Assembly (NCBI GenBank): GCA_035257465.1
Contig: DATEXA010000239.1
Coordinates: 3,809 to 67,808, forward strand
Length of the DNA stretch: 64,000 nt
Direction: 5' to 3'
Source: Pyrinomonadaceae bacterium
GTDB lineage: Bacteria; Acidobacteriota; Blastocatellia; Pyrinomonadales; Pyrinomonadaceae
Below the pieces are notes generated by a model. The model did no database searches. It saw nothing but the letters and a program-made list of their open reading frames with translations, and was not told the origin of the DNA. Position numbers and translations under genes: made by a program. This document shows, one piece after another, positions 1 to 64,000 of the stretch; within the stretch, counting starts at the first letter, position 1; each line of letters starts with the position of its first letter.

Positions 1-333
1 GTCACTACTTCTCTCCCGATTTACAAGCCCATCAATCCACACAAGCGACGCCGCCTGATCATGAACATCAGTCCTGTTCTTCGAATGATTTAGGGTTGTT
101 CAGATAATCACTGACGTAACAAGCCGGGATTCCCACGACGTGACAAGCCGCTAACATTACGGGAGCGGTGGCTTTAACGTGAGTGGCTCCGCGTTCGTAA
201 TGCTATCCTGGCCGGTGAGTTCACATAAGTTAACTTCAGCCTGAACCTTTCCGTTAGTCATTTACGCATTAAAAAGTAGTTGCGAACCGGAAAATGAACC
301 AATCGGAATCATGCTTTTAAAAGGGAGTACGAA

Positions 334-1020
334 ATGTCGAGGATAGGCCAAGCCGAATCTATTTGGCTTGATGGAACAACACCAACCCAGCAACCCGGAT
401 CCAAATCGAGAATCATTCCTTTCAACGAAGAATCTTTGGCTTTTCTTCGGAATATCCCAGTTACCGAAGGAGTTACTGATGGTTTCGAATCCGAGAATAT
501 CCGTGAACAGTCTTCAGATGAACTACCCAGCCCTGTCAGTAGTTAGACCAGTCAGTTCGGTCTGCTTAGGGGCAGGGGCAGATCTCCGAAATCTAATACG
601 AGACGCAGCCGACCAACTCTGCCAGGTCGTAGACGGAAATCTCGATTTTGTCGTGCAGGTTTCCGAAGGCGACGATGATTTCGACAAGCTACTGCTGCCT
701 GTCAATTTTGTGCTGGCATCAGCTAGGAGATCCTTTGCGGATCTTCGTGAGGTTCATCAACGCATGGAGGAGGATCTGTCTGCCGCTCGTAAGCTACAGG
801 AGAAACTGTTACCCCAAACGTTACCACATGCCCGCAATCTTCACTTGAGTGCGAAATGTGTTCCCGCAAGAGCCGTAGGCGGCGACTTCTTTGACTTTGG
901 TCAGTGTTCAAATTCCGGATCGTATGTTGGCTTGCCGATGTAAGCGGTAAGGGAGCTGCCGCAGCTATCTTCGCCGGACTCGCGAGCGGTCCGATGCCGT
1001 ACGCGATCCTGTCTCGCGTG
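334..1020 (+). pseudogene. Decayed PP2C/SpoIIE-type (RsbU-like) serine phosphatase
   Basis: The reading frame breaks at least twice. ORF 334-546 follows a GGGAG Shine-Dalgarno. ORF 368-943 is in another frame and carries a HAMP-like segment and the SpoIIE entry motif 'LQEKLLPQ...AVGGDFFDF'. The next expected motif, 'ADVSGKGAAAAIFAGLASG', appears in a third frame from 934 and hits a stop near 1048. The rest of the phosphatase domain is absent. Confidence 0.6.
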
Positions 1021-1048
1021 ACGAGATCAAGGATAAATTTCGAATTGA

Positions 1049-1231
1049 AAAGTCGATAACAAACTCATAACGCATTACCGTTCTCCTAATCGGCATTGCC
1101 ATTTGTACACAAGCCTCGCCGATGAGGTGTTGCGGCTCTATGGAGAGGTCGCAACGATTGAGCAAGTTAAATGCGTCAAGAGAGGTGACTCTGAGTGTGA
1201 AATTTGGATTACCTGGGCACCTGAAAACTGA
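1049..1231 (+). pseudogene. Orphan C-terminal fragment resembling the end of a V4R (4-vinyl reductase-like) ligand-binding domain
   Basis: A 60-codon open stretch with no start codon ends '...HCHLYTSLADEVLRLYGEVATIEQVKCVKRGDSECEIWITW'. This matches the typical V4R C-terminal pattern (C-x-x-x-G-D-x-x-C-E-F/W). Confidence 0.35.
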
Positions 1232-1271
1232 TCGCAGTTTGTAAGGGGAAAAACTTTGTGCGACACGGTCT

Positions 1272-2195
1272 ATGCTAAAAGCGTTGGCCAATCGCAGCCC
1301 AATGTTATTACGAACTATGAACTCAATGATGGGAGCACTAAGAGGAATTATGAGGAACGAATCTACAACCTACAGTAAAGGTGACTACGTATTGGCAACC
1401 GGAAATGCCGCCGCAAATCGCCTGCGTATTCTGCACAACGTATACGGACCCGGGGCTTACGAACTACTAATCCGAGCGGGCATCCAACCAGGCATGCGGG
1501 TCGCGGATCTCGGGTGTGGCACCGGCATGGTTACGCAACTCCTTGCTGAACTCGTCGGGCCAAGCGGAGAGGTTATCGGCGTAGATCTCAGCGGGGATCA
1601 GTTAGAGCAAGCTCGTGAGTCGCTGCCCAAAAGTCTTTCCAATGTTTGTTTCATCCAAGCGAGCGTCACTGACACAGGGCTAACCAAAGAGACGTTTGAT
1701 CTCGTCTACTCTCGATTCTTACTTATCCACTTAACTGAACCCGAAGCAGCGCTGCGCGAGATGCACGAACTGTTGAAGCCGAACGGAATTTTTGTCTGCG
1801 AAGACGGCGATCTGACATCAGCAGGCAGTGAACCAACCTCTGAGCTTGAGGCATTCTCGAGACTATTCGGCGCATTGGGGCCAAAATGGGGCGTTGATTA
1901 CACTTTGGGTCGTCGCCTCTTCCATTTGGTGCTTGCGGCCAATTTTATTCAAGCAAGAATCACCTTGAATCAACCTGTTTTCGCTCAAGGAGAAAACAAA
2001 CGGCTGCTGGAATTATCAGTGGCTGAGGCTGGTCCGTCGTTCGTAAAAGCAGGCCTGGTCACGAACGAGGAGTTAACTGAAACGATCGCGGAAATGCAGC
2101 GTCTTAATGAGGATCAAACGGTACTCGCTCTCATGCCTCGTATGAGTCAGGTATGCGCTAAGAAACCAGCGAATGGTATTTCGTATCTCGCATGA
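1272..2195 (+). CDS. Class I SAM-dependent methyltransferase
   Basis: 307-aa ORF with SAM-binding motif I 'VADLGCGTGMVTQLL' followed by 'VIGVDLS'. The start is uncertain, with several in-frame Met codons. Confidence 0.85.
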   Translation: MLKALANRSPMLLRTMNSMMGALRGIMRNESTTYSKGDYVLATGNAAANRLRILHNVYGPGAYELLIRAGIQPGMRVADLGCGTGMVTQLLAELVGPSGEVIGVDLSGDQLEQARESLPKSLSNVCFIQASVTDTGLTKETFDLVYSRFLLIHLTEPEAALREMHELLKPNGIFVCEDGDLTSAGSEPTSELEAFSRLFGALGPKWGVDYTLGRRLFHLVLAANFIQARITLNQPVFAQGENKRLLELSVAEAGPSFVKAGLVTNEELTETIAEMQRLNEDQTVLALMPRMSQVCAKKPANGISYLA

Positions 2196-2245
2196 GCGCG
2201 AGTTCAATCATGGCAAGCCTCACTAATCGGAAGAGCAAGCGGTCG

Positions 2246-2282
2246 AGAGTGAGAATAGCTTCGCAAGTTGCATTCTCACTCT
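2246..2282 (+). terminator. Stem-loop downstream of the methyltransferase gene
   Basis: Perfect 11-bp inverted repeat agagtgagaat / attctcactct with a 15-nt loop, 50 nt after the stop codon. No clear U-tract. Confidence 0.35.
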
Positions 2283-2503
2283 TGAACTTAAAAACCACTT
2301 CGACTCTACTTCAGCAGAATTACCACCTGAATCGTAAAAGAGATTTAACGCCTGACTAACCAATCGTTAATCTCCCTCACTTAGTCTGCCCGCACTGATT
2401 TGAATTCGACATAAAAATGATTTCCAGTCGCTGGTTCGACTGAAACGAGCTGTAAGTTTGCCCGCATAGCGAAACTGGATTTGTTCAAATAGGAAGAGGA
2501 AGC

Positions 2504-3040
2504 ATGGTTGCAAGAGTCTTAAGTGCGTTGCTGTTTTTTACATTATCCGCATCAACGGTGGCACGATCACAAACTGCAAAGACTCCAAGCGAATCGTCAT
2601 CGCTCAGCAAGAGTGACGCGGATTCACCTCCGGCCACTCTGTCCTTCAAGGAGTTCTTTGTTCGAGGTACGGCGGAACTAAAGCCTTCCCCAAAACTGCT
2701 CGCGCTAAACGGCAAGCGTGTTCGGCTCGTTGGCTATATGGTGCAAATGGAGGTCGAGCGCTTGGGAGGATTCTATCTTTCGTCCCGACCAACCTTTTGT
2801 GATGAAGAGGGCGGAGGGACTGCCGACCTCCCACCTGATGCCGTGTTTGTGATTGTTTCCTCGTACAAGGATAAGAAGATGTCGTTTGTACCTGGTCCTC
2901 TAGAAGTTACCGGCACGTTGGAACTCTCACGACGCGAGTCTACTGACGGTGCAATCTCATTCATCAATCTCACGTTGGAAAAACCGAACAGCGTTGCCGC
3001 AACCCCCGACACAGACCTCAAGAAAGCGTCGGTGCAGTAG
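2504..3040 (+). CDS. Secreted hypothetical protein (DUF3299-like pattern)
   Basis: GGAAGAGGAAG Shine-Dalgarno before the ATG and an N-terminal signal peptide 'MVARVLSALLFFTLSASTVARS'. The pattern 'LNGKRVRLVGYM...FYL...C' recalls DUF3299, recognised from memory only. Confidence 0.6.
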   Translation: MVARVLSALLFFTLSASTVARSQTAKTPSESSSLSKSDADSPPATLSFKEFFVRGTAELKPSPKLLALNGKRVRLVGYMVQMEVERLGGFYLSSRPTFCDEEGGGTADLPPDAVFVIVSSYKDKKMSFVPGPLEVTGTLELSRRESTDGAISFINLTLEKPNSVAATPDTDLKKASVQ

Positions 3041-3092
3041 TTCATCTCCAAGTCGTTCTTAGTTAAAGAAAACTCAATCTTAGGAGGAAAGC

Positions 3093-5120
3093 ATGAAATC
3101 ATTTGCATTCACAGTGCTGAGACTGTCCTTATTAGTATGTATTACCGGTTTAGCGGGCAGCGCGTTCGCCGTGCCAACAAATGTATCGGTGACGCCACCG
3201 GACGGAGCTCGTTTCTTCGTGGGTCAAAGATTTGACTTGCGCGTCGAGGGAAAAGGAACTGGTCCGTTTTCAGCAACGCTTCGAATTGACGGTGACCTTA
3301 AAACGTTTACTTCAGGTGTGCAGAATACAACGACCACGGACGGCATTAGTTCGCCAGGATGGGGTGGTTTTAACCTGCGCGGTTTTAGCCATAACACACC
3401 CGGCATTCACACCATCGATGCCACATTTACTGACGCAACTGGCACAGTTGCCGTAACGACCAAGTTCAGAATCGTTGACCTGGGAGACGAAGAGCAAGGT
3501 CGTGACGAAGGAAGAGGAGAAGGTAAGCGCATTCGCAATATCATCATTATGATCGGAGACGGCATGGGCGTCGCGCATCGCACCGCTGCTCGACTGGTGA
3601 AATATGGTGTAACTGCTGGAAATCCCAATGGCTTTCTAGCAATGGATAAGTTTCCTGGTGTCGGCCTGATTACAACTCATTCGCTTAACAGCATCATCAC
3701 TGACTCCGCACCTGGCATGGCCGGCTACACCACCGGCAATCATTCCAAGAACGGACAAGAGGGTGTCTATCCTGCAAACATGATCGACCCATTCTTTTTC
3801 CCCAGGGTGGAATACCTGGCCGAATACTTACATCGACTGCAAGGAAAATCCCTTGGCCTTGTTACCACGGCTGATATCGAGGATGCCACACCTGCTGCCA
3901 ACGCTGTGCACACAGGTGATAGAAATCGGGGCACTGGAATCTGCGATCAATACCTCGATGAAAGTGACTCGGCTAATACTGGCAAGTTCGGCACAGGACT
4001 AACGGTTCTGATGGGTGGTGGAAGACGTTGGTTCCTTCCTTCAAACCAATTTGGCTCCAGTCGAGCTGCTTCAACTGACTATGATCCACTCCCAGCGGAT
4101 CTTGTAGCGGCTTGGGGGATCCCTTCGTCGGGAACTAAAGATCCCAATCGAAATCTCCTCAACGATTTTACAAATGCGGGCTTTACTTATGTGGATTCTG
4201 CAACCACGCTCAGCAGCGTTGGCACACCGAATAAGCTCCTGGGCCTTTTTGGTTTTGGAAACATGAACGTCGCTCTCGACAAGCTCGCAAAGCGGCGAAA
4301 CACTTTACTGCCTGGCGCCCCCAGCTTTGCTGTAGACGACTATCATGCTCCAGATCAACCGATGCTGGATGAGATGACAGATGCGGCTCTTCGAGTGCTC
4401 AACAAGGATCGCCAGGGCTTTGTCCTGATGGTCGAAGGGGCGCACATAGACAAGCAATCGCACCTCATGGATGCCGATCGGGTTATTGATGAGACCATCG
4501 AATTCGATAACGCCGTAGCCGCGGCGCGCCGCTTCGCTGATAGAGAGGGCGACACACTGATCATCGTGTTGGCTGACCATGAATGCTCTGGCTTCAGTCT
4601 GATTGGTGCACTAACAGGGGGGATTAACAATCTGAAGAACCTTCCCGCCGATAACGCGGTGCTGGATCCAAATGTTCAGCCCGCTCGTCAAAAGGTGGTT
4701 GGGACTAATGATGCCGCCGGCTTTCCTAGCTATACGATTGCAGCTGATGGCTATCCGCAGACGTTCGACATCGACGGCAAGATCCTTATAGGTTTTGGCG
4801 CTAATGCTGATCGCTTTGAAGGGTGGCTGACCAAACCACTCCCGGTCCGCGATAGTCTGTTGCCAGATAACATAAAAACGGAACTAACAAACAAGGGCTA
4901 CCCCGGAATACCAATCGAACGAAACGAGAGTCAATTTGGGTTTTATCTTCGTGGGCAGGCAGTCGGGAGAGATCAAGCAGTACATACGGCCTCCGACATT
5001 CCTATCTCCTCTTACAGTAGTCGCGGTCGTGCTTATCAACTATTCACTGGTGTACAGCAGAATACAGATGTCTTTTTCAAGCTGCTGAAAGCAGTGCTGA
5101 GAGAAAACGACGACGATTAG
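3093..5120 (+). CDS. Alkaline phosphatase (PhoA family) with an N-terminal extra domain
   Basis: AGGAGG Shine-Dalgarno and a signal peptide. Motifs include 'IIMIGDGMGV', the active-site Ser motif 'TDSAPGMAGYTTG', 'VEGAHIDKQSH', 'LADHECSG' and 'HTASDIP'. Confidence 0.9.
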   Translation: MKSFAFTVLRLSLLVCITGLAGSAFAVPTNVSVTPPDGARFFVGQRFDLRVEGKGTGPFSATLRIDGDLKTFTSGVQNTTTTDGISSPGWGGFNLRGFSHNTPGIHTIDATFTDATGTVAVTTKFRIVDLGDEEQGRDEGRGEGKRIRNIIIMIGDGMGVAHRTAARLVKYGVTAGNPNGFLAMDKFPGVGLITTHSLNSIITDSAPGMAGYTTGNHSKNGQEGVYPANMIDPFFFPRVEYLAEYLHRLQGKSLGLVTTADIEDATPAANAVHTGDRNRGTGICDQYLDESDSANTGKFGTGLTVLMGGGRRWFLPSNQFGSSRAASTDYDPLPADLVAAWGIPSSGTKDPNRNLLNDFTNAGFTYVDSATTLSSVGTPNKLLGLFGFGNMNVALDKLAKRRNTLLPGAPSFAVDDYHAPDQPMLDEMTDAALRVLNKDRQGFVLMVEGAHIDKQSHLMDADRVIDETIEFDNAVAAARRFADREGDTLIIVLADHECSGFSLIGALTGGINNLKNLPADNAVLDPNVQPARQKVVGTNDAAGFPSYTIAADGYPQTFDIDGKILIGFGANADRFEGWLTKPLPVRDSLLPDNIKTELTNKGYPGIPIERNESQFGFYLRGQAVGRDQAVHTASDIPISSYSSRGRAYQLFTGVQQNTDVFFKLLKAVLRENDDD

Positions 5121-5134
5121 ACTTCCACCTTAGC

Positions 5135-5167
5135 CTCCCGTTGCGGCCAGGTCCGCCGCAACGGGAG
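5135..5167 (+). terminator. Stem-loop after the alkaline phosphatase gene
   Basis: Perfect 12-bp stem ctcccgttgcgg / ccgcaacgggag with a 9-nt loop, 15 nt after the stop. No U-tract. Confidence 0.45.
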
Positions 5168-5290
5168 CGGCACCCGCGGAAATTAGAAAATCGATCTTGC
5201 CAGTAGTGTTCTTAGGGAACCGCACAAACAGCAGAAAAACCACCGGCCCACCCGCTACCGCGGCGGCACTGAGATTGACGTTCCTTTAAC

Positions 5291-5656
5291 TCAATCAACC
5301 GCGACGTTCATCGCCCTAATCGGCCGAATTTCAATGCAGCCCTCGCCTCCGTGGCAGCCGGTTGGAATCTTGCGCGCCCATTCAATTGCTTCTTCGATGT
5401 TTTCGCAATCGAGTATGTAATAGCCGGCTAGCTGCTCTTTCGTTTCCGCGAATGGGCCGTCTGTCACCATCATTTTTCCGTCACCGTTCTTCCGAACCGT
5501 GACGGCTGTGTTCGTTGGCTCAAGCGGTTCGGCTCCCTGAAAGATGGCTTGCTCTCTCGCCTCGTTCATCACCTCGCGGTGTCGTAACACAACTCCGCGT
5601 TCCTGCTCAGATGTGCTGGGTGTTTCATGCGAGTAAATCAGCATCATGTAGCGCAT
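5291..5656 (-). CDS. YciI-family (YCII-related, DGPF) protein
   Basis: 121 aa beginning 'MRYMMLIY' and containing 'DGPFAETKEQLAGYYILDCENIEEAIEWARKIP', the characteristic DGPF/YCII domain. Confidence 0.85.
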   Translation of the reverse strand: MRYMMLIYSHETPSTSEQERGVVLRHREVMNEAREQAIFQGAEPLEPTNTAVTVRKNGDGKMMVTDGPFAETKEQLAGYYILDCENIEEAIEWARKIPTGCHGGEGCIEIRPIRAMNVAVD

Positions 5657-5683
5657 CTCGACTCCTTTATCTGACAGATTCTC

Positions 5684-6082
5684 TTACTTGGCTGCAGTCA
5701 CAACTTCGAATGGGAATATTGTTCCGCGCACGAGGCCCGCTTTGACCAGATCGTCATCATCAATGATCTTTTGCGCTTCAGCTTCAGAGCCAACGCGCAC
5801 GACGATGATGCCGAAACCGGATTCATCAGTAACCAGCGTGTGTCCAGAGAACAGGCAAACACCTTGTTGGGTTAGTGCCTGCAGTTTCTTGAAATGCTTC
5901 TCAACCATTTGTTTCCCGTCCGGCTCTTGCGTCATCTTGAAAAATTCCGGACCGGTTGCTTTCAGCAGCAGCGCAAACTGTTTCTGCGACTGCTGAGTCC
6001 TTTGGCCCAACGCCGCAAAGGCGAGTGAGGCGGTTGCCACAAGAATGAATGTCACGATGAGGATTGATAATTGTCTTTTCAT
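5684..6082 (-). CDS. YciI-like protein with a predicted signal peptide
   Basis: AAGGAGAG Shine-Dalgarno and the N-terminal hydrophobic segment 'ILIVTFILVATASLAFA'. The C-terminal part 'GFGIIVVRVGSEAEAQKIIDDDDLVKAGLVRGTIFPF' is YciI-like. Confidence 0.7.
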   Translation of the reverse strand: MKRQLSILIVTFILVATASLAFAALGQRTQQSQKQFALLLKATGPEFFKMTQEPDGKQMVEKHFKKLQALTQQGVCLFSGHTLVTDESGFGIIVVRVGSEAEAQKIIDDDDLVKAGLVRGTIFPFEVVTAAK

Positions 6083-6392
6083 GATTTTCTCTCCTTAGAA
6101 CTTGCTGACAGTCAAGTCAGTGCCTTTCATCTTCTCGGCGTTAGTTTCTCTTGCTTGTTCAATGTCCAGACGCCTCGCGCGATGTTTTATCGAGCGGAAC
6201 AGTCGGAATCGAAAAAAGTCTCGCTTTCAACTCTACGACGGATGACTACAAGGAAATCGACAACTCGTTTACAAAAAATCCGCCAGGGCTGATTACTAGT
6301 TATTCCGGGCTCGAGCTCTGAAATCAGGTGTGTGGTTGCGGCTTTATTCGCTGACTTTTTGCCTGGAATCTGAGCAAATCCACCAACTGGTC

Positions 6393-6893
6393 TTATATCC
6401 ACCGACGAATTCTGGCGCGGTACTGTTCATACTGGGTCCCAAAGTCTGCCTGCAACCGAGATTCTTCAACGGGAATAACAATCCAATTCAAGTAAGCGAC
6501 AACAAATGGCAGGATAATGAGTGGCCATACTTGGACGAGCAAGCCGGCTTCTCCAACGTAGGCGATGATGAGGCCGCAGTACATCGGATTACGACTGAAA
6601 CGATAAGGCCCTGACGTCACGACCGCCGCTGAGGATTTGCCTGGGACCGTTGTAGTGCGGGCTTTACGGAACACAAGCAATCCCCACGCAGCCACTGCCG
6701 CCCCAGTGAGGAATAACAGGCCGCCTAAAACCTTGATGAGTGCAACCTGCGACGAATGAGTATGAAAAGGAACGAGAATCTCGACACCAACGCCAATGAG
6801 GTACGCCAATATAAACACCCAGGGCACTGGAATGCGCATTAGATAGCGGAAAGGTCTTGCTGGATGTCTTCGCTGGTCGTCAACCGTGGTCAT
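6393..6893 (-). CDS. Isoprenylcysteine carboxyl / phospholipid methyltransferase-family membrane protein
   Basis: Multi-pass hydrophobic protein containing 'GPYRFSRNPMYCGLIIAYVGEA' (NPMY motif of the ICMT/PEMT family). Confidence 0.8.
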   Translation of the reverse strand: MTTVDDQRRHPARPFRYLMRIPVPWVFILAYLIGVGVEILVPFHTHSSQVALIKVLGGLLFLTGAAVAAWGLLVFRKARTTTVPGKSSAAVVTSGPYRFSRNPMYCGLIIAYVGEAGLLVQVWPLIILPFVVAYLNWIVIPVEESRLQADFGTQYEQYRARIRRWI

Positions 6894-6906
6894 CTTTATC
6901 TAAGAA

Positions 6907-7281
6907 CTACGCGCAAGATGCAAATTTCGTCGTTGACATGCACAGGTGGCCACCCGGCCGAGGCAAGTCCTCCGATCCGGGGGTTGTGATTTCGAAAACA
7001 GAATTCAAATGAGTGATCTCCAGCACGCGGCGGACAAGTCTCGTCACGTTCTTCAACCTGAACTCAATCCCCCTCGACTGAGTGTGCTCACGCAATTCCA
7101 GCATTAATCCCAACCCGCCGGCGTCGATTGTGTTTACCTGAGCCAGGTCGAGTACGACGGCGCTGGCATCGACTTGAGCTAACACGGTCCTGCATAGTGC
7201 GTCAGTCTCACCACGCACAATTTGTCCCTGCACAAAGAGAACTGCAACGTTCCCCAATTTAGTCGTGTGTACGCTCAACAT
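6907..7281 (-). CDS. STAS-domain protein (anti-sigma-factor-antagonist fold)
   Basis: 'VVLDLAQVNTIDAGGLGLMLEL' matches the STAS core. The residue after the conserved Asp is Ala rather than the phosphorylatable Ser. Confidence 0.8.
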   Translation of the reverse strand: MLSVHTTKLGNVAVLFVQGQIVRGETDALCRTVLAQVDASAVVLDLAQVNTIDAGGLGLMLELREHTQSRGIEFRLKNVTRLVRRVLEITHLNSVFEITTPGSEDLPRPGGHLCMSTTKFASCA

Positions 7282-7320
7282 AACTTCCTCCTTGACGCTA
7301 GCCGTTACTAACGTCTCGGG

Positions 7321-7363
7321 AAAATGTAGGACCTTCCGGTGCTAACAAAGATGAAGGTCCTAC
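7321..7363 (-). terminator. Rho-independent-like terminator of gene 7384-7851
   Basis: Perfect 11-bp stem gtaggaccttc / gaaggtcctac with a 16-nt loop. On the minus strand it is followed by ATTTTCC and lies 20 nt after the stop. Confidence 0.55.
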
Positions 7364-7383
7364 GTATCCCTTATTTGCTTCGC

Positions 7384-7851
7384 TTACGCGCTCTTCGCAG
7401 CGTTCGCCTTAACTCGCAGCTGTTTCCTGAAATCCCGTATAGCCGCGATGTGTCCCGGAGAACGTTGCTCCGACCACTCTTCGTATCGCTTGGCGGCTTT
7501 TTCCAGATTTCCTAGTAAATTATTCTCGGAAAACAGCACGCGGAATTGGGGCAGAACTGTCTTGACTGCTTCCCAAACTCCAAAAAACTCGCCGCTTGTT
7601 TCAAAGAAAAGATCTTCGTGCAGCAGGCCGTAATTGAGCAGTGCGCAAGCTTGCTCCCAATATCCGATCACCATTCCAAAGTAAATGCCGTGCTCTGTTC
7701 CGGGCGCTGCGATTCGCATCGCGTCGTCGACGGTCTCAACAAAATAGTTCTGCTGAAACCAATCGCGTGCCTGGCGCAACCGGGCCTCGCGGCGCAAATC
7801 GTAAACCTGCAAATGAAGTTGTGCTTGTTCCTGTGTTGGTTTTGTTGTCAT
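7384..7851 (-). CDS. Hypothetical cytoplasmic protein
   Basis: 155-aa ORF with coding-like composition and no recognisable motif. The opposite-strand ORFs here are Arg/Ser-rich junk. Confidence 0.6.
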   Translation of the reverse strand: MTTKPTQEQAQLHLQVYDLRREARLRQARDWFQQNYFVETVDDAMRIAAPGTEHGIYFGMVIGYWEQACALLNYGLLHEDLFFETSGEFFGVWEAVKTVLPQFRVLFSENNLLGNLEKAAKRYEEWSEQRSPGHIAAIRDFRKQLRVKANAAKSA

Positions 7852-8140
7852 GATTTCCCTTTCTTACGTAATTTGCTATTCACTCTTTTCCTAGCTTGCT
7901 GTTGTCGGAACTAATTCCGTTCTCAGACAAGAAGTCTTTCCTCAGTGATACGACGAATGAGTCGCGCCCGGATCGACAAAACTTTCAGAAAATAATTGTT
8001 CTTGTGTCAACCGTGCGTCTCCATTTGAGACAGAGCGATGATGGATAGACGCCGCGATCCCCTGTGGCGTGCCCCAGACTGACCGGTTGATCTAATATGG
8101 ACGCATTCAAGAGACGTCAACGCCGCACTGCCCATGCCCT

Positions 8141-8209
8141 ATAAGCTTTAGCTGGTTGTTGAGTTTTGGGAAACACATCTCCGAGATCAAGCGACAAGCT
8201 AAAGCTTAT
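8141..8209. promoter_or_regulatory. Perfect 13-bp inverted repeat upstream of the FMN reductase operon (candidate operator or structured leader)
   Basis: ataagctttagct (8141-8153) and agctaaagcttat (8197-8209), separated by 43 nt and ending 22 nt before the ATG at 8232. Confidence 0.3.
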
Positions 8210-8231
8210 CGAACACAAAAACAAAATTCCT

Positions 8232-8798
8232 ATGAACACTAAACCACTTTTCATTCCCGTGATTCTCGGTACGGTGCGGAAAGGTCGAGCCAGCGAGAAC
8301 GTCGCGAAGTTCGTCTTCAGCCAAGTGCAAAAACGCGAAGACGTCGAAACCTTATTGATTGATATTCGGGATCTGAAGTTTCCAACTGATGATGCAGGCG
8401 AGCAGATCAAAGACCCCGCATTTGCAAAACTATGCGAGCGCGCTGACGGTTTTGTGATCGTTACACCGGAATATAACCACGGTTATCCTGGACTGCTGAA
8501 ACACGTGCTCGATACAAATCTGAAGGAGTACATTCACAAAGCAGTGGGTGTGTGCGGCGTCTCGGCTGGAAGTTTTGGTGGTGCGCGGGTTATCGAGGCG
8601 CTTCTGCCGGTCCTGCGAGAACTCGGTCTGGTCACAATCTTTTGGGACGGCAATTTCTTTCATGCGCAAAGGCTGTTCGATGCGAATGGGAAAATTCTCG
8701 ACGAGCGGAGGCACATCAAGCATATTGACAAGTTCCTCAACGAATTAATCTGGATGAGCAAAGTACTGCGTTACGGACGTGAAAACGTCTCGATCTAA
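8232..8798 (+). CDS. NADPH-dependent FMN reductase family protein
   Basis: 'LFIPVILGTVRKGRASENVAKFV' and 'VIVTPEYNHGYPGLLKHVLD' are typical of the FMN_red family. The start is placed at the internal Met of track ORF 8166-8798. Confidence 0.85.
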   Translation: MNTKPLFIPVILGTVRKGRASENVAKFVFSQVQKREDVETLLIDIRDLKFPTDDAGEQIKDPAFAKLCERADGFVIVTPEYNHGYPGLLKHVLDTNLKEYIHKAVGVCGVSAGSFGGARVIEALLPVLRELGLVTIFWDGNFFHAQRLFDANGKILDERRHIKHIDKFLNELIWMSKVLRYGRENVSI

Positions 8799-8805
8799 TG
8801 GCGTC

Positions 8806-9462
8806 ATGAAGATCATTTCAATAAACGTTGGTCGGCCACGACTGGTAATGCGTGATGGCGAGCCAGTCTCAACCGGAATCTTCAAAGAACCTATCGAGGG
8901 ACGCGTGATGATGCGGACGCTGAACCTTGATGGCGACCGTCAGGCCGATCTTTCCGTTCATGGAGGACCGAGCAAAGCTGTCTATGTCTATCCTGCGGAG
9001 CACTACGATTTTTGGAAGCGTGAGTTTCCCGAAATGGACCTCCCATGGGGCATGTTCGGCGAGAACTTTACGACCACTGGCTTACTCGAAACGGAAATTA
9101 ACATCGGTGACAAGTTTCGCATTGCCGAAGCCGAGGTGATGGTCACTCAACCCCGGATGCCGTGTTACAAACTGGGTATTCGCTTCGGTCGAACCGATAT
9201 CCTTAAGCGGTTTTTGCAGAGTGAACACACAGGCTTTTACCTGGCGGTGCTCAAAGAAGGCGAAGTGGGAGCTGGTGACGAGTTCTCCTTCGTTGAAAGA
9301 GATAACCACGGCGTAAAAGTCATCGATATCACTCGACTATATGCACGAGAGAAAGACAACACGGCGTTGCTTAATCGGGCGATCGAAGTGGAAGCGTTGC
9401 CTGAAAGTTGGCGGCAATATTTCCGGGATCGGCTTGAAAAACGTAGCGACTCAAAGCAATAG
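8806..9462 (+). CDS. MOSC domain-containing protein (YiiM-like)
   Basis: 'MKIISINVGRPR', 'GDRQADLSVHGG', 'GENFTTTGL' and 'QPRMPCYKLGIRFG' are MOSC hallmarks, including the conserved Cys. Confidence 0.85.
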   Translation: MKIISINVGRPRLVMRDGEPVSTGIFKEPIEGRVMMRTLNLDGDRQADLSVHGGPSKAVYVYPAEHYDFWKREFPEMDLPWGMFGENFTTTGLLETEINIGDKFRIAEAEVMVTQPRMPCYKLGIRFGRTDILKRFLQSEHTGFYLAVLKEGEVGAGDEFSFVERDNHGVKVIDITRLYAREKDNTALLNRAIEVEALPESWRQYFRDRLEKRSDSKQ

Positions 9463-9473
9463 AGGTAAATCAA

Positions 9474-9647
9474 ATGTCGAAACCCTGGGTGATTTGCCCT
9501 GAGTGTGGCAATGAAATGAATTATCACGCTACGAAGATCGATTACAGCGTAGATGACCCGGCGTCTGTCGACGTAGTTTTCGGGGGAACGGTCAAAGAGG
9601 TCCATACCTGTCCCAGGTGCGGGCGGATTGAATTGCGAACAGCTTGA
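9474..9647 (+). CDS. Small zinc-ribbon protein (57 aa), below the ORF-track size cutoff
   Basis: AGAGG Shine-Dalgarno 8 nt before the ATG. My translation is 'MSKPWVICPECGNEMNYHATKIDYSVDDPASVDVVFGGTVKEVHTCPRCGRIELRTA', with CPxC...CPxC pairs. It starts 11 nt after the MOSC gene. Confidence 0.6.
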   Translation: MSKPWVICPECGNEMNYHATKIDYSVDDPASVDVVFGGTVKEVHTCPRCGRIELRTA

Positions 9648-9937
9648 CGTTGAGCGCAACCGCAAGAACATCACAACGGAAAACACTTTCCAAATGCCAG
9701 TAACAATCGTGCTGGTCTTTTGACTCGAATCTTTCTCCGGAGCAGTGACCAAAAAAGATTGCGCTCCTTCGCCAGAATCCCCAACCAGGTACTGCTGTCA
9801 GCATCACAGCCAGTCCACCGCGAGTTGCAGCGCCCAACTGTCTAAACTCTGAATACCAACTTCACCAACAAGGCGAAGGATCACAATCGAACTGACTAAG
9901 ACCAAAAGAACGAGCATTACTTCACGCTCCTTCTAAT

Positions 9938-11071
9938 TCACTCGGCAGCAGCGGCCGCCTTCGCTCCGAAAACCTCCTTCGCCGGCGGCGCATATACACG
10001 AGCCGGTTGCCACGGCTGCAACCCAGTCCCACCACTGATCCAGCCCTGGAATGGCGGAGTGAAAAAGCCATACGGATTCGATGAATCAATTGCGCTAACT
10101 TCATCGAGATGCTTCCGCAACTCGACGGGAATTTCGAACTCGCTATAGCGCAAGTTGTCCTCGAGTTGTGAAAGCTTGGAAGCACCAACAATTGTTGAAG
10201 TGATACCAGGCTGAGTCGCTGCCCAATTGAGTGCAACCTGAGATTGCGGTCTATCGATTTGCTTAGCGACATCCGCAAGCACTTTGAGAATCTGCCAATT
10301 GCGCGTAGTAAATCTATCGAATCTCGGATTGCCTGCCTCCTTGGCAATTTGCAAACGCCCTTCTCCCTCCCCACTTTCTCCCTGCTGCTTGTACTTTCCA
10401 CTCAGGAAACCTCCGGCCAATGGACTCCACGGACAAACACCGAGGCCGAGTTCCTGCGCAGCCGGAATATGTTCACGTTCGATGTTGCGCTCGACTAACG
10501 AGTACTCAAGCTGCAACGCAATCAACGCATCCTTGCCTTCTTTCTCAGCAATTGTTTTGGCGCGTGCGACGTACCACGCGGGTGTATCGGAAAAACCGTA
10601 ATGTCGAATCTTCCCGACACGAACGAGATCGTTCAGAGTTGCCACGACCTCTTCCGCTGGCGTAACGGTATCCCAGGCATGGAGCCAATAAAGATCGATG
10701 TAGTCGGTTTTCAGTCTTTTTAGTGAATCCTCGATTGAACGGTAAATGTTCTTGCGACCATTACCACCCGCATTTGGATCGCCCGGTTCCGGATTGAAAG
10801 TGAATTTCGTTGCGAGAACGAGGCGATTTCTTAAACTGCGGTCGGAAATAAATTTCCCGAGCAGTTCTTCACTGTGACCCTCGGTGTAGACATTGGCGGT
10901 GTCGATAAAGTTTCCTCCAGCCTCAACGTAGTGATTGAAGACTGATCGCGCGACTTCTTCTTCAGAACCCCAGCCCCATTCGGTACCGAATGTCATTGTG
11001 CCCAGACAAAGTGGGCTCACACGTAGTCCCGAGCGACCAAGGGTGACGTATGCATCTAAACTCTTGCTCAT
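9938..11071 (-). CDS. Aldo/keto reductase
   Basis: 'LGRSGLRVSPLCLGTMTFG', 'GGNFIDTANVY' and 'IDLYWLHAWD' are AKR signatures. The start is at 'MSKSLDAY', preceded by GGAAAGGAAG. Confidence 0.9.
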   Translation of the reverse strand: MSKSLDAYVTLGRSGLRVSPLCLGTMTFGTEWGWGSEEEVARSVFNHYVEAGGNFIDTANVYTEGHSEELLGKFISDRSLRNRLVLATKFTFNPEPGDPNAGGNGRKNIYRSIEDSLKRLKTDYIDLYWLHAWDTVTPAEEVVATLNDLVRVGKIRHYGFSDTPAWYVARAKTIAEKEGKDALIALQLEYSLVERNIEREHIPAAQELGLGVCPWSPLAGGFLSGKYKQQGESGEGEGRLQIAKEAGNPRFDRFTTRNWQILKVLADVAKQIDRPQSQVALNWAATQPGITSTIVGASKLSQLEDNLRYSEFEIPVELRKHLDEVSAIDSSNPYGFFTPPFQGWISGGTGLQPWQPARVYAPPAKEVFGAKAAAAAE

Positions 11072-11149
11072 TTGTGGCTTCCTTTCCAGTCCGGTTTTAG
11101 TCAACAAGTTCTTTGGGGCTTTTCGGTGTCTCCGTGTCTTCTTAGAAAC

Positions 11150-11250
11150 TGTCTTGGCGTCTCTGCATTCTCGACGTCTCAGCGGTGAGATCGAATGTTG
11201 AACCGCCGAGCATTAGAGTACCAGAGGAGACGTAGAGAAATTTCATTGCT
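11150..11250. repeat. Palindromic intergenic repeat, copy A
   Basis: Shares the blocks cgtctcagcgg, ccgccgag, agagtac, cagaggag and tttcattg, in the same order, with the 12705-12818 copy. Its arms (cgtctc...cagcgg / ccgccgag...gagacg) can fold into a long imperfect hairpin. Confidence 0.6.
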
Positions 11251-11255
11251 ATGCA

Positions 11256-12677
11256 TCACTGTTGCCATCCACCTCCCAGCGCTTTGTAAAGTTGCACGAG
11301 TGATAACAGCTCGTTGCGTTTCGTTTGCGTCAAGTCAAGCTCAGCATTAAACAACTCGCGATCAGCATCGAGTGCGTTCAGTAGCGTGTCCACTCCACCT
11401 TGATATCTGAGATGGGCAAGCTGAGATCGATCCGACAAAGTTTCCACCAGCAGTTCTTCTTGAGCACGGACCTCTTTAACTTTTCGATATTGGATTAGTG
11501 CGTCAGAGACTTCTCGGAAAGCATTCTGAATAGATTGCTGATACTGAACCACTGCGAGTTCCTGTTGCGCTTTGGCAAACTGCACGTTTGACTTGAGTCG
11601 ACCACCCGTAAAGATCGGCTGGGTTACCTGCGGAACAAAACTCCAGATATGGCTCGGCCCAGTAAACAGATTTGAGAGTTGGTCACTCCGAAATCCCAAC
11701 AATCCAGTCAAACTTATGCTAGGGAAATAAGCTTTCCTTGCTGCCGACACTAGAGCGCGTTGACCAATGAGATTCTGTTCCGCTGAGCGAATATCCGGTC
11801 GACGCTCAAGCAAGGAGGACGGCAAACCCGCTGGTACTACGGGGAGTTCCTCCTGCTGAGCCAACGGACGTCCACGCGAAATCGCACGAGGATTCGTTCC
11901 CAAAAGCAAACTGATTTGATTCTCATTTTGTTCGATCAAACGCTCGGTATCGGGAATTGTTCGCGTCGCCTGGTAAACAAGTTCTTCTGCCTGGCGAACG
12001 TCGAGCATCGAGGCGATACCATTTTGTTGACGGGCCTTGATTAGGCGCAGCGAGTCTTCTCTGGTCGCGAGTGTTCTCCTGGCAATGTCCAATTCGCTAT
12101 CGAGTTCGAGCAAGCTGAAATAGCCCGTGGCGACGTCGCTCACCACAGTCGTCATCACGGTGTTGCGATCTTCCTCAGTAGCTCGCAGTTCGGCACGTGC
12201 GGCTTTTGTCTGTTGCCTCAATCGTCCCCAGACGTCTAACTCGAATGACAGAAGATTCAAGACCACACTTCCAAGACTGGAGCTCCGGCCTCCTTGACCA
12301 CTGTTTGCTAATTGACCGTTGGCTGATGTGCGACTACTCGTCAGGTCAGCCCCAACTTCGAATTGGGGGAATTGATCGGAGCGGACTAAACCAAGGTTCG
12401 CTCGCGCTGCGTTGACTCGACCGACAGCAGACCGAAGATCGTAGTTCTGAACGATCGCGGTTCGAATGAGCTTCTGCAGCTCCTGGTCCTTGAACACTTC
12501 AAACCATTTGAGATCGCCGATGGAGTTCTGATCCGAGGGCGCGCCCGAGTCCATTCCGCGAAATCGATCGGGCGCAGAAATCGTTGGCGGCTGAAATTTG
12601 TTTTGAGCAAGCGCGTCAGACAAAAAACTAATCACTAAGACCGTTACAACAAAGATTCGCTTCAACATTGTGTCCAT
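11256..12677 (-). CDS. RND efflux outer-membrane factor (NodT/OprM family)
   Basis: 473 aa with a signal peptide, two repeated TolC-like halves, and a C-terminal 'LVQLYKALGGGWQ' typical of the NodT family. Confidence 0.9.
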   Translation of the reverse strand: MDTMLKRIFVVTVLVISFLSDALAQNKFQPPTISAPDRFRGMDSGAPSDQNSIGDLKWFEVFKDQELQKLIRTAIVQNYDLRSAVGRVNAARANLGLVRSDQFPQFEVGADLTSSRTSANGQLANSGQGGRSSSLGSVVLNLLSFELDVWGRLRQQTKAARAELRATEEDRNTVMTTVVSDVATGYFSLLELDSELDIARRTLATREDSLRLIKARQQNGIASMLDVRQAEELVYQATRTIPDTERLIEQNENQISLLLGTNPRAISRGRPLAQQEELPVVPAGLPSSLLERRPDIRSAEQNLIGQRALVSAARKAYFPSISLTGLLGFRSDQLSNLFTGPSHIWSFVPQVTQPIFTGGRLKSNVQFAKAQQELAVVQYQQSIQNAFREVSDALIQYRKVKEVRAQEELLVETLSDRSQLAHLRYQGGVDTLLNALDADRELFNAELDLTQTKRNELLSLVQLYKALGGGWQQ

Positions 12678-12704
12678 CCTCCAGGACTCGGTTCCTCTGT
12701 CTCC

Positions 12705-12818
12705 TGGAAATTCTCTGCGCCTCTGCGTGCTCTGCGTCTCAGCGTTTGAAATCTGCCTGAATCCATTACCGCCGAGACCAGAGTACGCAGAGGAGGCACA
12801 AAGGAGGTTTCATTGAGC
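12705..12818. repeat. Palindromic intergenic repeat, copy B
   Basis: cctctgcgtgctctg (12720-12734) pairs with cagagtacgcagagg (12779-12793) as 15 bp including one G-T. An inner stem gtctcagcg / cgccgagac is also present. Homologous to copy A. Confidence 0.6.
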
Positions 12819-12838
12819 AACGCAGAAACTCTCCTTTT

Positions 12839-15800
12839 TCAATCTCCCGATGCAGGTTGTATCGTCGGTCCCTCTGCTCTCGCCTCGTGTTTCTTTCCGA
12901 ATCTCATAGATAATTTCTCAACAGCATAAAAACTAACTGGAATCAGAAAACTCGCGATTAGCGTGTCAGCTAACATTCCAGAAACAACTACAGTTCCCAG
13001 TATCTGACGGGCGGCTGCCCCCGACCCTGTCGAGAACCACAACGGTAAACAGCCGGCGATGAACGCAAGAGAAGTCATTAACAACGGCCGACGTCGCAAG
13101 CGCGCACCTTCCAGCGCAGATTCGAGCAGACCACGCCCTCTCTCAAATTCCATCTTTGCGAACTCGACGATCAGAATTGCATTCTTGGCAGCGAGACCTA
13201 TCACTACAATCAAACCGATTTGCGCGTACACACCAAGGTCGTAGCCACGCAACAACAGACCGATGAACGCTCCACACAAAGCAATGGGAACTGTAAGTAG
13301 TACCGAGAAAGGTAACGACCAGCTCTCGTAAAGCGCAGCGAGGATCAGAAAAACGAAGACCAGTGACAACGCAAGTGCCTTCACTGCTGCTCCCGATGTC
13401 TGTTTTTCCTGGTAAGAAAGATCAGCCCAGTCGTATCCCATTTCGCGTGGTAGAAGTTCCTTGGCTACTTCATCCAACGCATCCATCGCCTGACCAGAAC
13501 TGTAACCAGGCGCGGCGGCGCCAATTATTTGAGCACTACGATAAAGATTGAACCGATTTGTATATTCCGGACCGGCAATACTCCGTGTGGAAACCAACGC
13601 CGATAGCGGCACCATGTCGCCATCCTTGTTCCGGACGTAATAGTTGTCGATGTCTTGTTCGGTCCGCCGCATTTCACCTTCCGATTGGAGGAAGACACGC
13701 CACTGCCTGCCGAAGCGATTGAACTGGTTGAGATACAGACCACCAAGATAGGCCTGCAACGTTTGATAAACGTCCGCGATAGCCACACCTTGCTTCAGAG
13801 CTTTATCTCGATCTACGTCAGCAAAGACTTGCGGAACGTCGGCGGAGAATTGAGTAATCACTCCGGCTAACTCCGGCCGTTTATGCGCGGCGGCAAGAAA
13901 TGCCTTCACGTTCTGATCGAGGAATTCTACTGAGCCACCACTTCGATCTTGTATCCACAGTGAGAAACCTCCGGCGCTACCGAGACCTGGAATCGATGGC
14001 GGCATGAACGCGAAAGCCATCCCTTCGGGAATTTGTGTCGCGAGTGCTCCATTGATCTTGGCAACAATCGCCTGTGCCTTAAGTTCCTTTGAAGTACGTT
14101 CGTCCCATGGTTTGAGACTCATAAAGAAGAAACCCTGGTAACTGGCCGAGATGCGATTCAGCAAACTAAACCCGCCGATCGCGGTGTAGTACTCCACTCC
14201 GTCTGTGCGGGCTAGAACGTTTTCTACTTTCTTCATGACTTGATCGGTTCGTTCAAGAGATGCGGCCGGGGGAAGCTGAACGTGCAACATTGCGTAGCCG
14301 TAGTCTTCTTCGGGAAGAAAACCTGTCGGCATAGTCCGCCCAATGAAGGCATCTGCCACTGTGAAACCACCGATGATCACAACGCCTATCACTGCTTTTC
14401 GCAGCAACGCATGACTCCAGTTCAGATAGCCATGCATTATCTTGTCGAACACGCGGTTGAAGCCTCCGAAGAATCGGCCGACCACACCTTTCGATTTTTT
14501 TCGCGGCTTTAGTAACAACGCAGCCAGCGCAGGTGAAAGAGTCAGCGCATTGAAGGCCGAGATCAGCATCGAGACTGCTATCGTCATAGCAAACTGATTA
14601 TTTAGACGACCCTGGATTCCTCCCATAAACGCAACCGGTAGGAAAACTGACGAAAGAATTAGCGCGATCGCGATCACAGGTCCGCCAACGTCTTTCATTG
14701 CCTGGATGGTCGCGTCGCGCGGAGACTTCCCTTCCTCGATGTGGTGCTCGACTGCTTCGACAACGATGATTGCGTCATCGACCACCAGTCCTATCGCGAG
14801 GACAAACGCGAACAAGGACAACGTGTTTATCGAGAATCCCAACAGCGGAAAGACGGCAAAGGTTCCGATAAGCGATACCGGAACGGCGATCACCGGTATG
14901 AGCGTTGCGCGCCAGTTTTGCAGAAACAGAAACACAACGACGATCACAAGAACCATCGCTTCCAGCAACGTGGTGACAGTTTCCTTCATGCCCTCGCTGA
15001 CCGGTCGCGTTGTGTCAAAGACGACTGCGTAATCGAGGTCAGCAGGAAAACGCTGCTTTAGTTGCGCCATCGTAGTGCGCAGTCCGTTGGCGGTTGCGAG
15101 AGCATTCGATCCTGGCGCTTGAAATATCGCCACGATGGCACTGGGTTGACCGTTCATGCGCGAGCTCTGTTGATAATTGAGTGCGCCCAATTCAATGCGT
15201 GCAACATCTTTCAAGCGCACAACGGAGCCATCGTTGTTCTCCCGCACTACAACTTGTCCAAATTCTTCTGGAGTCTGCAGTCGCCCCTGGGCCCGGACTG
15301 TGTAGGTCTTTTCCATACCTGCGGGTGCAGGCGCGGCTCCCACGCGTCCCGATGGATTAACAGTGCTTTGTTCCTGAACCGCTTTCGTCAGGTCGGGTAC
15401 TCCCAGGCCTAGTTTTGCCAGAACATCCGGCTTGACCCAAATGCGCATTGCGTAGTCGCTTGAACCAAACACTCTTACTTCGCCAACTCCGGGCACACGG
15501 TAAAGAACGTCGTTGATATTGATGTTCGCGTAATTGGCAAGGAACAACGAATCATAAGTTTGGTTTGGAGAGTAGAGCGAAAATACCAGCATCGGCAGTC
15601 CAGTGGACTTCCGGGTTGTTAGACCAAACTGGTTCACGTCAGTAGGAAGATTAGGCTCAGCTTGTGACAGCCGATTCTGCACGTTCACCTGATCGATGTT
15701 GACGTCAGTGTCCACACCAAAAGTCACTATCAGCTGCTGGCTACCATCGTTAGCGTTGATCGATTGCATGTAGAGCATGTTGTCAACGCCGTTCATTTGC

Positions 15801-16003
15801 TGCTCAATTGGCGTGGAAACGGACTGCTCGATCGTGATTGCGTCAGCGCCGGTGTAGTTGGTTGAGACAATGATCTGTGGGGGTAAGATCTCAGGAAACA
15901 GTGCCAGCGGTAGACCTGACATGCTGATCAGCCCGCCGATGACAGTGACCAGGGCGATAACCATCGCCACAATTGGTCGCCTTATAAAAAAGTTCGAAAT
16001 CAT
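12839..16003 (-). CDS. Multidrug-type RND efflux permease (HAE1, AcrB/MexB-like)
   Basis: 1054 aa beginning 'MISNFFIRRPIVAMVIAL', with the TM4 motif 'GLVVDDAIIVVEAVE' of the HAE1 type and 12-TM architecture. Confidence 0.95.
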   Translation of the reverse strand: MISNFFIRRPIVAMVIALVTVIGGLISMSGLPLALFPEILPPQIIVSTNYTGADAITIEQSVSTPIEQQMNGVDNMLYMQSINANDGSQQLIVTFGVDTDVNIDQVNVQNRLSQAEPNLPTDVNQFGLTTRKSTGLPMLVFSLYSPNQTYDSLFLANYANININDVLYRVPGVGEVRVFGSSDYAMRIWVKPDVLAKLGLGVPDLTKAVQEQSTVNPSGRVGAAPAPAGMEKTYTVRAQGRLQTPEEFGQVVVRENNDGSVVRLKDVARIELGALNYQQSSRMNGQPSAIVAIFQAPGSNALATANGLRTTMAQLKQRFPADLDYAVVFDTTRPVSEGMKETVTTLLEAMVLVIVVVFLFLQNWRATLIPVIAVPVSLIGTFAVFPLLGFSINTLSLFAFVLAIGLVVDDAIIVVEAVEHHIEEGKSPRDATIQAMKDVGGPVIAIALILSSVFLPVAFMGGIQGRLNNQFAMTIAVSMLISAFNALTLSPALAALLLKPRKKSKGVVGRFFGGFNRVFDKIMHGYLNWSHALLRKAVIGVVIIGGFTVADAFIGRTMPTGFLPEEDYGYAMLHVQLPPAASLERTDQVMKKVENVLARTDGVEYYTAIGGFSLLNRISASYQGFFFMSLKPWDERTSKELKAQAIVAKINGALATQIPEGMAFAFMPPSIPGLGSAGGFSLWIQDRSGGSVEFLDQNVKAFLAAAHKRPELAGVITQFSADVPQVFADVDRDKALKQGVAIADVYQTLQAYLGGLYLNQFNRFGRQWRVFLQSEGEMRRTEQDIDNYYVRNKDGDMVPLSALVSTRSIAGPEYTNRFNLYRSAQIIGAAAPGYSSGQAMDALDEVAKELLPREMGYDWADLSYQEKQTSGAAVKALALSLVFVFLILAALYESWSLPFSVLLTVPIALCGAFIGLLLRGYDLGVYAQIGLIVVIGLAAKNAILIVEFAKMEFERGRGLLESALEGARLRRRPLLMTSLAFIAGCLPLWFSTGSGAAARQILGTVVVSGMLADTLIASFLIPVSFYAVEKLSMRFGKKHEARAEGPTIQPASGD

Positions 16004-16029
16004 TTCCCCACTCCGAAAGTTACCTGAAG

Positions 16030-17430
16030 TTACTTGGCTGGTTCAGGGTTACCCTTAAACGGTTTTGGATCTACGACCATGCCGGGACTTACCTTGAGGG
16101 CGCCTTCAGCGACGATGACCTCGCCTGACTTCAGACCTTCCTGAACGATCCACATCGATCCACTGCGTTCGCTAACCTTGACCGGACGAATGCTCACCTT
16201 GTTGTCACTACCAACCACTGCTACTTGATAAGTTCCCTGTAACTCGGTAACTGCACGCTGAGGAACCAGCAACGCATCCTCTCGTGTCTTCGTAACTGCA
16301 CGGACGCGCCCATACTGTCCGGGTCGTAAGACACTGCCCGCGTTCGGAAACACTCCTGCCATTCGGATTGCACCAGTCTTTGGATCGACTTGACGGTCTG
16401 CAAAATAAAATCGACCTCGTTCCGGATATGTGCTGCCGTCGGACAGAACCAGTTCCAGTTCAAGATCCGAAAGATTGTCACTTTGTTCAGCTTCAGAATG
16501 TTTAGTCTTTGAGTATTTCAAATACTCTTGTTCACTCAAGGTGAAATAAACCTTGATCGGATCTACTGTCGAAACAGTTGTAAGCGATCCACTGGTAGTG
16601 TTGACGAGATTGCCGACCTGGGCCTGGGCAATGCCGACGATGCCATCGATAGGAGCCAGGATTTTCGTAAACCCCAGATTGAGTACTGCGGCATTCGCTG
16701 CTGCTTTGGCATTCTCCAATTGTCCTTTAGCAGTTGAGATTCCAGCCTTGGCGTTGTTGATCTGCGCTTTTGCTTGGGCCAGTTGAGCTCTTGCCGCTTC
16801 TATTCCTGCCCGTGCGACATCAACCTGCGCCTTCGAAACGGCATTCCCCTGCTTAGCATTGTCGTATTCCTGTTGCGTCACTGCTTTCTGATCAAGAAGT
16901 GGACGATATTTATCAACATCGAGTTGTGACTTGACTTGATTTGCCTCAGCTTGTGTCAGTTGTGCCTGGGATTGCGTGAGCTGACTGTTGGCCTGCGCTT
17001 CTTGCGCTTCAGCCTGAGTGACCTGCGACATAGCCTGCTCAAGCTGTCCCTGAAATTGTGCGACTTGACCGTTTGCCTGATCTAGAGCTGCTTGAAAAGG
17101 TCGTGGATCAATCTCAAACAGAAGCTGTCCCTTCTTCACAAAGGAACCTTCTTTGTAATCCTGTCTCAACAGATAACCAGTTACTTGCGCCTTTATCTCG
17201 GCGTTCACCATTCCATCCGTGGTGCCAATCCACTCGCTGTAGATCGGCACATTTGTCGGCTGAACTGAAATCACCGCAACTTCGAGCGGTCTTGGTGCCG
17301 CTTGCGCTGGTTTGTTGGACCGAGCCAATACCAACAAACCTGCAAGCACTGAGAAGACTCCAATCGCAACGATTGAAAAAAGTACCTTGTGTTTTCCTAT
17401 AACGTATTGCAGTGCTTTTAAGTGGACCAT
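16030..17430 (-). CDS. RND efflux periplasmic adaptor (membrane fusion protein)
   Basis: N-terminal TM segment, a long Ala/Gln-rich coiled-coil hairpin and a beta-barrel C-terminus. It lies 26 nt upstream of the RND permease. Confidence 0.9.
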   Translation of the reverse strand: MVHLKALQYVIGKHKVLFSIVAIGVFSVLAGLLVLARSNKPAQAAPRPLEVAVISVQPTNVPIYSEWIGTTDGMVNAEIKAQVTGYLLRQDYKEGSFVKKGQLLFEIDPRPFQAALDQANGQVAQFQGQLEQAMSQVTQAEAQEAQANSQLTQSQAQLTQAEANQVKSQLDVDKYRPLLDQKAVTQQEYDNAKQGNAVSKAQVDVARAGIEAARAQLAQAKAQINNAKAGISTAKGQLENAKAAANAAVLNLGFTKILAPIDGIVGIAQAQVGNLVNTTSGSLTTVSTVDPIKVYFTLSEQEYLKYSKTKHSEAEQSDNLSDLELELVLSDGSTYPERGRFYFADRQVDPKTGAIRMAGVFPNAGSVLRPGQYGRVRAVTKTREDALLVPQRAVTELQGTYQVAVVGSDNKVSIRPVKVSERSGSMWIVQEGLKSGEVIVAEGALKVSPGMVVDPKPFKGNPEPAK

Positions 17431-17923
17431 CCTCTATCCCCCTGATATGACACAGCGCGTGATGTGCTTTTCCAACGGCCTCCGCCCCCGAGCAGGTGAA
17501 CTTGCGCCCCGAGTTACCCCCTAACTCCAAGTCCACCTGCTTCGACGATCACGGGCCTCCGCCCACAAGGCCCGTGCCCGCTTGAAAAGCAGAGTTGCTA
17601 AGTTCTTCCATACCGATCCGCTCTGTTTCTAAATCCGTCGTGGTTCTAAATCCTCAGCAACATGTCTTCAGCAACATCCCTGCCAGTGTTTCTGCTGGGA
17701 CAAATCGAGGGTTCACACCGTTGTAATCGATTCCGAGTGACAACAGCTTGGCAGGTGACCATATTTCGTCGGTGAGATTTTCGGCATTAGCGGTAATGAC
17801 AGCGTTGACCAACGCATCTATTTACAAAACTCGAGGTCATTGCCCGCTTTATGAGAAGTTGGTTTTGCGGCCGACGTATTGCAGTAGTCATGACGCTTAA
17901 CAGAACTCGAAAGGAAGGACCAC

Positions 17924-18673
17924 ATGGACAAATTGGACGGAAAGGTTGCCGTCGTGACAGGAGGCAACAGTGGAATTGGGCTGGCTACGGCTAAAGAATT
18001 CAGTGAGCAGGGAGCGAAGGTCGTAATCTCGGGAAGGGATCAGCAGACACTCAATTCGGCGAAGAGGGAAATCGGCAACGGCGTGTTGGCGGTCAAATCT
18101 GACACCTCAAATCTCGAGGACATCGACGCGCTGTTCGGAGCTGTGAAGAAGGAGTTCGGGAAGATTGACGTGTTGTTCGTTAACGCGGGTGTCGGGAAGT
18201 TTTTACCGATTGAGAGCGTGGACGAAGAGTTCTTCGATCAGATCATGGACATCAATTTCAAGGGCGCGTACTTCACAATTCAGAAAGCATTACCGCTGCT
18301 AAACGACAACGCATCGATCATTCTTAACACTTCGATCAACGCCCATATTGGAATGCCGAACACGAGCGTATACGCGGCGAGCAAGGCGGCGTTGATAACC
18401 CTCGCGAGAACTCTATCTGCTGAGCTCATCGGACGCGGGATAAGGGTCAATGCAGTGAGTCCAGGTCCCGTTACCACACCTATCTTCGACAAGTTAGGGT
18501 TGGCTCCTCAGGATCTTCAGAAGTTGGCACAGAGTGTTCAAGTTAAGGTGCCGATGAAACGTTTTGGATTACCCGAGGAGATAGCGAAGACCGTTTTGTT
18601 CCTGGCTAGTTCAGATTCCTCGTTCTTGCTGGGGACGGAAATTGTCGCTGATGGAGGAATGAGCCAGCTGTAA
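17924..18673 (+). CDS. SDR-family oxidoreductase
   Basis: AAGGAAGGA Shine-Dalgarno, 'VTGGNSGIGLATA' (TGxxxGxG), 'NAG' and the catalytic 'YAASKAAL'. Confidence 0.9.
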   Translation: MDKLDGKVAVVTGGNSGIGLATAKEFSEQGAKVVISGRDQQTLNSAKREIGNGVLAVKSDTSNLEDIDALFGAVKKEFGKIDVLFVNAGVGKFLPIESVDEEFFDQIMDINFKGAYFTIQKALPLLNDNASIILNTSINAHIGMPNTSVYAASKAALITLARTLSAELIGRGIRVNAVSPGPVTTPIFDKLGLAPQDLQKLAQSVQVKVPMKRFGLPEEIAKTVLFLASSDSSFLLGTEIVADGGMSQL

Positions 18674-18701
18674 AACGGTGGAGCGATGCAGTCAATTACC
18701 G

Positions 18702-18762
18702 GCTTCATTCGGAGAAACGCACAAGTCCCATTAGAGCTTGTGTCGGCTGATCCGAATGAAGC
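18702..18762. other. Compound stem-loop in the convergent gap
   Basis: Perfect 12-bp arms gcttcattcgga / tccgaatgaagc enclose an inner 6-bp stem cacaag / cttgtg. Confidence 0.4.
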
Positions 18763-18842
18763 TAAAAAGTCGGGAATCCCAGGCACGGCAGTGCGTGGAT
18801 TGTTCAGATCCGACCTAGTAAGGAGTGTGGTTTGAAGACTAT

Positions 18843-18915
18843 CCGAATCCCACCAACGGTGCTCCTTGTAGGTTGGACTTGAACAATCCAGCAACTGCGG
18901 TTGGTGGGATTTCGG
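18843..18915 (+). terminator. Long stem-loop followed by AATTTTG
   Basis: ccgaatcccaccaac pairs with gttggtgggatttcgg (15 bp with a 1-nt bulge) over a 42-nt loop. A T-rich tail follows on the plus strand. Confidence 0.35.
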
Positions 18916-18956
18916 AATTTTGTGCAAAGCCTCGGTGGAAGAATTAAGTAGACAGG

Positions 18957-19226
18957 TTATTTGTGAGCCTCGATCTCTTCGATGAAGCATTTAGCCATCA
19001 GACCCTTTGAAACGAGTCGCGTCCCTTTCTCAAACATTTTCGTCAACAACTGCTTTCCCTTATTGTCGATGAAGCTAACAGCCGTTAAATCAACTGAGAC
19101 TGCCGCCTTGCTGGCTGAGGCCGCACTCCAACAGCGTTCCAGTTCTCCTACTGCTTCGCCGGCGAGTTTACCTTCAAGAAAGAGTCGAGTAATCGCGCGC
19201 TCATCATGTGTGGTAATTCTGATCAT
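18957..19226 (-). CDS. Single-domain STAS protein (paralog of 23060-23329)
   Basis: 'MIRITTH...LFLEGKLAGEAVGEL...VSVDLTAVSFIDNKGKQLL'. The track ORF extends to 19271, and I prefer the internal Met at 19226. It is divergent from the sigma-54 activator. Confidence 0.75.
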   Translation of the reverse strand: MIRITTHDERAITRLFLEGKLAGEAVGELERCWSAASASKAAVSVDLTAVSFIDNKGKQLLTKMFEKGTRLVSKGLMAKCFIEEIEAHK

Positions 19227-19520
19227 AGGTTTCGTCCGAACAATGACTAGCAACTTGTTAGCCGCAATCAATCCGAGGGCAAAATGTCGCTAAATATTCT
19301 GATTGCAAAGAAGAACTCCGGCGTTGAAAAGAGTGACAATCAAACATCTGACCGTATTTCACCAGATGACGGATACCCGTCATTGGGGAAGGAACCAGAG
19401 ACGCGTTTTGCTCGTAACGACGTAGTCAAGTATTCTTTGATCAAACGAGGTCACCAGGGTTTTCGTGTTGAGTCTTTTGAAAGGACTGGCCCCATGCCTG
19501 AGGTTTCGGGGGAGAAAGTA

Positions 19521-21578
19521 ATGAATGCCCACACTGCTTTCGCAGTTGACACAGAGTTACAGACGCAAAAGTTTCTAACGCTGCTTGAACTTTCCAAAGC
19601 GATCGCCTCTCATCGCGATTTATCAGGACTATTCCACGATTTAACTTGCCGTCTGCGAAATCTCTTTGCCTTTCGCGATCTGGCGGTCATGCTGCACGAC
19701 GATAAGAAAAATGTGATGCGGTCCTACATCATGGAAGGATGTGACGGGGCATGGCTCCCTCAAGATCCGAATGAAGTTCCAATAGAGGGTTCCATCAGCG
19801 GTCAGGTTTGGCAGACCCAGCAGCCGCTTGTAATCGATGATTTGGACAAAGACTATCGATTCCCTTCAGCCAGCATCCTGCGCGACCGCGGCGTGAAATC
19901 GGTCTGTTGCCTGTCGCTAAGCACTGTGCATCAAAGACTTGGCACGTTGAATTTATTGAGTGAGGAAGTCGGTGCATATGACCATTTTGATCTCGGGTTT
20001 GCGCAATTAGTCGCCGGACAGATTGCTGTAGCGGTTGAAGCACAGTTTCATCAGCAGCAGTTGGCGCGGGAACGAGATCGCTCAAAGCTATTGTTGGAAG
20101 TTAACAACACTCTGGTTTCAAATCTAAATCTGCGAGAGTTGTTGTCGGGCATCTCGCACAGTCTCGCCCCCGTAATGCCACACGAAGCAGCTGCCTTGAC
20201 ACTGTACGACAAATCGCTCAATCAACTTCGCGTCGCCGCCTTTGATTTTCCCGAGCACGACGGTAACTGCGTTACCGGCAAGATCATTCCCTTTGAAAAC
20301 AATCCTATCGGTGAAGCGTTTACAACCAGAAAAACTGTTTTGATCGATTATGGCAATCCACAGGATCCGCAAATAGCTTGCGGAGGAAAGATGGCCTCCG
20401 GTTGTGCTGCTCCATTGATCTTTCGCGATCGAGTGCTCGGAGTAATCGCTATTAAGAGTAGTCGACCGCACGCGTTCTCCGAAGACGACGCCGAATTGTT
20501 CGGTCAGGTTGCTAATCAAGTGGCAATTGCAGTCGAGAATGCCCTCGCCTACAACGAGATCGAGACACTCAAGAACAAGCTGGAGAAAGAGAAGCTCTAC
20601 CTCGAAGAAGAGATTCGTACTGAGTACAACTTTGAAGAGATCGTAGGCAGCAGCCGCGTACTCCGGCAGGCCTTGCAACAAGTTGAGACAGTTGCTTCGA
20701 CTGACTCAACGGTCCTGATCTCTGGCGAAACGGGAACCGGCAAAGAGTTAATCGCGCGTGCGATCCATAATCTGAGCGAACGTCGCGAGCGTACGCTGGT
20801 TAAAGTTAACTGCGCCGCAATTCCAACCGGACTCCTGGAAAGCGAGTTGTTTGGTCATGAGAAGGGTGCATTTACAGGAGCGATCGATCGACGCATAGGT
20901 CGATTCGAGCTTGCACACCAGGGAACAATCTTCCTGGACGAGGTCGAGGACATTCCTCTCGAATTGCAATCCAAGCTGTTGCGCGTGCTTCAGGAGCATG
21001 AGTTTGAACGTCTTGGCAGTTCGCGCACGTTGCGTGTTGACGTTCGTGTTGTAGCGGCCACAAATGCCGACTTAGCTCAACTAGTCGAAGAGAAAAAGTT
21101 CCGCAGCGATCTCTATTACCGTCTAAACGTTTTTCCAGTCAATGTGCCGTCATTACGTGAGCGACCTGAGGACATTCCACTTCTGGTCCACTTCTTCGCC
21201 AACAAGTTTGCGCAGCAGATGAAGCGACACATCGAGAGCGTTCCGAAAGATGTGATGGAGGCTCTGGTGAAATACCACTGGCCCGGCAACATTCGCGAAC
21301 TGGAAAACCTTGTGGAGCGAGCCGTGATCCTTTCGCGTGGTTCAATCCTCGAAGTACCGTTGAGTGAATTGAAGCAATCGAAGGCGTCGAACCACGCTAA
21401 TGGCTCGATAAGCCTGGAAGCTGTTGAGCGCGATCACATTTTGCGAATACTTGGTGAGTCCGGCTGGGTAATTGGAGGTCCAAATGGAGCAGCCGCTCGT
21501 CTTGGTCTAAACAGAACAACACTTAACCACCGGATGCGTAAATTGGGAATTTTCAGGCCACAACCCGCGTCAGTGTAG
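19521..21578 (+). CDS. Sigma-54-dependent transcriptional activator (GAF-GAF-AAA+-Fis HTH; FhlA/NifA-like architecture)
   Basis: Walker A 'GETGTGKE', the sigma-54 contact loop '[10 protein letters not shown]', '[11 protein letters not shown]' and a C-terminal HTH '[21 protein letters not shown]'. The start is placed at the ATG preceded by GGGGGAG, although the ORF is open from 19284. Confidence 0.9.
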
Positions 21579-22162
21579 AGTCATTTGCTAAAATACCTCG
21601 GTCTACCCACACCCGTCGGATCTCTCAGTCGAAATTAACCTACCAGAGACCTGCGACCTCAAGGAGCGCTCTTTGCTCATCGCTCTAAATTGTTTCGCGA
21701 CGGAAATGCGGTAATTTCGCGCTACCTCTCGCGTTAGTCAGTAAGGGCTCAGAGCCGCGTAAATTGATCAAATAAAGCCTCACATTTGAGACGAACGTAA
21801 CTGCGCCGAGTAACTGATAACTCCGTACGGTGCTGGATTACGGGAACTTCGTGAACGCGGAAATGGTGAAAGCCTTCAACGCTTCCATCGAATATCGCCA
21901 GCGATTCGGTCCATGATGCACGTCTAAAATTCCCAAAAACAATCCGAGGCAAAATAAGCTTCGTAGGGAATAAAACCTAACCGGGTTCGGTATTAACAGT
22001 AGATCGCGTAATAACAAACAAGAGGGTTCCTGCAAACGCGGTAAAAGCTCACAAGTTCGAGAATGCAGCGTTACGGCACCGCAACGTCAACCAATCCCCC
22101 GACGTGGCGTCCTTCTGATTATGAGTAGCTCTTACAAATCACGGATACGCGGAGGTTCTAAG

Positions 22163-22453
22163 TTGAGTTGTCAACGAGCACGGGAACTCATGACCAGCCT
22201 TGTTGATGGCGCGCTCGATGGATTTCACGTTTCAGAAATCGAGCAACACCTGGATCGATGCCAGGACTGTAAGCTTGAGTACATCAGTCGATTAACCATG
22301 CGTTCATCATTTAAAGACAAATCGCTTTATCATTGCGCGCCCCCTAGTCTGCGGAAGCGCATTCGTTCGTCCTTGCAAAAAGAGGCGCGAGTCGACGTGA
22401 CTTCTCGCATGACTTTGCGCTCCTTATCCAACAGGCACAATGAAGGATCATAG
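22163..22453 (+). CDS. Soluble zinc-binding anti-sigma factor (zf-HC2, RsrA-like ZAS)
   Basis: GGAGG Shine-Dalgarno 7 nt before a TTG. The ZAS spacing C-x25-H-x3-C-x2-C is seen in 'SCQRARELMTSLVDGALDGFHVSEIEQHLDRCQDC'. The protein is about 97 aa with no hydrophobic segment. The ORF is open from 22121. Confidence 0.75.
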   Translation: MSCQRARELMTSLVDGALDGFHVSEIEQHLDRCQDCKLEYISRLTMRSSFKDKSLYHCAPPSLRKRIRSSLQKEARVDVTSRMTLRSLSNRHNEGS

Positions 22454-22996
22454 CGCTCCCACACACAACTCTTCCGAAGTTTCTTTATCCCGATAATTCA
22501 CAAGAATCTGTTTTAGTCGTTCACGAGCACGAGCCAACCGTGACATCACAGTACCCATAGGAATCTTCACCACGTCCGCGATCTGTTTATAAGATAATTC
22601 TTCAAATTCTCTCAGTACGATCACCTCGCGAAACTCGGCGGGCAACTTTTCTAACGCACTCCTGAGCATTTGTTTGTCCGCTTCTTTGATTAGCAGCATC
22701 TCGGGATCCAAATCATCTGATGTCTGCATACATGTCTCATCATCGAAATCGCCTTCCGATTCCATTAATCGATTTTGCCGAATCCAGTTGTGATAGGTGT
22801 TGCGGACAATCGCCAGCAACCATGGCCGAGCGTCGCCTCCTTGAAAGGCAGCGAAGTGCCGCAAAGCGCGTAGGTAAGCTTCCTGTACGACATCTTCAGC
22901 ATCTTTATCGTTTCGAGTGAGCCACCGAGCCAGATTGTATGCCGCATCGAGATGCGGCAAAGCGGCTTCCTCAAAACCCTGGATAATGGTGGTCAT
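22448..22996 (-). CDS. ECF-type sigma-70 family RNA polymerase sigma factor
   Basis: Region 2 'AEDVVQEAYLRALRHFAAFQG...WLLAIVRNTYHNWIR' and region 4 'LPAEFREVIVLREFEELSYKQIADVVKIPMGTVMSRLARARERL'. The start could be as far upstream as 23035. Confidence 0.9.
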   Translation of the reverse strand: MTTIIQGFEEAALPHLDAAYNLARWLTRNDKDAEDVVQEAYLRALRHFAAFQGGDARPWLLAIVRNTYHNWIRQNRLMESEGDFDDETCMQTSDDLDPEMLLIKEADKQMLRSALEKLPAEFREVIVLREFEELSYKQIADVVKIPMGTVMSRLARARERLKQILVNYRDKETSEELCVGAL

Positions 22997-23059
22997 TACC
23001 GTGCTCCATTGTCGGGCTCTAAGCCCGGCATACATCGGTCAAGGTTCGATTTAGTAGTG

Positions 23060-23329
23060 CTATGCATCCTTGCACCTGCTGATCTGCTCCACTACAAACA
23101 GCGGAACATTCACATGACGAACTCCACGGTCTATCAGACTCTTTATTAGTGCGATCCCTTCGCAGTCGATGAAACCAATGTTTTTCAAATCAACATCGAG
23201 ACTCAAGCCTTCTTCCAGTGCTGACTCAGCGGTCTCTCGCAGTAACTCAACCCATTGGCCCGTAACCCGTCCATCCAGTTGTAAAGTAACTTGATGTCCT
23301 ACCAAAACGACTTTCGTGATCTTCAACAT
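23060..23329 (-). CDS. Single-domain STAS protein immediately upstream of the ECF sigma gene
   Basis: 'TLQLDGRVTGQWVELL...LDVDLKNIGFIDCEGIALIKSL'. The STAS core has Cys in place of the phosphorylatable Ser. Confidence 0.8.
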   Translation of the reverse strand: MLKITKVVLVGHQVTLQLDGRVTGQWVELLRETAESALEEGLSLDVDLKNIGFIDCEGIALIKSLIDRGVRHVNVPLFVVEQISRCKDA

Positions 23330-23418
23330 TCCGGTGTCTCTCTTGGAAATTTTGTCCCATGTCGCCCACTACCAAACCGTACCGATCGCTGGGCAAAATA
23401 TCGTTTCTAATTAGGGTG

Positions 23419-23497
23419 GAGGAGCAAGACCTGTGCGTGTGCGTCGCTCGTGGGAGCAAGCGATACACTCGTGTTCTTTAGTTCGGTCTTGCTCCTC
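23419..23497. other. Long-range perfect 13-bp inverted repeat
   Basis: gaggagcaagacc (23419-23431) and ggtcttgctcctc (23485-23497), lying between the secreted-protein gene and the STAS gene. Confidence 0.4.
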
Positions 23498-23588
23498 GCG
23501 TTCGCCAGGCGAGTTGCAGCGTTGAAACTCCTGGTCGCTTTCATCTCACCTTTCGACCGCAGGACCTCCCTTTCAAACCCCTGGTTTG

Positions 23589-24446
23589 TTAGTTTTGCGG
23601 AATCCCCTGGGGCTCACCATAGATAAAGTCATCCATCATGACGATGTCGTTCTTCTCATCATCATTGGGCCCGGGAACATCACCTGCAGTGATACGCACA
23701 CTAGCGATCCTTGCGTCACCGTAGGTGATACCGAAGAAAGAAAATCCCGCATCGCCTGGCGACGGTGGCACGAAACTGCTGTACAGCAGCTGACCGTCTG
23801 CGCCGAAAAACTCAACCAATGTACTGGAGCCGCGGTTACCATTTTTTTGCCCTGGCCCACTGCCATCCGGTTGATCGACGTCACAGAAAATCGCTCCGAA
23901 GCCTTTGACTGTTGCTGCGGTATTTCCCATTGAACCAGGCACGAAAAACAAAACATTAGTGATATTGCTACCTACCGGGGTGAAAAGGCGCTTGGCACTG
24001 AAGGCCTTGAAAATGGTGCCGTAGGTTTCGTTGTTGAAGAGCCCAACCAGTCCGTTTTGCGCGCCACCCGAAGGAGGTGCCTGGGCAAGTCCGAGTCCTG
24101 GTGTGGTGGTCTGGTTACCTCGGCTGTCTAAGAAGTTGTTGAATGGTGTTACGGGCGGTGTGGTCGCGTCAGGTCCACCAACTCCATCCCAATTGATTTC
24201 TCGACGACCATCTGAAAGTGGCCCTTTGTTGTTGCCGTTGTTTTGATCTCCCAGTTCATGGCGGAACCTGTCAACTGAACCTTGAATCGAAGCGGCGTCT
24301 GGCCCTGCAGCCTGAAACACAGTAGGTGGAACAAAATCTCTGCCAGTGTTGTCTTGCGCATGAACCGACTGATTTAGTCTGCCGGGCACGACAATCGACA
24401 TTAGGCCGATGACGGCAGCAAATATTAAGAACACATACTTCTTCAT
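23589..24446 (-). CDS. Secreted hypothetical protein
   Basis: AAAGGA Shine-Dalgarno and the signal peptide 'MKKYVFLIFAAVIGLMSIVVPG...VHAQ'. The mature part is Gly/Asn/Pro-rich and contains 'GRREINWDG'. No family was recognised. Confidence 0.75.
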   Translation of the reverse strand: MKKYVFLIFAAVIGLMSIVVPGRLNQSVHAQDNTGRDFVPPTVFQAAGPDAASIQGSVDRFRHELGDQNNGNNKGPLSDGRREINWDGVGGPDATTPPVTPFNNFLDSRGNQTTTPGLGLAQAPPSGGAQNGLVGLFNNETYGTIFKAFSAKRLFTPVGSNITNVLFFVPGSMGNTAATVKGFGAIFCDVDQPDGSGPGQKNGNRGSSTLVEFFGADGQLLYSSFVPPSPGDAGFSFFGITYGDARIASVRITAGDVPGPNDDEKNDIVMMDDFIYGEPQGIPQN

Positions 24447-24637
24447 ACTTGAATATCCTTTCAATCTAACTGGTAATGAAACATCCCCGCATGAGCGCGT
24501 TACATCGGAAGCGGCACGTTTCGAATGAAGCGGTCTTACGCCGCTTGTAATTGGCCCTCGTGGTCCAGCGACAAGACATTTGAGATCTCTGGCATTCAGT
24601 TGTGGTCGCCATTAAATGTGTCGCGAGACCATCGCAG

Positions 24638-24653
24638 TGCAGATTGCGTGCCG
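24638..24653 (-). promoter_or_regulatory. Candidate sigma-54 (-24/-12) promoter
   Basis: The minus strand reads CGGCACGCAATCTGCA against the consensus TGGCACG-N4-TTGCA. GG and GC have the correct 10-nt spacing. It lies about 190 nt upstream of the ATG at 24446 and just downstream of the activator gene. Confidence 0.5.
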
Positions 24654-24800
24654 TGGACATACACAAGAATTCGATTTCGGCTCTCCGCTAAATTGTTTGA
24701 GAATCTGGTAACTCGAGGTGTAAAACGAGGTCAGAAGGACTGATAGGAGAACCAATCCCGTGGAATCGCGGATATTAGGAGATAGCCTTTGGTAGGCGAA

Positions 24801-27299
24801 CTACGATATGTGGTGGGCGGAGCGACTAATACCCAGCTTAGCCATTCTGTGTCGCAGCGTATTCGGATGGATACCAAGAGTCTTGGCAGCGCCGTTTGCG
24901 CCTTCAACCACCCCGCGAGTTTGCTGCAGCGCTGCACAAATATGATCTCGCTCGACCTCTTCCAAAGTCTTAAGCGCAACAGATAGTCCAGGAGTCAGGG
25001 CAGGTTCAGACTCCGACGTCTTGTCGAAATGGGCCTCCGAAACCGGCACGCTGGTGAGATCGGTCTCTAACTCGAGAATTGAACCCTGAGAAAGTATCAA
25101 TGCTCGCTCTATAACATTTTGCAACTCCCGGACGTTTCCGGGCCAGGAGTAGCTTGTGAGTCTTTCACTGGCCACGGCGGATATGCCCTCCATCTTCCTC
25201 CCCAGGTTTCGCGCGGATTTAGAAAGGAAGAACATCGCTAACTGAGGAATATCTGAACGTCGCTCGCGCAGGGGAGGAACTTCAAGTGGAAAGACATTCA
25301 ATCGATAATAGAGATCCGAGCGGAACGTGCCTTCGCTAATAGATTCCTTAAGGTTTCGATTTGTGGCGCAGATGATTCGCACGTCTACGCGCACCGAACG
25401 ACTACTGCCCACTGGCTCGAACTCCCGCTCCTGAAGAACGCGCAACAATTTGACCTGAGTGTCCAGGGGCAACTCACCTACCTCATCTAGGAAGATTGTG
25501 CCGCCGTCCGCAAGTTCGAACCGGCCAATCCGTCGTTCGAACGCCCCGGTAAAAGCACCTTTCACATGGCCGAATAATTCGCTCTCAACCAAACCGGCGG
25601 AAATGGCGCTACAGTTCACCTTTACTAACGGCCGATCCTTCCGGGCGCTGCGATCGTGAATAGCCCTTGCAATTAACTCTTTTCCTGTTCCCGTCTCTCC
25701 GTAGATGAGCACGCTGGAGTTTGTTGGCGCGACTTGATCGACTCGTTTTAGGAGCGCAAGAAGGGCGTCACTGTTACCAACAATTTCTTCGAAGTTATGT
25801 ACAGTGCGGATCTCCTCTTGAAGATAAACATTTTCCTTCTCAAGTCTTCCCTTCAGCGCCGCGATCTGCTCATAAGATTTCATGTTTGCGATCGCTAGCG
25901 AGACCTGGTTAGCGACTTCCCTCAACAACTCAGCATCAGATTCCGTGTACCTGTTCTTTGCTTCACTCCAAACGGTGAAAGTACCTATGCTGGTTCCCAT
26001 CGCCACGAGTGGTACAACGCAATATGATTGAATTCCCTCTTCTACGAGCCGCCTTTCGCCAGGCGACTCCTGTTCTCGTTGCAGATCACCTCGCGTGACC
26101 GTCTTTTGATGTTCCAGTACCCATGCCGAAATGCGGGTCTCCTCAAGATCGTATTCTTTCCCAAGCCGGAAAAACTCCGATTCGCCCGTACCATTCATCG
26201 ATAGAAGTTTCAGCGTCTTAGACTCGGGCTGGTAAAGAAGAAAGGCGGCTCGGTCAAAGGGAACCACTCGTTGAATAGCTTCATAGGCAGATGCGAAGAG
26301 CGCATCCTGCGCGAGGTTGTTAATAATCGCGTTGTTGATCTCGAGTAGGGTACGTTTCCGCTGCTCGCTTTTCCGAAGCGCCTCTTCCGCCTTTCGTCGC
26401 TCAGTTACGTCAACGAAAGTAACGACAGCGCCAACAGTTTTGCCCTCCCTGACAAGTGGGTGAGACCAATATTCGACGGGGAAACTACTCCCATCTTTTT
26501 TCCAAAAAATATCATCATCAATATGAACGCCACGGTTTTCCTGGAAGCCAACAAAAATAGGACACTCTTCGATAGGAAATGCGGTGCCATCTTTTCGTGT
26601 ATGGTGATCTAACGAATGCATGTTCTGCCCGAGCAACTCCTGGGCATCGTCATAACCAAGTAACTGAACTGCAGCCGGATTACAAAAGAGACAGGTGCCG
26701 TGGGAATCACATCCGAAGATTCCTTCAGCAGCGGAGTTAAGAATCAACCGAGCTCGCTCTTCGCTCAACTGCAGGGCTTCTTCTGCTCTTTTCCGTTCGG
26801 TGATGTCTTCTGTCAGTGCCAATAAGAATGGCTGCGTACTCTCGGTACTGTGCACCACAGATACGTTATTCCTTACCCAAACAAAACTGCCATCTTTGTG
26901 ACGACATTGTTTCTCAATTTGAAACTGATCTCGTTTTCCTTCCACCAGTTCAGTAACCAAAGCCCAATTGACTTCACGATAATCCTCATGAGTAATCTCG
27001 AGGAATGAAAGCTCTCGAAATTCACTCTCACTGTAACCGAGCATTTTTTGGTAGGTGGAATTTGTCGAGAGAACGCGGCCACTAAGATCGGCAAGCGCTA
27101 CGCCTATAGCAGAATTCTCAAAGACTGATCGCCACCGCAAGGCTTCAGTCTTTTCGCGCTGTGTGACACCTTCGGTAGGAGATTGTGCTTCCGGTTTTAA
27201 GCTGATTGGTCCAACGTCCCGCATACAACTCGTGGAATACACTCTGAATGTGGACGGAGTTTGTTTCACGTAGAGCAGGAAGTCAAGAGACCAAGCCAT
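24801..27299 (-). CDS. Sigma-54-dependent transcriptional activator (PAS-PAS-GAF-AAA+-Fis HTH)
   Basis: Two PAS/PAC units ('LTEDITERKRAEEAL', 'FVDVTERRKAEEAL') and a GAF domain. Other motifs are Walker A 'GETGTGKE', 'GHVKGAFTGA', '[11 protein letters not shown]' and the HTH 'AAKTLGIHPNTLRHRMAKLGI'. Confidence 0.92.
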   Translation of the reverse strand: MAWSLDFLLYVKQTPSTFRVYSTSCMRDVGPISLKPEAQSPTEGVTQREKTEALRWRSVFENSAIGVALADLSGRVLSTNSTYQKMLGYSESEFRELSFLEITHEDYREVNWALVTELVEGKRDQFQIEKQCRHKDGSFVWVRNNVSVVHSTESTQPFLLALTEDITERKRAEEALQLSEERARLILNSAAEGIFGCDSHGTCLFCNPAAVQLLGYDDAQELLGQNMHSLDHHTRKDGTAFPIEECPIFVGFQENRGVHIDDDIFWKKDGSSFPVEYWSHPLVREGKTVGAVVTFVDVTERRKAEEALRKSEQRKRTLLEINNAIINNLAQDALFASAYEAIQRVVPFDRAAFLLYQPESKTLKLLSMNGTGESEFFRLGKEYDLEETRISAWVLEHQKTVTRGDLQREQESPGERRLVEEGIQSYCVVPLVAMGTSIGTFTVWSEAKNRYTESDAELLREVANQVSLAIANMKSYEQIAALKGRLEKENVYLQEEIRTVHNFEEIVGNSDALLALLKRVDQVAPTNSSVLIYGETGTGKELIARAIHDRSARKDRPLVKVNCSAISAGLVESELFGHVKGAFTGAFERRIGRFELADGGTIFLDEVGELPLDTQVKLLRVLQEREFEPVGSSRSVRVDVRIICATNRNLKESISEGTFRSDLYYRLNVFPLEVPPLRERRSDIPQLAMFFLSKSARNLGRKMEGISAVASERLTSYSWPGNVRELQNVIERALILSQGSILELETDLTSVPVSEAHFDKTSESEPALTPGLSVALKTLEEVERDHICAALQQTRGVVEGANGAAKTLGIHPNTLRHRMAKLGISRSAHHIS

Positions 27300-27440
27300 T
27301 TAGTCGAGTATGAACCATAGGTTGGCCTGCGATTCGGCGGCATGGATGGTCTTTTCAAGACCAGAGATCCTAAGGGTCCAAGCATTCTTATCTGACAGAA
27401 AACGTCCCTTCAACATTTGTCTTGTCTGAATGTTGTTTTT

Positions 27441-27540
27441 AGAGTAAGCGCACAAGTAAGACTTCTTCGTCGCCTAGCCCCAGGGCGACGAAACTACCGT
27501 GCGCTTACTCTGAGGCTGGTTGCACCCGCTCTCCAGCCTC
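27441..27540. other. Two adjacent stem-loops, the first nested
   Basis: The first has an outer 13-bp stem agagtaagcgcac / gtgcgcttactct enclosing an inner 9-bp stem ttcgtcgcc / ggcgacgaa (27441-27511). The second is an 8-bp stem gaggctgg / ccagcctc (27512-27540). Confidence 0.5.
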
Positions 27541-27640
27541 AATCGCCCCCCTTGTTCGCTACCTCTCTCTATACCGAGGCAGAGGCCAAAATATTCCCGG
27601 ATGCGCTAAGCGATGGCGTTACGGTACATCAAAAGTCCGC

Positions 27641-28741
27641 TCACATACCGCCGACATTGAGAATCTTGTCCTTGTAGATAACTGCGAAGAGTTTCTGGGC
27701 CAGGTCGTAATCGATCGCTTTGAGCAAGGTGTACTGTTGCAACGCCAATGCTCGCTCACCACGCCGGATGTAAATGATGGCCAGGTTGCTGTGAGCTTCA
27801 GCGAAATCCGGTTTGAGCAAGAGTGCTTGATTGTAAGACAGGATGGCCTGCTTATATCGACCTGCCTTGCCGAAAACATAGCCGAGATTGTAATGCGCTT
27901 GGGCCATACCTGGCTTTACGCTGATCGCTCGTTGCAGGAATTCAATGGCCCGGTCGAATTCCCCGAGTGAGCAGTAGATCAAACCCATATTGTTTAGGAT
28001 TGCTGGAGTGTCTGTTGTCAGCCTTAATGCCTGGTCATAGGCAGTGATCGCGTCTTTAGGCCGGCCTGCATCGGCGTAGGCGGATCCCAAATTTTGATAG
28101 ACATCAGGAGACTCGGGCTCGAGACGGTGAGCCTGCTCAAGAGATGCGATTGCGTCTGTAAGCTGGCCCAACTTGTAATAAGCAACTCCTAAATTATTAT
28201 GAGCCTCCCCCGAATCTGGTTTGATTCGAATGGCTTCCTTCAATGAGTTGACGGCCTCCTGATCACGGCCCAGCATGGAATAGGTAAATCCGACCTCACA
28301 AAGCGAATCAGTACGCTCCGGTTGGAGTTGAAGTGCACGCGTAAAACACTCAAGTGCCTCTGCGTACCGTTCAGTCTTATTGTAGGAAACACCGAGATGA
28401 TGGTGCGCGTCTGTGAAGTTCGGGTTAATAAGTAACGTTTTCTTAAAGGCTTCGATCGCAAGATCGTAATTCTTCTCCATCTCGTAAACACAACCGAGAT
28501 TGTAGTGGGCCACGTAGAGTTCAGGTTGAAGGGCAATCGCCCTCTTAAGCAAATCAATCGCTTCCGCGTACCGATGCCCTGTAGCCGAAGCAACGGCGTT
28601 ATTGGTAAGTGAAGCAGCCTCATCGGCAGATCGATCCGGCATCTCTTTTGTCGCAGCGACTGCAAAGCCACCCGACAACAAGACACAAAGTAACGTCGTG
28701 GCGACCAAAACCAATTTCTTGCGTCTGAACATCAATCTCAC
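27641..28741 (-). CDS. TPR-repeat protein with signal peptide
   Basis: About nine tandem 34-aa TPR units (recurring 'A..Y..AL.L.P..A.AH.NLG..Y') and an N-terminal 'LVLVATTLLCVLLSGGFAVA'. Confidence 0.9.
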   Translation of the reverse strand: MRLMFRRKKLVLVATTLLCVLLSGGFAVAATKEMPDRSADEAASLTNNAVASATGHRYAEAIDLLKRAIALQPELYVAHYNLGCVYEMEKNYDLAIEAFKKTLLINPNFTDAHHHLGVSYNKTERYAEALECFTRALQLQPERTDSLCEVGFTYSMLGRDQEAVNSLKEAIRIKPDSGEAHNNLGVAYYKLGQLTDAIASLEQAHRLEPESPDVYQNLGSAYADAGRPKDAITAYDQALRLTTDTPAILNNMGLIYCSLGEFDRAIEFLQRAISVKPGMAQAHYNLGYVFGKAGRYKQAILSYNQALLLKPDFAEAHSNLAIIYIRRGERALALQQYTLLKAIDYDLAQKLFAVIYKDKILNVGGM

Positions 28742-28825
28742 CCCCCAAACCTGTCTAGTTCATTTACCGTTTTGAGGAGCTAAATATTCCCCGTTGTCTC
28801 GCTCAAGATGACCAGTGAGAAATGC

Positions 28826-28851
28826 AAAAGGGCGACCTCGAAAAGTCGCCC
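28826..28851 (-). terminator. Rho-independent terminator after the ECF sigma gene
   Basis: The minus strand reads GGGCGAC-ttttcgag-GTCGCCC followed by TTTT. Confidence 0.6.
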
Positions 28852-28974
28852 CTCTACAACTTGATTTTCAGTGTGCGGCAGGCCTTAGAAAACGTATCGA
28901 AGCTGAAAGCACAAGCCTTTAGGATCGTTCTTAGGCAGGTGGTAATTTGATCGAGATTAGCAACGTTTCTTAAC

Positions 28975-29577
28975 TCAGGCCCATTGATGAGCCCCATGAT
29001 GGAGCAGAGCCGGCGAAGTAGGAAGTGCGCTTTGTGTTGTCTTTCGATTGGTGAGCAGCTTACGAAGCTTCATGCGAGCTTTGTGCAATTGCGACTTTGA
29101 GGTTCCAACCGAACAACCAAGCAGCTGACCAATCTGTTCATGCTCATAGCCCGCTACATCGTGAAGGATGAAGACAGCTCGATAACCTGGCGCCAACTGG
29201 CTAATTGCCTCGTCCAGCGAAATGCGATCGATTAGGGCCATCCTGCTCGGGTTCTCTGTTCCCGCCACAATCCGAAGTGGCAGAGTGCCATCTTCCGTCG
29301 TTTGCTCACTCTTTACGTTAGGCTTACGAAAATGCATCAACACTTGATTGACCGCCAGTCTATGGAGCCACGTGCTAAACGAAGAGTCACCGCGAAACGT
29401 GTCAATCTTGCGAAAAAGTTGGATGAAGACCTCTTGGGCCAGATCCTCAGCTTGCGTCGCGTTTCTGATCATTCTCAGGCACAGAGCGTAAATACGGTGA
29501 TGATAGCGACGGTAGACCTTTTCGAACGCCTCCATGTCACCTGTGGCCGCAAGCTGTGCATCTGCGTCTGCCGTCAT
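28975..29577 (-). CDS. ECF-type sigma-70 family RNA polymerase sigma factor
   Basis: '[38 protein letters not shown]' (region 2) and '[45 protein letters not shown]' (region 4). The start is at the internal Met, although the ORF is open to 29712. Confidence 0.9.
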
Positions 29578-29674
29578 TTCTGTACCCTTTCGGACTAACC
29601 TTGAGCCCTCATCAAGCTCGACCGAAGCATCCGTACTGCAAATGCGACGGCCGAGTTTGCTGGCCAACCGTTCA

Positions 29675-30133
29675 TTACAGAACGCCAACAATGACCACGG
29701 TCTCGACCGCAAGGTTTTCAGCTATCTTTCCTGTTGACGATTTTCCATGGAGATTGCTTTGGATATCACGCTCGCTCTGTGACAGATAAAACTGTCGCCC
29801 CGTTGTTTCACCCGCGGGCCAAACCTGGAAAAGGAAGTATTGATCTCCATAACGATGGAAAACCAGCGTTCCCTTGTCCTTGGCTTGCAACGTTTGAACT
29901 GAAGATGAAAAAGGAATCGCTCTCGAACTACCATCCACATCAAGAATCGAGAGGACCGTATCATCAGAATCTCGTCTTGCTCGACCAATCGAGTATTTGC
30001 CCGACGAAAGTTTCTTGTCGGCTACGATGAAATCGAACGGAATGTTTGCCCTGATCTTATTCGCGAGAGATTGGCCCTGCGCTGACGTTACAGCAGTTAC
30101 AAACACGATCGCGCTCAGGAGACTAATCTTCAT
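29675..30133 (-). CDS. Secreted hypothetical protein
   Basis: Signal peptide '[20 protein letters not shown]', followed by '[19 protein letters not shown]'. No family was recognised. Confidence 0.7.
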
Positions 30134-30487
30134 TAACCCACCCGCAAATTGTATCTTCATACTCTCTCACTCTCATTTGTAATTAGAGGCTCAATGCCTC
30201 GCGATGTAGATACCGCTTAAGCCGTCTTTTTATTCCAGGGAATAATTGATCCTCTTTGCCGAGGGCTTGGAAAGAGTTTCGGAACTTTGAAGTGGACCAG
30301 AAAGGAGTTGTCGATGCAGAAAACGCTCGGTGAAGGAAGTACTTAGGTCTTTTTATGCAGCAGCTGTCAAGTCAAAACCAAGTGCCGGATCAAAGCGAAA
30401 GGGCCAATCGCTACGAATCCCGTAGTTGCTACGAAGAGAACTCGGAGATCTGAACAGAGAAAGTTCTGAAATTCTAATTTGCAATCA

Positions 30488-30859
30488 TCAAGCTCTGCGT
30501 ACAGGCGCACAAAGCTCCAAAGCATGTCCATCGGGATCGGAGAAATAAACGGACTTCGCTGGCATCCACTCGTGATACACAGGACCTTCGATCGAAACAC
30601 CTCGCTCTAACAAGGCAGCGGCGGCGGCCTCGATATCGACCTCGTCGACAGTAAAAGCAAAGTGTTGTGTTGGCCAATCTGATTTGTCTTCCTGAAGAAC
30701 CACCATGCCGGCTTGCCCACCGGCTCTCAAGAACAACCACTTGCGCTGTTCGTCTCTAATCCCAACCTCGAGTCCCAAAGTTTCCCGGTAAAAGGTTTCG
30801 GACCTCGAGAGATCCTTGACTCGAATTGCTACCTCGTAAAGGCCACGAATAGGAAACAT
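30488..30859 (-). CDS. VOC / glyoxalase-family protein
   Basis: 'YEVAIRVKDLSRSETFYRETLGLEV' and 'YFSDPDGHALEL' are typical of the glyoxalase/bleomycin-resistance fold. The start is at 'MFPIRG', after GGAAAGGA. Confidence 0.85.
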   Translation of the reverse strand: MFPIRGLYEVAIRVKDLSRSETFYRETLGLEVGIRDEQRKWLFLRAGGQAGMVVLQEDKSDWPTQHFAFTVDEVDIEAAAAALLERGVSIEGPVYHEWMPAKSVYFSDPDGHALELCAPVRRA

Positions 30860-31072
30860 GTCTTCCATCCTTTCCTGAAGTCGAACCACCTGGTTCAAGC
30901 CTTGAATAAAGAGTCTGGAACCGGATGATCTAGCGCACGACTTCAACGCCGCTCGAATGCGCGCGGTGTAATGACAGGAACTGACTTGAAGCCATCAACG
31001 CCAATCCGCCAGCACTACTTATATATACTGTTGCAACGGCTCAAATATTCCCAATAACAAATCGAGACTCTT

Positions 31073-31261
31073 GCAAAAACTTAACTTCTCATTCTCCCCT
31101 GGCTTTAGCCTGGGGAGCAGCGCTCGCATGAACCATTGGAACCGTTACGGTTTCCGAAGAATTCCAGTGTTTCTTGATAAACCGTTGAAACGATTAACTA
31201 CTTTTCCAAATCGCCCTAACCCCAAGCTGAAGCTTGGGGAGAATGAGAAGTTGATTTTTGC
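31073..31261. mobile_element. MITE-like non-coding element with ~42-bp terminal inverted repeats
   Basis: The left end is gcaaaaacttaacttctcattctcccctggctttagcctgggg. The reverse complement of the right end is gcaaaaatcaacttctcattctccccaagcttcagcttgggg, nearly identical. The element is 189 bp with no credible ORF. Confidence 0.6.
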
Positions 31262-31330
31262 TGACCTTATTCTTTTTGATCGTTGATAAGGACTACATCG
31301 CTAACAACTCTGCCCATGAGGATTACAGTA

Positions 31331-32194
31331 CTAATCAACACCACTTGTGCCTCTGACTATGATCACATTCGCTGGGATCTTCATTTGGTCGTTCGGAAAA
31401 AACTCGCGCGCTGCTTTCTGAACTTCCTCGGCTATTACTTCTCGTTGCGTTGAATCAATCGTTGCCAACTTCTCTCGCAACGTCCCGGATGTTTCGGATC
31501 GCAGTTCCCAAAACTCTTCAGGCGAGATTGGCGCCTCAAGATCGAACTTGAACACTCGCTCCTTGACCTCGACTGCACCAGCCTCTGAAAGAATTCGAGA
31601 AAGACTCCCGAGCTCGGCGAAACGAAACGCGCCTAGTAAATTCGATTCCGCAGGCTCAGGTTCAAAGTGTCTCGCAATGACATTGGTAACCACGTGAGAG
31701 AACGGATTGAGTTCGGCTTTACCCCAAACGGCAAGTGCTACCACACCTTCCGGCTTCGTGACTCTTAACATTTCGCGCATCGCCGCATCCGGATCAGGAA
31801 AGAACATTGCTCCAAACCTGCAGAGCGCAACATCAAACGATTTACTATCAAACGGAAGGTGGTCGGCCGCGCACTGTTCAAACAAAACATTTTTCAGTTT
31901 TCGTCTTTGCGCCTCCTCTTTGGCCGTGGCGACCATTTCCGGGGCGACGTCGGTGTACACGACTGACCCAGTTGGGCCAACAGCATCTGCAATAGTAAGG
32001 GAAGGCTCGCCGGCTCCGCCTGCAACATCCAGTACCCTCCCTCCTTCAATGATCTCGGCCTCATCGATTAGTGCTTGCGTGAGGGGACTAAACATTGTTC
32101 GAAGCGTAGCAGCGTGTTTTCTCCAGTACCGAGCAGACGCACGCCACTCGCGCAAAGTTTTCTCTGCCTGATCGTCTCTCATCTTTTCGCCCAA
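31331..32194 (-). CDS. Class I SAM-dependent methyltransferase
   Basis: 'VLDVAGGAGEPSLTIA' (motif I), 'VVYTDVAPEMV' and 'FDVALCRFGAMFFPD'. Confidence 0.85.
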   Translation of the reverse strand: MGEKMRDDQAEKTLREWRASARYWRKHAATLRTMFSPLTQALIDEAEIIEGGRVLDVAGGAGEPSLTIADAVGPTGSVVYTDVAPEMVATAKEEAQRRKLKNVLFEQCAADHLPFDSKSFDVALCRFGAMFFPDPDAAMREMLRVTKPEGVVALAVWGKAELNPFSHVVTNVIARHFEPEPAESNLLGAFRFAELGSLSRILSEAGAVEVKERVFKFDLEAPISPEEFWELRSETSGTLREKLATIDSTQREVIAEEVQKAAREFFPNDQMKIPANVIIVRGTSGVD

Positions 32195-32392
32195 ATTAAT
32201 TTCTTGCTTTCTGCGTTTGAAGTGGCTCCCTGTAAAGCGCCTTCTAGAAATCTCAATGTCGGTCGCGAACCATATATAATGTCATCAGCGATCACTCGGG
32301 ACTTTACTCTTTCGGTTCGCGGGCCACCGCTTTATAGCATCAACGTTCGGACGCTGGCGAGGCCAAGTGAATGCACTCACGGAGAACAGCAC

Positions 32393-32995
32393 ATGGCCCC
32401 AATCTCATTTGATCCTCGTCACTGCGCCATGCTTAGCATGGACCTGCAATCAGGCATTGTTGCGGCCTACACACCAGAAAACAACGACCTCGTTTTACGC
32501 GCTGCTGCGCTTCTTGAGCACGGCCGATCCGCGGGAATAACGGTCATTCACGTCAAGGTTGGGTTCCGACCTGGCTTGCCTGAGATCCACCCACGAAACA
32601 TGCTGTTGGGCGGGATCAAGGACTCGCCGAAGCACCAACAACTCTTCGCGGGTGGCTCCGGTGCGATCCATACGGTGGTCGCCCCCAAGGAGGGCGATCT
32701 GGTGGTGACCAAGAGTCGGGTCAACGCGTTCGCTGGGACAGATTTAGAGCTGCTGCTGCGAGCCAAGGAGATCAACACCTTGGTGCTATTTGGCATCGCA
32801 ACCAGTGGGGTAGTGCTCTCGACGATGCTGCATGCAGCCGACGCGGACTATCGAATCTTCATCGTCAAGGACTGCTGCGCTGACCTTGACGACAGGGTAC
32901 ACGGGTGTTTGATTGAGAGAGTCTTCCCGCGCTGTGCGACGGTACTGGCATCGGACGAGATTCTCAGTATGCTCGAATGCGGCCGAACAAATTAA
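32393..32995 (+). CDS. Cysteine hydrolase / isochorismatase-family protein
   Basis: GGAGA Shine-Dalgarno 7 nt before the ATG. Motifs include 'AMLSMDLQSG', 'VVTKSRVNAFAGTDLELLLR' and 'LVLFGIATSGVVLSTMLHAADADYRIFIVKDCCAD'. The upstream part of track ORF 32075-32995 overlaps the convergent gene and is rejected. Confidence 0.85.
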   Translation: MAPISFDPRHCAMLSMDLQSGIVAAYTPENNDLVLRAAALLEHGRSAGITVIHVKVGFRPGLPEIHPRNMLLGGIKDSPKHQQLFAGGSGAIHTVVAPKEGDLVVTKSRVNAFAGTDLELLLRAKEINTLVLFGIATSGVVLSTMLHAADADYRIFIVKDCCADLDDRVHGCLIERVFPRCATVLASDEILSMLECGRTN

Positions 32996-33079
32996 GGATT
33001 AAAAAAATCGGTCCATAAGGCCTGCCCGCCTCTCCCGGACATGTGTTAATCGTCGAACTCTATTAAGATACGTACCAAG

Positions 33080-33460
33080 TTGGCCAACCTGAACACATTG
33101 GCACTAACCAAAAGATCCACAAGTCGTGCGCTTGGTTACTTGTTGTTAACCATAATTGTGCATGGAGTGACGGTGGCCGCGGTCCATCGTCATTCTCGCT
33201 CCTTGCCACTTCCTTCCAATGCGGCAGTTATCAGCAATCCGGATGGATCAAGCACGTCGCCCTCGGGACATTCTCAACGCGACGAGTGTTCGATGTGCCA
33301 GTTTCAACAACAGCTCTTCAACAGCTTCATCCAGACCTGGGCGTTTACAGACACTCCTTTAACACAAGTCTGTCCTACCTCTAACCCGATAGTTGCTTAC
33401 TATTCAACGTCCAGTCGGGCTCTTCGCGGTCGCGCGCCTCCTCTTACTTCCTCGGATTAA
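33080..33460 (+). CDS. Small membrane-anchored His/Cys protein preceding the metal-efflux operon (DUF2946-like?)
   Basis: TM segment 'LGYLLLTIIVHGVTVAAV', followed by 'HRHSRS', 'GHSQRDECSMCQF' and a C-terminal '...RGRAPP'. It has a TTG start with no clear Shine-Dalgarno, so it is uncertain. Confidence 0.45.
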   Translation: MANLNTLALTKRSTSRALGYLLLTIIVHGVTVAAVHRHSRSLPLPSNAAVISNPDGSSTSPSGHSQRDECSMCQFQQQLFNSFIQTWAFTDTPLTQVCPTSNPIVAYYSTSSRALRGRAPPLTSSD

Positions 33461-33571
33461 CCAAGCCATTTCGCCACTCGTCAACTAACGATACCGTTCC
33501 ATCGTGTCTAGTCCTCCGACTTTAGGCGAAGGCTTGAGCTTTCACTTCAAAAAGTCCTGAGAGGCACGTCG

Positions 33572-34927
33572 ATGATCTTCAAGAAAAGAATCACAATCGT
33601 CAAAGGGCCACTTCTGACGGCTCTTATTTTATGGTTCAGTCTTAATCCGGTTTTCGCACAAGACAAGTCGTCTGCGCGTGCGCCCGAAATTGAAATCAAT
33701 TCCCCTGCGGCCATCCTTGTGCGGCAGCAAGCGACGACGGCTCCCGTAAGCCAAGCCATTACGATTTCAGACGCGGTATCGATTTTCTTGCGGCAGAACC
33801 TTCAGTTGGTCGCCGCCCGCTATGACATCGATACGGTAGACGCAGAAAAACTTACGGCGAAGCTTCGACCCAACCCTGAGATCAATATTGGTTTTACGGA
33901 TATTCCCCTCGACTTCAAAGCGGGTTTCGTCAACCCACAAACGTTCGACTACGGCATCTCTCAGACCTTCGAGCTTGGCGGGAAGCGAAGCAAGCGAATT
34001 GGGGCTGCTAATGCAAACTCGGAAGTAGCGCGAGGGCAGTTTCAATTAGTCGTGTGGCAGGCAACGAATGACATGAAGAGGAAATTCGTTACCGTCCTCC
34101 TGGCCCAATCGCTGCTCAATCTGGCAAAAGAAAACCAGAAGACATTTGCGGAAACAATCCAACACACGTCAGAACTCGTCCAGGCTGGCGAAATTTCAGG
34201 TCTGGATCTTACGCGCGTCGAGGTCGAACAACTCAAGTTTGATACCGACGTAGCCAATGCGGAAAGGGATTACGAGGTCGCCCTACGCGACTTGCGGGTC
34301 ACGCTAGGCGGCGATTACCGAGCGATGGAGATTGAAGTCGTCGGGTCGTTGGATCCTCAGCCGTATCAGTTCTCGCTCGGTGAGTTGCGCGATAAGGCAC
34401 TGGCCGCGCGGCCTGACTTGAAGGCCGCACAATTAAGTGAGCGAGCAGCCGATGCTGCCATCCGGTTGCAAGACGCTCAACGCATTCCTGATCTCAACCT
34501 AGGTGCAGGAATCGAACAGGTTCCGTCGGGTGGAAGTACTTATAACTTTGGCATCGGCATCCCACTGCCAGTACACGATCGCAATCAGGGCGGACGAGCC
34601 AAGGCTCTCATTGACAAACGACGTGCGCTAAACGAGCAACAGCTCATCACCAATCAAGTCCTAAGTGATGTGGACAAGGCGCTGGTTGCATATGCAGCGC
34701 AGAAGCGGCGAGTTGAGCTTTATCGCACCGGGGTGCTTACCAAGGTCGACAACATTCAAAGGCTGACTGAATTTTCTTTGAAGGCAGGTGAAAGCTCAAC
34801 GCTTGATTTGTTGGATGCAATTCGAACGCGGCGCGAAACGTTGGCTAGTTACTACCAGACGCTTTTTGATTATCAGGTGTCGCTGCTTGATCTTGAGCTC
34901 GCGACTGCAACACCGATTACGAAGTAG
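33572..34927 (+). CDS. TolC-family outer-membrane efflux protein (CzcC/CusC-like)
   Basis: GAGAGG Shine-Dalgarno, a signal peptide and two TolC repeats, for example 'ARYDIDTVDAEKLTAKLRPNPEI'. Confidence 0.88.
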   Translation: MIFKKRITIVKGPLLTALILWFSLNPVFAQDKSSARAPEIEINSPAAILVRQQATTAPVSQAITISDAVSIFLRQNLQLVAARYDIDTVDAEKLTAKLRPNPEINIGFTDIPLDFKAGFVNPQTFDYGISQTFELGGKRSKRIGAANANSEVARGQFQLVVWQATNDMKRKFVTVLLAQSLLNLAKENQKTFAETIQHTSELVQAGEISGLDLTRVEVEQLKFDTDVANAERDYEVALRDLRVTLGGDYRAMEIEVVGSLDPQPYQFSLGELRDKALAARPDLKAAQLSERAADAAIRLQDAQRIPDLNLGAGIEQVPSGGSTYNFGIGIPLPVHDRNQGGRAKALIDKRRALNEQQLITNQVLSDVDKALVAYAAQKRRVELYRTGVLTKVDNIQRLTEFSLKAGESSTLDLLDAIRTRRETLASYYQTLFDYQVSLLDLELATATPITK

Positions 34928-34943
34928 AAGCGTTGGTGAAAGG

Positions 34944-36152
34944 ATGCAAGAGATGTTCTGTCGAAAAATAGTTCATAACCTTTTTATTCTGCTTCTAACC
35001 ATTGCAGCTCTTGGAGCTTGTAAGAGATCTGCGGAAACCACATCGAATTCATCCGCACAGAAAACAGAGCAGTCGTCGCAGAGCCAGGCAATCGAGACGG
35101 AAACAGTCGCGCTTTCGCCCATCGCCGCAATCATTCCCGCTACGGGAAAAATCCTTGTGCCTGAAGACCGCATGGCAAACATCGGCCCGGTACACGAAGG
35201 CAGGATCGTGCGGCTCTATGCCGGCCAGGGAAGCAATGTGAAGAAAGGACAAAAACTGGCCGATCTTGAATCGGCAGACATTGATGAGGCCGAGGCTGAT
35301 TATCTCAAGGCGCTCGCGGATTACGACAACGCGCGGAAAACGTCAGCGGCTGAGGTAAAGCTGGCCCAGGCTACCTACGATCGCACCAAGATGCTCTTTG
35401 AAAAAACCATCACAGCTCAAAAAAATCTTCAGTCTGCTGAGCATGATCTCGACGTAGCGAAGGCATCGGGCGAAAGCTCTGTAGCTGGAGCGAAAGCAAC
35501 ACTCACTTCGGCTCGTCGCCATTTGCTGATACTCGGTCTAAAAGACTCAGACATTGACGCGCTGGCGAACAAGTCAAGCCTGGCCGCAGTCTTTTCTCTC
35601 AACTCTCCGATCTCTGGAACCGTAATCGAACGCAACGCCACCATCGGCGCGACCGTGGGTTCGGACACAAACTTGTTCAAGATAATCGACATTTCACGTG
35701 TCTGGATCGACGCGAATGTATTTGAGAAAGACCTTGAGCGAGTAAGAGGTGGCCAGGAGGTAAAAGTTTCAGTTCCGGCGTTCCCCGGAGCAAGTTTCTC
35801 AGGCAGGGTCATTCTGGTGAATAGCGTGGTGGACCCGGATACCAGGACCGTTAAGGTTCGCACCGAAGTCCCAAACGCAGATGGCCGACTAAAACCGGAA
35901 ATGTTCGCCAATGTGCAGATCATCACCGATCTACATAAGACCACCACTTCGATCCCACAATCGGCTCTCCTTAACGATGGCGATAAAACTGTGGTCTTTA
36001 TAGCTGAAGGCAGCGGCTACAAGAAGCAACAAGTCAGTGTCGGGCTACAGAGCAACGACCGAGTTGAGATTGTCAGTGGGCTAAACGCTGGCGATAAGGT
36101 GGTGGTGAAGGGCAACTATTTATTACTGCAACAGAGTAGACCCGATCAATAA
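34944..36152 (+). CDS. Efflux RND periplasmic adaptor (CzcB/CusB-like), probable lipoprotein
   Basis: Lipobox 'LTIAALGAC', a coiled-coil hairpin and 'SPISGTVIERNATIGATV' (lipoyl/barrel junction). The 5' extension of the track ORF to 34788 overlaps czcC-like coding sequence and is rejected. Confidence 0.88.
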   Translation: MQEMFCRKIVHNLFILLLTIAALGACKRSAETTSNSSAQKTEQSSQSQAIETETVALSPIAAIIPATGKILVPEDRMANIGPVHEGRIVRLYAGQGSNVKKGQKLADLESADIDEAEADYLKALADYDNARKTSAAEVKLAQATYDRTKMLFEKTITAQKNLQSAEHDLDVAKASGESSVAGAKATLTSARRHLLILGLKDSDIDALANKSSLAAVFSLNSPISGTVIERNATIGATVGSDTNLFKIIDISRVWIDANVFEKDLERVRGGQEVKVSVPAFPGASFSGRVILVNSVVDPDTRTVKVRTEVPNADGRLKPEMFANVQIITDLHKTTTSIPQSALLNDGDKTVVFIAEGSGYKKQQVSVGLQSNDRVEIVSGLNAGDKVVVKGNYLLLQQSRPDQ

Positions 36153-36184
36153 CTCAACAAGCTAACAGCAATTATGGACAGATC

Positions 36185-39100
36185 ATGACAGACAACTTTA
36201 TTGCCTTCTTTTATCGAGAGCGGCTGCTGGTGGCGGTTGTCTCGATGCTGATCGTAGCCGGCGGAGTTTTGGCGCTCACCAAGTTAAATGTGGACGCCTT
36301 CCCCGATGTGACTCCCGTGCAGGTCGAGATCGATACTGAGGCCCAGGGTCTGGCCCCCCAGGAGGTCGAGCAACTCATAACCTTTCCCATCGAGAACGTG
36401 ATGAACGGCATCTCTGGAGTGGTGCGGGTACAGTCGATTTCAAAGTTCGGTCTATCGGTGGTGAACGTTTATTTTCGTGACGACGTCGATATCTATTTCG
36501 CACGGCAGCAGGTCTTCGAGCGACTCTCATTAGCAAAGGATAGTATGCCGGCGGGGTTCGAACCTGGTATGGGGCCCATCACTACCGGAACTGGTCAGAT
36601 TTATCTTTATGAAATCGTAGGTCGTGGAAAGAGCAATCAGGAACTGCGTACCATCCAGGACTGGATCGTCAAACTGCAATTGCGAACGGTCCCCGGCGTC
36701 GCCGATGTGCTGAGTTTTGGCGGAGATGTGAAGCAGTATCACGTCATAGTCGATCAACAAGCGTTGGTCAATTACAACATCCCGTTGAAGTCACTCTTCG
36801 AAGCCATTCAGGCGAACAATCAAAACACTGGGGCTAACTTCATCGAGCACGGCGACGATCAATACGTGATTCGTGGACTCGGGCTGGTCGAGAGCATCGA
36901 CGATATTAAGAACATCGTGCTTGACTCTCGCGGCGGCACAGCTATTCGCGTTAGTGACGTTGCGCAAGTTCAAATCGGAAACGAGATCCGTCAGGGCGCC
37001 GTCACCAAGGATGGCCAGGGCGAAGTGGTAACCGGGATAGTTCTGAAACGAATTAATGAAAACACCAAGCAGGTAATCGAGCGGGTAAAGGAGAAAGTAG
37101 TCGAGATTAATAAGACGCTGCCCGAAGGTGTCAGCATCGTCGACTATTACGATCAATCAGAGCTGGTCGATAACAGCACCCACACCGTGGTCAAGTCGCT
37201 AATCGAGGGCGAGTTGCTGGTGTTGGTGATTCTTTTGTTGTTGCTTGGAGATTTTCGTGGCTCCCTCATCACCGCCGCTGCAATTCCCTTCTGCATGCTC
37301 GTTGCTTTCATCCTCATGTGGTACTCCGGGCTCTCTGCCAATCTCACCTCGCTCGGCGGGCTCGCAATAAGCATCGGCATGATGGTCGATGCAACGATAG
37401 TAATGGTTGAAAACATTTACCGGCATCTTGAAGAACACCGCGAACATTCCATGCGCGAGGCAATACTGGTTGCCGCCCAGGAAATCGGTCGACCGATGTT
37501 CTTCGCGATCCTCATCGTCATAGCCGTTTTCCTACCCGTCTTCACCCTTGAGGGAGTAGAAGGCAAGTTATTCAAGCCACTAGCCTACGCTGTCACATTC
37601 TCGATGATCGGATCAATGTTAATGGCGTTATGCATTGCGCCGATGCTGTGCGCCTTGTGGTTACGGTTAAAGAAGGGCGCAGTTCGCACAAATCCGATCG
37701 TCGGATTTTTTAAGGGGATCTATGTACCGGTTCTAAAGTTTGCGATCGCTCACCGCTATCTAACGCTGATATTTGCCGGCGCCTTATTAATCTGGAGCGT
37801 TGCGGACATCTTCATACTTGGCAATGAGTTTCTCCCTACGATCGATGAAGGCAATATGCTCGTTCGGGCGACGATGCCCGCCAGCATTTCGCTTTCCAGG
37901 GCGATCGATGTCTCGACCCAGATCGAAAAATCGTTGCGAGAGTTTCCTGAAGTTGAAACCGTAGTTGCCAAAATCGGACGAGCTGAACTGGGCGGAGATC
38001 CTGAAAGTGTCAGCAACGACGAGTTATATGTGCATTTGAAACCTAAGGAGCAGTGGACTACAGCAAAGACCAAAGATGAATTGGTCGACGCCTTACGCCG
38101 CAGGGTGCAAGGCATTCCCGGGGTCGAGTTCAACTTTTCTCAGGTTATTCAAACTCGGAACGATGAGCTGCTATCGGGCATCAATGCTCAGATTGCCATA
38201 AAGATTTTTGGCGAAGACCAGGATACCTTGCGCCAGGTGGCCGAAAGTATTCGTGAGTCGATTTCTCATGTGCGCGGAGTAAAAGATCTTGCGGTAGAAC
38301 AGTCGGCAGGTGAAGAACATCTTGAGATCGCGTTGGACCGAAACAAACTGGCCCGCTACGGACTCAACATTGCCGACGTGCTTGAGGTCGCTAAGATTGC
38401 AATAGGCGGGGATGAGGCCACTGACGTACTCGAAGGTCAACGCCGTTTTGCGATATTTGTGCGCTTGAAGCAGGACTACCGCAACCAGGTTGAGAAGCTC
38501 AACGATATTTTGGTGACTGCTCCTATTGGTGGCCAGGTGCCTCTCGGTCAGTTAGCAACCTTTCGCCTCTCGAGCGGTGATTCGGTCATCAGCCGTGAGA
38601 ACGCTTTGCGCCGCATCGTGGTGAAGTGCAACGTCACCGGTCGCGACATCGGCAGCTTTGTTAAAGACGCCCAGGCCGCGGTCGCAGCGCAGGTCAAGAC
38701 CCCTGCCGGATATTTCGTCACCTGGGGGGGGCAATTCGAAAACGCTCAGCAAGCCACTCGACGACTGCTCATAGCTATTCCAATTGCGCTGCTCCTCGTG
38801 TTCATACTGATTTACACGTGCTTCAATTCCCTCCGTAACACCCTAACGATTATTTTCAACATCCCGATCGCTCTGGTGGGGAGCACAACATTTCTGTTGA
38901 TCTCAGGTTTTCCGATAAGCGTTCCGGCAATCGTTGGGTTCATCGCGGTCTTTGGAATCGCAGTACAAAACGGAATGGTGATGGTGTCTTACATCAACAA
39001 GCTTCGTGATAGAGGCTTGGATCTGCACGAAGCTGTGATCACCGGCGCTAGTGTTCGCTTACGAGCAGAGTTGTTAAGCGCGTTGATAGGAAGTATCAGC

Positions 39101-39283
39101 CTGATACCGTTCATCGTCTCGTCCGGAACTGGGGCTGAAATCGAAAAGCCACTGGCGATCGTCGTGGTCGGCGGATTGGTGACCCGCCCGATCAAGATCG
39201 TGATTCTCCCGATGGTGTATGAGTGGGTAGAGAGACGTGCCACGCGTCGCGCCGAAAGAAGCGCAGAGGTCACTGAAGAATAA
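36185..39283 (+). CDS. CusA/CzcA-family heavy-metal efflux RND permease
   Basis: 1032 aa with 12-TM architecture. The TM4 motif is 'GGLAISIGMMVDATIVMVENIYRHL', with VDA rather than the DFG...DGA of CzcA. Confidence 0.93.
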   Translation: MTDNFIAFFYRERLLVAVVSMLIVAGGVLALTKLNVDAFPDVTPVQVEIDTEAQGLAPQEVEQLITFPIENVMNGISGVVRVQSISKFGLSVVNVYFRDDVDIYFARQQVFERLSLAKDSMPAGFEPGMGPITTGTGQIYLYEIVGRGKSNQELRTIQDWIVKLQLRTVPGVADVLSFGGDVKQYHVIVDQQALVNYNIPLKSLFEAIQANNQNTGANFIEHGDDQYVIRGLGLVESIDDIKNIVLDSRGGTAIRVSDVAQVQIGNEIRQGAVTKDGQGEVVTGIVLKRINENTKQVIERVKEKVVEINKTLPEGVSIVDYYDQSELVDNSTHTVVKSLIEGELLVLVILLLLLGDFRGSLITAAAIPFCMLVAFILMWYSGLSANLTSLGGLAISIGMMVDATIVMVENIYRHLEEHREHSMREAILVAAQEIGRPMFFAILIVIAVFLPVFTLEGVEGKLFKPLAYAVTFSMIGSMLMALCIAPMLCALWLRLKKGAVRTNPIVGFFKGIYVPVLKFAIAHRYLTLIFAGALLIWSVADIFILGNEFLPTIDEGNMLVRATMPASISLSRAIDVSTQIEKSLREFPEVETVVAKIGRAELGGDPESVSNDELYVHLKPKEQWTTAKTKDELVDALRRRVQGIPGVEFNFSQVIQTRNDELLSGINAQIAIKIFGEDQDTLRQVAESIRESISHVRGVKDLAVEQSAGEEHLEIALDRNKLARYGLNIADVLEVAKIAIGGDEATDVLEGQRRFAIFVRLKQDYRNQVEKLNDILVTAPIGGQVPLGQLATFRLSSGDSVISRENALRRIVVKCNVTGRDIGSFVKDAQAAVAAQVKTPAGYFVTWGGQFENAQQATRRLLIAIPIALLLVFILIYTCFNSLRNTLTIIFNIPIALVGSTTFLLISGFPISVPAIVGFIAVFGIAVQNGMVMVSYINKLRDRGLDLHEAVITGASVRLRAELLSALIGSISLIPFIVSSGTGAEIEKPLAIVVVGGLVTRPIKIVILPMVYEWVERRATRRAERSAEVTEE

Positions 39284-39505
39284 TTGTGTTGTAGGAATGG
39301 CGAGCCAACATATTCACCAGTCGACGCTACTGCGTTCCAGGCAGAGGTTCGCAAACTACGAACTCCCATTGCCATAACCTCGCAAACTCTCTTCCCGGTA
39401 TTGTCAGATTAACGGACAAAGATGGAGTAGGCGGTTTTCGTGCGGCATGCTTGATGGGTGGGCACGGTTTCGGCGCATCCTAACGGAAGCCCGACGTTCA
39501 AACGC

Positions 39506-41722
39506 CTATCTGAAATTTCTTATTAATACGACGTCACTGATCATGTTGCCTCGGACCAATGCCAGTTGTTTACCATCGCGTGACCATGCAAAGCGAAAAA
39601 TCTGATCGGATTGAAAATCGGTTAACGGTTTTGGCGGGCCCCCATCGATCGGCTGGCTCACGATGTTGCGGTGAGTTTGTCGGTCCATGTGGGCAAGCGC
39701 GAGGCCATCCGGAGTCCAACGCACATAAAAGTTAGGGGAGCTTACGTCTAAAATCCTGACCGGCTCTCCTCCGGCAAAAGGATAAACTGCCGTCTTGATC
39801 CTTTCTCGGTCAAAGTAGGCGCAGGCAATCCATTTACCATCAGGTGAAATGGCCGGTCGAGAAGAGGCTTTATCATTGACTTGTGCCGGTTCGCCACCGT
39901 CGATAGACACCTTCCATAAGGTCTGCTTACCAAACCCGCTTCGGTAGATCACCCATTGGCTATCAGGCGAACAGTCCGGCAGCCATTCACTCCCACCCAC
40001 CGTCAATTCCTGCGGATTATTTCCATCGATATCCATTCGCCAAATATTCTGAAGGCCGGCGCGGTCGGACATGAATATGATGTAGCGGCCATCAGCTGAG
40101 GCCACCGGCCACTTGTTGTTGCTTCCGTCGGCGGTCAGTTGTTTTTGATTGCCGCCATCTTGGTCCATTATCCAAATATCCGAGTGGCCGCTCGCGCGCG
40201 ACGTGTAGACTAGACGACCGTCAGGTGTCCACGATATGCCTTCTACTCCGTCCGCATTATTTGCACGAATGCCCTTAGCGTGTTGAGTGTCTCCGTTGGG
40301 CGCAATCCAGATACTCGAGATCAAACCGGACTGCACCGTAACGAGGGATGTGCCATCCGCCGTCAGACTCACGCTGCGGTAGTCGTTTAAATCATTTGTG
40401 ATTCTGCGCACCTCGCCGCCTGGATATGACAGATACCAGAGCTGAGAAGGGCCCGATTCTTGCGCTTGCCCGGTAAAAACTAGTCCGCTACCATCTCGCA
40501 GCCAGGCCATTCGTCCAACCCGCCACCATCTCTGAGGAGTGAGAAGTTTCGCCGATCCATCCTGGACTCGAACTTCCAACACTCCCATATAAGAGCCATC
40601 AGCTCCGGTCGTTCCGGCGGGGCAAGCGATGATTGTGCCATCAGGTGACCATGCCGGAGCGTCCTCTGCGCCAGAGAAAAAATCAGGATCGTTTCGTATC
40701 GAGAGTTTTTGTTCTGAGGCGCCATCTGCTTTCGCCACGATCAAGGCGCTCTGCCCCGCAGCCGGATAGCCACGCAGGAAAGCCAGACGCTTGCCGTCAG
40801 GAGATAGCGTAACAAGGCTATCAATATCCCAGACTAGTCTTCTGGGCAGACCCCCCAGGATCGGCATTTTGTACAGCACGCCAGCAGTCTGCTCTTCCGC
40901 GAGGTAGTAGAGGTAGTCCCCGTCAGTTGAGATCGTTAATCCTCCCCAACGAACGTCAGCGGGAGGAATGATCTGTATATTACTTGCAGCGGCCACCTGT
41001 CTCATCCAAAGACTTTGCTGTCCCGAATCAGCCATAACGTAAGCAACGTATCTCCCGTCGGGAGAGATCGCGGCGTCCACTGCCTTGCCGTTGCTGGTGA
41101 GCCGTGTAATCTTCATCGTCTCAAAAGGCGCGACTGTCTTCCGGCCAATCAATTTGTAGAGACTGAAACCTGCAACGGCTATCATAAACAGTGCCAGTGC
41201 GACTCCTCCCGCACGTTTGTATCTGATGTTCTTGTCCACGAAACGTTCGAGGATTGATAGACGCGCCGCGTCAATTTGTGTTTGCGGTTCCCATGCTCCT
41301 GTTCCAATGGCGACGTTGGCGCTTGTCTCTAACTCTTCAGTGACGATGTGCGCTCTGATCCGATTGTGAACGATTAAATCTTCGGGGCCACTTTCCAGTT
41401 CGCTCACTTGAGCGGTGAACCTGTAGCCTCGCTTCGGTATGGTCTCAATAAAACTCTTGCCATTCTCGTCTTCACCGAGCGTCTTCCGCAGCGCCGAGAT
41501 ATTCACCGAAAGATTGACGTCCTCGACAAAGGCATCGGGCCACAGCTCCCTCATCAACAGCTCTTTGTCTAGCAGATGACCGCTGTGCTGGATCAGGACA
41601 ACTAATGTGTCGAAAACCTTTGGCGGCAGTGACACTGGTTTTCCATTGCGCAGCAGCAAACGCTCCGCGGTATCCAGACGGAACTCGCCAAACTCGTACA
41701 GGTGCTTTTCCGAACTGCTCAT
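39506..41722 (-). CDS. Membrane-anchored winged-helix (CadC/OmpR-type) regulator fused to a TolB-like beta-propeller
   Basis: N-terminal 'YEFGEFRLDTAERLLLRNGKPVSLPPKVFDTLVVL...IETIPKRGYRF' and one TM segment 'ALALFMIAVAGFSLY'. Repeated PD40-like units follow ('SPDGRYVAY', 'SPDGKRLAF', 'SPDGTIIAC', 'TPDGRLVY', 'SADGRYIIF', 'SPDGKWIAC'). Confidence 0.9.
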   Translation of the reverse strand: MSSSEKHLYEFGEFRLDTAERLLLRNGKPVSLPPKVFDTLVVLIQHSGHLLDKELLMRELWPDAFVEDVNLSVNISALRKTLGEDENGKSFIETIPKRGYRFTAQVSELESGPEDLIVHNRIRAHIVTEELETSANVAIGTGAWEPQTQIDAARLSILERFVDKNIRYKRAGGVALALFMIAVAGFSLYKLIGRKTVAPFETMKITRLTSNGKAVDAAISPDGRYVAYVMADSGQQSLWMRQVAAASNIQIIPPADVRWGGLTISTDGDYLYYLAEEQTAGVLYKMPILGGLPRRLVWDIDSLVTLSPDGKRLAFLRGYPAAGQSALIVAKADGASEQKLSIRNDPDFFSGAEDAPAWSPDGTIIACPAGTTGADGSYMGVLEVRVQDGSAKLLTPQRWWRVGRMAWLRDGSGLVFTGQAQESGPSQLWYLSYPGGEVRRITNDLNDYRSVSLTADGTSLVTVQSGLISSIWIAPNGDTQHAKGIRANNADGVEGISWTPDGRLVYTSRASGHSDIWIMDQDGGNQKQLTADGSNNKWPVASADGRYIIFMSDRAGLQNIWRMDIDGNNPQELTVGGSEWLPDCSPDSQWVIYRSGFGKQTLWKVSIDGGEPAQVNDKASSRPAISPDGKWIACAYFDRERIKTAVYPFAGGEPVRILDVSSPNFYVRWTPDGLALAHMDRQTHRNIVSQPIDGGPPKPLTDFQSDQIFRFAWSRDGKQLALVRGNMISDVVLIRNFR

Positions 41723-41956
41723 AAACTCCTGAAAAAGGCGTTAGGAAAACCTTAAGGAGTTCCCAAAGGTTTCTAAAAGACTTTTTCTCGCCTTCACCTT
41801 TAACTTCCACCCTGAAAAAGTGCACTGGCGAATGCGACGTGGTCCAGCCACTAATCGCGCGTCATTCTAGTCCCACGTGAGAGTGGTCACAAGGGACTTA
41901 CGGACCGCTATCCACGCACCATGCCTGGATAGCCACAGACAAAAGGAGAGAAAGTA

Positions 41957-42490
41957 ATGAATAATCGAAACACAGAAAAAAGAGTTGGGGTCGCGGGACT
42001 GAACCGGAAAGTGGTGTTTCACTCATTAGGACTGATTTTCGTAGCACTGCTCTGGCCGATTACAAACGCAAACGCCTCGGTATACAGTCTCAGTTTGTTT
42101 GGCCCAATGTATGCAACCAACTCAGATGGTGACACGATCAGGCTGAACGCTGCCGGGACATTTGACACCGTTAACGGCGGCGTCGAAGTGCATGGGTCGT
42201 ACTCTATCCGGAACGCTGCTGGAGAAGTTACCGGGCGCGGCACTTGGGCGGCCACTGAGTTCGTAAGTTTCGAATCGGATGGCGGGCTAAATAAGGGCTT
42301 ACAGGGTGGAGAACTCAGTCTCATCGTAACCTTGTCTCCAAATGATGGTCCACCGGATGTTGGTGTGCCGTTCACTCTCACTTGTCCCTTCGAGAACGGA
42401 GTGTTCGATATCCCAAGCTGCGACATGACAGTTGGTGACTTCGTAACTCCAGCGGGTGGAATAATGGGGTTCCACCTAATTACGCCTTAA
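41957..42490 (+). CDS. Small secreted hypothetical protein
   Basis: AAGGAGAGA Shine-Dalgarno and the signal/TM segment 'LGLIFVALLWPITNANA'. The mature part of about 135 aa has one Trp and two Cys. No family was recognised. Confidence 0.65.
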   Translation: MNNRNTEKRVGVAGLNRKVVFHSLGLIFVALLWPITNANASVYSLSLFGPMYATNSDGDTIRLNAAGTFDTVNGGVEVHGSYSIRNAAGEVTGRGTWAATEFVSFESDGGLNKGLQGGELSLIVTLSPNDGPPDVGVPFTLTCPFENGVFDIPSCDMTVGDFVTPAGGIMGFHLITP

Positions 42491-42703
42491 TGGCGAACGC
42501 CCAAGATAGACACGTATCAAAGGTTCGCTGACGTCGTTGAGCGCAGAACTCTCTGCTGAATTGCGAGCGATGGCTCTCGGCTCATTACGACAATGATGGC
42601 TGCCAATGGGATACCCAAATACCTGGCGCGCTTAAGTGTGCACTCGGTTTTCATGAGGGTTGTCGCTATCGACCCGTCCGTCAAGAAATTGGGGAACAAC
42701 GCC

Positions 42704-44170
42704 ATGCTGCGCTACACAGAGTTGATGCTTGTGAGTCTTGTTCTCACCGCGACCTGCGTTGTGCTGGGAGCTCCTCAAAGCCCCACAGGCTCCGGCGATG
42801 ATGCGCTGGATCAGAAATTATCCGTAAGACTAAAGGAAGTCAGTTTTTCTGGTCGCATCGAGGCGACGCTTGAGCAACGGATAGGTCGACCCGTGGACCA
42901 CAGGCTGGCCAACGTCGGGCGCTTGCTCTGGTTCGATACCATTACTGGGCTGAACAACGACAACACGTGCGGCGGCTGCCACTCACCCACCAACGGCTTT
43001 GGCGACACACAATCGATTGCCATCGGCATTGATAACAACGGCATCGTGGGCCCGCACCGCGCCGGACCACGCAACCAACGCCGCACGCCGATGGCAATCA
43101 ACGCGGCGTTCTTTCCGACCCTTATGTGGAACTCACGATTTGCGTCGCTCTCGGGCGACCCGTTTGATAACAGCGCAGGCTTCAAGTTTCCATCACCCGA
43201 AAGTCTGAGCCTGTCATATCTGCCGCAGTTGCTCGATGCACAGTCGTTCATCCCGCCAACTGAGCGAGTCGAAGCGGCCGGGTTCACTTTTTCGGGGGAC
43301 AACTTTGCCATCCGTGCCGAGGTTCTCAACCGATTAAATGCGGTCGGAGCGTACCGCAAACTGTTTGGTGAGGTTTTCCCGGAAGTGAAAACCGGTGCTC
43401 CAATCGATTTCGACATGTTCGGCAAAGCAATCGCGGAGTTTGAATTCAGCCTGGTCTTCGCGAACGCGCCGATTGATCAATATGCGCGCGGCCAAAAGAA
43501 TGCGCTTACGACTGACCAGAAGAAAGGCGCGTTGCTTTTCTTTGCCGGCGCAGGCTGTGTCTCGTGTCACAAGGTTTCCGGACCGTCAAATGAAATGTTC
43601 AGCGACTTCACGCAACATGTGATTGGCGTGCCCCAAATCGCTCCCGCGGTGGGCGATCCTTTGGCCGGCAACACAACCTTTGATGGTCCGGAACACAATG
43701 AGGACTTCGGCTTGGAGCAAGTCACCGGTGATCCGAATGATCGTTATAGTTTCCGCACTTCGCCACTGCGCAATGTGGCCTTGCAACCAACCTTCTTCCA
43801 CAACGGCGCGTTTACTCGGCTGGAAGACGCTATTCGACATCATCTTGATGTGACCGCATCAGTCACTCACTATGACCCGGTGGCGGCCGGACTTGCGCCG
43901 GACCTGACGGGACCGCCCGGACCAATGGCGCCGGTGCTGGCGCGGCTTGATCCGCTGCTGGCCGTTCCGGTCCATTTAACAGACGAAGAGTTTCGACAGT
44001 TGGTCGATTTCGTGAGGAATGGTCTGCTGGACCCTCGCGCTCAGCCGGAGAATTTACGAACGCTGGTGCCAAAGTCGGTACCAAGTGGCAGATCCGTTTT
44101 GACTTTCGAATTTGACGACAAATGCGATCACTTAGAGCGGTCAGCCTCTCAGGAAATGAGATCGCCCTGA
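42704..44170 (+). CDS. Di-heme cytochrome c peroxidase-family protein (CCP/MauG superfamily)
   Basis: Two CxxCH motifs, 'CGGCHSP' and 'CVSCHKV', plus 'FRTSPLRNVALQPTFFHNG'. The signal peptide is 'LVSLVLTATCVVLGA'. The start is at the internal Met of track ORF 42593-44170. Confidence 0.88.
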   Translation: MLRYTELMLVSLVLTATCVVLGAPQSPTGSGDDALDQKLSVRLKEVSFSGRIEATLEQRIGRPVDHRLANVGRLLWFDTITGLNNDNTCGGCHSPTNGFGDTQSIAIGIDNNGIVGPHRAGPRNQRRTPMAINAAFFPTLMWNSRFASLSGDPFDNSAGFKFPSPESLSLSYLPQLLDAQSFIPPTERVEAAGFTFSGDNFAIRAEVLNRLNAVGAYRKLFGEVFPEVKTGAPIDFDMFGKAIAEFEFSLVFANAPIDQYARGQKNALTTDQKKGALLFFAGAGCVSCHKVSGPSNEMFSDFTQHVIGVPQIAPAVGDPLAGNTTFDGPEHNEDFGLEQVTGDPNDRYSFRTSPLRNVALQPTFFHNGAFTRLEDAIRHHLDVTASVTHYDPVAAGLAPDLTGPPGPMAPVLARLDPLLAVPVHLTDEEFRQLVDFVRNGLLDPRAQPENLRTLVPKSVPSGRSVLTFEFDDKCDHLERSASQEMRSP

Positions 44171-44235
44171 GTCCTATCGCACCCTAAACGTCATCCGAAA
44201 GTTTTTAACTATTCGCCATGGATCGATCCTAAACA

Positions 44236-44550
44236 ATGAGGTTAAAAAAGAGACGAACAGAGATCGCTTTCGAGCTGGAGCAAACCATGATCGTTAAGCG
44301 TCGCAGCGGCTCTGCCTCGGGTTGGTGCAATGACTGTGCATTGGAGGTGGTGATGCTCACCCCCGACGAAGCCGCATCGATAACATCAACGACTACGCGG
44401 GCACTCTATCGATTGGTAGATGCTGGAACTATCCATTTCACGGAGACGGAAGGAGGGCTGATTCGTCTGTGCTTCCCTTCAGTGCTACAAGCAATGTGCG
44501 TGGCGAATCAAGACAAGCAGTTTTTGCCTAAGAAGGCGAGTCGGCCGTGA
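44236..44550 (+). CDS. Small hypothetical protein with a probable HTH (excisionase/MerR-like) segment
   Basis: 'WCNDCALEVVMLTPDEAASITSTTTRALYRLVDAGTIHFTETEGGLIRLC' shows a Cys pair followed by an HTH-like motif. The function is uncertain. Confidence 0.5.
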   Translation: MRLKKRRTEIAFELEQTMIVKRRSGSASGWCNDCALEVVMLTPDEAASITSTTTRALYRLVDAGTIHFTETEGGLIRLCFPSVLQAMCVANQDKQFLPKKASRP

Positions 44551-44753
44551 GCGTCACTCGTCACGGCATTCTAACGGACAAGCTCCCGAGATTGATCCAT
44601 TCTTTACTACTAAGCCAGACGTGGAATGGGCCTGGCGATCTCCCGCACAATATCGAGGCGCACGGCAATCACCTCATGGCCGAAAACAATTCGGACGGTG
44701 GCGCAACGTTTTGCTTTACGCTACCGGTGGCGAAAGAGAAGGTTTGCGCATGA
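44547..44753 (+). pseudogene. Remnant of a histidine-kinase HATPase_c C-terminus
   Basis: G-box pieces are scattered over three frames: 'IDPFFTTKPD', then 'GMGLAISRTI', then 'IEAHGNHLMAENNSDGGATFCFTLP'. The upstream HisKA and sensor parts are absent. Confidence 0.65.
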
Positions 44754-44921
44754 GAGAACCCGCGCCCATAGTTCGGATCATGGATGGACGACCCTTCTTT
44801 TCCGACAGCGGTCGGGCGAACGTTGCGAGCGTCTGGTTTTGAGGTGAGGACTGTCGCGTCGGCGGCGGAGTTTTTCGCACGCCAGAACTCGATATACCGC
44901 AACAGCGAATCTCTAAGATGA
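44750..44921 (+). pseudogene. Remnant of a response-regulator receiver domain
   Basis: The ATG overlaps the kinase remnant stop as ATGA. 'PIVRIMD' is followed, after a 1-nt frameshift, by 'DDPSFPTAVGRTLRASGFEVRTVASAAEFFARQ'. The sequence then degenerates, and the phospho-acceptor region is missing. Confidence 0.65.
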
Positions 44922-44984
44922 TGGTCCGCTACTCTGAAACGTCGTAATGTGGCGAAACGGAAAACGAGGATCTTGATTCCACTC

Positions 44985-46343
44985 TCAATGCGAATAAGCG
45001 AAGTGAGTTTTGCGTAAAACCGGCGCAGTCTGTTGCGGGTTCTGCGCTGTCGCATTCGAAGGACTCCGATAGATGTAGCTGTCGCGAGCTCGAACGACAA
45101 GGTCCGAACGATTAGTGCGAACCTTGATTTGGTGTCGCTCTCCAGGTTGTCCTGCTGATTTCGGGTAATAGCCGAGGCTGTACTGTCGACGCAGCTCTTC
45201 TGCAACTTGAAAAAACGCATTGTCCAGGTTCTGATCTGCGTTGTACACACGTGCGCCCGTTTTGTCAGCAAGAGCCTGCAAGTAATGACTGGCGAACCGG
45301 TAATCTTCAGGACTCGCCCCTGGAAGACTGCCGCCTCCGGGCCATCCACCACCACCCGGCCAGCCGCCGCCTCCCCCAACTATCACGCCGCCAAAGATAC
45401 CGCCGATGATGATCGACCTCGAAGACGACGGTCGGCGCCGCGAGCCCGGCAACGATCCTGGCCACGAACCTCCGACGTTCATGTCCTGGTAAGTGTCAAA
45501 TTGCACGGGGTAGATCAGCGCGTCGAGTTCCTCCGCGTCGCGGATATTGTCTTCGTTACCCGCCTTGCGGCTGGTCGTATCGACGCCGTCTGTAAAAAGA
45601 ACGATTGCCTTTCTTCCTTGAATGTGACTGAGACGCTCGTTGATTACTTGATCGACCGCATCATAGAGGCGCGTTCCCCCGCCAGTACGTGTTCGCATGA
45701 TCGCCCGCCGCATTGCTTCGCGATCGTTGGTTGGCTGTTCAATCAGAAACCGTATTTTATCGTCGAAGGAAACCACCATTACGCGATCGTTTGGCTGTAG
45801 CTGATTCACAAACGCGATGGCCGCATCTTGAATCTCCTCAAGCTTAAAATGTGTCGAGCCGCTAGTGTCGATCATCAGCACGACCGTGAATGGTTGTTCG
45901 GTCGACGCGAAGTATGCCACCTCTTGTTCAACCCCATCATCCCACACGCGAAAATCTTCTTTGTGCAAGTTCGGAATGTACTTGCCATCGCGGTCCAACA
46001 CGCTCACCGGAATCGTTACCAGCGTCGTGTTCACGCGGATGATATCGCCTGCCCCGACTTCTTCCGGCCCATTATCTGAAGGTTGACGTTTTTGATTAGC
46101 GGGTTGCTGACTACTCGAATTCTCGCCCCTGAGGATTGGTGGTCGCGATGTCGGTGTCGAAGGAGTTGAGGTCGACGACGAGCCGCTATCTCCGACCCGA
46201 CGCGGACGAGTTTGTGCATTTGATCTCTGGATCGATATCACCAAGAGCGCAAACAGAAGAAAAGATGTAAACCTAACGAAGCAGCGTTGACTTGCGAATT
46301 TGTCGGAACTTGAAAAGGGAAATCTGATCGTGTTCCTTCTCAT
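44985..46343 (-). CDS. VWA (von Willebrand factor A) domain protein, secreted or membrane-anchored
   Basis: MIDAS region 'VVLMIDTSGSTHF...', 'TRLYDAV' and 'IVLFTDGVDT'. The N-terminal hydrophobic segment is 'FLLFALLVISI'. There is also a Gly-rich 'GGGGGWPGGGGWPGGG' linker. Confidence 0.88.
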   Translation of the reverse strand: MRRNTIRFPFSSSDKFASQRCFVRFTSFLLFALLVISIQRSNAQTRPRRVGDSGSSSTSTPSTPTSRPPILRGENSSSQQPANQKRQPSDNGPEEVGAGDIIRVNTTLVTIPVSVLDRDGKYIPNLHKEDFRVWDDGVEQEVAYFASTEQPFTVVLMIDTSGSTHFKLEEIQDAAIAFVNQLQPNDRVMVVSFDDKIRFLIEQPTNDREAMRRAIMRTRTGGGTRLYDAVDQVINERLSHIQGRKAIVLFTDGVDTTSRKAGNEDNIRDAEELDALIYPVQFDTYQDMNVGGSWPGSLPGSRRRPSSSRSIIIGGIFGGVIVGGGGGWPGGGGWPGGGSLPGASPEDYRFASHYLQALADKTGARVYNADQNLDNAFFQVAEELRRQYSLGYYPKSAGQPGERHQIKVRTNRSDLVVRARDSYIYRSPSNATAQNPQQTAPVLRKTHFAYSH

Positions 46344-46559
46344 GGCCAGGCCTCCTTAGACTTCAAAGACTCAGCAGCCAAAAGGGTTCTACTTTGATGT
46401 AGATGCTTTTGTCGTCCGCGTTGACGGCAATTCGGAAATAAAGAGGGGAGAGACGCTTAGATGTGCAAAAGATTACGCCTGAACGGCTTCAACAGCAAGC
46501 TACTCAGTTGCAGATCGGGTTTTAGCTTTCCAGGGAGTTGATGAACCGCCCCAATTGGA

Positions 46560-46853
46560 GTGATCATAACGTTAATCGGCGTAGCTCCGGAAGATTCGTC
46601 TCTTAGCACGATTGGGATGATCAATACGGCGCTGGGAGCACTAATTGGTTTACCTCTACTGATAGTTGGCAAGACACGCGTTAGCCAAGCGGCGCATTTG
46701 TTATCTGGTGAACCTTCGATGCGAACCATCGAGTCTCGGCGAGAAATCCAATCGTTGAACGCTGGCCTTGAGCCGGAAACTAATCGACTAATCCATCCGG
46801 AGTCAGTAAACGAACACACAACGCTCGACTTAAAGGGCCATCGAAAAGTTTAA
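46560..46853 (+). CDS. Hypothetical small membrane protein (doubtful)
   Basis: 97-aa GTG-start ORF with one hydrophobic segment 'TALGALIGLPLLIVG' and no recognisable motif. It competes with an antisense ORF. Confidence 0.3.
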   Translation: MIITLIGVAPEDSSLSTIGMINTALGALIGLPLLIVGKTRVSQAAHLLSGEPSMRTIESRREIQSLNAGLEPETNRLIHPESVNEHTTLDLKGHRKV

Positions 46854-47408
46854 AGTGGCAGCCAGCATCAGGCACATCGCCGAGCCTGCGAACGAACAGA
46901 ACCTGGACCGGCTTCAGTCTGTTCTTTCCGTTGGGAACTCGTGACGGCTAACCTTCTCGAGATTGAAATGAAAAAGCAGCACTGTTTCTCTCGATTATCG
47001 TCGCGTCCGGTTTAACGATGGTGACTGTTTATCAAACTGTCGTTCACGCGAGGAACTGGAGTTCGATCAATATCGTGATGACCAACCCAACTGTTATGGC
47101 GGCACTGTTTGGAACGCTCTTCCGAATTACCCCAATTGTGGTATCCCAGAACGACCCATCAGAGGTACTTTAAAAGCCTTCTATCATGTGATGTATTGGT
47201 CGGACGATTTATCCAGAATAAGAGTTCCACGAGACGCTATATGTCAGTAGTTCTGCCCGGATTAAGCGAAGCTGGATGTCAGTACGTGCCTCGTCGCCGA
47301 TTGCCGCGCTGGGTCTGGCAAGTTTCGGCTCATGAGATCTTGTGACAAAAAAAAGAATCACGCTCTCCATACTTGATTATGAAATGACTGAATGAGAGGA
47401 GAAATACA

Positions 47409-48032
47409 TTGGCAAAGCGACAAATCGATGCAAAACCCCACAAGCTCAATGCGCAACCTCGCCTGCATCAGCGAGCGGCTGAAATTCAATTGTACGGAAC
47501 CGTAAACCATGCGCTGCCACTTGAACTGGAAGAACCTATCCGACTGCAAATGACGGGTCAGTTGAACCAACTGCTGGCGGACACAATGACGCTGCGCGAC
47601 CTCTATAAGAAATCTCATTGGCAGGTTGCCGGTCCAACGTTCTACCAACTGCACCTGCTCTACGACAAACATTATGACGAGCAGGTTGAACTGGTTGACG
47701 CTATCGCCGAGCGGATTCAGTTGCTGGGCGGAGTCAGCCTGGCCATGGCCGCGGACGTAGCTGAGACCACGCAAATCGAGCGGCCTCCTCGAGGCCGGGA
47801 AGAAGTACCCGTTCAGTTATCGCGATTGATCGACGCGCATCAAGTGATCATTCGCCAGGTGCGGCCGTTAGCGAGCCGGGCTGCTGAGCTTGGCGATGAC
47901 GGCACGAATGATTTGGTCGTAAGCCAAGTGCTCCGCACTAACGAGCTCCAAGTCTGGTTCTTAAGCGAACATCTGGTAAACGTCCCATTGGTGCAAGCGA
48001 AAGAACGATCGGCAGCTGCCGGGGCAAAATAG
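47409..48032 (+). CDS. dps: Dps-family DNA-protection / ferritin-like protein
   Basis: GAGGAG Shine-Dalgarno before a TTG start. Motifs include 'LNQLLADTMTLRDLYKKSHWQVAGPTFYQLHLLYDKHYDEQVELVDAIAERIQLLGG'. Confidence 0.88.
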   Translation: MAKRQIDAKPHKLNAQPRLHQRAAEIQLYGTVNHALPLELEEPIRLQMTGQLNQLLADTMTLRDLYKKSHWQVAGPTFYQLHLLYDKHYDEQVELVDAIAERIQLLGGVSLAMAADVAETTQIERPPRGREEVPVQLSRLIDAHQVIIRQVRPLASRAAELGDDGTNDLVVSQVLRTNELQVWFLSEHLVNVPLVQAKERSAAAGAK

Positions 48033-48034
48033 AC

Positions 48035-48050
48035 GAAGCCAAGCGGCTTC
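48035..48050 (+). terminator. Short stem-loop after dps
   Basis: GAAGCC-aagc-GGCTTC sits immediately after the stop and is followed by a T-rich stretch. Confidence 0.35.
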
Positions 48051-48178
48051 TCATTGCTCTCGATTTAGCGACATGTTGAACCATTCAAGTCTCGCTGGCC
48101 CAGCGCGGGAGCCTTGGTGTGACTGACAGCTCTGTGCAGCCGGGCTACTAAGTTTGGCACGGAGTAACAAATGGTTAA

Positions 48179-48310
48179 TACTTCGCGATGGACAATGATC
48201 TGACACTCAAAGCAGCGGTCTTGCAATTGGGGTTCGTTTCGGAAACTGAATTCGATCGCGTCGTGGATCCAAAAAAGATGGTGAAACCGTATGTCGCAAC
48301 CGGCGCCTGA
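48179..48310 (+). pseudogene. Orphan C-terminal fragment of a class II fumarate hydratase / aspartase-family gene
   Basis: A 43-codon stretch '[31 protein letters not shown]' matches the FumC C-terminal tail pattern ('SLREAALALGYLSEAEFDSWVRPEQMVG'). Nothing homologous lies upstream. Confidence 0.5.
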
Positions 48311-48491
48311 TTCACGAGAGCAGAATGATCTCATCCTCAACCTTGCTCGCGTGTTGCACGTTAATGGCCAGACCACGGACCAAACACGGGTAGCAACCGA
48401 GCGGCTGGGAAGAAGTCTTGGTCTTCGTGCCTTGGTCAATCCTCATTGGGGTGAGATCGAACTTCAGTTAGAAAACTCAGGAACCAGCTGA
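48291..48491 (+). pseudogene. Orphan N-terminal fragment of a ThrE/YjjP-type (DUF1212) exporter
   Basis: 66-aa ORF. 'LILNLARVLHVNGQTTDQTRVATERLGRSLGLRALV' follows the DUF1212 N-terminal pattern, but the ORF stops before any TM segment. Confidence 0.4.
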
Positions 48492-48509
48492 AACTGAAAG
48501 GAGATAGTA

Positions 48510-49349
48510 ATGTCAACGATAACGACCAAAGACGGAACAGAGATCTATTACAAAGACTGGGGCGAGGGACAGCCAATAGTTTTCAGTCATGGATGGCCAC
48601 TCACTGCAGATGCCTGGGAAGCACAGATGCTTTTCTTTGGGCAGCAAGGCTATCGCGTCATTGCACATGATAGACGAGGGCATGGCCGTTCTACTCAGAC
48701 CTGGGATGGTAACGAGATGGACACCTACGCCGACGACCTAGCCACCCTGACGGAAAAGCTCGACCTAAAGAATGCAATCCATGTGGGCCATTCAACCGGT
48801 GGCGGAGAAGTTGCCCGTTACGTCGGGCGGCACGGCACGAACAGGGTCGCCATGGCCGTGCTCATCAGCGCAGTGCCTCCATTAATGTTGAAGACGCAGA
48901 ATAATCCCGCCGGCCTGCCTGTCTCGGTCTTCGACGAACTCCGGGCCCAGCTTGCGGCAAATCGGCCGCAGTTTTACAAAGACTTTACGCTGCCGTTCTA
49001 CGGCTACAATCGGCCCGGCGCCAAGATTTCGGAAGGCGTCCGTGAACACTGGTGGTTGCAGGGCATGATGGGAGGCATGAAGCCGCATTACGATTGCATC
49101 AAGGCCTTCTCTGAAACGGATTTTACTGAGGACCTTAAGAAGATTGATGTGCCAACCCTAATCATGCACGGCGACGATGATCAGATTGTGCCGATCGGTG
49201 CCGCTGGCCTGATGTCCGCGAAGATTGTAAAGAACGCTACGTTAAAGGTGTATCCGGGTTTTCCGCACGGGATGCCCACCACCAAAGCCGACCAGATCAA
49301 TGCAGACTTGTTAGCGTTCATCAAAGGCGAGAAGGCAGCGGCGGCCTAG
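48510..49349 (+). CDS. Alpha/beta hydrolase, non-heme chloroperoxidase / arylesterase-like
   Basis: AAAGGAGA Shine-Dalgarno. Motifs include '[27 protein letters not shown]', '[13 protein letters not shown]', the nucleophile elbow '[10 protein letters not shown]' and 'HGDDDQIVP'. Confidence 0.9.
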
Positions 49350-49376
49350 TATTTTCCAAGCTGGGTTTGTTGAGCG

Positions 49377-49763
49377 GTGGCATGCGCATTACAGGAAATG
49401 ATTGGCCCACATAACCGAGCCTACTCATGCTGCAAGGATCATGAAGCTGAGCTCGAACTGTTAGCCTGGATAGATGAGGGCGCGCACGTAGCTTACAGGT
49501 TCTGGCGCGGAGGGTTGCCGCCACTTGGTGAAGTTTTGTCCACCGACCTGGGAATGAAGCCAGGTGATCACAGGGGCTTTGGCGTTCTGAGTCAAACTAA
49601 ACAAGGGGCTATTTTGCTGCTCGGTTCGACTGACGAACAACTCGAAGTAACCGGAGACGATAGACACGTAATCGAGTATTGCAAGGAGCCCAACGCTTAC
49701 AGACTACAAGTCCGAGAGTTGTTTTGGAGAACCTTACTTCAGCTAAGGAGAGAAGCGAGCTGA
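49377..49763 (+). CDS. Hypothetical protein (doubtful)
   Basis: 128-aa ORF with no recognisable motif and an unclear start. Confidence 0.3.
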   Translation: MACALQEMIGPHNRAYSCCKDHEAELELLAWIDEGAHVAYRFWRGGLPPLGEVLSTDLGMKPGDHRGFGVLSQTKQGAILLLGSTDEQLEVTGDDRHVIEYCKEPNAYRLQVRELFWRTLLQLRREAS

Positions 49764-49882
49764 ATCAATAACTGAAGGGTTTCTACGCCAGCGCGGTACC
49801 TGGTTGAATCGTGAGCAGCAAAAGTCGGGACTGAGCCATTCGTTCGCGGGCGCGTCTTCAAGGTCGGAATTGGGTTAATTCA

Positions 49883-51421
49883 TTACCGGTTCTCCACGTT
49901 CGTCGTGGGTGTTGGGACTGTCTCATGACCAGAGTTCAAGTCGAGAGGTAGCCGCACTTGAAAACAGGTATCGCCTGGCTTTGATTCAAAACGGATGTTG
50001 CCGCGGTGTTTTCTAACAATGCGCGCCACGGTATCCAGCCCAAGCCCGGTTCCCTCACCTACAGGCTTGGTCGTAAAAAATGGCTCGAAGATGCGTGACC
50101 TCAGATCTGGTGGTATTCCCGGGCCGTTGTCGCGTATTTCCACAAGAATGTCGGTCGGTTCTTTTTTCGTGCGCACCTTCAACGTCCCACCTTCGGACAT
50201 AGCGTCTACCGCATTAACGATCAGATTGGTCCAAACCTGATTAAGTTCGCTGCCATAAGCCTTGATGCGCGGCAACTCTTCGTCGTAATCACGCGTCACC
50301 ACGATGTTCTTCCTCTTTAACTTGTACTTCAAGATGAGGAGCGTACTGACCAGCGATTTGTTTAGGTCGACCTCCTGCACCGAGGCCTGGTCCATGTAGC
50401 TGTATTCCTTAATCGCGCCCACAAGTTCAGAGATGCGTGAAGTGGCGGCCTTAATCTCACTCGCCAGTTTTGCCGCCGCCAGTTGTGCGTTAACGCGGGC
50501 AACTACATCTGCAAATGCCTTTTCGTCCAGGCCAGCTGAAATTCGCTGCAGAGCTTCAGCATCAATGCCGGCCTCAACCAGGTTGCCCGAAAGTTTCCAG
50601 GGGTCAGCTACGCCATGGTCTTCAAGCCAGGACGCGACTAGATCTTCCCGGTCACTTTGTTCAAGGGAATTCAGCTGCCTCGTTGTTGCACTGTGTTCGA
50701 GTGCGGCGTTTTCGAAAGTACTGATTGCGTCCTCTTGTTCGACAGTCAGCTCATGCCGACATAGACGGAGATCTGCTGCTCGCAACTCCGCTAAGACCAG
50801 GATTAGATCGTTGGCCGCGCGGTTAGCTCCGGCGGCTGGATTATTCAGTTCGTGAGCCAGTCCGGCTGAGAGCTTGCCCAGGGCCATTAGCTTATCCTGC
50901 TGCTGATCGGCAGTGGTCGTCTCCCGCACACGATCACTCATGATACCGACCAGACGTTTGGCGAGAATCGGCATCCGCTGCAGCAACTCTGGAAACAGCT
51001 GGACGGGAAAGCGTAGTATGCGACTCGCCATTGCGGCCCGACCCGTAACAGTGAATTGCGTCATGCGTGAGAAAGGCAATACGCCGGTCACTTCACTCGC
51101 TGGATCGCCTGCTTTCGAAATATAGACGTATCCTTCGTGCGCGTTATCGTCCCGGTACGCGTGCATTTCTCCTTCAAGAAAAACTGCCATCCAATCAGGT
51201 GGGTCGCCTTTGCGGAAAAGAATGTCACCGGCTGCAAATCGCTCGTCGCGGACGTTCTCAGCAAACCATTTCAATTGATCATCGGGGAGATCAGAAAACA
51301 CATGGACGCGTCGCAGCGCCTCAACAAGGTCTGCCGGTGAACTGCTTGTTGCGGTTACTGACTCAACCACACCGGAGACTGGAACCGGCACACCCACGCC
51401 TTCTATTTTTGCGTCGACCAT
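49883..51421 (-). CDS. Histidine kinase with an N-terminal cyclic-nucleotide-binding-like domain
   Basis: cNMP-like 'FSDLPDDQLKWFAENVRDERFAAGDILFRKGDPPDWMAVFLEGEM' and the H-box 'LSAGLAHELNNP'. The HATPase part has 'WTNLIVNAVDAM', 'IRDNGPGIP' and 'GTGLGL'. Confidence 0.9.
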   Translation of the reverse strand: MVDAKIEGVGVPVPVSGVVESVTATSSSPADLVEALRRVHVFSDLPDDQLKWFAENVRDERFAAGDILFRKGDPPDWMAVFLEGEMHAYRDDNAHEGYVYISKAGDPASEVTGVLPFSRMTQFTVTGRAAMASRILRFPVQLFPELLQRMPILAKRLVGIMSDRVRETTTADQQQDKLMALGKLSAGLAHELNNPAAGANRAANDLILVLAELRAADLRLCRHELTVEQEDAISTFENAALEHSATTRQLNSLEQSDREDLVASWLEDHGVADPWKLSGNLVEAGIDAEALQRISAGLDEKAFADVVARVNAQLAAAKLASEIKAATSRISELVGAIKEYSYMDQASVQEVDLNKSLVSTLLILKYKLKRKNIVVTRDYDEELPRIKAYGSELNQVWTNLIVNAVDAMSEGGTLKVRTKKEPTDILVEIRDNGPGIPPDLRSRIFEPFFTTKPVGEGTGLGLDTVARIVRKHRGNIRFESKPGDTCFQVRLPLDLNSGHETVPTPTTNVENR

Positions 51422-51424
51422 AAG

Positions 51425-53155
51425 TCAGACCACCTTGCTGAGATATTGATGTACGAAGGAGATTGCAACTGAGCCTTCCCCCACTCCCGACGCAACTCGC
51501 TTGACCGAACCATGTCGCACATCGCCGACTACAAAAATACCTGGAACGTTTGTTTCCAACAGCCCTGGATCACGATCAACCTGCCAGCCTTTGGGCCGCT
51601 TCCCATCGCGCATCAAGTCAGGACCCGAAAGAATAAAGCCGCGCTCATCGCGTTCCACGATATCCGCAAGCCATTTCGTGTTTGGCGCAGCACCGATCAT
51701 GATGAACAGCGAATTGGCTGGTAGTTTGTTGATCTCGTTGCTTGGAGTGCAATGCACCGATATTGCCTCGAGATGATTTTCACCATGCGCCTCGACAACG
51801 GACGAGTTGAATTCGATTTGAACGTTCTTAGTCTCTTTTAGTTGATCGATTAGGTATTGCGACATTGACGCTGCAAGTGAAGAGCCTCGTACCAACATCA
51901 CCACTCGTCGCGCATACTTCGAGAAGTACATGGCAGCCTGGCCCGCGCTATTCGCGCCACCAACAATGAACACATCTTCGTCTCTCGTCAGCATTGCTTC
52001 AGTCATAGCGGCGCCGTAGTAGATGCCCGCGCCGGTGAGACGCTCTACTCCTGGAGCGTCGAGCTTGCGCCACTGTACACCGGTCGCGACCAACAAGGCG
52101 TGACAACTGAGTTCCGCTCCGTCGCCGAGTTTTAATAAACGGTACGGACCATCAAGGCGGATAGCAGTCGCTTCAGCGGAAAGTATCTCCACACCAAACC
52201 TGCGGGCCTGAACTACAGCGCGTCGCGCCAGGTCGCCACCGCTGAGTCCGCTTGGAAATCCAAGGTAGTTCTCGATGCGACTAGACATGCCTGCCTGTCC
52301 GCCAGGGGCTTCGCGTTCGATCATGACCGTTCTTAAACCCTCGCTCGCTCCGTAAACAGCAGCCGCGAGTCCTGCCGGGCCGCCACCCACAATTGCGAGA
52401 TCATAAAATGTCTCTGCCGCTTTGGTTTTGAGACCAACCTGTTCGGCTAGTTCACCTGTAGTGGGCTGATGCAACCGGACACCGTTAGGAAAGATCACGA
52501 GCGGCAAGTCTCTTTTTTCTTTCTCCTCAAGTAGATCCACAACGCTTTTAACGCCGGCATCTGTTTCCGAGGTCTCTATGTCGAGCCATTGATATGGAAC
52601 ATGATTGCGGGCGAGAAAGTCTTTTATGTTGTGCGATGCAGGAGACCAGCGGTTGCCTACCACACTAATGCCTTCAAATTGAGGAGGAAATTCCGCCTGC
52701 CAATCCTCGAGTAGTTCGTCCAGGACTGGATAGAGATTTTCCTCAGGCGGATCCCAGGGCTTTAGTAGATAGTGATTGATGCCGGCCTCATTGATTGCTG
52801 CGATCGCGGCGTCAGTGTCCGCGTAAGCGGTTAACAGAACTCGCTTGGCATCGGGATAAAGTTTTATCGCTTGCTCCAGGAACTCCACACCCGACAAGCC
52901 GGGCATTCTTTGATCAACCAGGAAAAGTGCAAGCGCATTGTTCCTTACCTTTAATTCCTGAACAATTTCCAAGGCAGCCGGGCCTGACTCGGCTCGCAGC
53001 ACGCGATAGTCACGTGCATATTTGCGTCGCAGATCGCGCTCAATTGCGCGTAAGACCTCGTGGTCGTCGTCGACCGTCAGTAATACTGGTTTAGCCATAC
53101 TTATTGTCGGTAATAATCCGTCAACTGCTACTTTATTATGATTCCCCGTCATCAC
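51425..53155 (-). CDS. Response-regulator receiver fused to a thioredoxin-reductase-like FAD/NAD(P) oxidoreductase
   Basis: Receiver motifs are 'VLLTVDDD', 'LFLVDQRMPGLSG' and 'LLKPW'. The FAD motif is 'LAIVGGGPAGLAAAVYG' and the NAD(P) motif is 'IVGGANSAGQAA', followed by 'GIFVVGDVR'. The TrxB CxxC position reads 'YYGAAMTE'. The start is either 53155 or 53098. Confidence 0.9.
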   Translation of the reverse strand: MMTGNHNKVAVDGLLPTISMAKPVLLTVDDDHEVLRAIERDLRRKYARDYRVLRAESGPAALEIVQELKVRNNALALFLVDQRMPGLSGVEFLEQAIKLYPDAKRVLLTAYADTDAAIAAINEAGINHYLLKPWDPPEENLYPVLDELLEDWQAEFPPQFEGISVVGNRWSPASHNIKDFLARNHVPYQWLDIETSETDAGVKSVVDLLEEKEKRDLPLVIFPNGVRLHQPTTGELAEQVGLKTKAAETFYDLAIVGGGPAGLAAAVYGASEGLRTVMIEREAPGGQAGMSSRIENYLGFPSGLSGGDLARRAVVQARRFGVEILSAEATAIRLDGPYRLLKLGDGAELSCHALLVATGVQWRKLDAPGVERLTGAGIYYGAAMTEAMLTRDEDVFIVGGANSAGQAAMYFSKYARRVVMLVRGSSLAASMSQYLIDQLKETKNVQIEFNSSVVEAHGENHLEAISVHCTPSNEINKLPANSLFIMIGAAPNTKWLADIVERDERGFILSGPDLMRDGKRPKGWQVDRDPGLLETNVPGIFVVGDVRHGSVKRVASGVGEGSVAISFVHQYLSKVV

Positions 53156-53264
53156 ACACTCTTACCATAGAGCTTTTGGAAACCAAAATTGCCACAGTCT
53201 CAGTTGCCTGCGAGATCAATTTCTCAGCCATCTTTTCAAGTCATCAGCGCTACTTCACTGTTGC

Positions 53265-53293
53265 TTGACAGGGTCTGAAGGTTTCCATAGATT
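53265..53293 (+). promoter_or_regulatory. Sigma-70-like promoter candidate
   Basis: TTGACA, a 17-nt spacer, then TAGATT, ending 9 nt before the ATG at 53303. This would give a nearly leaderless transcript. Confidence 0.3.
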
Positions 53294-53302
53294 GGGTGAG
53301 GT

Positions 53303-53695
53303 ATGGTATTTCGCTTAGCATCATTGGCGCTGGTCCTCATGATTGGCGGTAGCGTGTTCGCTGGCATTCCTCTGCATTCAAGTGAACAAGAATGCAGCAT
53401 GCCCGAAATGGCGGGTATGGATTGCTGTAAGAAGGCAGCCCAGGCTAAGAGGCTTTCGCCGGAAGTTTCAATCGCGCTTTTGTGCTGCGCTATCAATTGT
53501 TCCCAGAGTGGGACGACCTCCTCGACCGAGTCACGAGTTCCGCGTCCGTCAACGAGTCAAGTCATACCCGTTCATCGGTCAGCTATCCAACCGCCGGTTG
53601 GGTTGTCACATTTATCTCCTCGTTCACGTAGTTGGGCAGATAGTCCTCCGTATTCCAATCCCGCTTACATTCGACACCTCGCTCTTCTGATCTAG
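53303..53695 (+). CDS. Small secreted/membrane Cys- and Met-rich protein heading the second metal-efflux operon
   Basis: Signal-like 'LASLALVLMIGGSVFAG', then 'HSSEQECSMPEMAGMDCCKKAA...LLCCAINC' with six Cys in 40 residues. The overlapping ORF 53343-53690 is Arg-rich off-frame junk. Confidence 0.55.
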   Translation: MVFRLASLALVLMIGGSVFAGIPLHSSEQECSMPEMAGMDCCKKAAQAKRLSPEVSIALLCCAINCSQSGTTSSTESRVPRPSTSQVIPVHRSAIQPPVGLSHLSPRSRSWADSPPYSNPAYIRHLALLI

Positions 53696-53807
53696 AGACT
53701 CCAAGGCATTAGTGTGTCTTCTTGTCGCTGTGCTCTTTAGGGAACAGCGCGGTTGCGCGTCTTTAAGAGACGTGCGCTGGCTTCTATTTCATAAGAAGGT
53801 CGAAATC

Positions 53808-54230
53808 ATGTCCAAATACTTTCTCGCGTTCAGTCTTCTCGCGCTTTTAGTGTTCGTTGCCGCGTGTGGTTCCAAGACTTCATCGGTTGATACTGGCAAG
53901 GTTATCAAGAGTGCGCCGATCGGAAATCTAACCCTCACTTTGTCGAGTCCTTCAGGCCAGATCAAGCATGGCGGGGATGAGTTCTTCATCACCTTCAAAG
54001 ATTCATCAGGCAAGCCAGTTGATGTTGGCGCTGCAGCGTTGACGTTTCACATGCCGCAGATGGGTTCGATGGCGCAGATGAATGATCAGGCCGCGCTAAC
54101 CACAACCGATACGCCCGGTGCCTATCGTGCAAAGGCCAACATTGAGATGGCCGGCGAGTGGCAAGCGCAAGTTTCTTTTGAAGGACCCGTTGGAAAAGGG
54201 CAGACCTCTTTCTTCGTAACTGCTCAGTAG
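53808..54230 (+). CDS. FixH/YtkA-like lipoprotein with a Met-rich motif
   Basis: GAAGG Shine-Dalgarno and the lipobox 'LVFVAAC'. 'FFITFKDSSGKPVDVGAAALTFHMPQMGSMAQM...GAYRAKANIEMAGEWQAQVSF' follows the YtkA/FixH-domain pattern. Confidence 0.7.
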   Translation: MSKYFLAFSLLALLVFVAACGSKTSSVDTGKVIKSAPIGNLTLTLSSPSGQIKHGGDEFFITFKDSSGKPVDVGAAALTFHMPQMGSMAQMNDQAALTTTDTPGAYRAKANIEMAGEWQAQVSFEGPVGKGQTSFFVTAQ

Positions 54231-54284
54231 CGTTCTCAGTGATGGACCGCGGAGATCTGCGGACCACTGAGAGGAGAATACTGC

Positions 54285-57200
54285 ATGATTCACAGGCTCA
54301 TCGAGATGAGTTTGCGTAATCGCGGACTCGTCATAGTCTTTTATCTTGGTATCGCGCTGTGGGGCTATTGGGCGCTAACACGCACTCAAATCGACGCGAT
54401 ACCCGATCTCTCAGAGAACCAGGTCATTGTCTTCACCGACTGGACCGGCCGCTCGCCACAAGAGGTCGAAGATCAAGTCACCTATCCCCTCGTCACCAAT
54501 TTGCAAGGTTTGGCCGGCGTTCGCGTGGTTCGTGCAAGTTCAGCATTCGGGTTCTCGATGATCAACGTGATCTTTGAGGACAACATCGATCTTTATTTCG
54601 CACGAACTCGCGTCCTCGAACGGTTGAATCTGGTTACGAAGCAACTGCCTGAAGGCGTCGTCCCCACACTTGGCCCAGACGCAACAGGAGTTGGCCAGGT
54701 GTTCTGGTACACACTCGAATCAGACCAGGTGAATCCTCGCGACTTGCGCACTTTGCAAGACTGGTTTGTGCGGTATCAGTTGAACTCGGTACCCGGCGTA
54801 GCGGAAGTAGCATCAGTAGGTGGGTATGTACAGCAGTATCAGATCGATGTTGATCCGAACAAACTCCGGGCCTACAACCTCCCTCTCTCCACAATTGTCG
54901 AGGCAGTTCAACGTTCGAATAACAACGTCGGTGGAAATGTTGTTGAGCAGGCGGGTCAATGGGCCGTCGTCCGCGGGATTGGACTGATCCAGTCAACTGA
55001 CGACGTTGCCAATATCGTTATCGGTTCAGCGAATGGCACGGCGATCTATGTGCGTAACGTCGCGGACGTGAAGATTGGCAATGCGTTTCGCACCGGTGTG
55101 CTCGACAAGAATGGCAGAGAGGCTGTTGGCGGAGTCGTTATTGCTCGCTATGGTGTCAACACTCTCGATGTAATTCAAAGCGTGAAGCAAAGGATTGAGG
55201 CGATACAGTCTGGCTTACCGAAGGGAGTACAGATTGTTCCCTTCTACGATCGCACTCAACTCATTCAACGAGCTACTCACACTCTCAAACGTGCACTAAT
55301 CGAAGAACTAATTCTTGTGACGCTGGCGCACATCATTTTCCTCGCACACTTCCGCTCGATCTTGATCGTCACTATTCCGTTGCCGTTAGCGGTGCTCACG
55401 TCTTTCCTGTTCATGTACTACATGGGCATCGGTTCGAACCTGATGTCACTTGCCGGGATCGCGATTGCCATTGGCGTTCTAGTCGATGCTGGAATTGTAG
55501 TCACTGAAAACGCCTTTCGGTTCCTGGAAAAGCGAAAGGTAGATCCCAAAGACCGCAAGAAGGTTTGGGAAACGGTGAGAGACTCTACTAAGTTGGTCGG
55601 CCGACCTGTGTTCTTCTCGATGGCGATCATTATCCTGGCTTTCATTCCTGTGTTCTCTCTCACAGGTCAGGAAGGAAAACTGTTTCACCCCCTCGCCTTC
55701 ACAAAAACCTTCGCGATGTTTGGCGCAACAATCATCGCCGTCACCCTCGTGCCAGTGCTCTGCACTTATCTCCTGGGCGGGAAGTTTCACTCTGAACAAT
55801 CGAATCCCGTGATGCGTTTTCTGCACGCGATCTACCGTCCAGTAATTCAGCTGGCTTTGCGTCATCGGCTCATCACCGTGTCAATCGCATTACTCCTGTT
55901 CACCGGCGCGATCATTCTGGCGACCGGAATCGGCAAGGAGTTCATGCCTCCGCTCAATGAAGGCGACGTCATGTACATGCCGATAACCGATCCGGCTATT
56001 TCAATAGACGAAGCCCTGCGCATTCTGAGTAAGCAGGACGAGATCTTAAAGAGCTTTCCGGAAGTCGAATGGAGCGTTGGCAAGGCAGGACGCGCGGATA
56101 CCTCAACCGATCCTGCTCCGGTGAACATGAACGAAACGATCGTTCACTTGAAACCTGCCGAACAATGGCGAGCTGGGATGACGCGCGAGAAGCTCATCTC
56201 TGAGATGAATGAAAAGCTGACCTTGCCGGGCGTAACCAACATTTGGACGCAGCCGATCCAAAACCGCATCGACATGCTTTCTACAGGAATTCGCTCGCAA
56301 GTGGGTCTAAAGATCTTTGGCAATGACTTGAAAGAGCTCGAAGAGCTTTCAAGGCAAGTCGCTGAAGTGGTGAAGACGGTTCCAGGCGCGGTTGATGTTT
56401 ACCCGGAACAGATCAGCGGAGCTCCTTACATCGACATTCATATTAACCGGCCGGCCGCGGCGCGATACGGCATCAACGTCGGCACTATCGAGGATGTGAT
56501 CGAAAAAGGAATCGGGGAGACGAACCTAGCGGTCACGATCGAAGGCCGTCGCCGCTTTCCGGTCCGCGTTCGTTATGCCCAAGAGTATCGCAGCAGCCCC
56601 GCTGCCCTTGGTGAGGTCCCCGTTGCTTCACCGTCAGGTGCCTTCATTCCTCTGGCGCAGCTCGCAGAGATTCGTACCGTCGAAGGACCCACAATGATTT
56701 CCAGCGAGAATGGATTGCTGCGCGGAACTGTATTGCTCAATGTGCGTGGTCGAGATGTCGGCAGCTTCGTTGATGAGGCAAAGCCGAAGCTGGCGAGCCA
56801 GGTGCAACTACCTGCCGGTTACTACATGGACTGGAGCGGTCAATATGAAAACCAACAGCGCGCTCGTCAACGCCTGATGATCGTGATTCCAATCGTACTG
56901 GTAATCATATTTGGTCTGCTGTACATGACCTATCACTCAGTCCTGGAAGCAGCTCACGTATTGCTGGCAGTGCCCTTCGCCTTGACCGGCGGCGTTTATT
57001 TGCTTTGGGCACTTGGATACAACTTTTCCGTCGCTGTTTGGGTCGGCTTCATCGCGCTCTTCGGCACTGCCGTACAAACCGGCGTGGTTATGGTGATCTA
57101 TCTCGAGGAAGCGGTTGAACGAAAGCGGCAGGAGGTTGGCAGTCTCACGCGCAAGACATTGATGGAGGCAGTTATAGAGGGCGCACTACTTCGTCTGCGA

Positions 57201-57497
57201 CCAAAGGTTATGACCGTCTCGACAGTTGTGGCCGGTTTGCTTCCAATCATGTGGAGCACCAGCTCAGGTTCGGAAGTGATGAAGCCACTTGCTACACCAG
57301 TTCTTGGTGGCATGGTTTCGAGCCTTCTGCACGTGCTGATCGTTACCCCAGTGATCTTCTTCTGGCTACGCGAACGTCAGCTAAACAAGCAAGAAGTCGC
57401 GACTGGTGAATTCAGTTATGAGACAAGCGGTTCGTTGTCAGACACACATCCAGTATTGCGGTCTGACGTTGAGAAAGAAGGCAGTAGTCATGAATAA
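54285..57497 (+). CDS. CusA/CzcA-family heavy-metal efflux RND permease (second copy)
   Basis: GAGGAG Shine-Dalgarno, 1070 aa and the TM4 motif '[25 protein letters not shown]'. Confidence 0.93.
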
Positions 57498-58905
57498 ACT
57501 CCACATTTTACGAGTCAGTTTAGTAAGCATTTTAGTATCGGCTCAGGTTGTAGGCGCGGTGGCTGTGTTGGCTCAATCGAACACGGTGAGTGTGGAAAAG
57601 AATTTCACTCCAATAACCGTGAACCCTTCGTTAGCTCCAAGCTCCGCGGTAGCAAGATACACCGATCCACAGACGGGTCTAACAGTCGATCAGTCTGTCA
57701 CCTATGCGCTTGAACACAACGGAGAATTGTTGGCAGCGCGGAAAGAGATTGACGCCGCAACCGCGCTCGTCAGGCAAGCATCATTGCAAGCCAATCCGAA
57801 GCTGGACGCTAGCGTCTCAAAGACGATCAGGGGCACGGACAATAACGTAACGATTAACGGGATGCTGCCATTGGAACTCGGCGGACGACGTCCCGCGCGC
57901 ATTAGGGTCGCCGAACGCGAAGTCGAAATGCGGAAGCAGGATGTTGCAAATCGAGAACGGATGCTGGCTGCAGAAGTGCGCACCAAGTTTGGCGAAGCAC
58001 TCGCTGCCATTCTCAAGCTCGGTTTCGATGAAGATCTCATTGCCACGAGCCAGGGCGGATACAACCTGGTCGCTGCGCGAGTTACTGAAGGAGGCACGGC
58101 TCCCTTAGAACAGAACATGGTGTTGGTTGAACTCAATCGATTGCGTTCGATCCGCGAAACAGCTGAAGGCAAGACTCAAATAGAAATGCTCGCGCTGCGA
58201 AATCTGATCGGCATGACCCCTGACGAGCCGCTGCGACTGCGTGGCGACTTCAACGATGTAATCACTCCGCTGTCATCCGTTGCGGAAGCTACTGAGCGAG
58301 CCCTATCCGAGCGACCGGATCTGAAACTGGCGAAAGCCGCTGAAAGTTTCGCAGAAGCTCGCATTGAACAAGCGCGTGCTCAGGGCAAGCTGGATGCCAA
58401 CTTAACCGCCGGCTACCAAAGAATGGATTCGAGCTTCCCGCTCAACGGCATCAACGATGCTGGAGGGCTAAGTCCAATTCGTAGCACCTTCCATTACTTC
58501 ACAGTTGGCGTTTCTCTTGACTTACCCGTGCGGAATAAGAACCAGGGAACGATCGAAGCGGCTATCGCAGAAGCGGAAGGGGCAAAGCGCCGGCGTGAAT
58601 TTCTCGAACTCACCGTAAGACGAGAAGTGGCTTCGGCTTATGCACAGTACAACAGCGCGGCGCGAGCCGCAGAAATCTTTCGTGTGGGCGTTAAGGATCA
58701 AGCGAACGCAAATCTCGATGTTGTCAGGCAGACTTACGAATTGGGGTCTAAGACACTGATTGACTACCTGGGCGAGCAACGACGCTTCATCGACTTGCAG
58801 AACGGATACATCGATACCCTGCTTGATACGTACAAGGCACATGTGGAGATAGAGCGTGCGACAGCTACATCAATCCTAACCAGACAGCAGGTGACACAGA
58901 GATGA
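57490..58905 (+). CDS. TolC-family outer-membrane efflux protein (CzcC/CusC-like)
   Basis: The ATG overlaps the permease stop as ATGAATAA. It has the signal peptide '[19 protein letters not shown]' and two TolC repeats. Confidence 0.88.
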
Positions 58906-60191
58906 GCCAAGAACCCGACCTCATGCAAACGGAAAGTACTCGCACGAATCGCGTTAAGACACGGAGCGCAAAGACTGGAGTGATCGTTGTTCTCGCGGTG
59001 GTGGCTATTGGAGTGGTAGCGTTACTTCTCTGGTTATTCATTCCCCGAGGTAGCGTCGGCCGGCCAGTACCGGCGCCACGAGACATTGGCCCAGATCAAA
59101 CTATTAACCAGCCCGGTTCCGGAGAGTCGACCCTAACGTTAACTCCCGAACAAGTTCATAGCTCTGGCATCAAGATTGAAACTGTGGGCGAGCGTGTCTC
59201 GACTGCCAAAACGGGTCAACCAACAACCGGCATCGTTCAGCCTAACTCGTATCGCGAAACACCAGTGATGTCGCTCGTTGGCGGGATTGTGCGCAGTGTT
59301 GGACCGGAACTAGGTGAGAGTGTGCGCAAAGGTCAAACAATCGCCGTGGTCTCGAGTAACGATCTTGCTGACGCTCAAACGAAATATCTTGCGGCCTTCG
59401 CTGAATTGGACGAGCACCACAAGCATCATGCTCGTACTGAAAAGTTAGTTGAGATTGGTGCGGCCAGCCGTCAGGAGTTGGAAATGGCTGCGAGCAAGTT
59501 GAAAGCGGCGGAATCGGACGTGGCCAATCTACGTCAACGCCTTTTGCTTCTGGGCTTAAGTGCTCAGCGTGTCAGCGCGTTGCGTTCGACGGCACAGGTC
59601 AGTTCGGAAGTAAGCCTAACTGCACCGGCGTCCGGTACTGTGACAAGTCGCACCGTAAATCCTGGCGAGGTCATCGAGGCCAACAAAGAGTTACTTCGAA
59701 TCACGGATCTATCCAGTGTGTGGGTAGTGGGACAAGTTTATGAAAAGGATCTCGGAAAGGTTCATGTCGGGAGCGGAGCAAGCATCACTACCGACGCCTT
59801 TCCGGGTCGTGTTTTTCGTGGCCGGGTATCCTATGTTGATCCGAAAATTGATCAGCAGACTCGAACGGCGCAGACGCGAATTGAACTAGCGAACCTTGGT
59901 CAGCAACTCAAGCTTGGCATGTACGTCAATGTAGCTTTCGCCTCCCTCGGAGCAGCCGAATCAACTGTACCTGTTGTACCAACAGGCGCCGTGCAGAACG
60001 TCGCTAGCCAACAAGTGGTTTTCGTTGCCGCGAACGATGCGAATATCTTTTCTATGCGGCCCGTGCGTCTTGGGCCTGAGAGCAATGGCTACTATCTGGT
60101 GCTGGAAGGTTTGAACGTCGGCAATCGGATTGTCACCGAGGGCAGCTTCATGCTTCGTGCTGAATGGTTGAAGTCTCATCCAAACAACTAA
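58902..60191 (+). CDS. Efflux RND periplasmic adaptor (CzcB/CusB-like)
   Basis: ATGA start/stop overlap with the upstream gene, the TM anchor 'VIVVLAVVAIGVVALLLWLF', a coiled-coil hairpin and 'APASGTVTSRTVNPGEVI'. Confidence 0.88.
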   Translation: MSQEPDLMQTESTRTNRVKTRSAKTGVIVVLAVVAIGVVALLLWLFIPRGSVGRPVPAPRDIGPDQTINQPGSGESTLTLTPEQVHSSGIKIETVGERVSTAKTGQPTTGIVQPNSYRETPVMSLVGGIVRSVGPELGESVRKGQTIAVVSSNDLADAQTKYLAAFAELDEHHKHHARTEKLVEIGAASRQELEMAASKLKAAESDVANLRQRLLLLGLSAQRVSALRSTAQVSSEVSLTAPASGTVTSRTVNPGEVIEANKELLRITDLSSVWVVGQVYEKDLGKVHVGSGASITTDAFPGRVFRGRVSYVDPKIDQQTRTAQTRIELANLGQQLKLGMYVNVAFASLGAAESTVPVVPTGAVQNVASQQVVFVAANDANIFSMRPVRLGPESNGYYLVLEGLNVGNRIVTEGSFMLRAEWLKSHPNN

Positions 60192-60229
60192 TGACGATAT
60201 CGAGGCTAATGACGATATCGAGGCTAATA
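60188..60229. repeat. 18-bp tandem duplication (2.3 copies) spanning the adaptor gene stop codon
   Basis: ctaatgacgatatcgagg occurs at 60188-60205 and again at 60206-60223, followed by the partial copy ctaata. Confidence 0.8.
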
Positions 60230-60275
60230 ACACCGTTCAGTAAATTCTTGGGTTCAGGTGGAGATCTGAGTGCAC

Positions 60276-62486
60276 TCAGTATGGCAATGGCTCTGTGACG
60301 ATGCTGAGAGACCTGTTCTCAAACTCAAGTTGGGCATCAAATCTCTTTTCGCCTTCAAGCTGCTTCACGCGAACATAAGTCCCGTCTGCGCGAAGTTCTC
60401 TCGCATTGACGTTGTCCTTCAAATAAGAGTTCAAAACCGTATCCCGCAGAAACTGCCTCAGGCGTGGGTCTTTTATTGGCACCAGTACTTCAACCCTGCG
60501 GCTCAAATTCCGATACATCCAATCAGCACTGCCTATGAACATTTCTTCTTTGCCATTGTTTCCAAAATAGAACAGTCTGCTGTGTTCCAGGAAACGTCCG
60601 ACAATGCTCCGCACGCGAATGTTGGCAGAAACGTCAGGTATTCCGGGTCTCAACATGCAGATGCCGCGCACGATCAGATCGATGGATACTCCAGCCTCTG
60701 AGGCGTTATAGAGAGATCGGATCAACGCGAGATCTGTGAGGCTGTTTATCTTCGCGATGATTCGCGCGGGGCGGCCCGCTTTGGCGTGCGCCGTTTCGCG
60801 CTGAATTAATTTGAGTGTGCGCTTTCTCAGATTAAGAGGGGCCACAAGCAAACAGTTGTAGTCTTCATATTCTGAGAAGCCAGTAAGTGAATTGAACAGG
60901 TTAGTCGCGTCGTTTGCAATTTCCTCGTCAACAGTGAAAACCGCCAGGTCGGTATAAATACGTGATGTAGTGGGATTGTAATTGCCGGTGCCGAGATGAA
61001 CGTAGCGCTGTAGCTCTGTACCTTCACGCCGGACAACCAGGGTGAGTTTGCAATGAGTTTTCAAGCCAACCATGCCATAGACGACATGAACGCCTGCTTG
61101 TTCCAGACGCCTTGCCCACTCAATGTTGCTTTCCTCATCAAAGCGGGCTTTTAGTTCGACCAGCGCGGCAACTTGTTTTCCACTTTCGGCGGCATCGATT
61201 AAAGCTTTCACGATGGGCGAGTTGCGACCCGTGCGGTAGAGGCAGATCTTGATTGCAACTACATCCGGATCCTTCGCGGCGGCATTAATAAAATTCGTCA
61301 CTGTCGCGTAAGCAGTATATGGATGATGCAAGAGAACATCCTGTCGCGTGAGAGAGGCAAAAATCTCTTCGCCCTTTCCGAACGCTGCTGGAGTAGTCAG
61401 CTTTAAAGGTTGGTCCTTCAATTCCGGCCGATCGAGATCATACAACTGCATCAGATCCGGGATATTGAAAGGCCCATCTATGACATAAACGTCGTCAGCA
61501 GTTAATTCCAGGGACTCCGCCAGGGACGTGACCATCTCCTTCGGCATTGTCGCAGCAACTTCCAGTCTGACTGCATCACCAAATCTCATGCGCCTGACAT
61601 GCTGCTGCATCGTTCTCAACAAATCGCTTGCTTCGTCTTCCTTGATCTCGAAATCCGCATCGCGTGTCACACGAAACAGGTGACACTTACTGGTCCGCAT
61701 GTTGGGAAAGAGTGTCTCGATGTTTGCTGCAACCAAACTGCCCAGAAAAGTAAAAGTATTTCCTTTGTCGTCGATTGGTATTAGCCGCGGAACCATTGGA
61801 GGTAATTTGATGCGAGCGAACCGAGCGGCTTTGGGAACACCGGACGGATCCAATCGCTTAACCTGTGACGGCGAAACCATTAGCCCAAGATTAAGACTGA
61901 GGTTCGAAACGTACGGGAAGGGATGGCCCGGATCGACTGCTTGTGGAGTTAAGATCGGAAATACATTGTGAAGAAAATAGGTGTTTGCGTACTTTCGCTC
62001 TCGCTTCGAAAGGTCCCCATAACGTCGAATAATTAAGTCGTTCTCAGCAAGCGCTGGGAGAATCTGCTCTTTCAAACAACGCATTTGAAGTTCCAGTAAC
62101 GGCTTTAACTTCGCGCGAATAGCTTTTAGCTGGTCAGCGGCAGTTAGACCGTCCGGTGAGCGCTCCCCGAAGCCACCTTCGACCGTCTCCTGTAAACCGG
62201 AGACACGTATCATAAAGAACTCGTCCAGGTTCGAAGAAAATATTGCCAGAAATTTCAATCGCTCAAGAAGGGGGTGTCTCGGGTCCAACGCCTCCTCTAA
62301 GACTCGTCGATTGAACTCTATCCAACTGAGCTCACGGTTAATTAATAAGTGTTTTTGTTGTCGAAGATTCCGAGCTTTGCTGCGATTGGAGGAAACTTTA
62401 TCGTTCGTCTTCGATTTTACTCTACTTGTGGAGATCGCCATGTCTGAATGTATCGTGGAGTTCGCTGGTTTGAATTGTGGCAGCAC
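60276..62486 (-). CDS. ppk1: Polyphosphate kinase 1
   Basis: 'LINRELSWIEFNRRVLEEA', 'FLAIFSSNLDEFFMIRV', 'LLHHPY', 'KTHCKLTLVVRRE' and 'GTGNYN' are PPK1 hallmarks. Several alternative Met starts lie near the 5' end. Confidence 0.95.
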   Translation of the reverse strand: MLPQFKPANSTIHSDMAISTSRVKSKTNDKVSSNRSKARNLRQQKHLLINRELSWIEFNRRVLEEALDPRHPLLERLKFLAIFSSNLDEFFMIRVSGLQETVEGGFGERSPDGLTAADQLKAIRAKLKPLLELQMRCLKEQILPALAENDLIIRRYGDLSKRERKYANTYFLHNVFPILTPQAVDPGHPFPYVSNLSLNLGLMVSPSQVKRLDPSGVPKAARFARIKLPPMVPRLIPIDDKGNTFTFLGSLVAANIETLFPNMRTSKCHLFRVTRDADFEIKEDEASDLLRTMQQHVRRMRFGDAVRLEVAATMPKEMVTSLAESLELTADDVYVIDGPFNIPDLMQLYDLDRPELKDQPLKLTTPAAFGKGEEIFASLTRQDVLLHHPYTAYATVTNFINAAAKDPDVVAIKICLYRTGRNSPIVKALIDAAESGKQVAALVELKARFDEESNIEWARRLEQAGVHVVYGMVGLKTHCKLTLVVRREGTELQRYVHLGTGNYNPTTSRIYTDLAVFTVDEEIANDATNLFNSLTGFSEYEDYNCLLVAPLNLRKRTLKLIQRETAHAKAGRPARIIAKINSLTDLALIRSLYNASEAGVSIDLIVRGICMLRPGIPDVSANIRVRSIVGRFLEHSRLFYFGNNGKEEMFIGSADWMYRNLSRRVEVLVPIKDPRLRQFLRDTVLNSYLKDNVNARELRADGTYVRVKQLEGEKRFDAQLEFENRSLSIVTEPLPY

Positions 62487-62810
62487 CCTTTTATGCGAGA
62501 CATGTTACAGGATAATGAATAACGAAAGTATAGCAACTCGATTCGACCGAGCGGCGCGCAGTAGTTTTCAGGGTTTTCGCAGCAGAGGTTAATAGTCTTT
62601 ATCGGTCCTCTGCTCAAGAAGCTTAACGAAGGCGAATCGCAGGATTGCCCGGTTAGACGCTGCATTCGTTTCCATCAGCAGAGGTGGACCATTACCGTCG
62701 CGCAGCACGAATTAAGCCCACACCCAGGGAGAGCACCGACGCAGCAAGAAACAATGCGCCAACGTATATCAACTCCTTCCAACGTTGAACTATTCGCTGG
62801 AGCTCCTTCT

Positions 62811-63233
62811 CTATTGCAGGGCTGAAAAGCTCGTCGGATCCATGAAGTATCGGTCGATATGATCCACGAGTGGTCCGTTAGCCTCGGACTCCGCCTTCAC
62901 CTTCTGCCATTCCTTATCGGCTTGGAAACCGGCCCAGTTCTTCTCCGCTTCCTGACGGCTCGGATGCTCCAGAATGTAGATGAACAGGTTCTGAGAATCC
63001 GGCGCATCTTCAGGTGACCAATAACCAACGCTCTTCATATTGTGTCTCTTGAAGATCGCGTCTGTGTGATCACCAAACCGAGCTTTGAGTGCGTCCACCT
63101 TACCTTCCTTAACGTGATACAGGCGTAGTTCGTATACGTGGTGTGGAGTTTTTTTATCGGAGCCGCTGAGTCCGCTCAAGCCGAGCATCACCGCACCTCC
63201 GCAAAGAAAAGTTAGAACATGGGATGCGTTCAT
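62811..63233 (-). CDS. NIPSNAP-family protein with signal peptide
   Basis: 'YELRLYHVKEGKVDALKARFGDHTDAIFKRHNMKSVGYWSP' and 'FIYILEHPSRQEAEKNWAGF'. Confidence 0.8.
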   Translation of the reverse strand: MNASHVLTFLCGGAVMLGLSGLSGSDKKTPHHVYELRLYHVKEGKVDALKARFGDHTDAIFKRHNMKSVGYWSPEDAPDSQNLFIYILEHPSRQEAEKNWAGFQADKEWQKVKAESEANGPLVDHIDRYFMDPTSFSALQ

Positions 63234-63363
63234 GATTGTCCTTTCAAAAAGCTTTAATTAACGTAGAGACTTCAACGAAGCGCGCAACTCGGTCCCCAAA
63301 AATCCCCGCTGGTCCAACGGCGCGTCCTGCGCATTCCGCCAAGACACGCCCAGCCAAGAATCG

Positions 63364-64000
63364 TTAGGACGTTTGCGCTTCGGCCTTTGCACTCCGGATT
63401 GCGGCGGCCTCGATGATGTCCGCGACGACCTGCGGGTTAGACACGTAGATGGCGTGGCTACCACCGACCTCTCTAACAGTTGAACCGGCGCGTTGCGACA
63501 TAAATTGCTGTGCCGGCGGCGGTATCATCTTGTCCTCGGTGACGAGTAGGTACCAACTCGGCTTAGTTCTCCATGCGGGTGTGCTAACGATTCCATTGAG
63601 AGCGTCCAATCCCCAGGGCACCTGTGAGTTCGCCATGAACTCAGCTTTCTCGGGCGATACGTCTCCGGCGAAGCTTTCGGCAAATCTTGCTTTATCCAAC
63701 ATGAGAAAGCCGTCTACGGGCGGCAGGATCGGCGGCACGGGCGCACCGGGCGCAGGATTTGCGATCAGCGTCCCGACGGACTCCTCCGCATCCGGAGCGA
63801 AAGCCGTAATGTAAACGAGCGTCTCAACGATGGGATGATTGCCCGCTTCGGAAATAACAACCCCGCCATATGAATGGCCGACAAGAATTACAGGACCATC
63901 CTGGGCATCGAGTACTGCTCGCGTCGCAGTGACGTCGCCAGTTAGCGATATGGTTGGGTTCTGCACAACGCTTACGTTGTAACCGTCATTCTTAAGTATG
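63364..64000 (-). CDS. Alpha/beta hydrolase (partial; N-terminus beyond the window edge)
   Basis: Nucleophile elbow 'VILVGHSYGGVVISEAG'. The frame stays open upstream of the listed Met to position 64000 ('LKNDGYNVSVVQNP'). Confidence 0.8.
   Translation of the reverse strand, partial: ILKNDGYNVSVVQNPTISLTGDVTATRAVLDAQDGPVILVGHSYGGVVISEAGNHPIVETLVYITAFAPDAEESVGTLIANPAPGAPVPPILPPVDGFLMLDKARFAESFAGDVSPEKAEFMANSQVPWGLDALNGIVSTPAWRTKPSWYLLVTEDKMIPPPAQQFMSQRAGSTVREVGGSHAIYVSNPQVVADIIEAAAIRSAKAEAQTS

Follow-up and report, generated by a model that had tools for sequence, protein, structure and literature searches.

Paralogous mini-STAS genes beside GAF-containing sigma-54 activators and behind predicted sigma-54 promoters in an acidobacterium

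In the SypA/SypE-SypG system of Vibrio fischeri, SypE controls the STAS protein SypA through Ser phosphorylation, and SypA influences polysaccharide production rather than the activator. HycA is an antagonist of the sigma-54 activator FhlA. Other small proteins known to modulate such activators (EBPs) form the pairs PspA-PspF, HrpV(/HrpG)-HrpS, NifL-NifA and RtcAB-RtcR; PspA and RtcAB are encoded inside the operon that is regulated, and hycABCDEFGHI is under FhlA regulation (PMC4987338, PMC3105312, PMC9650030). MlaB, a compact STAS protein of the MlaFEDB lipid transporter, binds its ATPase stably rather than through demonstrated phosphorylation (PMC7367683). The literature searched yielded neither a STAS domain acting as a modulator of an EBP nor a description of STAS genes paired with such activators, a pairing that a first-pass annotation of the DNA studied here had already thought uncharacterised.

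The window, the whole 64,000-nucleotide stretch analysed, comes from a soil acidobacterium. Two ORFs read at first pass as paralogous STAS proteins are both in the ORF listing (Table 1). They share 30% identity over 64 aa (E=2e-8), far above chance. The start of STAS1 is taken at the MIRIT ATG common to all orthologues; the ORF listing alone runs on to a TTG at 19271. AF2 models of STAS1 (pLDDT 92.9) and STAS2 (pLDDT 88.5) confirm, at the level of the predicted fold, that both belong to the STAS superfamily. The best Foldseek matches of both were STAS proteins only (E 8e-6 to 1e-4, TM 0.75-0.83), with the mycobacterial anti-sigma antagonist 4qtp and RsbV matched by STAS1 (TM 0.77-0.83) and SpoIIAA and RsbV by STAS2 (TM 0.76-0.83). 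Against Pfam STAS (PF01740) and STAS_2 (PF13466) both proteins score 17.3-21.5 bits, under the gathering cut-offs of 22.6 and 29.2. Weak precomputed PF13466 matches are present on some orthologues. The two proteins are members of a large, uncurated and unnamed family of compact single-domain STAS proteins (four strands, three helices), with 1283 representatives at E<=1e-10 and the signature MLRIT..LEGKLxGPWVxELExCW..VDLxxVxFIDxxG. A third STAS reported at first pass, STAS3, is a clear one at 53 bits.

Table 1. Features of the window discussed in the text, in order of position.
Feature	Position	Strand	Description
STAS3	6907-7281	(-)	clear STAS; TIDAGG, Ala at acceptor position
Cassette 1 cargo	11256..17430	(-)	MFP 16030-17430, RND pump 12839-16003, outer-membrane factor 11256-12677
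P_MFP	17670..17685	(-)	TGGCAGGGATGTTGCT; best predicted sigma-54 -24/-12 site of the window, 5' of RND efflux operon
Candidate enhancer of P_MFP	17737..17759	(-)	GTCACCTGCCAAGCTGTTGTCAC; two GTCAC half-sites
SDR oxidoreductase gene	17924..18673	(+)	between STAS1 and efflux operon; insertion in this lineage only
STAS1	18957..19226	(-)	89 aa, compact single-domain STAS, MIRIT...FIDNKG...CFIEEI
P_STAS1	19249..19264	(-)	predicted sigma-54 type -24/-12 element CGGCTAACAAGTTGCT, 22 nt 5' of STAS1 ATG
Candidate enhancer (UAS) of P_STAS1	19333..19368	(-)	GTCAG-N10-GTCAC overlapping imperfect palindrome CATCTGGTGAAATACGGTCAGATG
EBP1	19521..21578	(+)	FhlA-like, GAF-GAF-AAA+-HTH_8 (Pfam); divergent from STAS1; long ORF version from 19284
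zf-HC2 anti-sigma factor	22121..22453	(+)	110 aa, Pfam zf-HC2 E=8e-8; convergent with ECF sigma, 6-nt 3' overlap
ECF sigma factor	22448..23035	(-)	Pfam Sigma70_r2/r4_2; 24 nt 3' of STAS2
STAS2	23060..23329	(-)	89 aa, compact STAS, MLKIT...FIDCEG
Gene X	23589..24464	(-)	291 aa, N-terminal signal-like hydrophobic stretch; first gene behind P_X
P_X	24638..24653	(-)	predicted sigma-54 -24/-12 element CGGCACGCAATCTGCA
EBP2	24801..27299	(-)	PAS-PAS-GAF-AAA+-HTH_8 (Pfam)

Pfam architectures bear out the first reading of both neighbours as GAF-containing sigma-54 activators. The Sigma54_activat AAA+ domain scores 244 bits in each, GAFTGA is visible in both, and the AAA lid and HTH_8 were found. FhlA is the closest NCBIfam model for both activators, below the equivalog cut-off (for EBP1, NF011958 at 563 bits against 830); EBP1 orthologues are 685-708 aa long. 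EBP1 and EBP2, which are 47% identical across the GAF-AAA+-HTH module, are the only sigma-54 activators in the window. A duplication of the EBP-STAS pair fits these data, since both the EBPs and the STAS proteins are paralogous and no other EBP is present.

Confinement of the adjacency to this one genome had been named beforehand as a result that would count against the first-pass annotation; the adjacency instead holds across classes, phyla and gene-order rearrangements. A GAF-type sigma-54 EBP adjoins the STAS gene in all of the roughly 34 STAS1/STAS2-type loci with enough flank, a count that, like the others here, overstates independent events because the loci are phylogenetically non-independent. 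They come from Blastocatellia, Terriglobia, Vicinamibacteria-like bacteria and Nitrospirota, and the EBP and STAS genes are divergent in some and co-directional in others. In the DNA scanned, the 501 kb no more than 3 kb from a mini-STAS contain 53 sigma-54 AAA+ domains, versus none in the 223 kb beyond 5 kb. In the broad family, about 30-45% of loci have an EBP nearby: among 33 informative loci it is adjacent in 10 and within 5 kb in 4 more, and none is in reach in the other 19. The EBP is the commonest upstream neighbour family there.

Predicted sigma-54 control of the STAS genes, an arrow running from activator to STAS gene, is a new point beyond the first reading. An element equivalent to P_STAS1 (yGGCnAnnnnnTTGCw) lies 13-42 nt before the start codon in 19 of 19 STAS1-type loci, although the flanks have diverged, against a chance expectation of about 0.014 per 45-nt window. 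Against an expectation of about 2.6, 28 of 75 broad-family loci have a sigma-54 site upstream, with distances clustering at 26-30 nt; only 6 of the 19 loci without an EBP in reach have a strong one. P_X, already proposed at first pass, ranks second among the sigma-54 sites of the window; orthologous loci keep it, as CGGCACG-N4-cTGCA in L001/L002 and L004/L006. Most type-1 loci carry a site of the P_MFP kind (TGGCAaaGC..TTGCT) in the STAS-MFP interval. Judged by these conserved GG-N10-GC -24/-12 elements, both STAS genes are predicted members of sigma-54 regulons, STAS1 through its own element and STAS2 via P_X. Because they are located behind conserved sigma-54 promoters, they are probably targets of the neighbouring activators.

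Candidate enhancers lie upstream of P_MFP and P_STAS1. That of P_MFP is conserved at -64 to -77 in 11 of 14 loci; GTCAC/GTGAC pentamers upstream of P_MFP number 26 versus 3.1 in shuffles. Upstream of P_STAS the pentamers number 13 versus 2.7 (shuffle maximum 10), which hints at the candidate P_STAS1 enhancer; a paired enhancer-like motif is present there in only 3 of 14 loci. GTCAC half-site elements are present in the upstream regions of both P_MFP and P_STAS.

What recurs from locus to locus is a STAS gene, an EBP and a sigma-54 promoter, while the cargo varies (pump, ECF sigma, thioredoxin, NmrA/AKR/SDR). The RND efflux operon, overlooked at first pass, is by gene order the conserved context of STAS1: orthologous MFP-RND-OEP genes lie downstream of STAS1-type genes in L012-L016, L020-L029 and L035-L036. 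In the source genome STAS1 is separated from the operon because of the inserted SDR gene, which the window shares with L008-L011, L018 and L019 but not with L012-L016 and L020-L029, where MFP directly follows STAS. Window positions 8-19 kb form a redox/detox island. STAS2 sits in a predicted sigma-54-driven unit of gene X, STAS2 and the ECF sigma gene, with neither a terminator nor a sigma-70-like promoter found between P_X and the last of these. The gene X product has no Pfam or NCBIfam family; its slot is filled by an unannotated gene of 203-310 aa in L001-L007 and is missing from L039/L040.

The model we prefer, to which we would give slightly less than an even chance, is that of an activator-induced, phosphorylation-independent mini-STAS that feeds back on its own EBP. 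Each mini-STAS would be a small "leader" product of the sigma-54 regulon under the neighbouring FhlA-like GAF/PAS-GAF EBP. The EBP would sense a signal through its GAF/PAS domains and activate the -24/-12 promoter or promoters, yielding mini-STAS together with cargo (the RND efflux pump for STAS1, gene X and the ECF sigma for STAS2). Using its conserved beta2-alpha1 / beta3-alpha2 face, the mini-STAS would then bind back to the EBP that induced it and tune the activity of that EBP, which would close a loop of autoregulation like those of PspA-PspF, HrpV-HrpS, HycA-FhlA or RtcAB-RtcR. Here we infer that the promoters depend on the EBP and that STAS and EBP are in physical contact, with either a braking or a boosting effect. 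Such a loop would reconcile the arrow from activator to STAS gene with that from STAS to activator. Adjacency and sigma-54 promoters are also fully accounted for if the STAS is a mere regulon member, with feedback unnecessary; together they suggest, without proving it, that EBPs have a feedback partner of a new kind.

A second possibility is that the mini-STAS targets its co-expressed products and not the activator. STAS2 would associate with either the soluble zf-HC2 anti-sigma or the ECF sigma, and its sigma-54-driven co-production would thereby release or buffer ECF activity; STAS1 would serve the efflux/detox module. STAS2 is coupled more tightly to the ECF sigma (a 24-nt gap in the source genome) than to the EBP, and therefore the ECF-sigma branch of the first reading, which had named both as possible targets, stays in play. 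The coupling is kept in L001-L007, L039 and L040, with the genes overlapping or abutting in L001 (7297/7297), L040 (8189 vs 8192) and L039 (4626/4629), spacing typical of stoichiometric partners. The zf-HC2 protein, which by eye has no obvious transmembrane segment, is convergent with the ECF gene also in L002 and L004-L007, an arrangement of Pyrinomonadaceae. Structural neighbours are all anti-sigma antagonists, and in the broad family efflux genes neighbour STAS at least as often as EBPs do. However, cassette 1 has no sigma/anti-sigma pair, zf-HC2 is missing from L039/L040, and a cargo as heterogeneous as pump, ECF sigma, thioredoxin and reductases is hard to square with a single conserved binding face. 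In L031/L032, moreover, the pump lies on the opposite side of the EBP and the STAS keeps to the EBP. We consider action on the cargo unlikely, though it is the main rival of the feedback model.

Alternatively, the mini-STAS could be a co-sensor rather than a feedback brake: it would perceive a small ligand, for instance, or use the conserved Cys of the ELExCW motif to detect oxidants or electrophiles, and would relay the signal to the EBP or another target; its own sigma-54 control would then only amplify the response. This Cys32 occurs in 99 of 150 representatives, beside a Trp that is 91% conserved, and the cargo is mostly efflux, thioredoxin, NmrA, aldo-keto reductase and SDR genes, in keeping with the redox/detox island. 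However, Cys32 is missing from STAS2 and its more than 700 orthologue clusters, and GAF/PAS domains already equip the EBPs as sensors, which makes a sensory role rather improbable.

Canonical partner-switching would make these proteins ordinary anti-sigma antagonists, with an RsbW/SpoIIAB-type kinase and a PP2C phosphatase encoded elsewhere in the genome. The top structural matches are indeed SpoIIAA and RsbV in kinase complexes. The first pass had called the window copies non-phosphorylatable, and Asn in STAS1 (FIDNKG) and Cys in STAS2 (FIDCEG) were verified at the phospho-acceptor position. The term suits both copies and the family as a class, in which Ser and Thr together make up 26 of 150 residues (~17%) in a mixed column (A42, D24, S18, E13, P12, T8, C7), but not 6 of 16 STAS1 orthologues, which have Ser or Thr. 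The flanking residues are firmly conserved: 142/150 have the Asp just before and 148/150 the Gly two positions further on; the acceptor Cys is invariant across STAS2 orthologues. An RsbW/SpoIIAB-type HATPase is, as first noted, absent from the scanned window ORFs (all but a 512-aa ORF at 49883-51421 and a few short ones), and neither HATPase_c/GHKL kinases nor SpoIIE/PP2C are among the recurrent families in about 110 mini-STAS neighbour proteins. The sole PP2C-type sequence near the STAS genes in the scanned window, at 334-1020 and some 18 kb away, is the decayed gene it was taken for: its motifs VGGDFFDF and DVSGKGAAAA do not share a frame, and its reading frame is cut short. TIGR00377 (SpoIIAA/RsbV antagonists) scores 16-22 bits against a cut-off of 53.45. 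Because the acceptor column is unconstrained and kinase and phosphatase families do not recur nearby, phosphorylation-independent action, already favoured at first pass, is the best reading, and we give partner-switching very little credence.

Passive synteny without functional meaning, or an MlaB-type transporter subunit, is highly improbable too: many members are auto-annotated as "MlaB component" by JGI, the proteins are compact like MlaB and many loci are drawn from closely related MAGs, but no MlaFED or other ABC genes were found among the neighbours, NF033618 (the MlaB equivalog) scores 16.5 bits against a cut-off of 90, the adjacency outlasts rearrangement and occurs in more than one phylum, and the sigma-54 elements are conserved though the flanks have diverged.

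An extension of the feedback model to the family is possible but less likely than not. In it, mini-STAS proteins as a whole would be dedicated phosphorylation-independent modulators of AAA+ EBPs, each EBP inducing its own STAS, which would bind the GAF or AAA+ module of that EBP. If so, AAA+ EBPs would join the GHKL kinase anti-sigmas and the MlaF ABC ATPase as a third class of STAS partner; the mini-STAS would determine the gain of efflux, redox and ECF-sigma responses and how long they last, and the module would occur widely in Acidobacteriota and also in Nitrospirota.

Compared with SpoIIAA, RsbV and RsfB, the mini-STAS proteins have the same single-domain fold (TM 0.75-0.83) and keep the DLxxVxFxDxxG loop-helix region, i.e. 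the partner-binding face. Unlike them, they are shorter, lack the C-terminal strand and helix, do not conserve the acceptor Ser/Thr, have no GHKL kinase or PP2C neighbours and are encoded behind predicted sigma-54 promoters beside AAA+ activators. With MlaB they share compactness and a weak profile similarity (E about 0.1), but MlaB retains Thr52, and the mini-STAS genes have no Mla/ABC genes nearby and do not match NF033618. SypA, too, is a single-domain STAS whose locus is under a sigma-54 activator, whereas the mini-STAS family is without phospho-site and kinase/phosphatase. With the proteins that modulate EBPs (PspA, HrpV/HrpG, HycA, NifL and RtcAB) the mini-STAS shares neither sequence nor fold. 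It does share with them a gene position beside or inside an EBP-controlled unit, predicted for the mini-STAS, and a proposed role as EBP modulator. The divergent pspF and pspA genes resemble EBP1 and STAS1, and HrpRS, acting at the sigma-54 promoter of the ECF sigma gene hrpL under HrpV control, parallels the predicted course from EBP2 through P_X to STAS2 and the ECF sigma.

Both mini-STAS genes that the first-pass annotation had placed in the window, STAS1 and STAS2, are present as claimed, and their products are paralogous (30% identity over 64 aa, E=2e-8). Pfam STAS and STAS_2 score the two proteins at 17-21 bits, under the gathering thresholds, and the NCBIfam 'anti-sigma factor antagonist' model reaches 16-20 bits versus a 53-bit cut-off. 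Because a profile of the mini-STAS family gave at best E about 0.1 against PDB sequences (MlaB, RsbV), a fold comparison was needed. AlphaFold2 with family alignments returned models with pLDDT of 88.5 (STAS2) and 92.9 (STAS1) and a b-b-a-b-a-b-a topology, and their best PDB matches in Foldseek were RsbV, SpoIIAA, RsfB, and a mycobacterial antagonist at TM 0.75-0.83. Judged from these models, STAS1 and STAS2 are genuine, shortened STAS domains. Like MlaB, they end before the final strand and helix that SpoIIAA has (PMC7367683). HMMER, run exhaustively over 1.84 billion cluster representatives, recovered 1283 family representatives at E<=1e-10, nearly all of 88-130 aa and sharing a sharp signature, MLRIT..LEGKLxGPWVxELExCW..VDLxxVxF(I/V)DxxGKxLL..EEI. 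Clustered at 50% identity, the family comprises >1000 clusters, most of them of soil-metagenome origin. STAS1 alone retrieved 29 clusters and a joint STAS1+STAS2 profile 1058; orthologue clusters of STAS2 number >700, of which the 120 listed show 69-96% identity. The signature escapes every Pfam and NCBIfam model, and the family has no name in either database. JGI automatic annotation alternates between 'MlaB component' and 'anti-anti-sigma factor', a routine mis-annotation. The mini-STAS proteins are a new, large STAS subfamily with new regulatory wiring.

Of 150 representatives, 142 retain the Asp just before the acceptor position (the site of the phosphorylated Ser in SpoIIAA and RsbV), and 148 retain the Gly two positions beyond that site. 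The acceptor column reads A42, D24, S18, E13, P12, T8, C7, N5 and others. It is invariantly Cys in STAS2 orthologues, and N, S, S, S, G, S, T, D, T, E, D, D, D, E, D, D in those of STAS1. The earlier description as non-phosphorylatable is exact for both window copies but does not extend to every STAS1 orthologue, some of which carry Ser or Thr. STAS3 is, as first described, a canonical STAS protein with Ala at this site (TIDAGG). Its neighbours are a PEMT/ICMT-type methyltransferase on one side and a DUF4760 protein on the other. At two homologous loci, L015 and L016, a canonical STAS gene also lies a few kb from the activator/mini-STAS cassette, beside DUF4760 in L015.

The pairing of a STAS gene with a GAF-type sigma-54 activator (enhancer-binding protein, EBP) extends beyond this genome, in Acidobacteriota and two Nitrospirota and in both divergent and co-directional orders. 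The window contains only two EBPs, each adjoining a STAS gene. EBP1, beside STAS1, and EBP2, beside STAS2, are paralogous (47% identity over GAF-AAA+-HTH), which would fit duplication of an EBP-STAS pair. Since the STAS-EBP pairs are all syntenic orthologues, a tree correlation would follow from shared phylogeny alone. In the broad family, 33 of 80 metagenomic loci had >=1.5 kb of upstream flank, and an EBP was adjacent in 10, within 5 kb in 4 more, and found in none of the other 19; these loci are phylogenetically non-independent and their gene calls are greedy ORFs. Five further short contigs terminate within an EBP gene. The association in the broad family is partial, at about 30-45%. GAF plus Sigma54_activat was the top Pfam family in upstream flanking ORFs (8-10 members, 56 scanned), and the 57 downstream ORFs scanned yielded HlyD/MFP 8, thioredoxin 7, OEP 5, NmrA 3, AKR 2, and SDR 2. 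Sigma-54 AAA+ domains numbered 53 at <3 kb from a mini-STAS gene (501 kb scanned) versus 0 at >5 kb (223 kb scanned). Five entries of 219-544 aa (P0265, P0303, P0342, P0260, P0251) begin with a mini-STAS followed by an OEP/TolC-like domain. It is implausible that a cytoplasmic STAS would be joined to an outer-membrane protein, so we discounted these fusions as probably neighbouring genes merged in gene calling. Used as adjacency evidence only, such read-throughs show that STAS immediately precedes outer-membrane efflux genes in other lineages.

In the type 1 cassette (L012-L016, L020-L029), a GAF-GAF sigma-54 EBP is divergent from the mini-STAS gene, which is followed by the efflux-pump genes MFP, RND, and OMF. 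The window and its closest relatives have an SDR gene inserted between STAS1 and the pump genes. The EBP is co-directional with and upstream of STAS in L034 (Terriglobia), L035 and L036 (the two Nitrospirota), and L037 (an acidobacterium); downstream of STAS, a full MFP-RND-OMF set occurs in L035/L036 and partial efflux-type matches in L034 and L037. At L031/L032 the pump has moved to the opposite side, downstream of the EBP, and STAS is still divergent from the EBP. The genes that come after STAS there encode unrelated secreted proteins: one ORF is GH16-like, judging by its motifs, and the other is large and beta-propeller-like. The other two RND systems in the window have neither EBP nor STAS. 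Cassette 1 is flanked by a redox/detox island, whose theme matches the thioredoxin, NmrA, AKR, and SDR genes downstream of mini-STAS elsewhere.

Sigma-54 promoters were called by consensus, using a scan weighted on GG-N10-GC. The two top-ranked sites in the 64-kb window are P_MFP and P_X, upstream of the MFP gene and of gene X, which precedes STAS2. P_X, already proposed from the sequence, proved real and conserved, reading CGGCACG-N4-cTGCA in L001 and L004. All 19 STAS1-type loci, window included, carry yGGCnAnnnnnTTGCw 13-42 nt before the STAS start codon, where a background of 0.32 sites per kb per strand predicts about 0.014 per search interval. This element is kept while its flanks have diverged, and most STAS1-type loci have another, stronger one between STAS and MFP. 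In the broad family a site lies within 90 nt in 28/75 loci versus about 2.6 expected, and these sites share the motif TGGAACGgcccTTGCc and cluster at a distance of 26-30 nt from the start codon; 6/19 broad-family loci without a nearby EBP also have one. Given these conserved elements, the mini-STAS genes very probably belong to the sigma-54 regulon and are presumably controlled by the adjoining EBP. Directly upstream of STAS2 no sigma-54 site was found, and a promoter of its own was therefore dropped for co-transcription from P_X. Between P_X and the STAS2 and ECF sigma genes we found no terminator and no sigma-70-like site. Two high-GC Acidobacteriota loci, L039 (about 4340-4360, labelled Vicinamibacteria) and L040 (about 7900-7920), have in common TGGTACCACGGTTGAAC about 21 nt before the STAS start, with a sigma-54-like -24 and spacing but a -12 of TTGA, not TTGC. 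In 11/14 loci a two-half-site element, GTCACCTGaccaGTTGTtGTCAC, precedes P_MFP by 64-77 nt. Upstream of P_STAS, GTCAC/GTGAC pentamers number 13 versus 2.7 in shuffles, and the paired form is rare (3/14 loci). As a candidate enhancer, paired GTCAC is convincing for P_MFP and is not strong evidence for P_STAS. The candidate before P_STAS in the window favours the 19521 start for EBP1.

Positions of the features discussed, in window coordinates
Feature	Position	Strand	Remark
PP2C pseudogene	334-1020		
STAS3 neighbourhood	6393-7851		
STAS3	6907-7281		
Redox/detox island	8166-18673		flanks cassette 1
FMN reductase	8166-8798		redox/detox island
MOSC/YiiM	8779-9462		redox/detox island
Aldo-keto reductase	9938-11107		redox/detox island
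OMF-RND-MFP pump	11256-17430		redox/detox island
P_MFP	17685-17670	-	
Candidate GTCAC enhancer	17737-17759		P_MFP
SDR	17924-18673		redox/detox island
STAS1	18957-19226	-	
P_STAS1	19249-19264		CGGCTAACAAGTTGCT
Candidate GTCAC enhancer	19333-19368		P_STAS
zf-HC2 anti-sigma	22121-22453	+	110 aa, without obvious membrane segment
ECF sigma	22448-23035	-	presumed partner of zf-HC2 anti-sigma
STAS2	23060-23329	-	
Gene X	23589-24464	-	291 aa, signal-peptide-like N-terminus; first gene after sigma-54 promoter
P_X	24653-24638	-	
512-aa ORF	49883-51421		
Receiver-oxidoreductase fusion	51428-53155	-	

The mini-STAS proteins have a compact version of the STAS fold in which the canonical binding face is conserved; the phospho-acceptor has been lost, and the cargo varies. 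Their linkage to FhlA-like EBPs is recurrent and conserved across phyla, and conserved sigma-54 promoters precede the STAS genes. EBP, sigma-54 promoter, and mini-STAS appear to form an invariant trio while the cargo changes, and the most economical function therefore concerns the EBP itself. Once induced, the mini-STAS protein would bind its own activator stoichiometrically and so exert feedback on it. We hold this full model tentatively, with slightly less than even confidence.

It is conceivable, if unlikely, that mini-STAS proteins act on the cargo. The case is strongest for STAS2, which has a translational-coupling-like arrangement with the ECF sigma gene and a soluble zf-HC2 anti-sigma encoded convergently. 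The type 2 order is PAS-PAS-GAF EBP, P_X, gene X, mini-STAS, and ECF sigma. The zf-HC2 gene overlaps the 3' end of the ECF gene and is not co-transcribed downstream, a convergent layout kept in L002 and L004-L007 and missing from L039/L040. Those distant, Vicinamibacteria-like loci consist of EBP, STAS, and ECF, with the last two overlapping or abutting, and lack gene X and zf-HC2. Gene X has no match in Pfam or NCBIfam, and its counterparts span 203 to 310 aa. Cargo-directed action is, however, weak for STAS1 and for heterogeneous cargo.

We judge improbable a role as co-sensor through Cys32 (STAS1 numbering, ELExCW). Of the representatives, 99/150 have this residue, beside a Trp that is 91% conserved, a second Cys is found at position 76 (52/150) or 80 (26/150), and the cargo theme is redox/detox. 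STAS2, however, is without Cys32.

Canonical partner-switching with distant kinases is very improbable. In agreement with the first-pass annotation, no RsbW-type kinase was found among the window ORFs scanned, a set outside which the 512-aa ORF lies, and the PP2C gene is a pseudogene whose SpoIIE/PP2C motifs, VGGDFFDF and DVSGKGAAAA, are out of frame with each other and followed by truncation. The 512-aa ORF adjoins a response-regulator receiver fused to a pyridine-nucleotide-disulphide (thioredoxin-reductase-like) oxidoreductase and may encode its cognate kinase. In P0190 (L124, 494-934), a singleton on a 1164-nt contig, the mini-STAS reading frame continues without a break into the final ~55 residues of a HATPase_c domain of histidine-kinase type. 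We take it to be, in all probability, a chimera of the assembly or what a deletion has left behind, rather than a link to a kinase. An MlaB-like accessory role or passive synteny deserves equally little credence, and by the defining features tested the mini-STAS proteins are not members of the MlaB group.

In soil bacteria, much signal integration falls to sigma-54 activators. To our knowledge, only a handful of their trans-acting controllers are known (PspA, HrpV/HrpG, NifL, HycA, RtcAB), and we are aware of almost no experimental exploration of gene regulation in Acidobacteriota. In that phylum the mini-STAS family marks predicted sigma-54-controlled RND efflux/detoxification operons and a predicted sigma-54-to-ECF-sigma cascade. 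If feedback on the EBP is true, a STAS-fold partner of sigma-54 activators would be a new control principle and would extend the STAS repertoire past kinases and transporters. The cassette is small, consisting of an activator, a promoter, and an 89-aa protein. In the full-text literature searched we saw no paper that connects STAS domains with sigma-54 activators, and nothing relevant on STAS with ECF sigmas or efflux.

Several known EBP modulators set a precedent for such logic. HycA antagonises FhlA. The hycA-I genes (hycABCDEFGHI) are under FhlA regulation. PspA controls PspF (PMC4987338), and RtcAB bind the RtcR sensor domain (PMC9650030). HrpV binds to HrpS at its AAA+ domain, and the ECF sigma HrpL is expressed from a sigma-54 promoter driven by HrpRS (PMC3105312), a close parallel to cassette 2. 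Regulation of nucleotide-binding partners by STAS domains is already known for GHKL kinases, and for the MlaF ABC ATPase (PMC7367683). The mini-STAS proteins belong with SpoIIAA and RsbV at the level of the fold, but by the defining features tested they are not members of that partner-switch family. By analogy, they may work like the EBP modulators PspA, HrpV, and HycA, to which they are unrelated as proteins.

Follow-up and report, generated by a model that had tools for sequence, protein, structure and literature searches.

The described systems closest to the locus treated here include SigH-RshA and SigR-RsrA (ECF12) of Actinobacteria, in which the anti-sigma protein is soluble and carries zinc ligands spaced C-x25-H-x3-C-x2-C, and membrane-bound zinc anti-sigma (ZAS) proteins such as RslA and RsiW, which span the membrane once and whose genes are canonically co-transcribed with those of their ECF sigma factors. 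In P. syringae, hrpL is transcribed from a sigma-54 promoter under HrpR/HrpS. HrpL, which belongs to group ECF32, illustrates an ECF sigma gene controlled at the level of transcription (PMC8999054). Soluble ZAS regulators whose mechanism is unknown are recorded for groups ECF270 and ECF271, with an Acidobacteria bacterium among the reported sources (PMC8999054). The sigmaH consensus promoter is GGAAT-N18-19-GTT, and rshA has a sigmaH-type promoter of its own in 63 Corynebacterium species (PMC10012870). The redox state of Cys73/Cys109 governs the function of RsfA (Rv1365c), a mycobacterial STAS protein that antagonises anti-sigma-F (PMC10950880; PMC7693655).

A Pyrinomonadaceae contig, examined over a window of 64 kb (the whole stretch of 64,000 nucleotides that was analysed), contains a locus that is a variant of such known regulation and not a new kind of switch. 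The reading to which we give most weight, with a probability of about 60%, combines a sigma cascade of two tiers with an orphaned anti-sigma.

The locus shares with the SigH and SigR systems a soluble ZAS protein of identical ligand spacing, and with SigH in particular a sigma factor (SIG1) whose closest solved relative is M. tuberculosis SigH and a promoter of the type GGAAT-N18-GT; like RshA of Corynebacterium, ZAS has its own ECF-type promoter (PMC10012870). It differs from RsrA/RshA in that ZAS falls below the cutoff of their protein model, occurs in an Acidobacteriota host with no mycothiol context, and is encoded convergently to its presumed sigma factor instead of being co-transcribed after it. 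Furthermore, the solubility of ZAS appears to be secondary, deriving from a truncated membrane anti-sigma, and the likeness is one of architecture only. The membrane-bound ZAS proteins are represented among the relatives of the window by operons of type B (SIG2-ZAS); the window copy is homologous to these in its anti-sigma domain and also in its promoter, ribosome-binding site and start codon. The window copy, in contrast, has no TM helix, periplasmic domain or upstream sigma gene; lacking the TM and periplasmic parts, it cannot relay an extracytoplasmic signal or be controlled by intramembrane proteolysis.

As in the HrpR/HrpS-sigma-54-HrpL cascade, an ECF sigma gene lies behind a sigma-54 promoter (here predicted) with an adjacent enhancer-binding protein. 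Unlike in that cascade, the activator contains PAS/GAF sensor domains, genes for a secreted and a STAS protein share the operon, an anti-sigma domain is added, and nothing in the context points to type III secretion. RsfA is a single-domain STAS protein like that of the locus, and its control by cysteines and not by Ser phosphorylation would have its counterpart here in the invariant Cys56/Cys86. The partner of RsfA, however, is an RsbW/UsfX-type anti-sigma of a group-3 sigma factor, and none is encoded at this locus; moreover, Cys56 and Cys86 may be too distant in the STAS fold for a disulfide. ECF270 and ECF271, which like the locus combine an ECF sigma factor with a soluble ZAS-type regulator, are likened to it by description, the nearest model of SIG1 being PRK12533.

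The short anti-sigma gene and the sigma gene it overlaps

The ZAS gene (22163-22453, + strand) encodes a soluble class-I anti-sigma domain of 96 aa. The listed ORF (22121-22453, +) is longer than the gene, whose actual start is TTG 22163; this codon follows at 8 nt a GGAGG Shine-Dalgarno sequence that is kept in all relatives, and its residue is the point where homologue alignments start. The zinc ligands are arranged as C3-x25-H29-x3-C33-x2-C36, and among 46 homologues H29, C33 and C36 are invariant while C3 is present in >90%. The Pfam model zf-HC2 (PF13490) is matched above its cutoff (E 8e-8, 32.6 bits, cutoff 22.2). The Kyte-Doolittle mean over 19 residues peaks at 0.55, compared with 1.87 or more in full-length relatives, which indicates that no TM helix is present. 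The AlphaFold model comprises four helices (residues 3-14, 20-32, 34-51 and 61-89), with pLDDT >94 over residues 1-45. The best 16 Foldseek matches of this model are all anti-sigma domains, led by RsiW, RslA, DdvA, MucA, RskA and ChrR, yet each has E >0.3, and a search of PDB sequences with ZAS gave no meaningful match.

The initial annotation had described this ligand spacing in a protein of about 97 aa with no hydrophobic segment, which agrees with the present data but for one residue, and had likened the protein to RsrA. The likeness stands for the soluble architecture and fails at the level of sequence models: against TIGR03988 (RsrA/RshA) ZAS scores 40.4 bits, below the cutoff of 62.5, and a membrane-bound relative scores 44.3. 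The C-x25-H-x3-C-x2-C spacing also occurs in membrane-bound relatives of ZAS and is therefore no sign of a redox sensor.

On the opposite strand, the ECF sigma gene SIG1 (22448-22996, -) encodes 182 aa and has a GGAG Shine-Dalgarno sequence before ATG 22996. Its product consists of sigma-2 and sigma-4 domains only (Sigma70_r2, E 1.5e-13; r4_2, E 6.9e-16) and is assigned to the ECF factors (group 4) by a score of 104.8 bits against TIGR02937 (cutoff 42.9). The best curated model is PRK12533 (219.9 bits, under its cutoff of 248), and the nearest solved structures are SigH and SigE of M. tuberculosis. The 6-nt tail-to-tail overlap noted when the locus was first annotated is confirmed: the hexamer TCATAG is common to both stops, with the TAG of ZAS at 22451-22453 and the TGA of SIG1 being the complement of 22448-22450. 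An identical locus is found in 6 independent assemblies and the same layout recurs in relatives, so that the arrangement is due neither to chance nor to an assembly artefact.

Relatives of the locus and the origin of the convergent arrangement

The locus was compared with about 45 related Pyrinomonadaceae loci, all of them from uncultured MAGs or metagenome contigs. The orientation is conserved: wherever a related locus has both SIG1 and ZAS, the two converge, with a gap between the 3' ends that ranges from +187 to -191 nt. In the type-B loci (L029, L032, L037, L039 and L054; also L052) the same convergent position is occupied by an intact operon consisting of SIG2 and a ZAS gene for a protein of 256-285 aa with a TM helix, which is translationally coupled to SIG2. 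In alignments, the short ZAS covers the cytoplasmic domain of the 256-aa membrane anti-sigmas and stops at the onset of their TM helix. A census of 33 distinct ZAS sequences yielded 6 full-length forms, 23 short forms with C-H-C-C and no TM helix, and 4 decayed forms; the ligands are accordingly retained in 23 of the 27 short or decayed forms. The N-terminus and zinc site have been lost in four lineages (L038, L045, L046 and L048), which implies that ZAS is dispensable in some.

The comparison also establishes the conservation of the promoter and the relic structure that precedes the gene. An ECF-type promoter, GGGAATAAAA-N14-GTATT (GGAAT-N18-GTA), was recognised by motif match at 21966-21994 (+), about 165 nt before the ZAS start. 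It is the single exact match in the 64-kb window, and with up to two mismatches there are 3 matches in the window versus 0.16 expected. The motif is found on the ZAS strand 5' of ZAS in essentially all short-ZAS loci; the intact SIG2-ZAS loci have the identical -35 box and spacing before SIG2, with GTCTT as the -10 element. Both -10 elements (GTATT and GTCTT) are unlike the GTT of sigmaH promoters. A similar promoter (30209-30237) precedes the operon of a neighbouring, SIG3-type sigma gene. Scans of 21500-24900 for sigma-70 promoters and terminators gave nothing above chance, and no terminator was detected between the converging genes.

Immediately before the ZAS start, positions 22124-22162 (+) hold, by their match to type-B loci, a 3'-terminal stub of a SIG2-lineage sigma gene that has been lost, together with the GGAGG Shine-Dalgarno sequence: the window DNA AGCTCTTACAAATCA..CGCGGAGGTTCTAAG-TTG corresponds to the last part of SIG2 (..LALTNQ..) followed by the coupled start of ZAS. 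The stub of the window spans about 12 codons (~40 nt) and, with a tblastn E of 2.2, is not significant by itself. Longer stubs occur in relatives, with 26 codons in L010 (E 8e-8) and 32 codons in L030, and L049 retains an internal piece of the sigma gene (E 4e-7).

Judging from these matches, the window ZAS is a trimmed remnant of an ordinary sigma/anti-sigma operon and was never inverted, since its promoter, Shine-Dalgarno sequence and start, and sigma stub are collinear with those of the intact SIG2-ZAS operons. A local inversion that turned the anti-sigma gene away from its sigma had been proposed in the initial annotation, the one argument for it being the unusual convergent orientation; the same-orientation operons of relatives contradict it, as does the identical orientation in every related locus with both genes, and we regard it as very hard to credit. 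The window lineage has, by the same comparison, lost the SIG2 gene and the TM helix and periplasmic domain of ZAS. The differing stubs are consistent with repeated losses of the sigma gene that left the anti-sigma domain in place. In an NJ tree SIG1 of the type-B loci clusters with SIG2 and not with SIG1 of type A, which weighs against a settled order of duplication and loss.

Purifying selection acts on ZAS: over its first 80 codons dN/dS is 0.17-0.56 in 19 of 20 compared pairs, the sole exception being the nearly identical pair formed by the window and L009, and the anti-sigma domain of full-length forms gives similar values (0.15-0.28). These values, well under 1, bear on the suggestion that ZAS is a decaying, functionless relic, that SIG1 is controlled only through sigma-54/EBP1 transcription, and that the overlap is incidental. 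Such a relic would agree with the origin of ZAS through loss of its partner sigma and sensor domain, with the disappearance of the zinc site in four lineages, and with C-terminal tails and an extent of overlap that vary freely among relatives; in addition, several gene callers skip the ORF and a word-indexed protein search with ZAS returned two homologues only. Against it, besides the selection, stand the ligands, Shine-Dalgarno sequence, start codon and promoter retained by 23 distinct short forms, which come from many species, and stubs that differ in L010, L030, L049 and the window, as if repeated loss of the sigma gene had spared ZAS. We consider this suggestion quite improbable. The convergent overlapping ORF is a real gene, and offers a lesson for annotation in that callers omitted it.

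The trimmed ZAS documents a route from a membrane-bound, signal-transducing anti-sigma to a soluble orphan domain whose own sigma factor and sensor have been lost, possibly taken more than once within one bacterial family. The orphan keeps a promoter that is probably autoregulatory, and it presumably serves the neighbouring paralogous sigma factor. The route bears on the origin of soluble ZAS regulators such as those of groups ECF270/271.

The sigma-54 unit and its STAS protein

STAS and SIG1 seem to be part of an operon under sigma-54 control that recurs throughout one family of soil Acidobacteria. The enhancer-binding protein EBP1 (24801-27299, -), for which the Pfam record of an identical protein gives the architecture PAS-PAS-GAF-AAA+(Sigma54_activat)-HTH, is conserved 5' of X-STAS wherever the contig extends that far. 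A putative sigma-54 (-24/-12) promoter, CGGCACGCAATCTGCA, lies at 24638-24653 (-). The motif CGGCAC-N5-CTGCA is present in 36 of 39 distinct regions between the activator and X or STAS, usually once (L047 has two matches), and in loci without X it is found immediately before STAS, for example in L044. A promoter search of the window alone gave 34 matches versus 32.8 expected, no excess over chance, so that the support for this promoter is comparative.

In most related loci, gene X (23589-24446, -; 285 aa), the first gene of the predicted operon, separates the activator from STAS. It encodes a secreted protein with a signal-peptide-like N-terminus and without a match in Pfam, NCBIfam or PDB sequences. 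Between X and STAS there is a stable RNA hairpin (23419-23497, -; MFE -40.9 kcal/mol, z = -5.35) with a 13-bp GC-rich outer stem and no U-tract; most relatives have analogous hairpins, of different sequence, after the stop codon of X, and an Rfam scan of 18000-31000 returned no family match, this hairpin included. The order PAS-GAF sigma-54 activator, sigma-54 promoter, secreted X, STAS and SIG1 defines a conserved and previously uncharacterised unit in abundant soil Acidobacteria, and we infer that X, STAS and SIG1 are co-transcribed.

The minimal STAS gene (23060-23329, -; 89 aa) is separated from ATG 22996 of SIG1 by 63 nt, or by 24 nt if ATG 23035 is the start of the latter. Sequence models match it weakly (STAS_2, E 2.6e-4, under the cutoff), and it scores below all cutoffs of PF01740/PF13466 and TIGR00377 (19.6 vs 22.6, 21.5 vs 29.2 and 20.2 vs 53.45 bits). 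The AlphaFold model (pLDDT 86.8) has a beta-beta-alpha-beta-alpha-beta-alpha fold, for which Foldseek found RsbV (6m36_B, E 1.4e-6, TM 0.78) and SpoIIAA (1thn_B, E 5e-6), then RsfB and MlaB. An MlaB-type role, after the name given in some sources, was considered and set aside: the locus has no Mla/ABC transporter genes and the fold is nearer to RsbV/SpoIIAA.

Cys56 (in FIDCEG) aligns with the phospho-Ser of RsbV (MDSTG), a residue that SpoIIAA shares, and there is no phosphorylatable Ser/Thr at this place, the N-terminus of helix 2. Both Cys56 and Cys86 are retained in all 45 distinct STAS orthologues; the paralogue STAS2 has Asn at the position of Cys56. The single-domain STAS upstream of the sigma gene on its strand was correctly recognised in the first annotation, as was the lack of a kinase-type anti-sigma: no GHKL kinase or PP2C phosphatase is found by Pfam matches among the genes called within +/-10 kb, and neither appears in those related loci of which the gene calls were examined. 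STAS proteins of this kind, associated with sigma-54 activators and not phosphorylatable at the canonical site, stand out as a class.

The same annotation had also raised a partner switch formed by STAS, ZAS and the ECF sigma factor, which would be free of a kinase. On such a reading STAS would bind ZAS, perhaps by a thiol/disulfide switch, and so release SIG1. Such a switch would fit the position of STAS directly 5' of SIG1 in 30 of 40 genome loci, its structural proximity to RsbV and SpoIIAA ahead of MlaB, the missing kinase gene, and the two invariant cysteines, one of them at the regulatory Ser, which parallel Cys73/Cys109 of RsfA (PMC10950880). The comparison of loci does not support it, however, since STAS and both cysteines are equally conserved whether ZAS is membrane-bound, soluble, decayed or missing, and also where SIG1 is replaced by another sigma gene or no sigma gene comes next. 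Some loci have an extra gene between STAS and SIG1, and STAS2 stands beside a second sigma-54 activator at a site where neither a sigma nor a ZAS gene is nearby; a weak candidate sigma-54 promoter before STAS2, judged by eye, reads CGGCTAAC-N3-TTGCT. Cys56 and Cys86 may be too distant in the STAS fold for a disulfide. STAS proteins are not mentioned in the literature on ECF sigma regulation that was consulted (a classification and a review), a literature search for STAS combined with ECF sigma factors or sigma-54 activators found nothing relevant, and no STAS protein is known to us to bind a class-I anti-sigma domain. We therefore hold this switch to be improbable.

The same low weight is given to a wider proposal, in which Cys-type mini-STAS proteins of Pyrinomonadaceae would be kinase-independent thiol switches expressed from sigma-54 promoters, with the STAS of this locus (STAS1) binding SIG1 or either form of ZAS. 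If it were true, STAS1 would link the release of an ECF sigma factor to the sigma-54 activator and to a redox or ligand signal in the cytoplasm, and an ECF partner switch would exist that works without a GHKL kinase and without a PhyR-type mimic. Within the two-tier cascade, STAS is, to judge from its conservation, kinase-independent with Cys in the place of phospho-Ser, and its conserved partner is the sigma-54 unit and not ZAS: the activator and its promoter are its constant neighbours.

A two-tier cascade and the target of ZAS

The first tier of the cascade would consist of EBP1, whose conserved anatomy suggests that it senses a cytoplasmic signal and fires the -24/-12 promoter at 24638-24653, giving one X-STAS-SIG1 transcript in which the hairpin possibly sets the X:STAS ratio. 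In the second tier the soluble, convergently encoded ZAS would damp the activity of SIG1. The ancestral operon probably comprised the promoter, SIG2 and a membrane-bound ZAS, convergent to STAS-SIG1, as it still does in some Pyrinomonadaceae. In the lineage of the window SIG2 would then have been deleted down to the ~40-nt stub and ZAS would have shed its TM helix and periplasmic sensor, whereas the ECF-type promoter, ribosome-binding site, start codon and zinc anti-sigma domain would have been kept under purifying selection.

The choice of target for the short ZAS is informed by the relation between the sigma factors. It is unlikely, although it carries some weight, that a functional short ZAS acts on another sigma factor, either one of the SIG2 lineage elsewhere in the genome or the SIG3-type factor encoded at 28975-29712. 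Intact operons couple ZAS translationally to SIG2 and not to SIG1, a SIG2-lineage sigma gene survives 5 kb away in L010, and the SIG3 operon has the similar promoter mentioned above; on the other hand, the 64-kb window contains no SIG2-like gene, SIG3 is a distant relative (~41-49 bits), and SIG1 is the adjacent gene in every short-ZAS locus and is 59-65% identical to SIG2. Overall, SIG1 and SIG2 are 59-78% identical and have PRK12533 as the best model of both, which makes cross-binding of ZAS to SIG1 plausible. The retained ZAS domain of the two-tier cascade thus most likely binds SIG1.

Transcription from the ZAS promoter most likely depends on SIG1 or on the neighbouring SIG3-type sigma factor. 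Recognition by SIG1 would yield negative feedback, as with rshA in Corynebacterium. With the external sensor lost, the only roles left to ZAS would be those of a buffer or threshold in the cytoplasm, or of a thiol/zinc switch.

The convergent gene pair and its relatives

The most fitting description of the locus is a sigma-54-to-ECF cascade, in which a sigma-54 activator would direct production of an ECF sigma factor, with an orphaned, truncated and probably feedback-wired zinc anti-sigma domain beside it. The window sequence bears out the three genes described in the initial annotation, which encode a zinc-binding class-I anti-sigma factor (ZAS), an ECF sigma factor (SIG1) and a STAS protein. 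The ZAS ORF was listed from the ATG at 22121, and its real start is the TTG at 22163: homologue alignments begin precisely at this residue, and a GGAGG Shine-Dalgarno sequence 8 nt 5' of it, conserved in all relatives, appeared as a spurious conserved 'RGGS' in translations of the extended ORF. The 96-aa product scores above the Pfam zf-HC2 cutoff, carries the ligand motif C3-x25-H29-x3-C33-x2-C36 and contains no hydrophobic segment, in agreement with the soluble protein of C-x25-H-x3-C-x2-C spacing originally described. The 6-nt tail-to-tail overlap also holds, the hexamer TCATAG at 22448-22453 being common to the ZAS stop (TAG) and the sigma stop on the opposite strand (TGA). SIG1 (22448-22996, minus strand, 182 aa) comprises Sigma70_r2 and r4_2 domains; its best curated model is PRK12533, with a score under the cutoff, and its nearest solved relatives are SigH and SigE of M. 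tuberculosis. The locus is not an assembly artefact, since six independent assemblies carry it in identical form. By the names given to STAS homologues, the organism belongs to Pyrinomonadaceae (Acidobacteriota).

A total of 62 related loci were collected by exact-protein look-ups and by a scan with the STAS alignment, with one genome per species, and their genes were mapped with phmmer; the scan gave 40 loci, nearly all labelled as Pyrinomonadaceae, Blastocatellia or Acidobacteriota MAGs. These loci have a constant core of three genes, in the order EBP1 (a PAS-GAF sigma-54 activator), X (a secreted protein of about 285 aa) and STAS. After STAS comes a SIG1-type sigma (30 of the 40 genome loci), a more distant SIG3-type sigma (6/40) or no sigma (4/40), and in five loci (L029, L032, L037, L051, L055) an extra secreted-protein gene (218–268 aa, unrelated to X) lies between STAS and the sigma gene. 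Three ECF sigma lineages cluster around the locus across the family. In L048 (~8480-8620) the STAS-SIG1 spacer is enlarged and filled with tandem units of ~25 nt (GGCCAACGCCTTCGGCGTAACAAGAC). Wherever both genes are present ZAS is convergent with SIG1, at a 3'-end distance of +187 to -191 nt; the orientation, for which a synteny comparison had been proposed, is therefore conserved, and the 6-nt overlap itself is not.

Origin and state of the short anti-sigma gene

A local inversion that flipped ZAS had been offered as one explanation of this layout, and it is ruled out by the signals shared with intact operons in the same convergent position. In six relatives (L029, L032, L037, L039, L054 and L052) the place of ZAS is occupied, on the strand opposite STAS-SIG1, by an ordinary operon in which a second sigma gene (SIG2, 175–192 aa) precedes a translationally coupled ZAS of 256–285 aa, which includes ~130 aa of periplasmic domain as well as a TM helix (WRWLTVGASLAFMLLIGVVVW). 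In alignments, short ZAS proteins, including that of the window, cover the full-length form's cytoplasmic anti-sigma domain and end just where its TM helix would start. The Shine-Dalgarno sequence and start codon of the intact-operon ZAS are retained ahead of the short genes, together with sigma gene remnants: a 3'-end stub of 26 codons in L010 (E 8e-8) and of 32 codons in L030, an internal piece in L049 (E 4e-7) and, in the window, a stub of just ~12 codons that is not significant alone. The common position, strand, start, stub and promoter box indicate that ZAS was never inverted, and that it lost its sigma gene by deletion, along with the TM and sensor part. As the stubs differ among lineages, these losses are suggested to have occurred more than once, or progressively.

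The 33 distinct ZAS sequences comprise six full-length, 23 short (75–141 aa, C-x24/25-H-x3-C-x2-C intact, no TM helix) and four decayed forms (L038, L045, L046, L048) in which the N-terminus, and with it the zinc motif, is gone. In these four loci an ECF-type promoter is still found upstream, and what is left of the ORF extends antisense into the sigma gene for 191 nt. Over the first 80 ZAS codons, dN/dS was 0.17–0.56 in 19 of 20 pairs, and 0.73 at a dS of 0.04 in the nearly identical window/L009 pair; the values for short ZAS are similar to those for the anti-sigma domain of full-length ZAS (0.15–0.28), and exceed those for SIG1 (0.07–0.27) and, for the majority of pairs, those for STAS (0.04–0.34). 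The AlphaFold model of ZAS has the expected four helices, and its Foldseek matches are nearly all anti-sigma domains, with E-values that are not significant. Short ZAS is concluded to be a functional gene in the majority of lineages, with a few able to dispense with it.

Promoter and candidate partners of the anti-sigma domain

Further upstream of the sigma stub lies the motif GGGAATAAAA-N14-GTATT (21966-21994, plus strand), which has a single exact match in 64 kb and occurs ahead of ZAS in essentially all short-ZAS loci; intact operons have an identical -35 box and spacing ahead of SIG2, but their -10 element is GTCTT. The motif resembles the sigmaH/sigmaR promoter class GGAAT-N18-19-GTT. Its position ahead of ZAS is also reminiscent of Corynebacterium, where rshA has a sigmaH-type promoter to itself in 63 species (PMC10012870); this resemblance suggests negative feedback. 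The promoter may be read by SIG3 rather than SIG1, because a similar motif, TGGAATAAAA-N14-GTATC (30209-30237, minus strand), lies ahead of the SIG3-type operon, which includes a 161-aa ORF of no known family (29675-30160, minus strand) and the SIG3-type sigma gene (28975-29712, minus strand, 245 aa, HTH_16 match), followed by a TPR protein gene (27641-28732) and EBP1.

PRK12533 is the best model for both SIG1 and SIG2, which are 70–78% identical within type-B loci (those with intact SIG2 and membrane ZAS); window SIG1 is 59–65% identical to type-B SIG1 and SIG2, and is the sole such relative in the 64-kb window. The shared model and high identity make it plausible that the retained ZAS domain binds SIG1, a view put no more firmly because ZAS was originally the partner of SIG2, L010 retains a SIG2-lineage sigma 5 kb away, and type-B SIG1 groups with SIG2, apart from the SIG1 of short-ZAS (type-A) loci, in an NJ tree. 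This grouping suggests that gene conversion, or a later duplication, took place in the type-B clade. In L010-L013 and L018 (~800-1950, L010 coordinates), a lineage with short ZAS, a 199-aa SIG2-lineage sigma is divergent from EBP1 and is followed by a 157-aa ORF without Pfam match; this sigma could be the displaced ZAS partner.

STAS proteins and probable sigma-54 control

STAS (23060-23329, minus strand, 89 aa) gives weak sequence matches to STAS profile models, and its confidently predicted structure (pLDDT 86.8) is a minimal STAS fold, matched best by RsbV (TM 0.78) and then by SpoIIAA, RsfB and MlaB. The phospho-Ser position of RsbV aligns with Cys56, which, like Cys86, is invariant across 45 distinct orthologues. 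The kinase reported as missing is indeed not encoded within 10 kb of the locus, nor is a phosphatase. The nearest precedent comes from mycobacteria, whose RsfA is a STAS antagonist under the control of Cys73/Cys109 (PMC10950880, PMC7693655). A second mini-STAS gene (STAS2, 18957-19226, minus strand), whose product shares 31% identity with STAS and has Asn at the regulatory phospho-Ser site, forms a divergent pair with a second sigma-54 activator gene (GAF-GAF, 19284-21578, plus strand); a weak -24/-12 candidate, CGGCTAAC-N3-TTGCT, lies ~22 nt ahead of the STAS2 ATG.

The second proposal of the initial annotation, a partner switch formed by STAS, ZAS and the ECF sigma, is unsupported and appears improbable: in the related loci STAS is kept regardless of the state of ZAS or of which sigma comes after it, the STAS2-activator pair recurs in L059-L062, where its neighbours are SDR and RND efflux genes and neither a sigma nor an anti-sigma gene is close by, and STAS partners go unmentioned in a classification and a review of ECF sigma regulation. 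The comparative signal from both STAS genes thus ties mini-STAS proteins to sigma-54 activator units and not to ZAS.

Of 39 distinct regions, 36 have a -24/-12 motif (CGGCAC-N5-CTGCA) in the stretch that separates EBP1 from X, usually as a single copy; in loci that lack X, the motif stands directly ahead of STAS. Support for the window copy (24638-24653, minus strand) is comparative, because the window by itself contains no more -24/-12 matches than chance predicts. Given this conserved motif, and as no ECF-type motif was found ahead of X or STAS, SIG1 production appears to be commanded by the sigma-54 activator. Expression of HrpL, an ECF32 sigma, involves sigma-54 and HrpR/S. Transcriptional control, as proposed here for SIG1, has likewise been assigned to HrpL (PMC8999054). 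The product of the first gene after the promoter, X (23589-24446, minus strand), is secreted, conserved and has a high content of Gly, Asn and Pro; Pfam, NCBIfam and PDB gave no match for it. X and STAS are separated by a highly stable hairpin that lacks a U-tract (23419-23497, minus strand; MFE -40.9, z = -5.35). It consists of an inner hairpin enclosed by GC-rich 13-bp arms (23419-23431, 23485-23497); the X-STAS hairpins have no Rfam match, and those found at this position in relatives are different.
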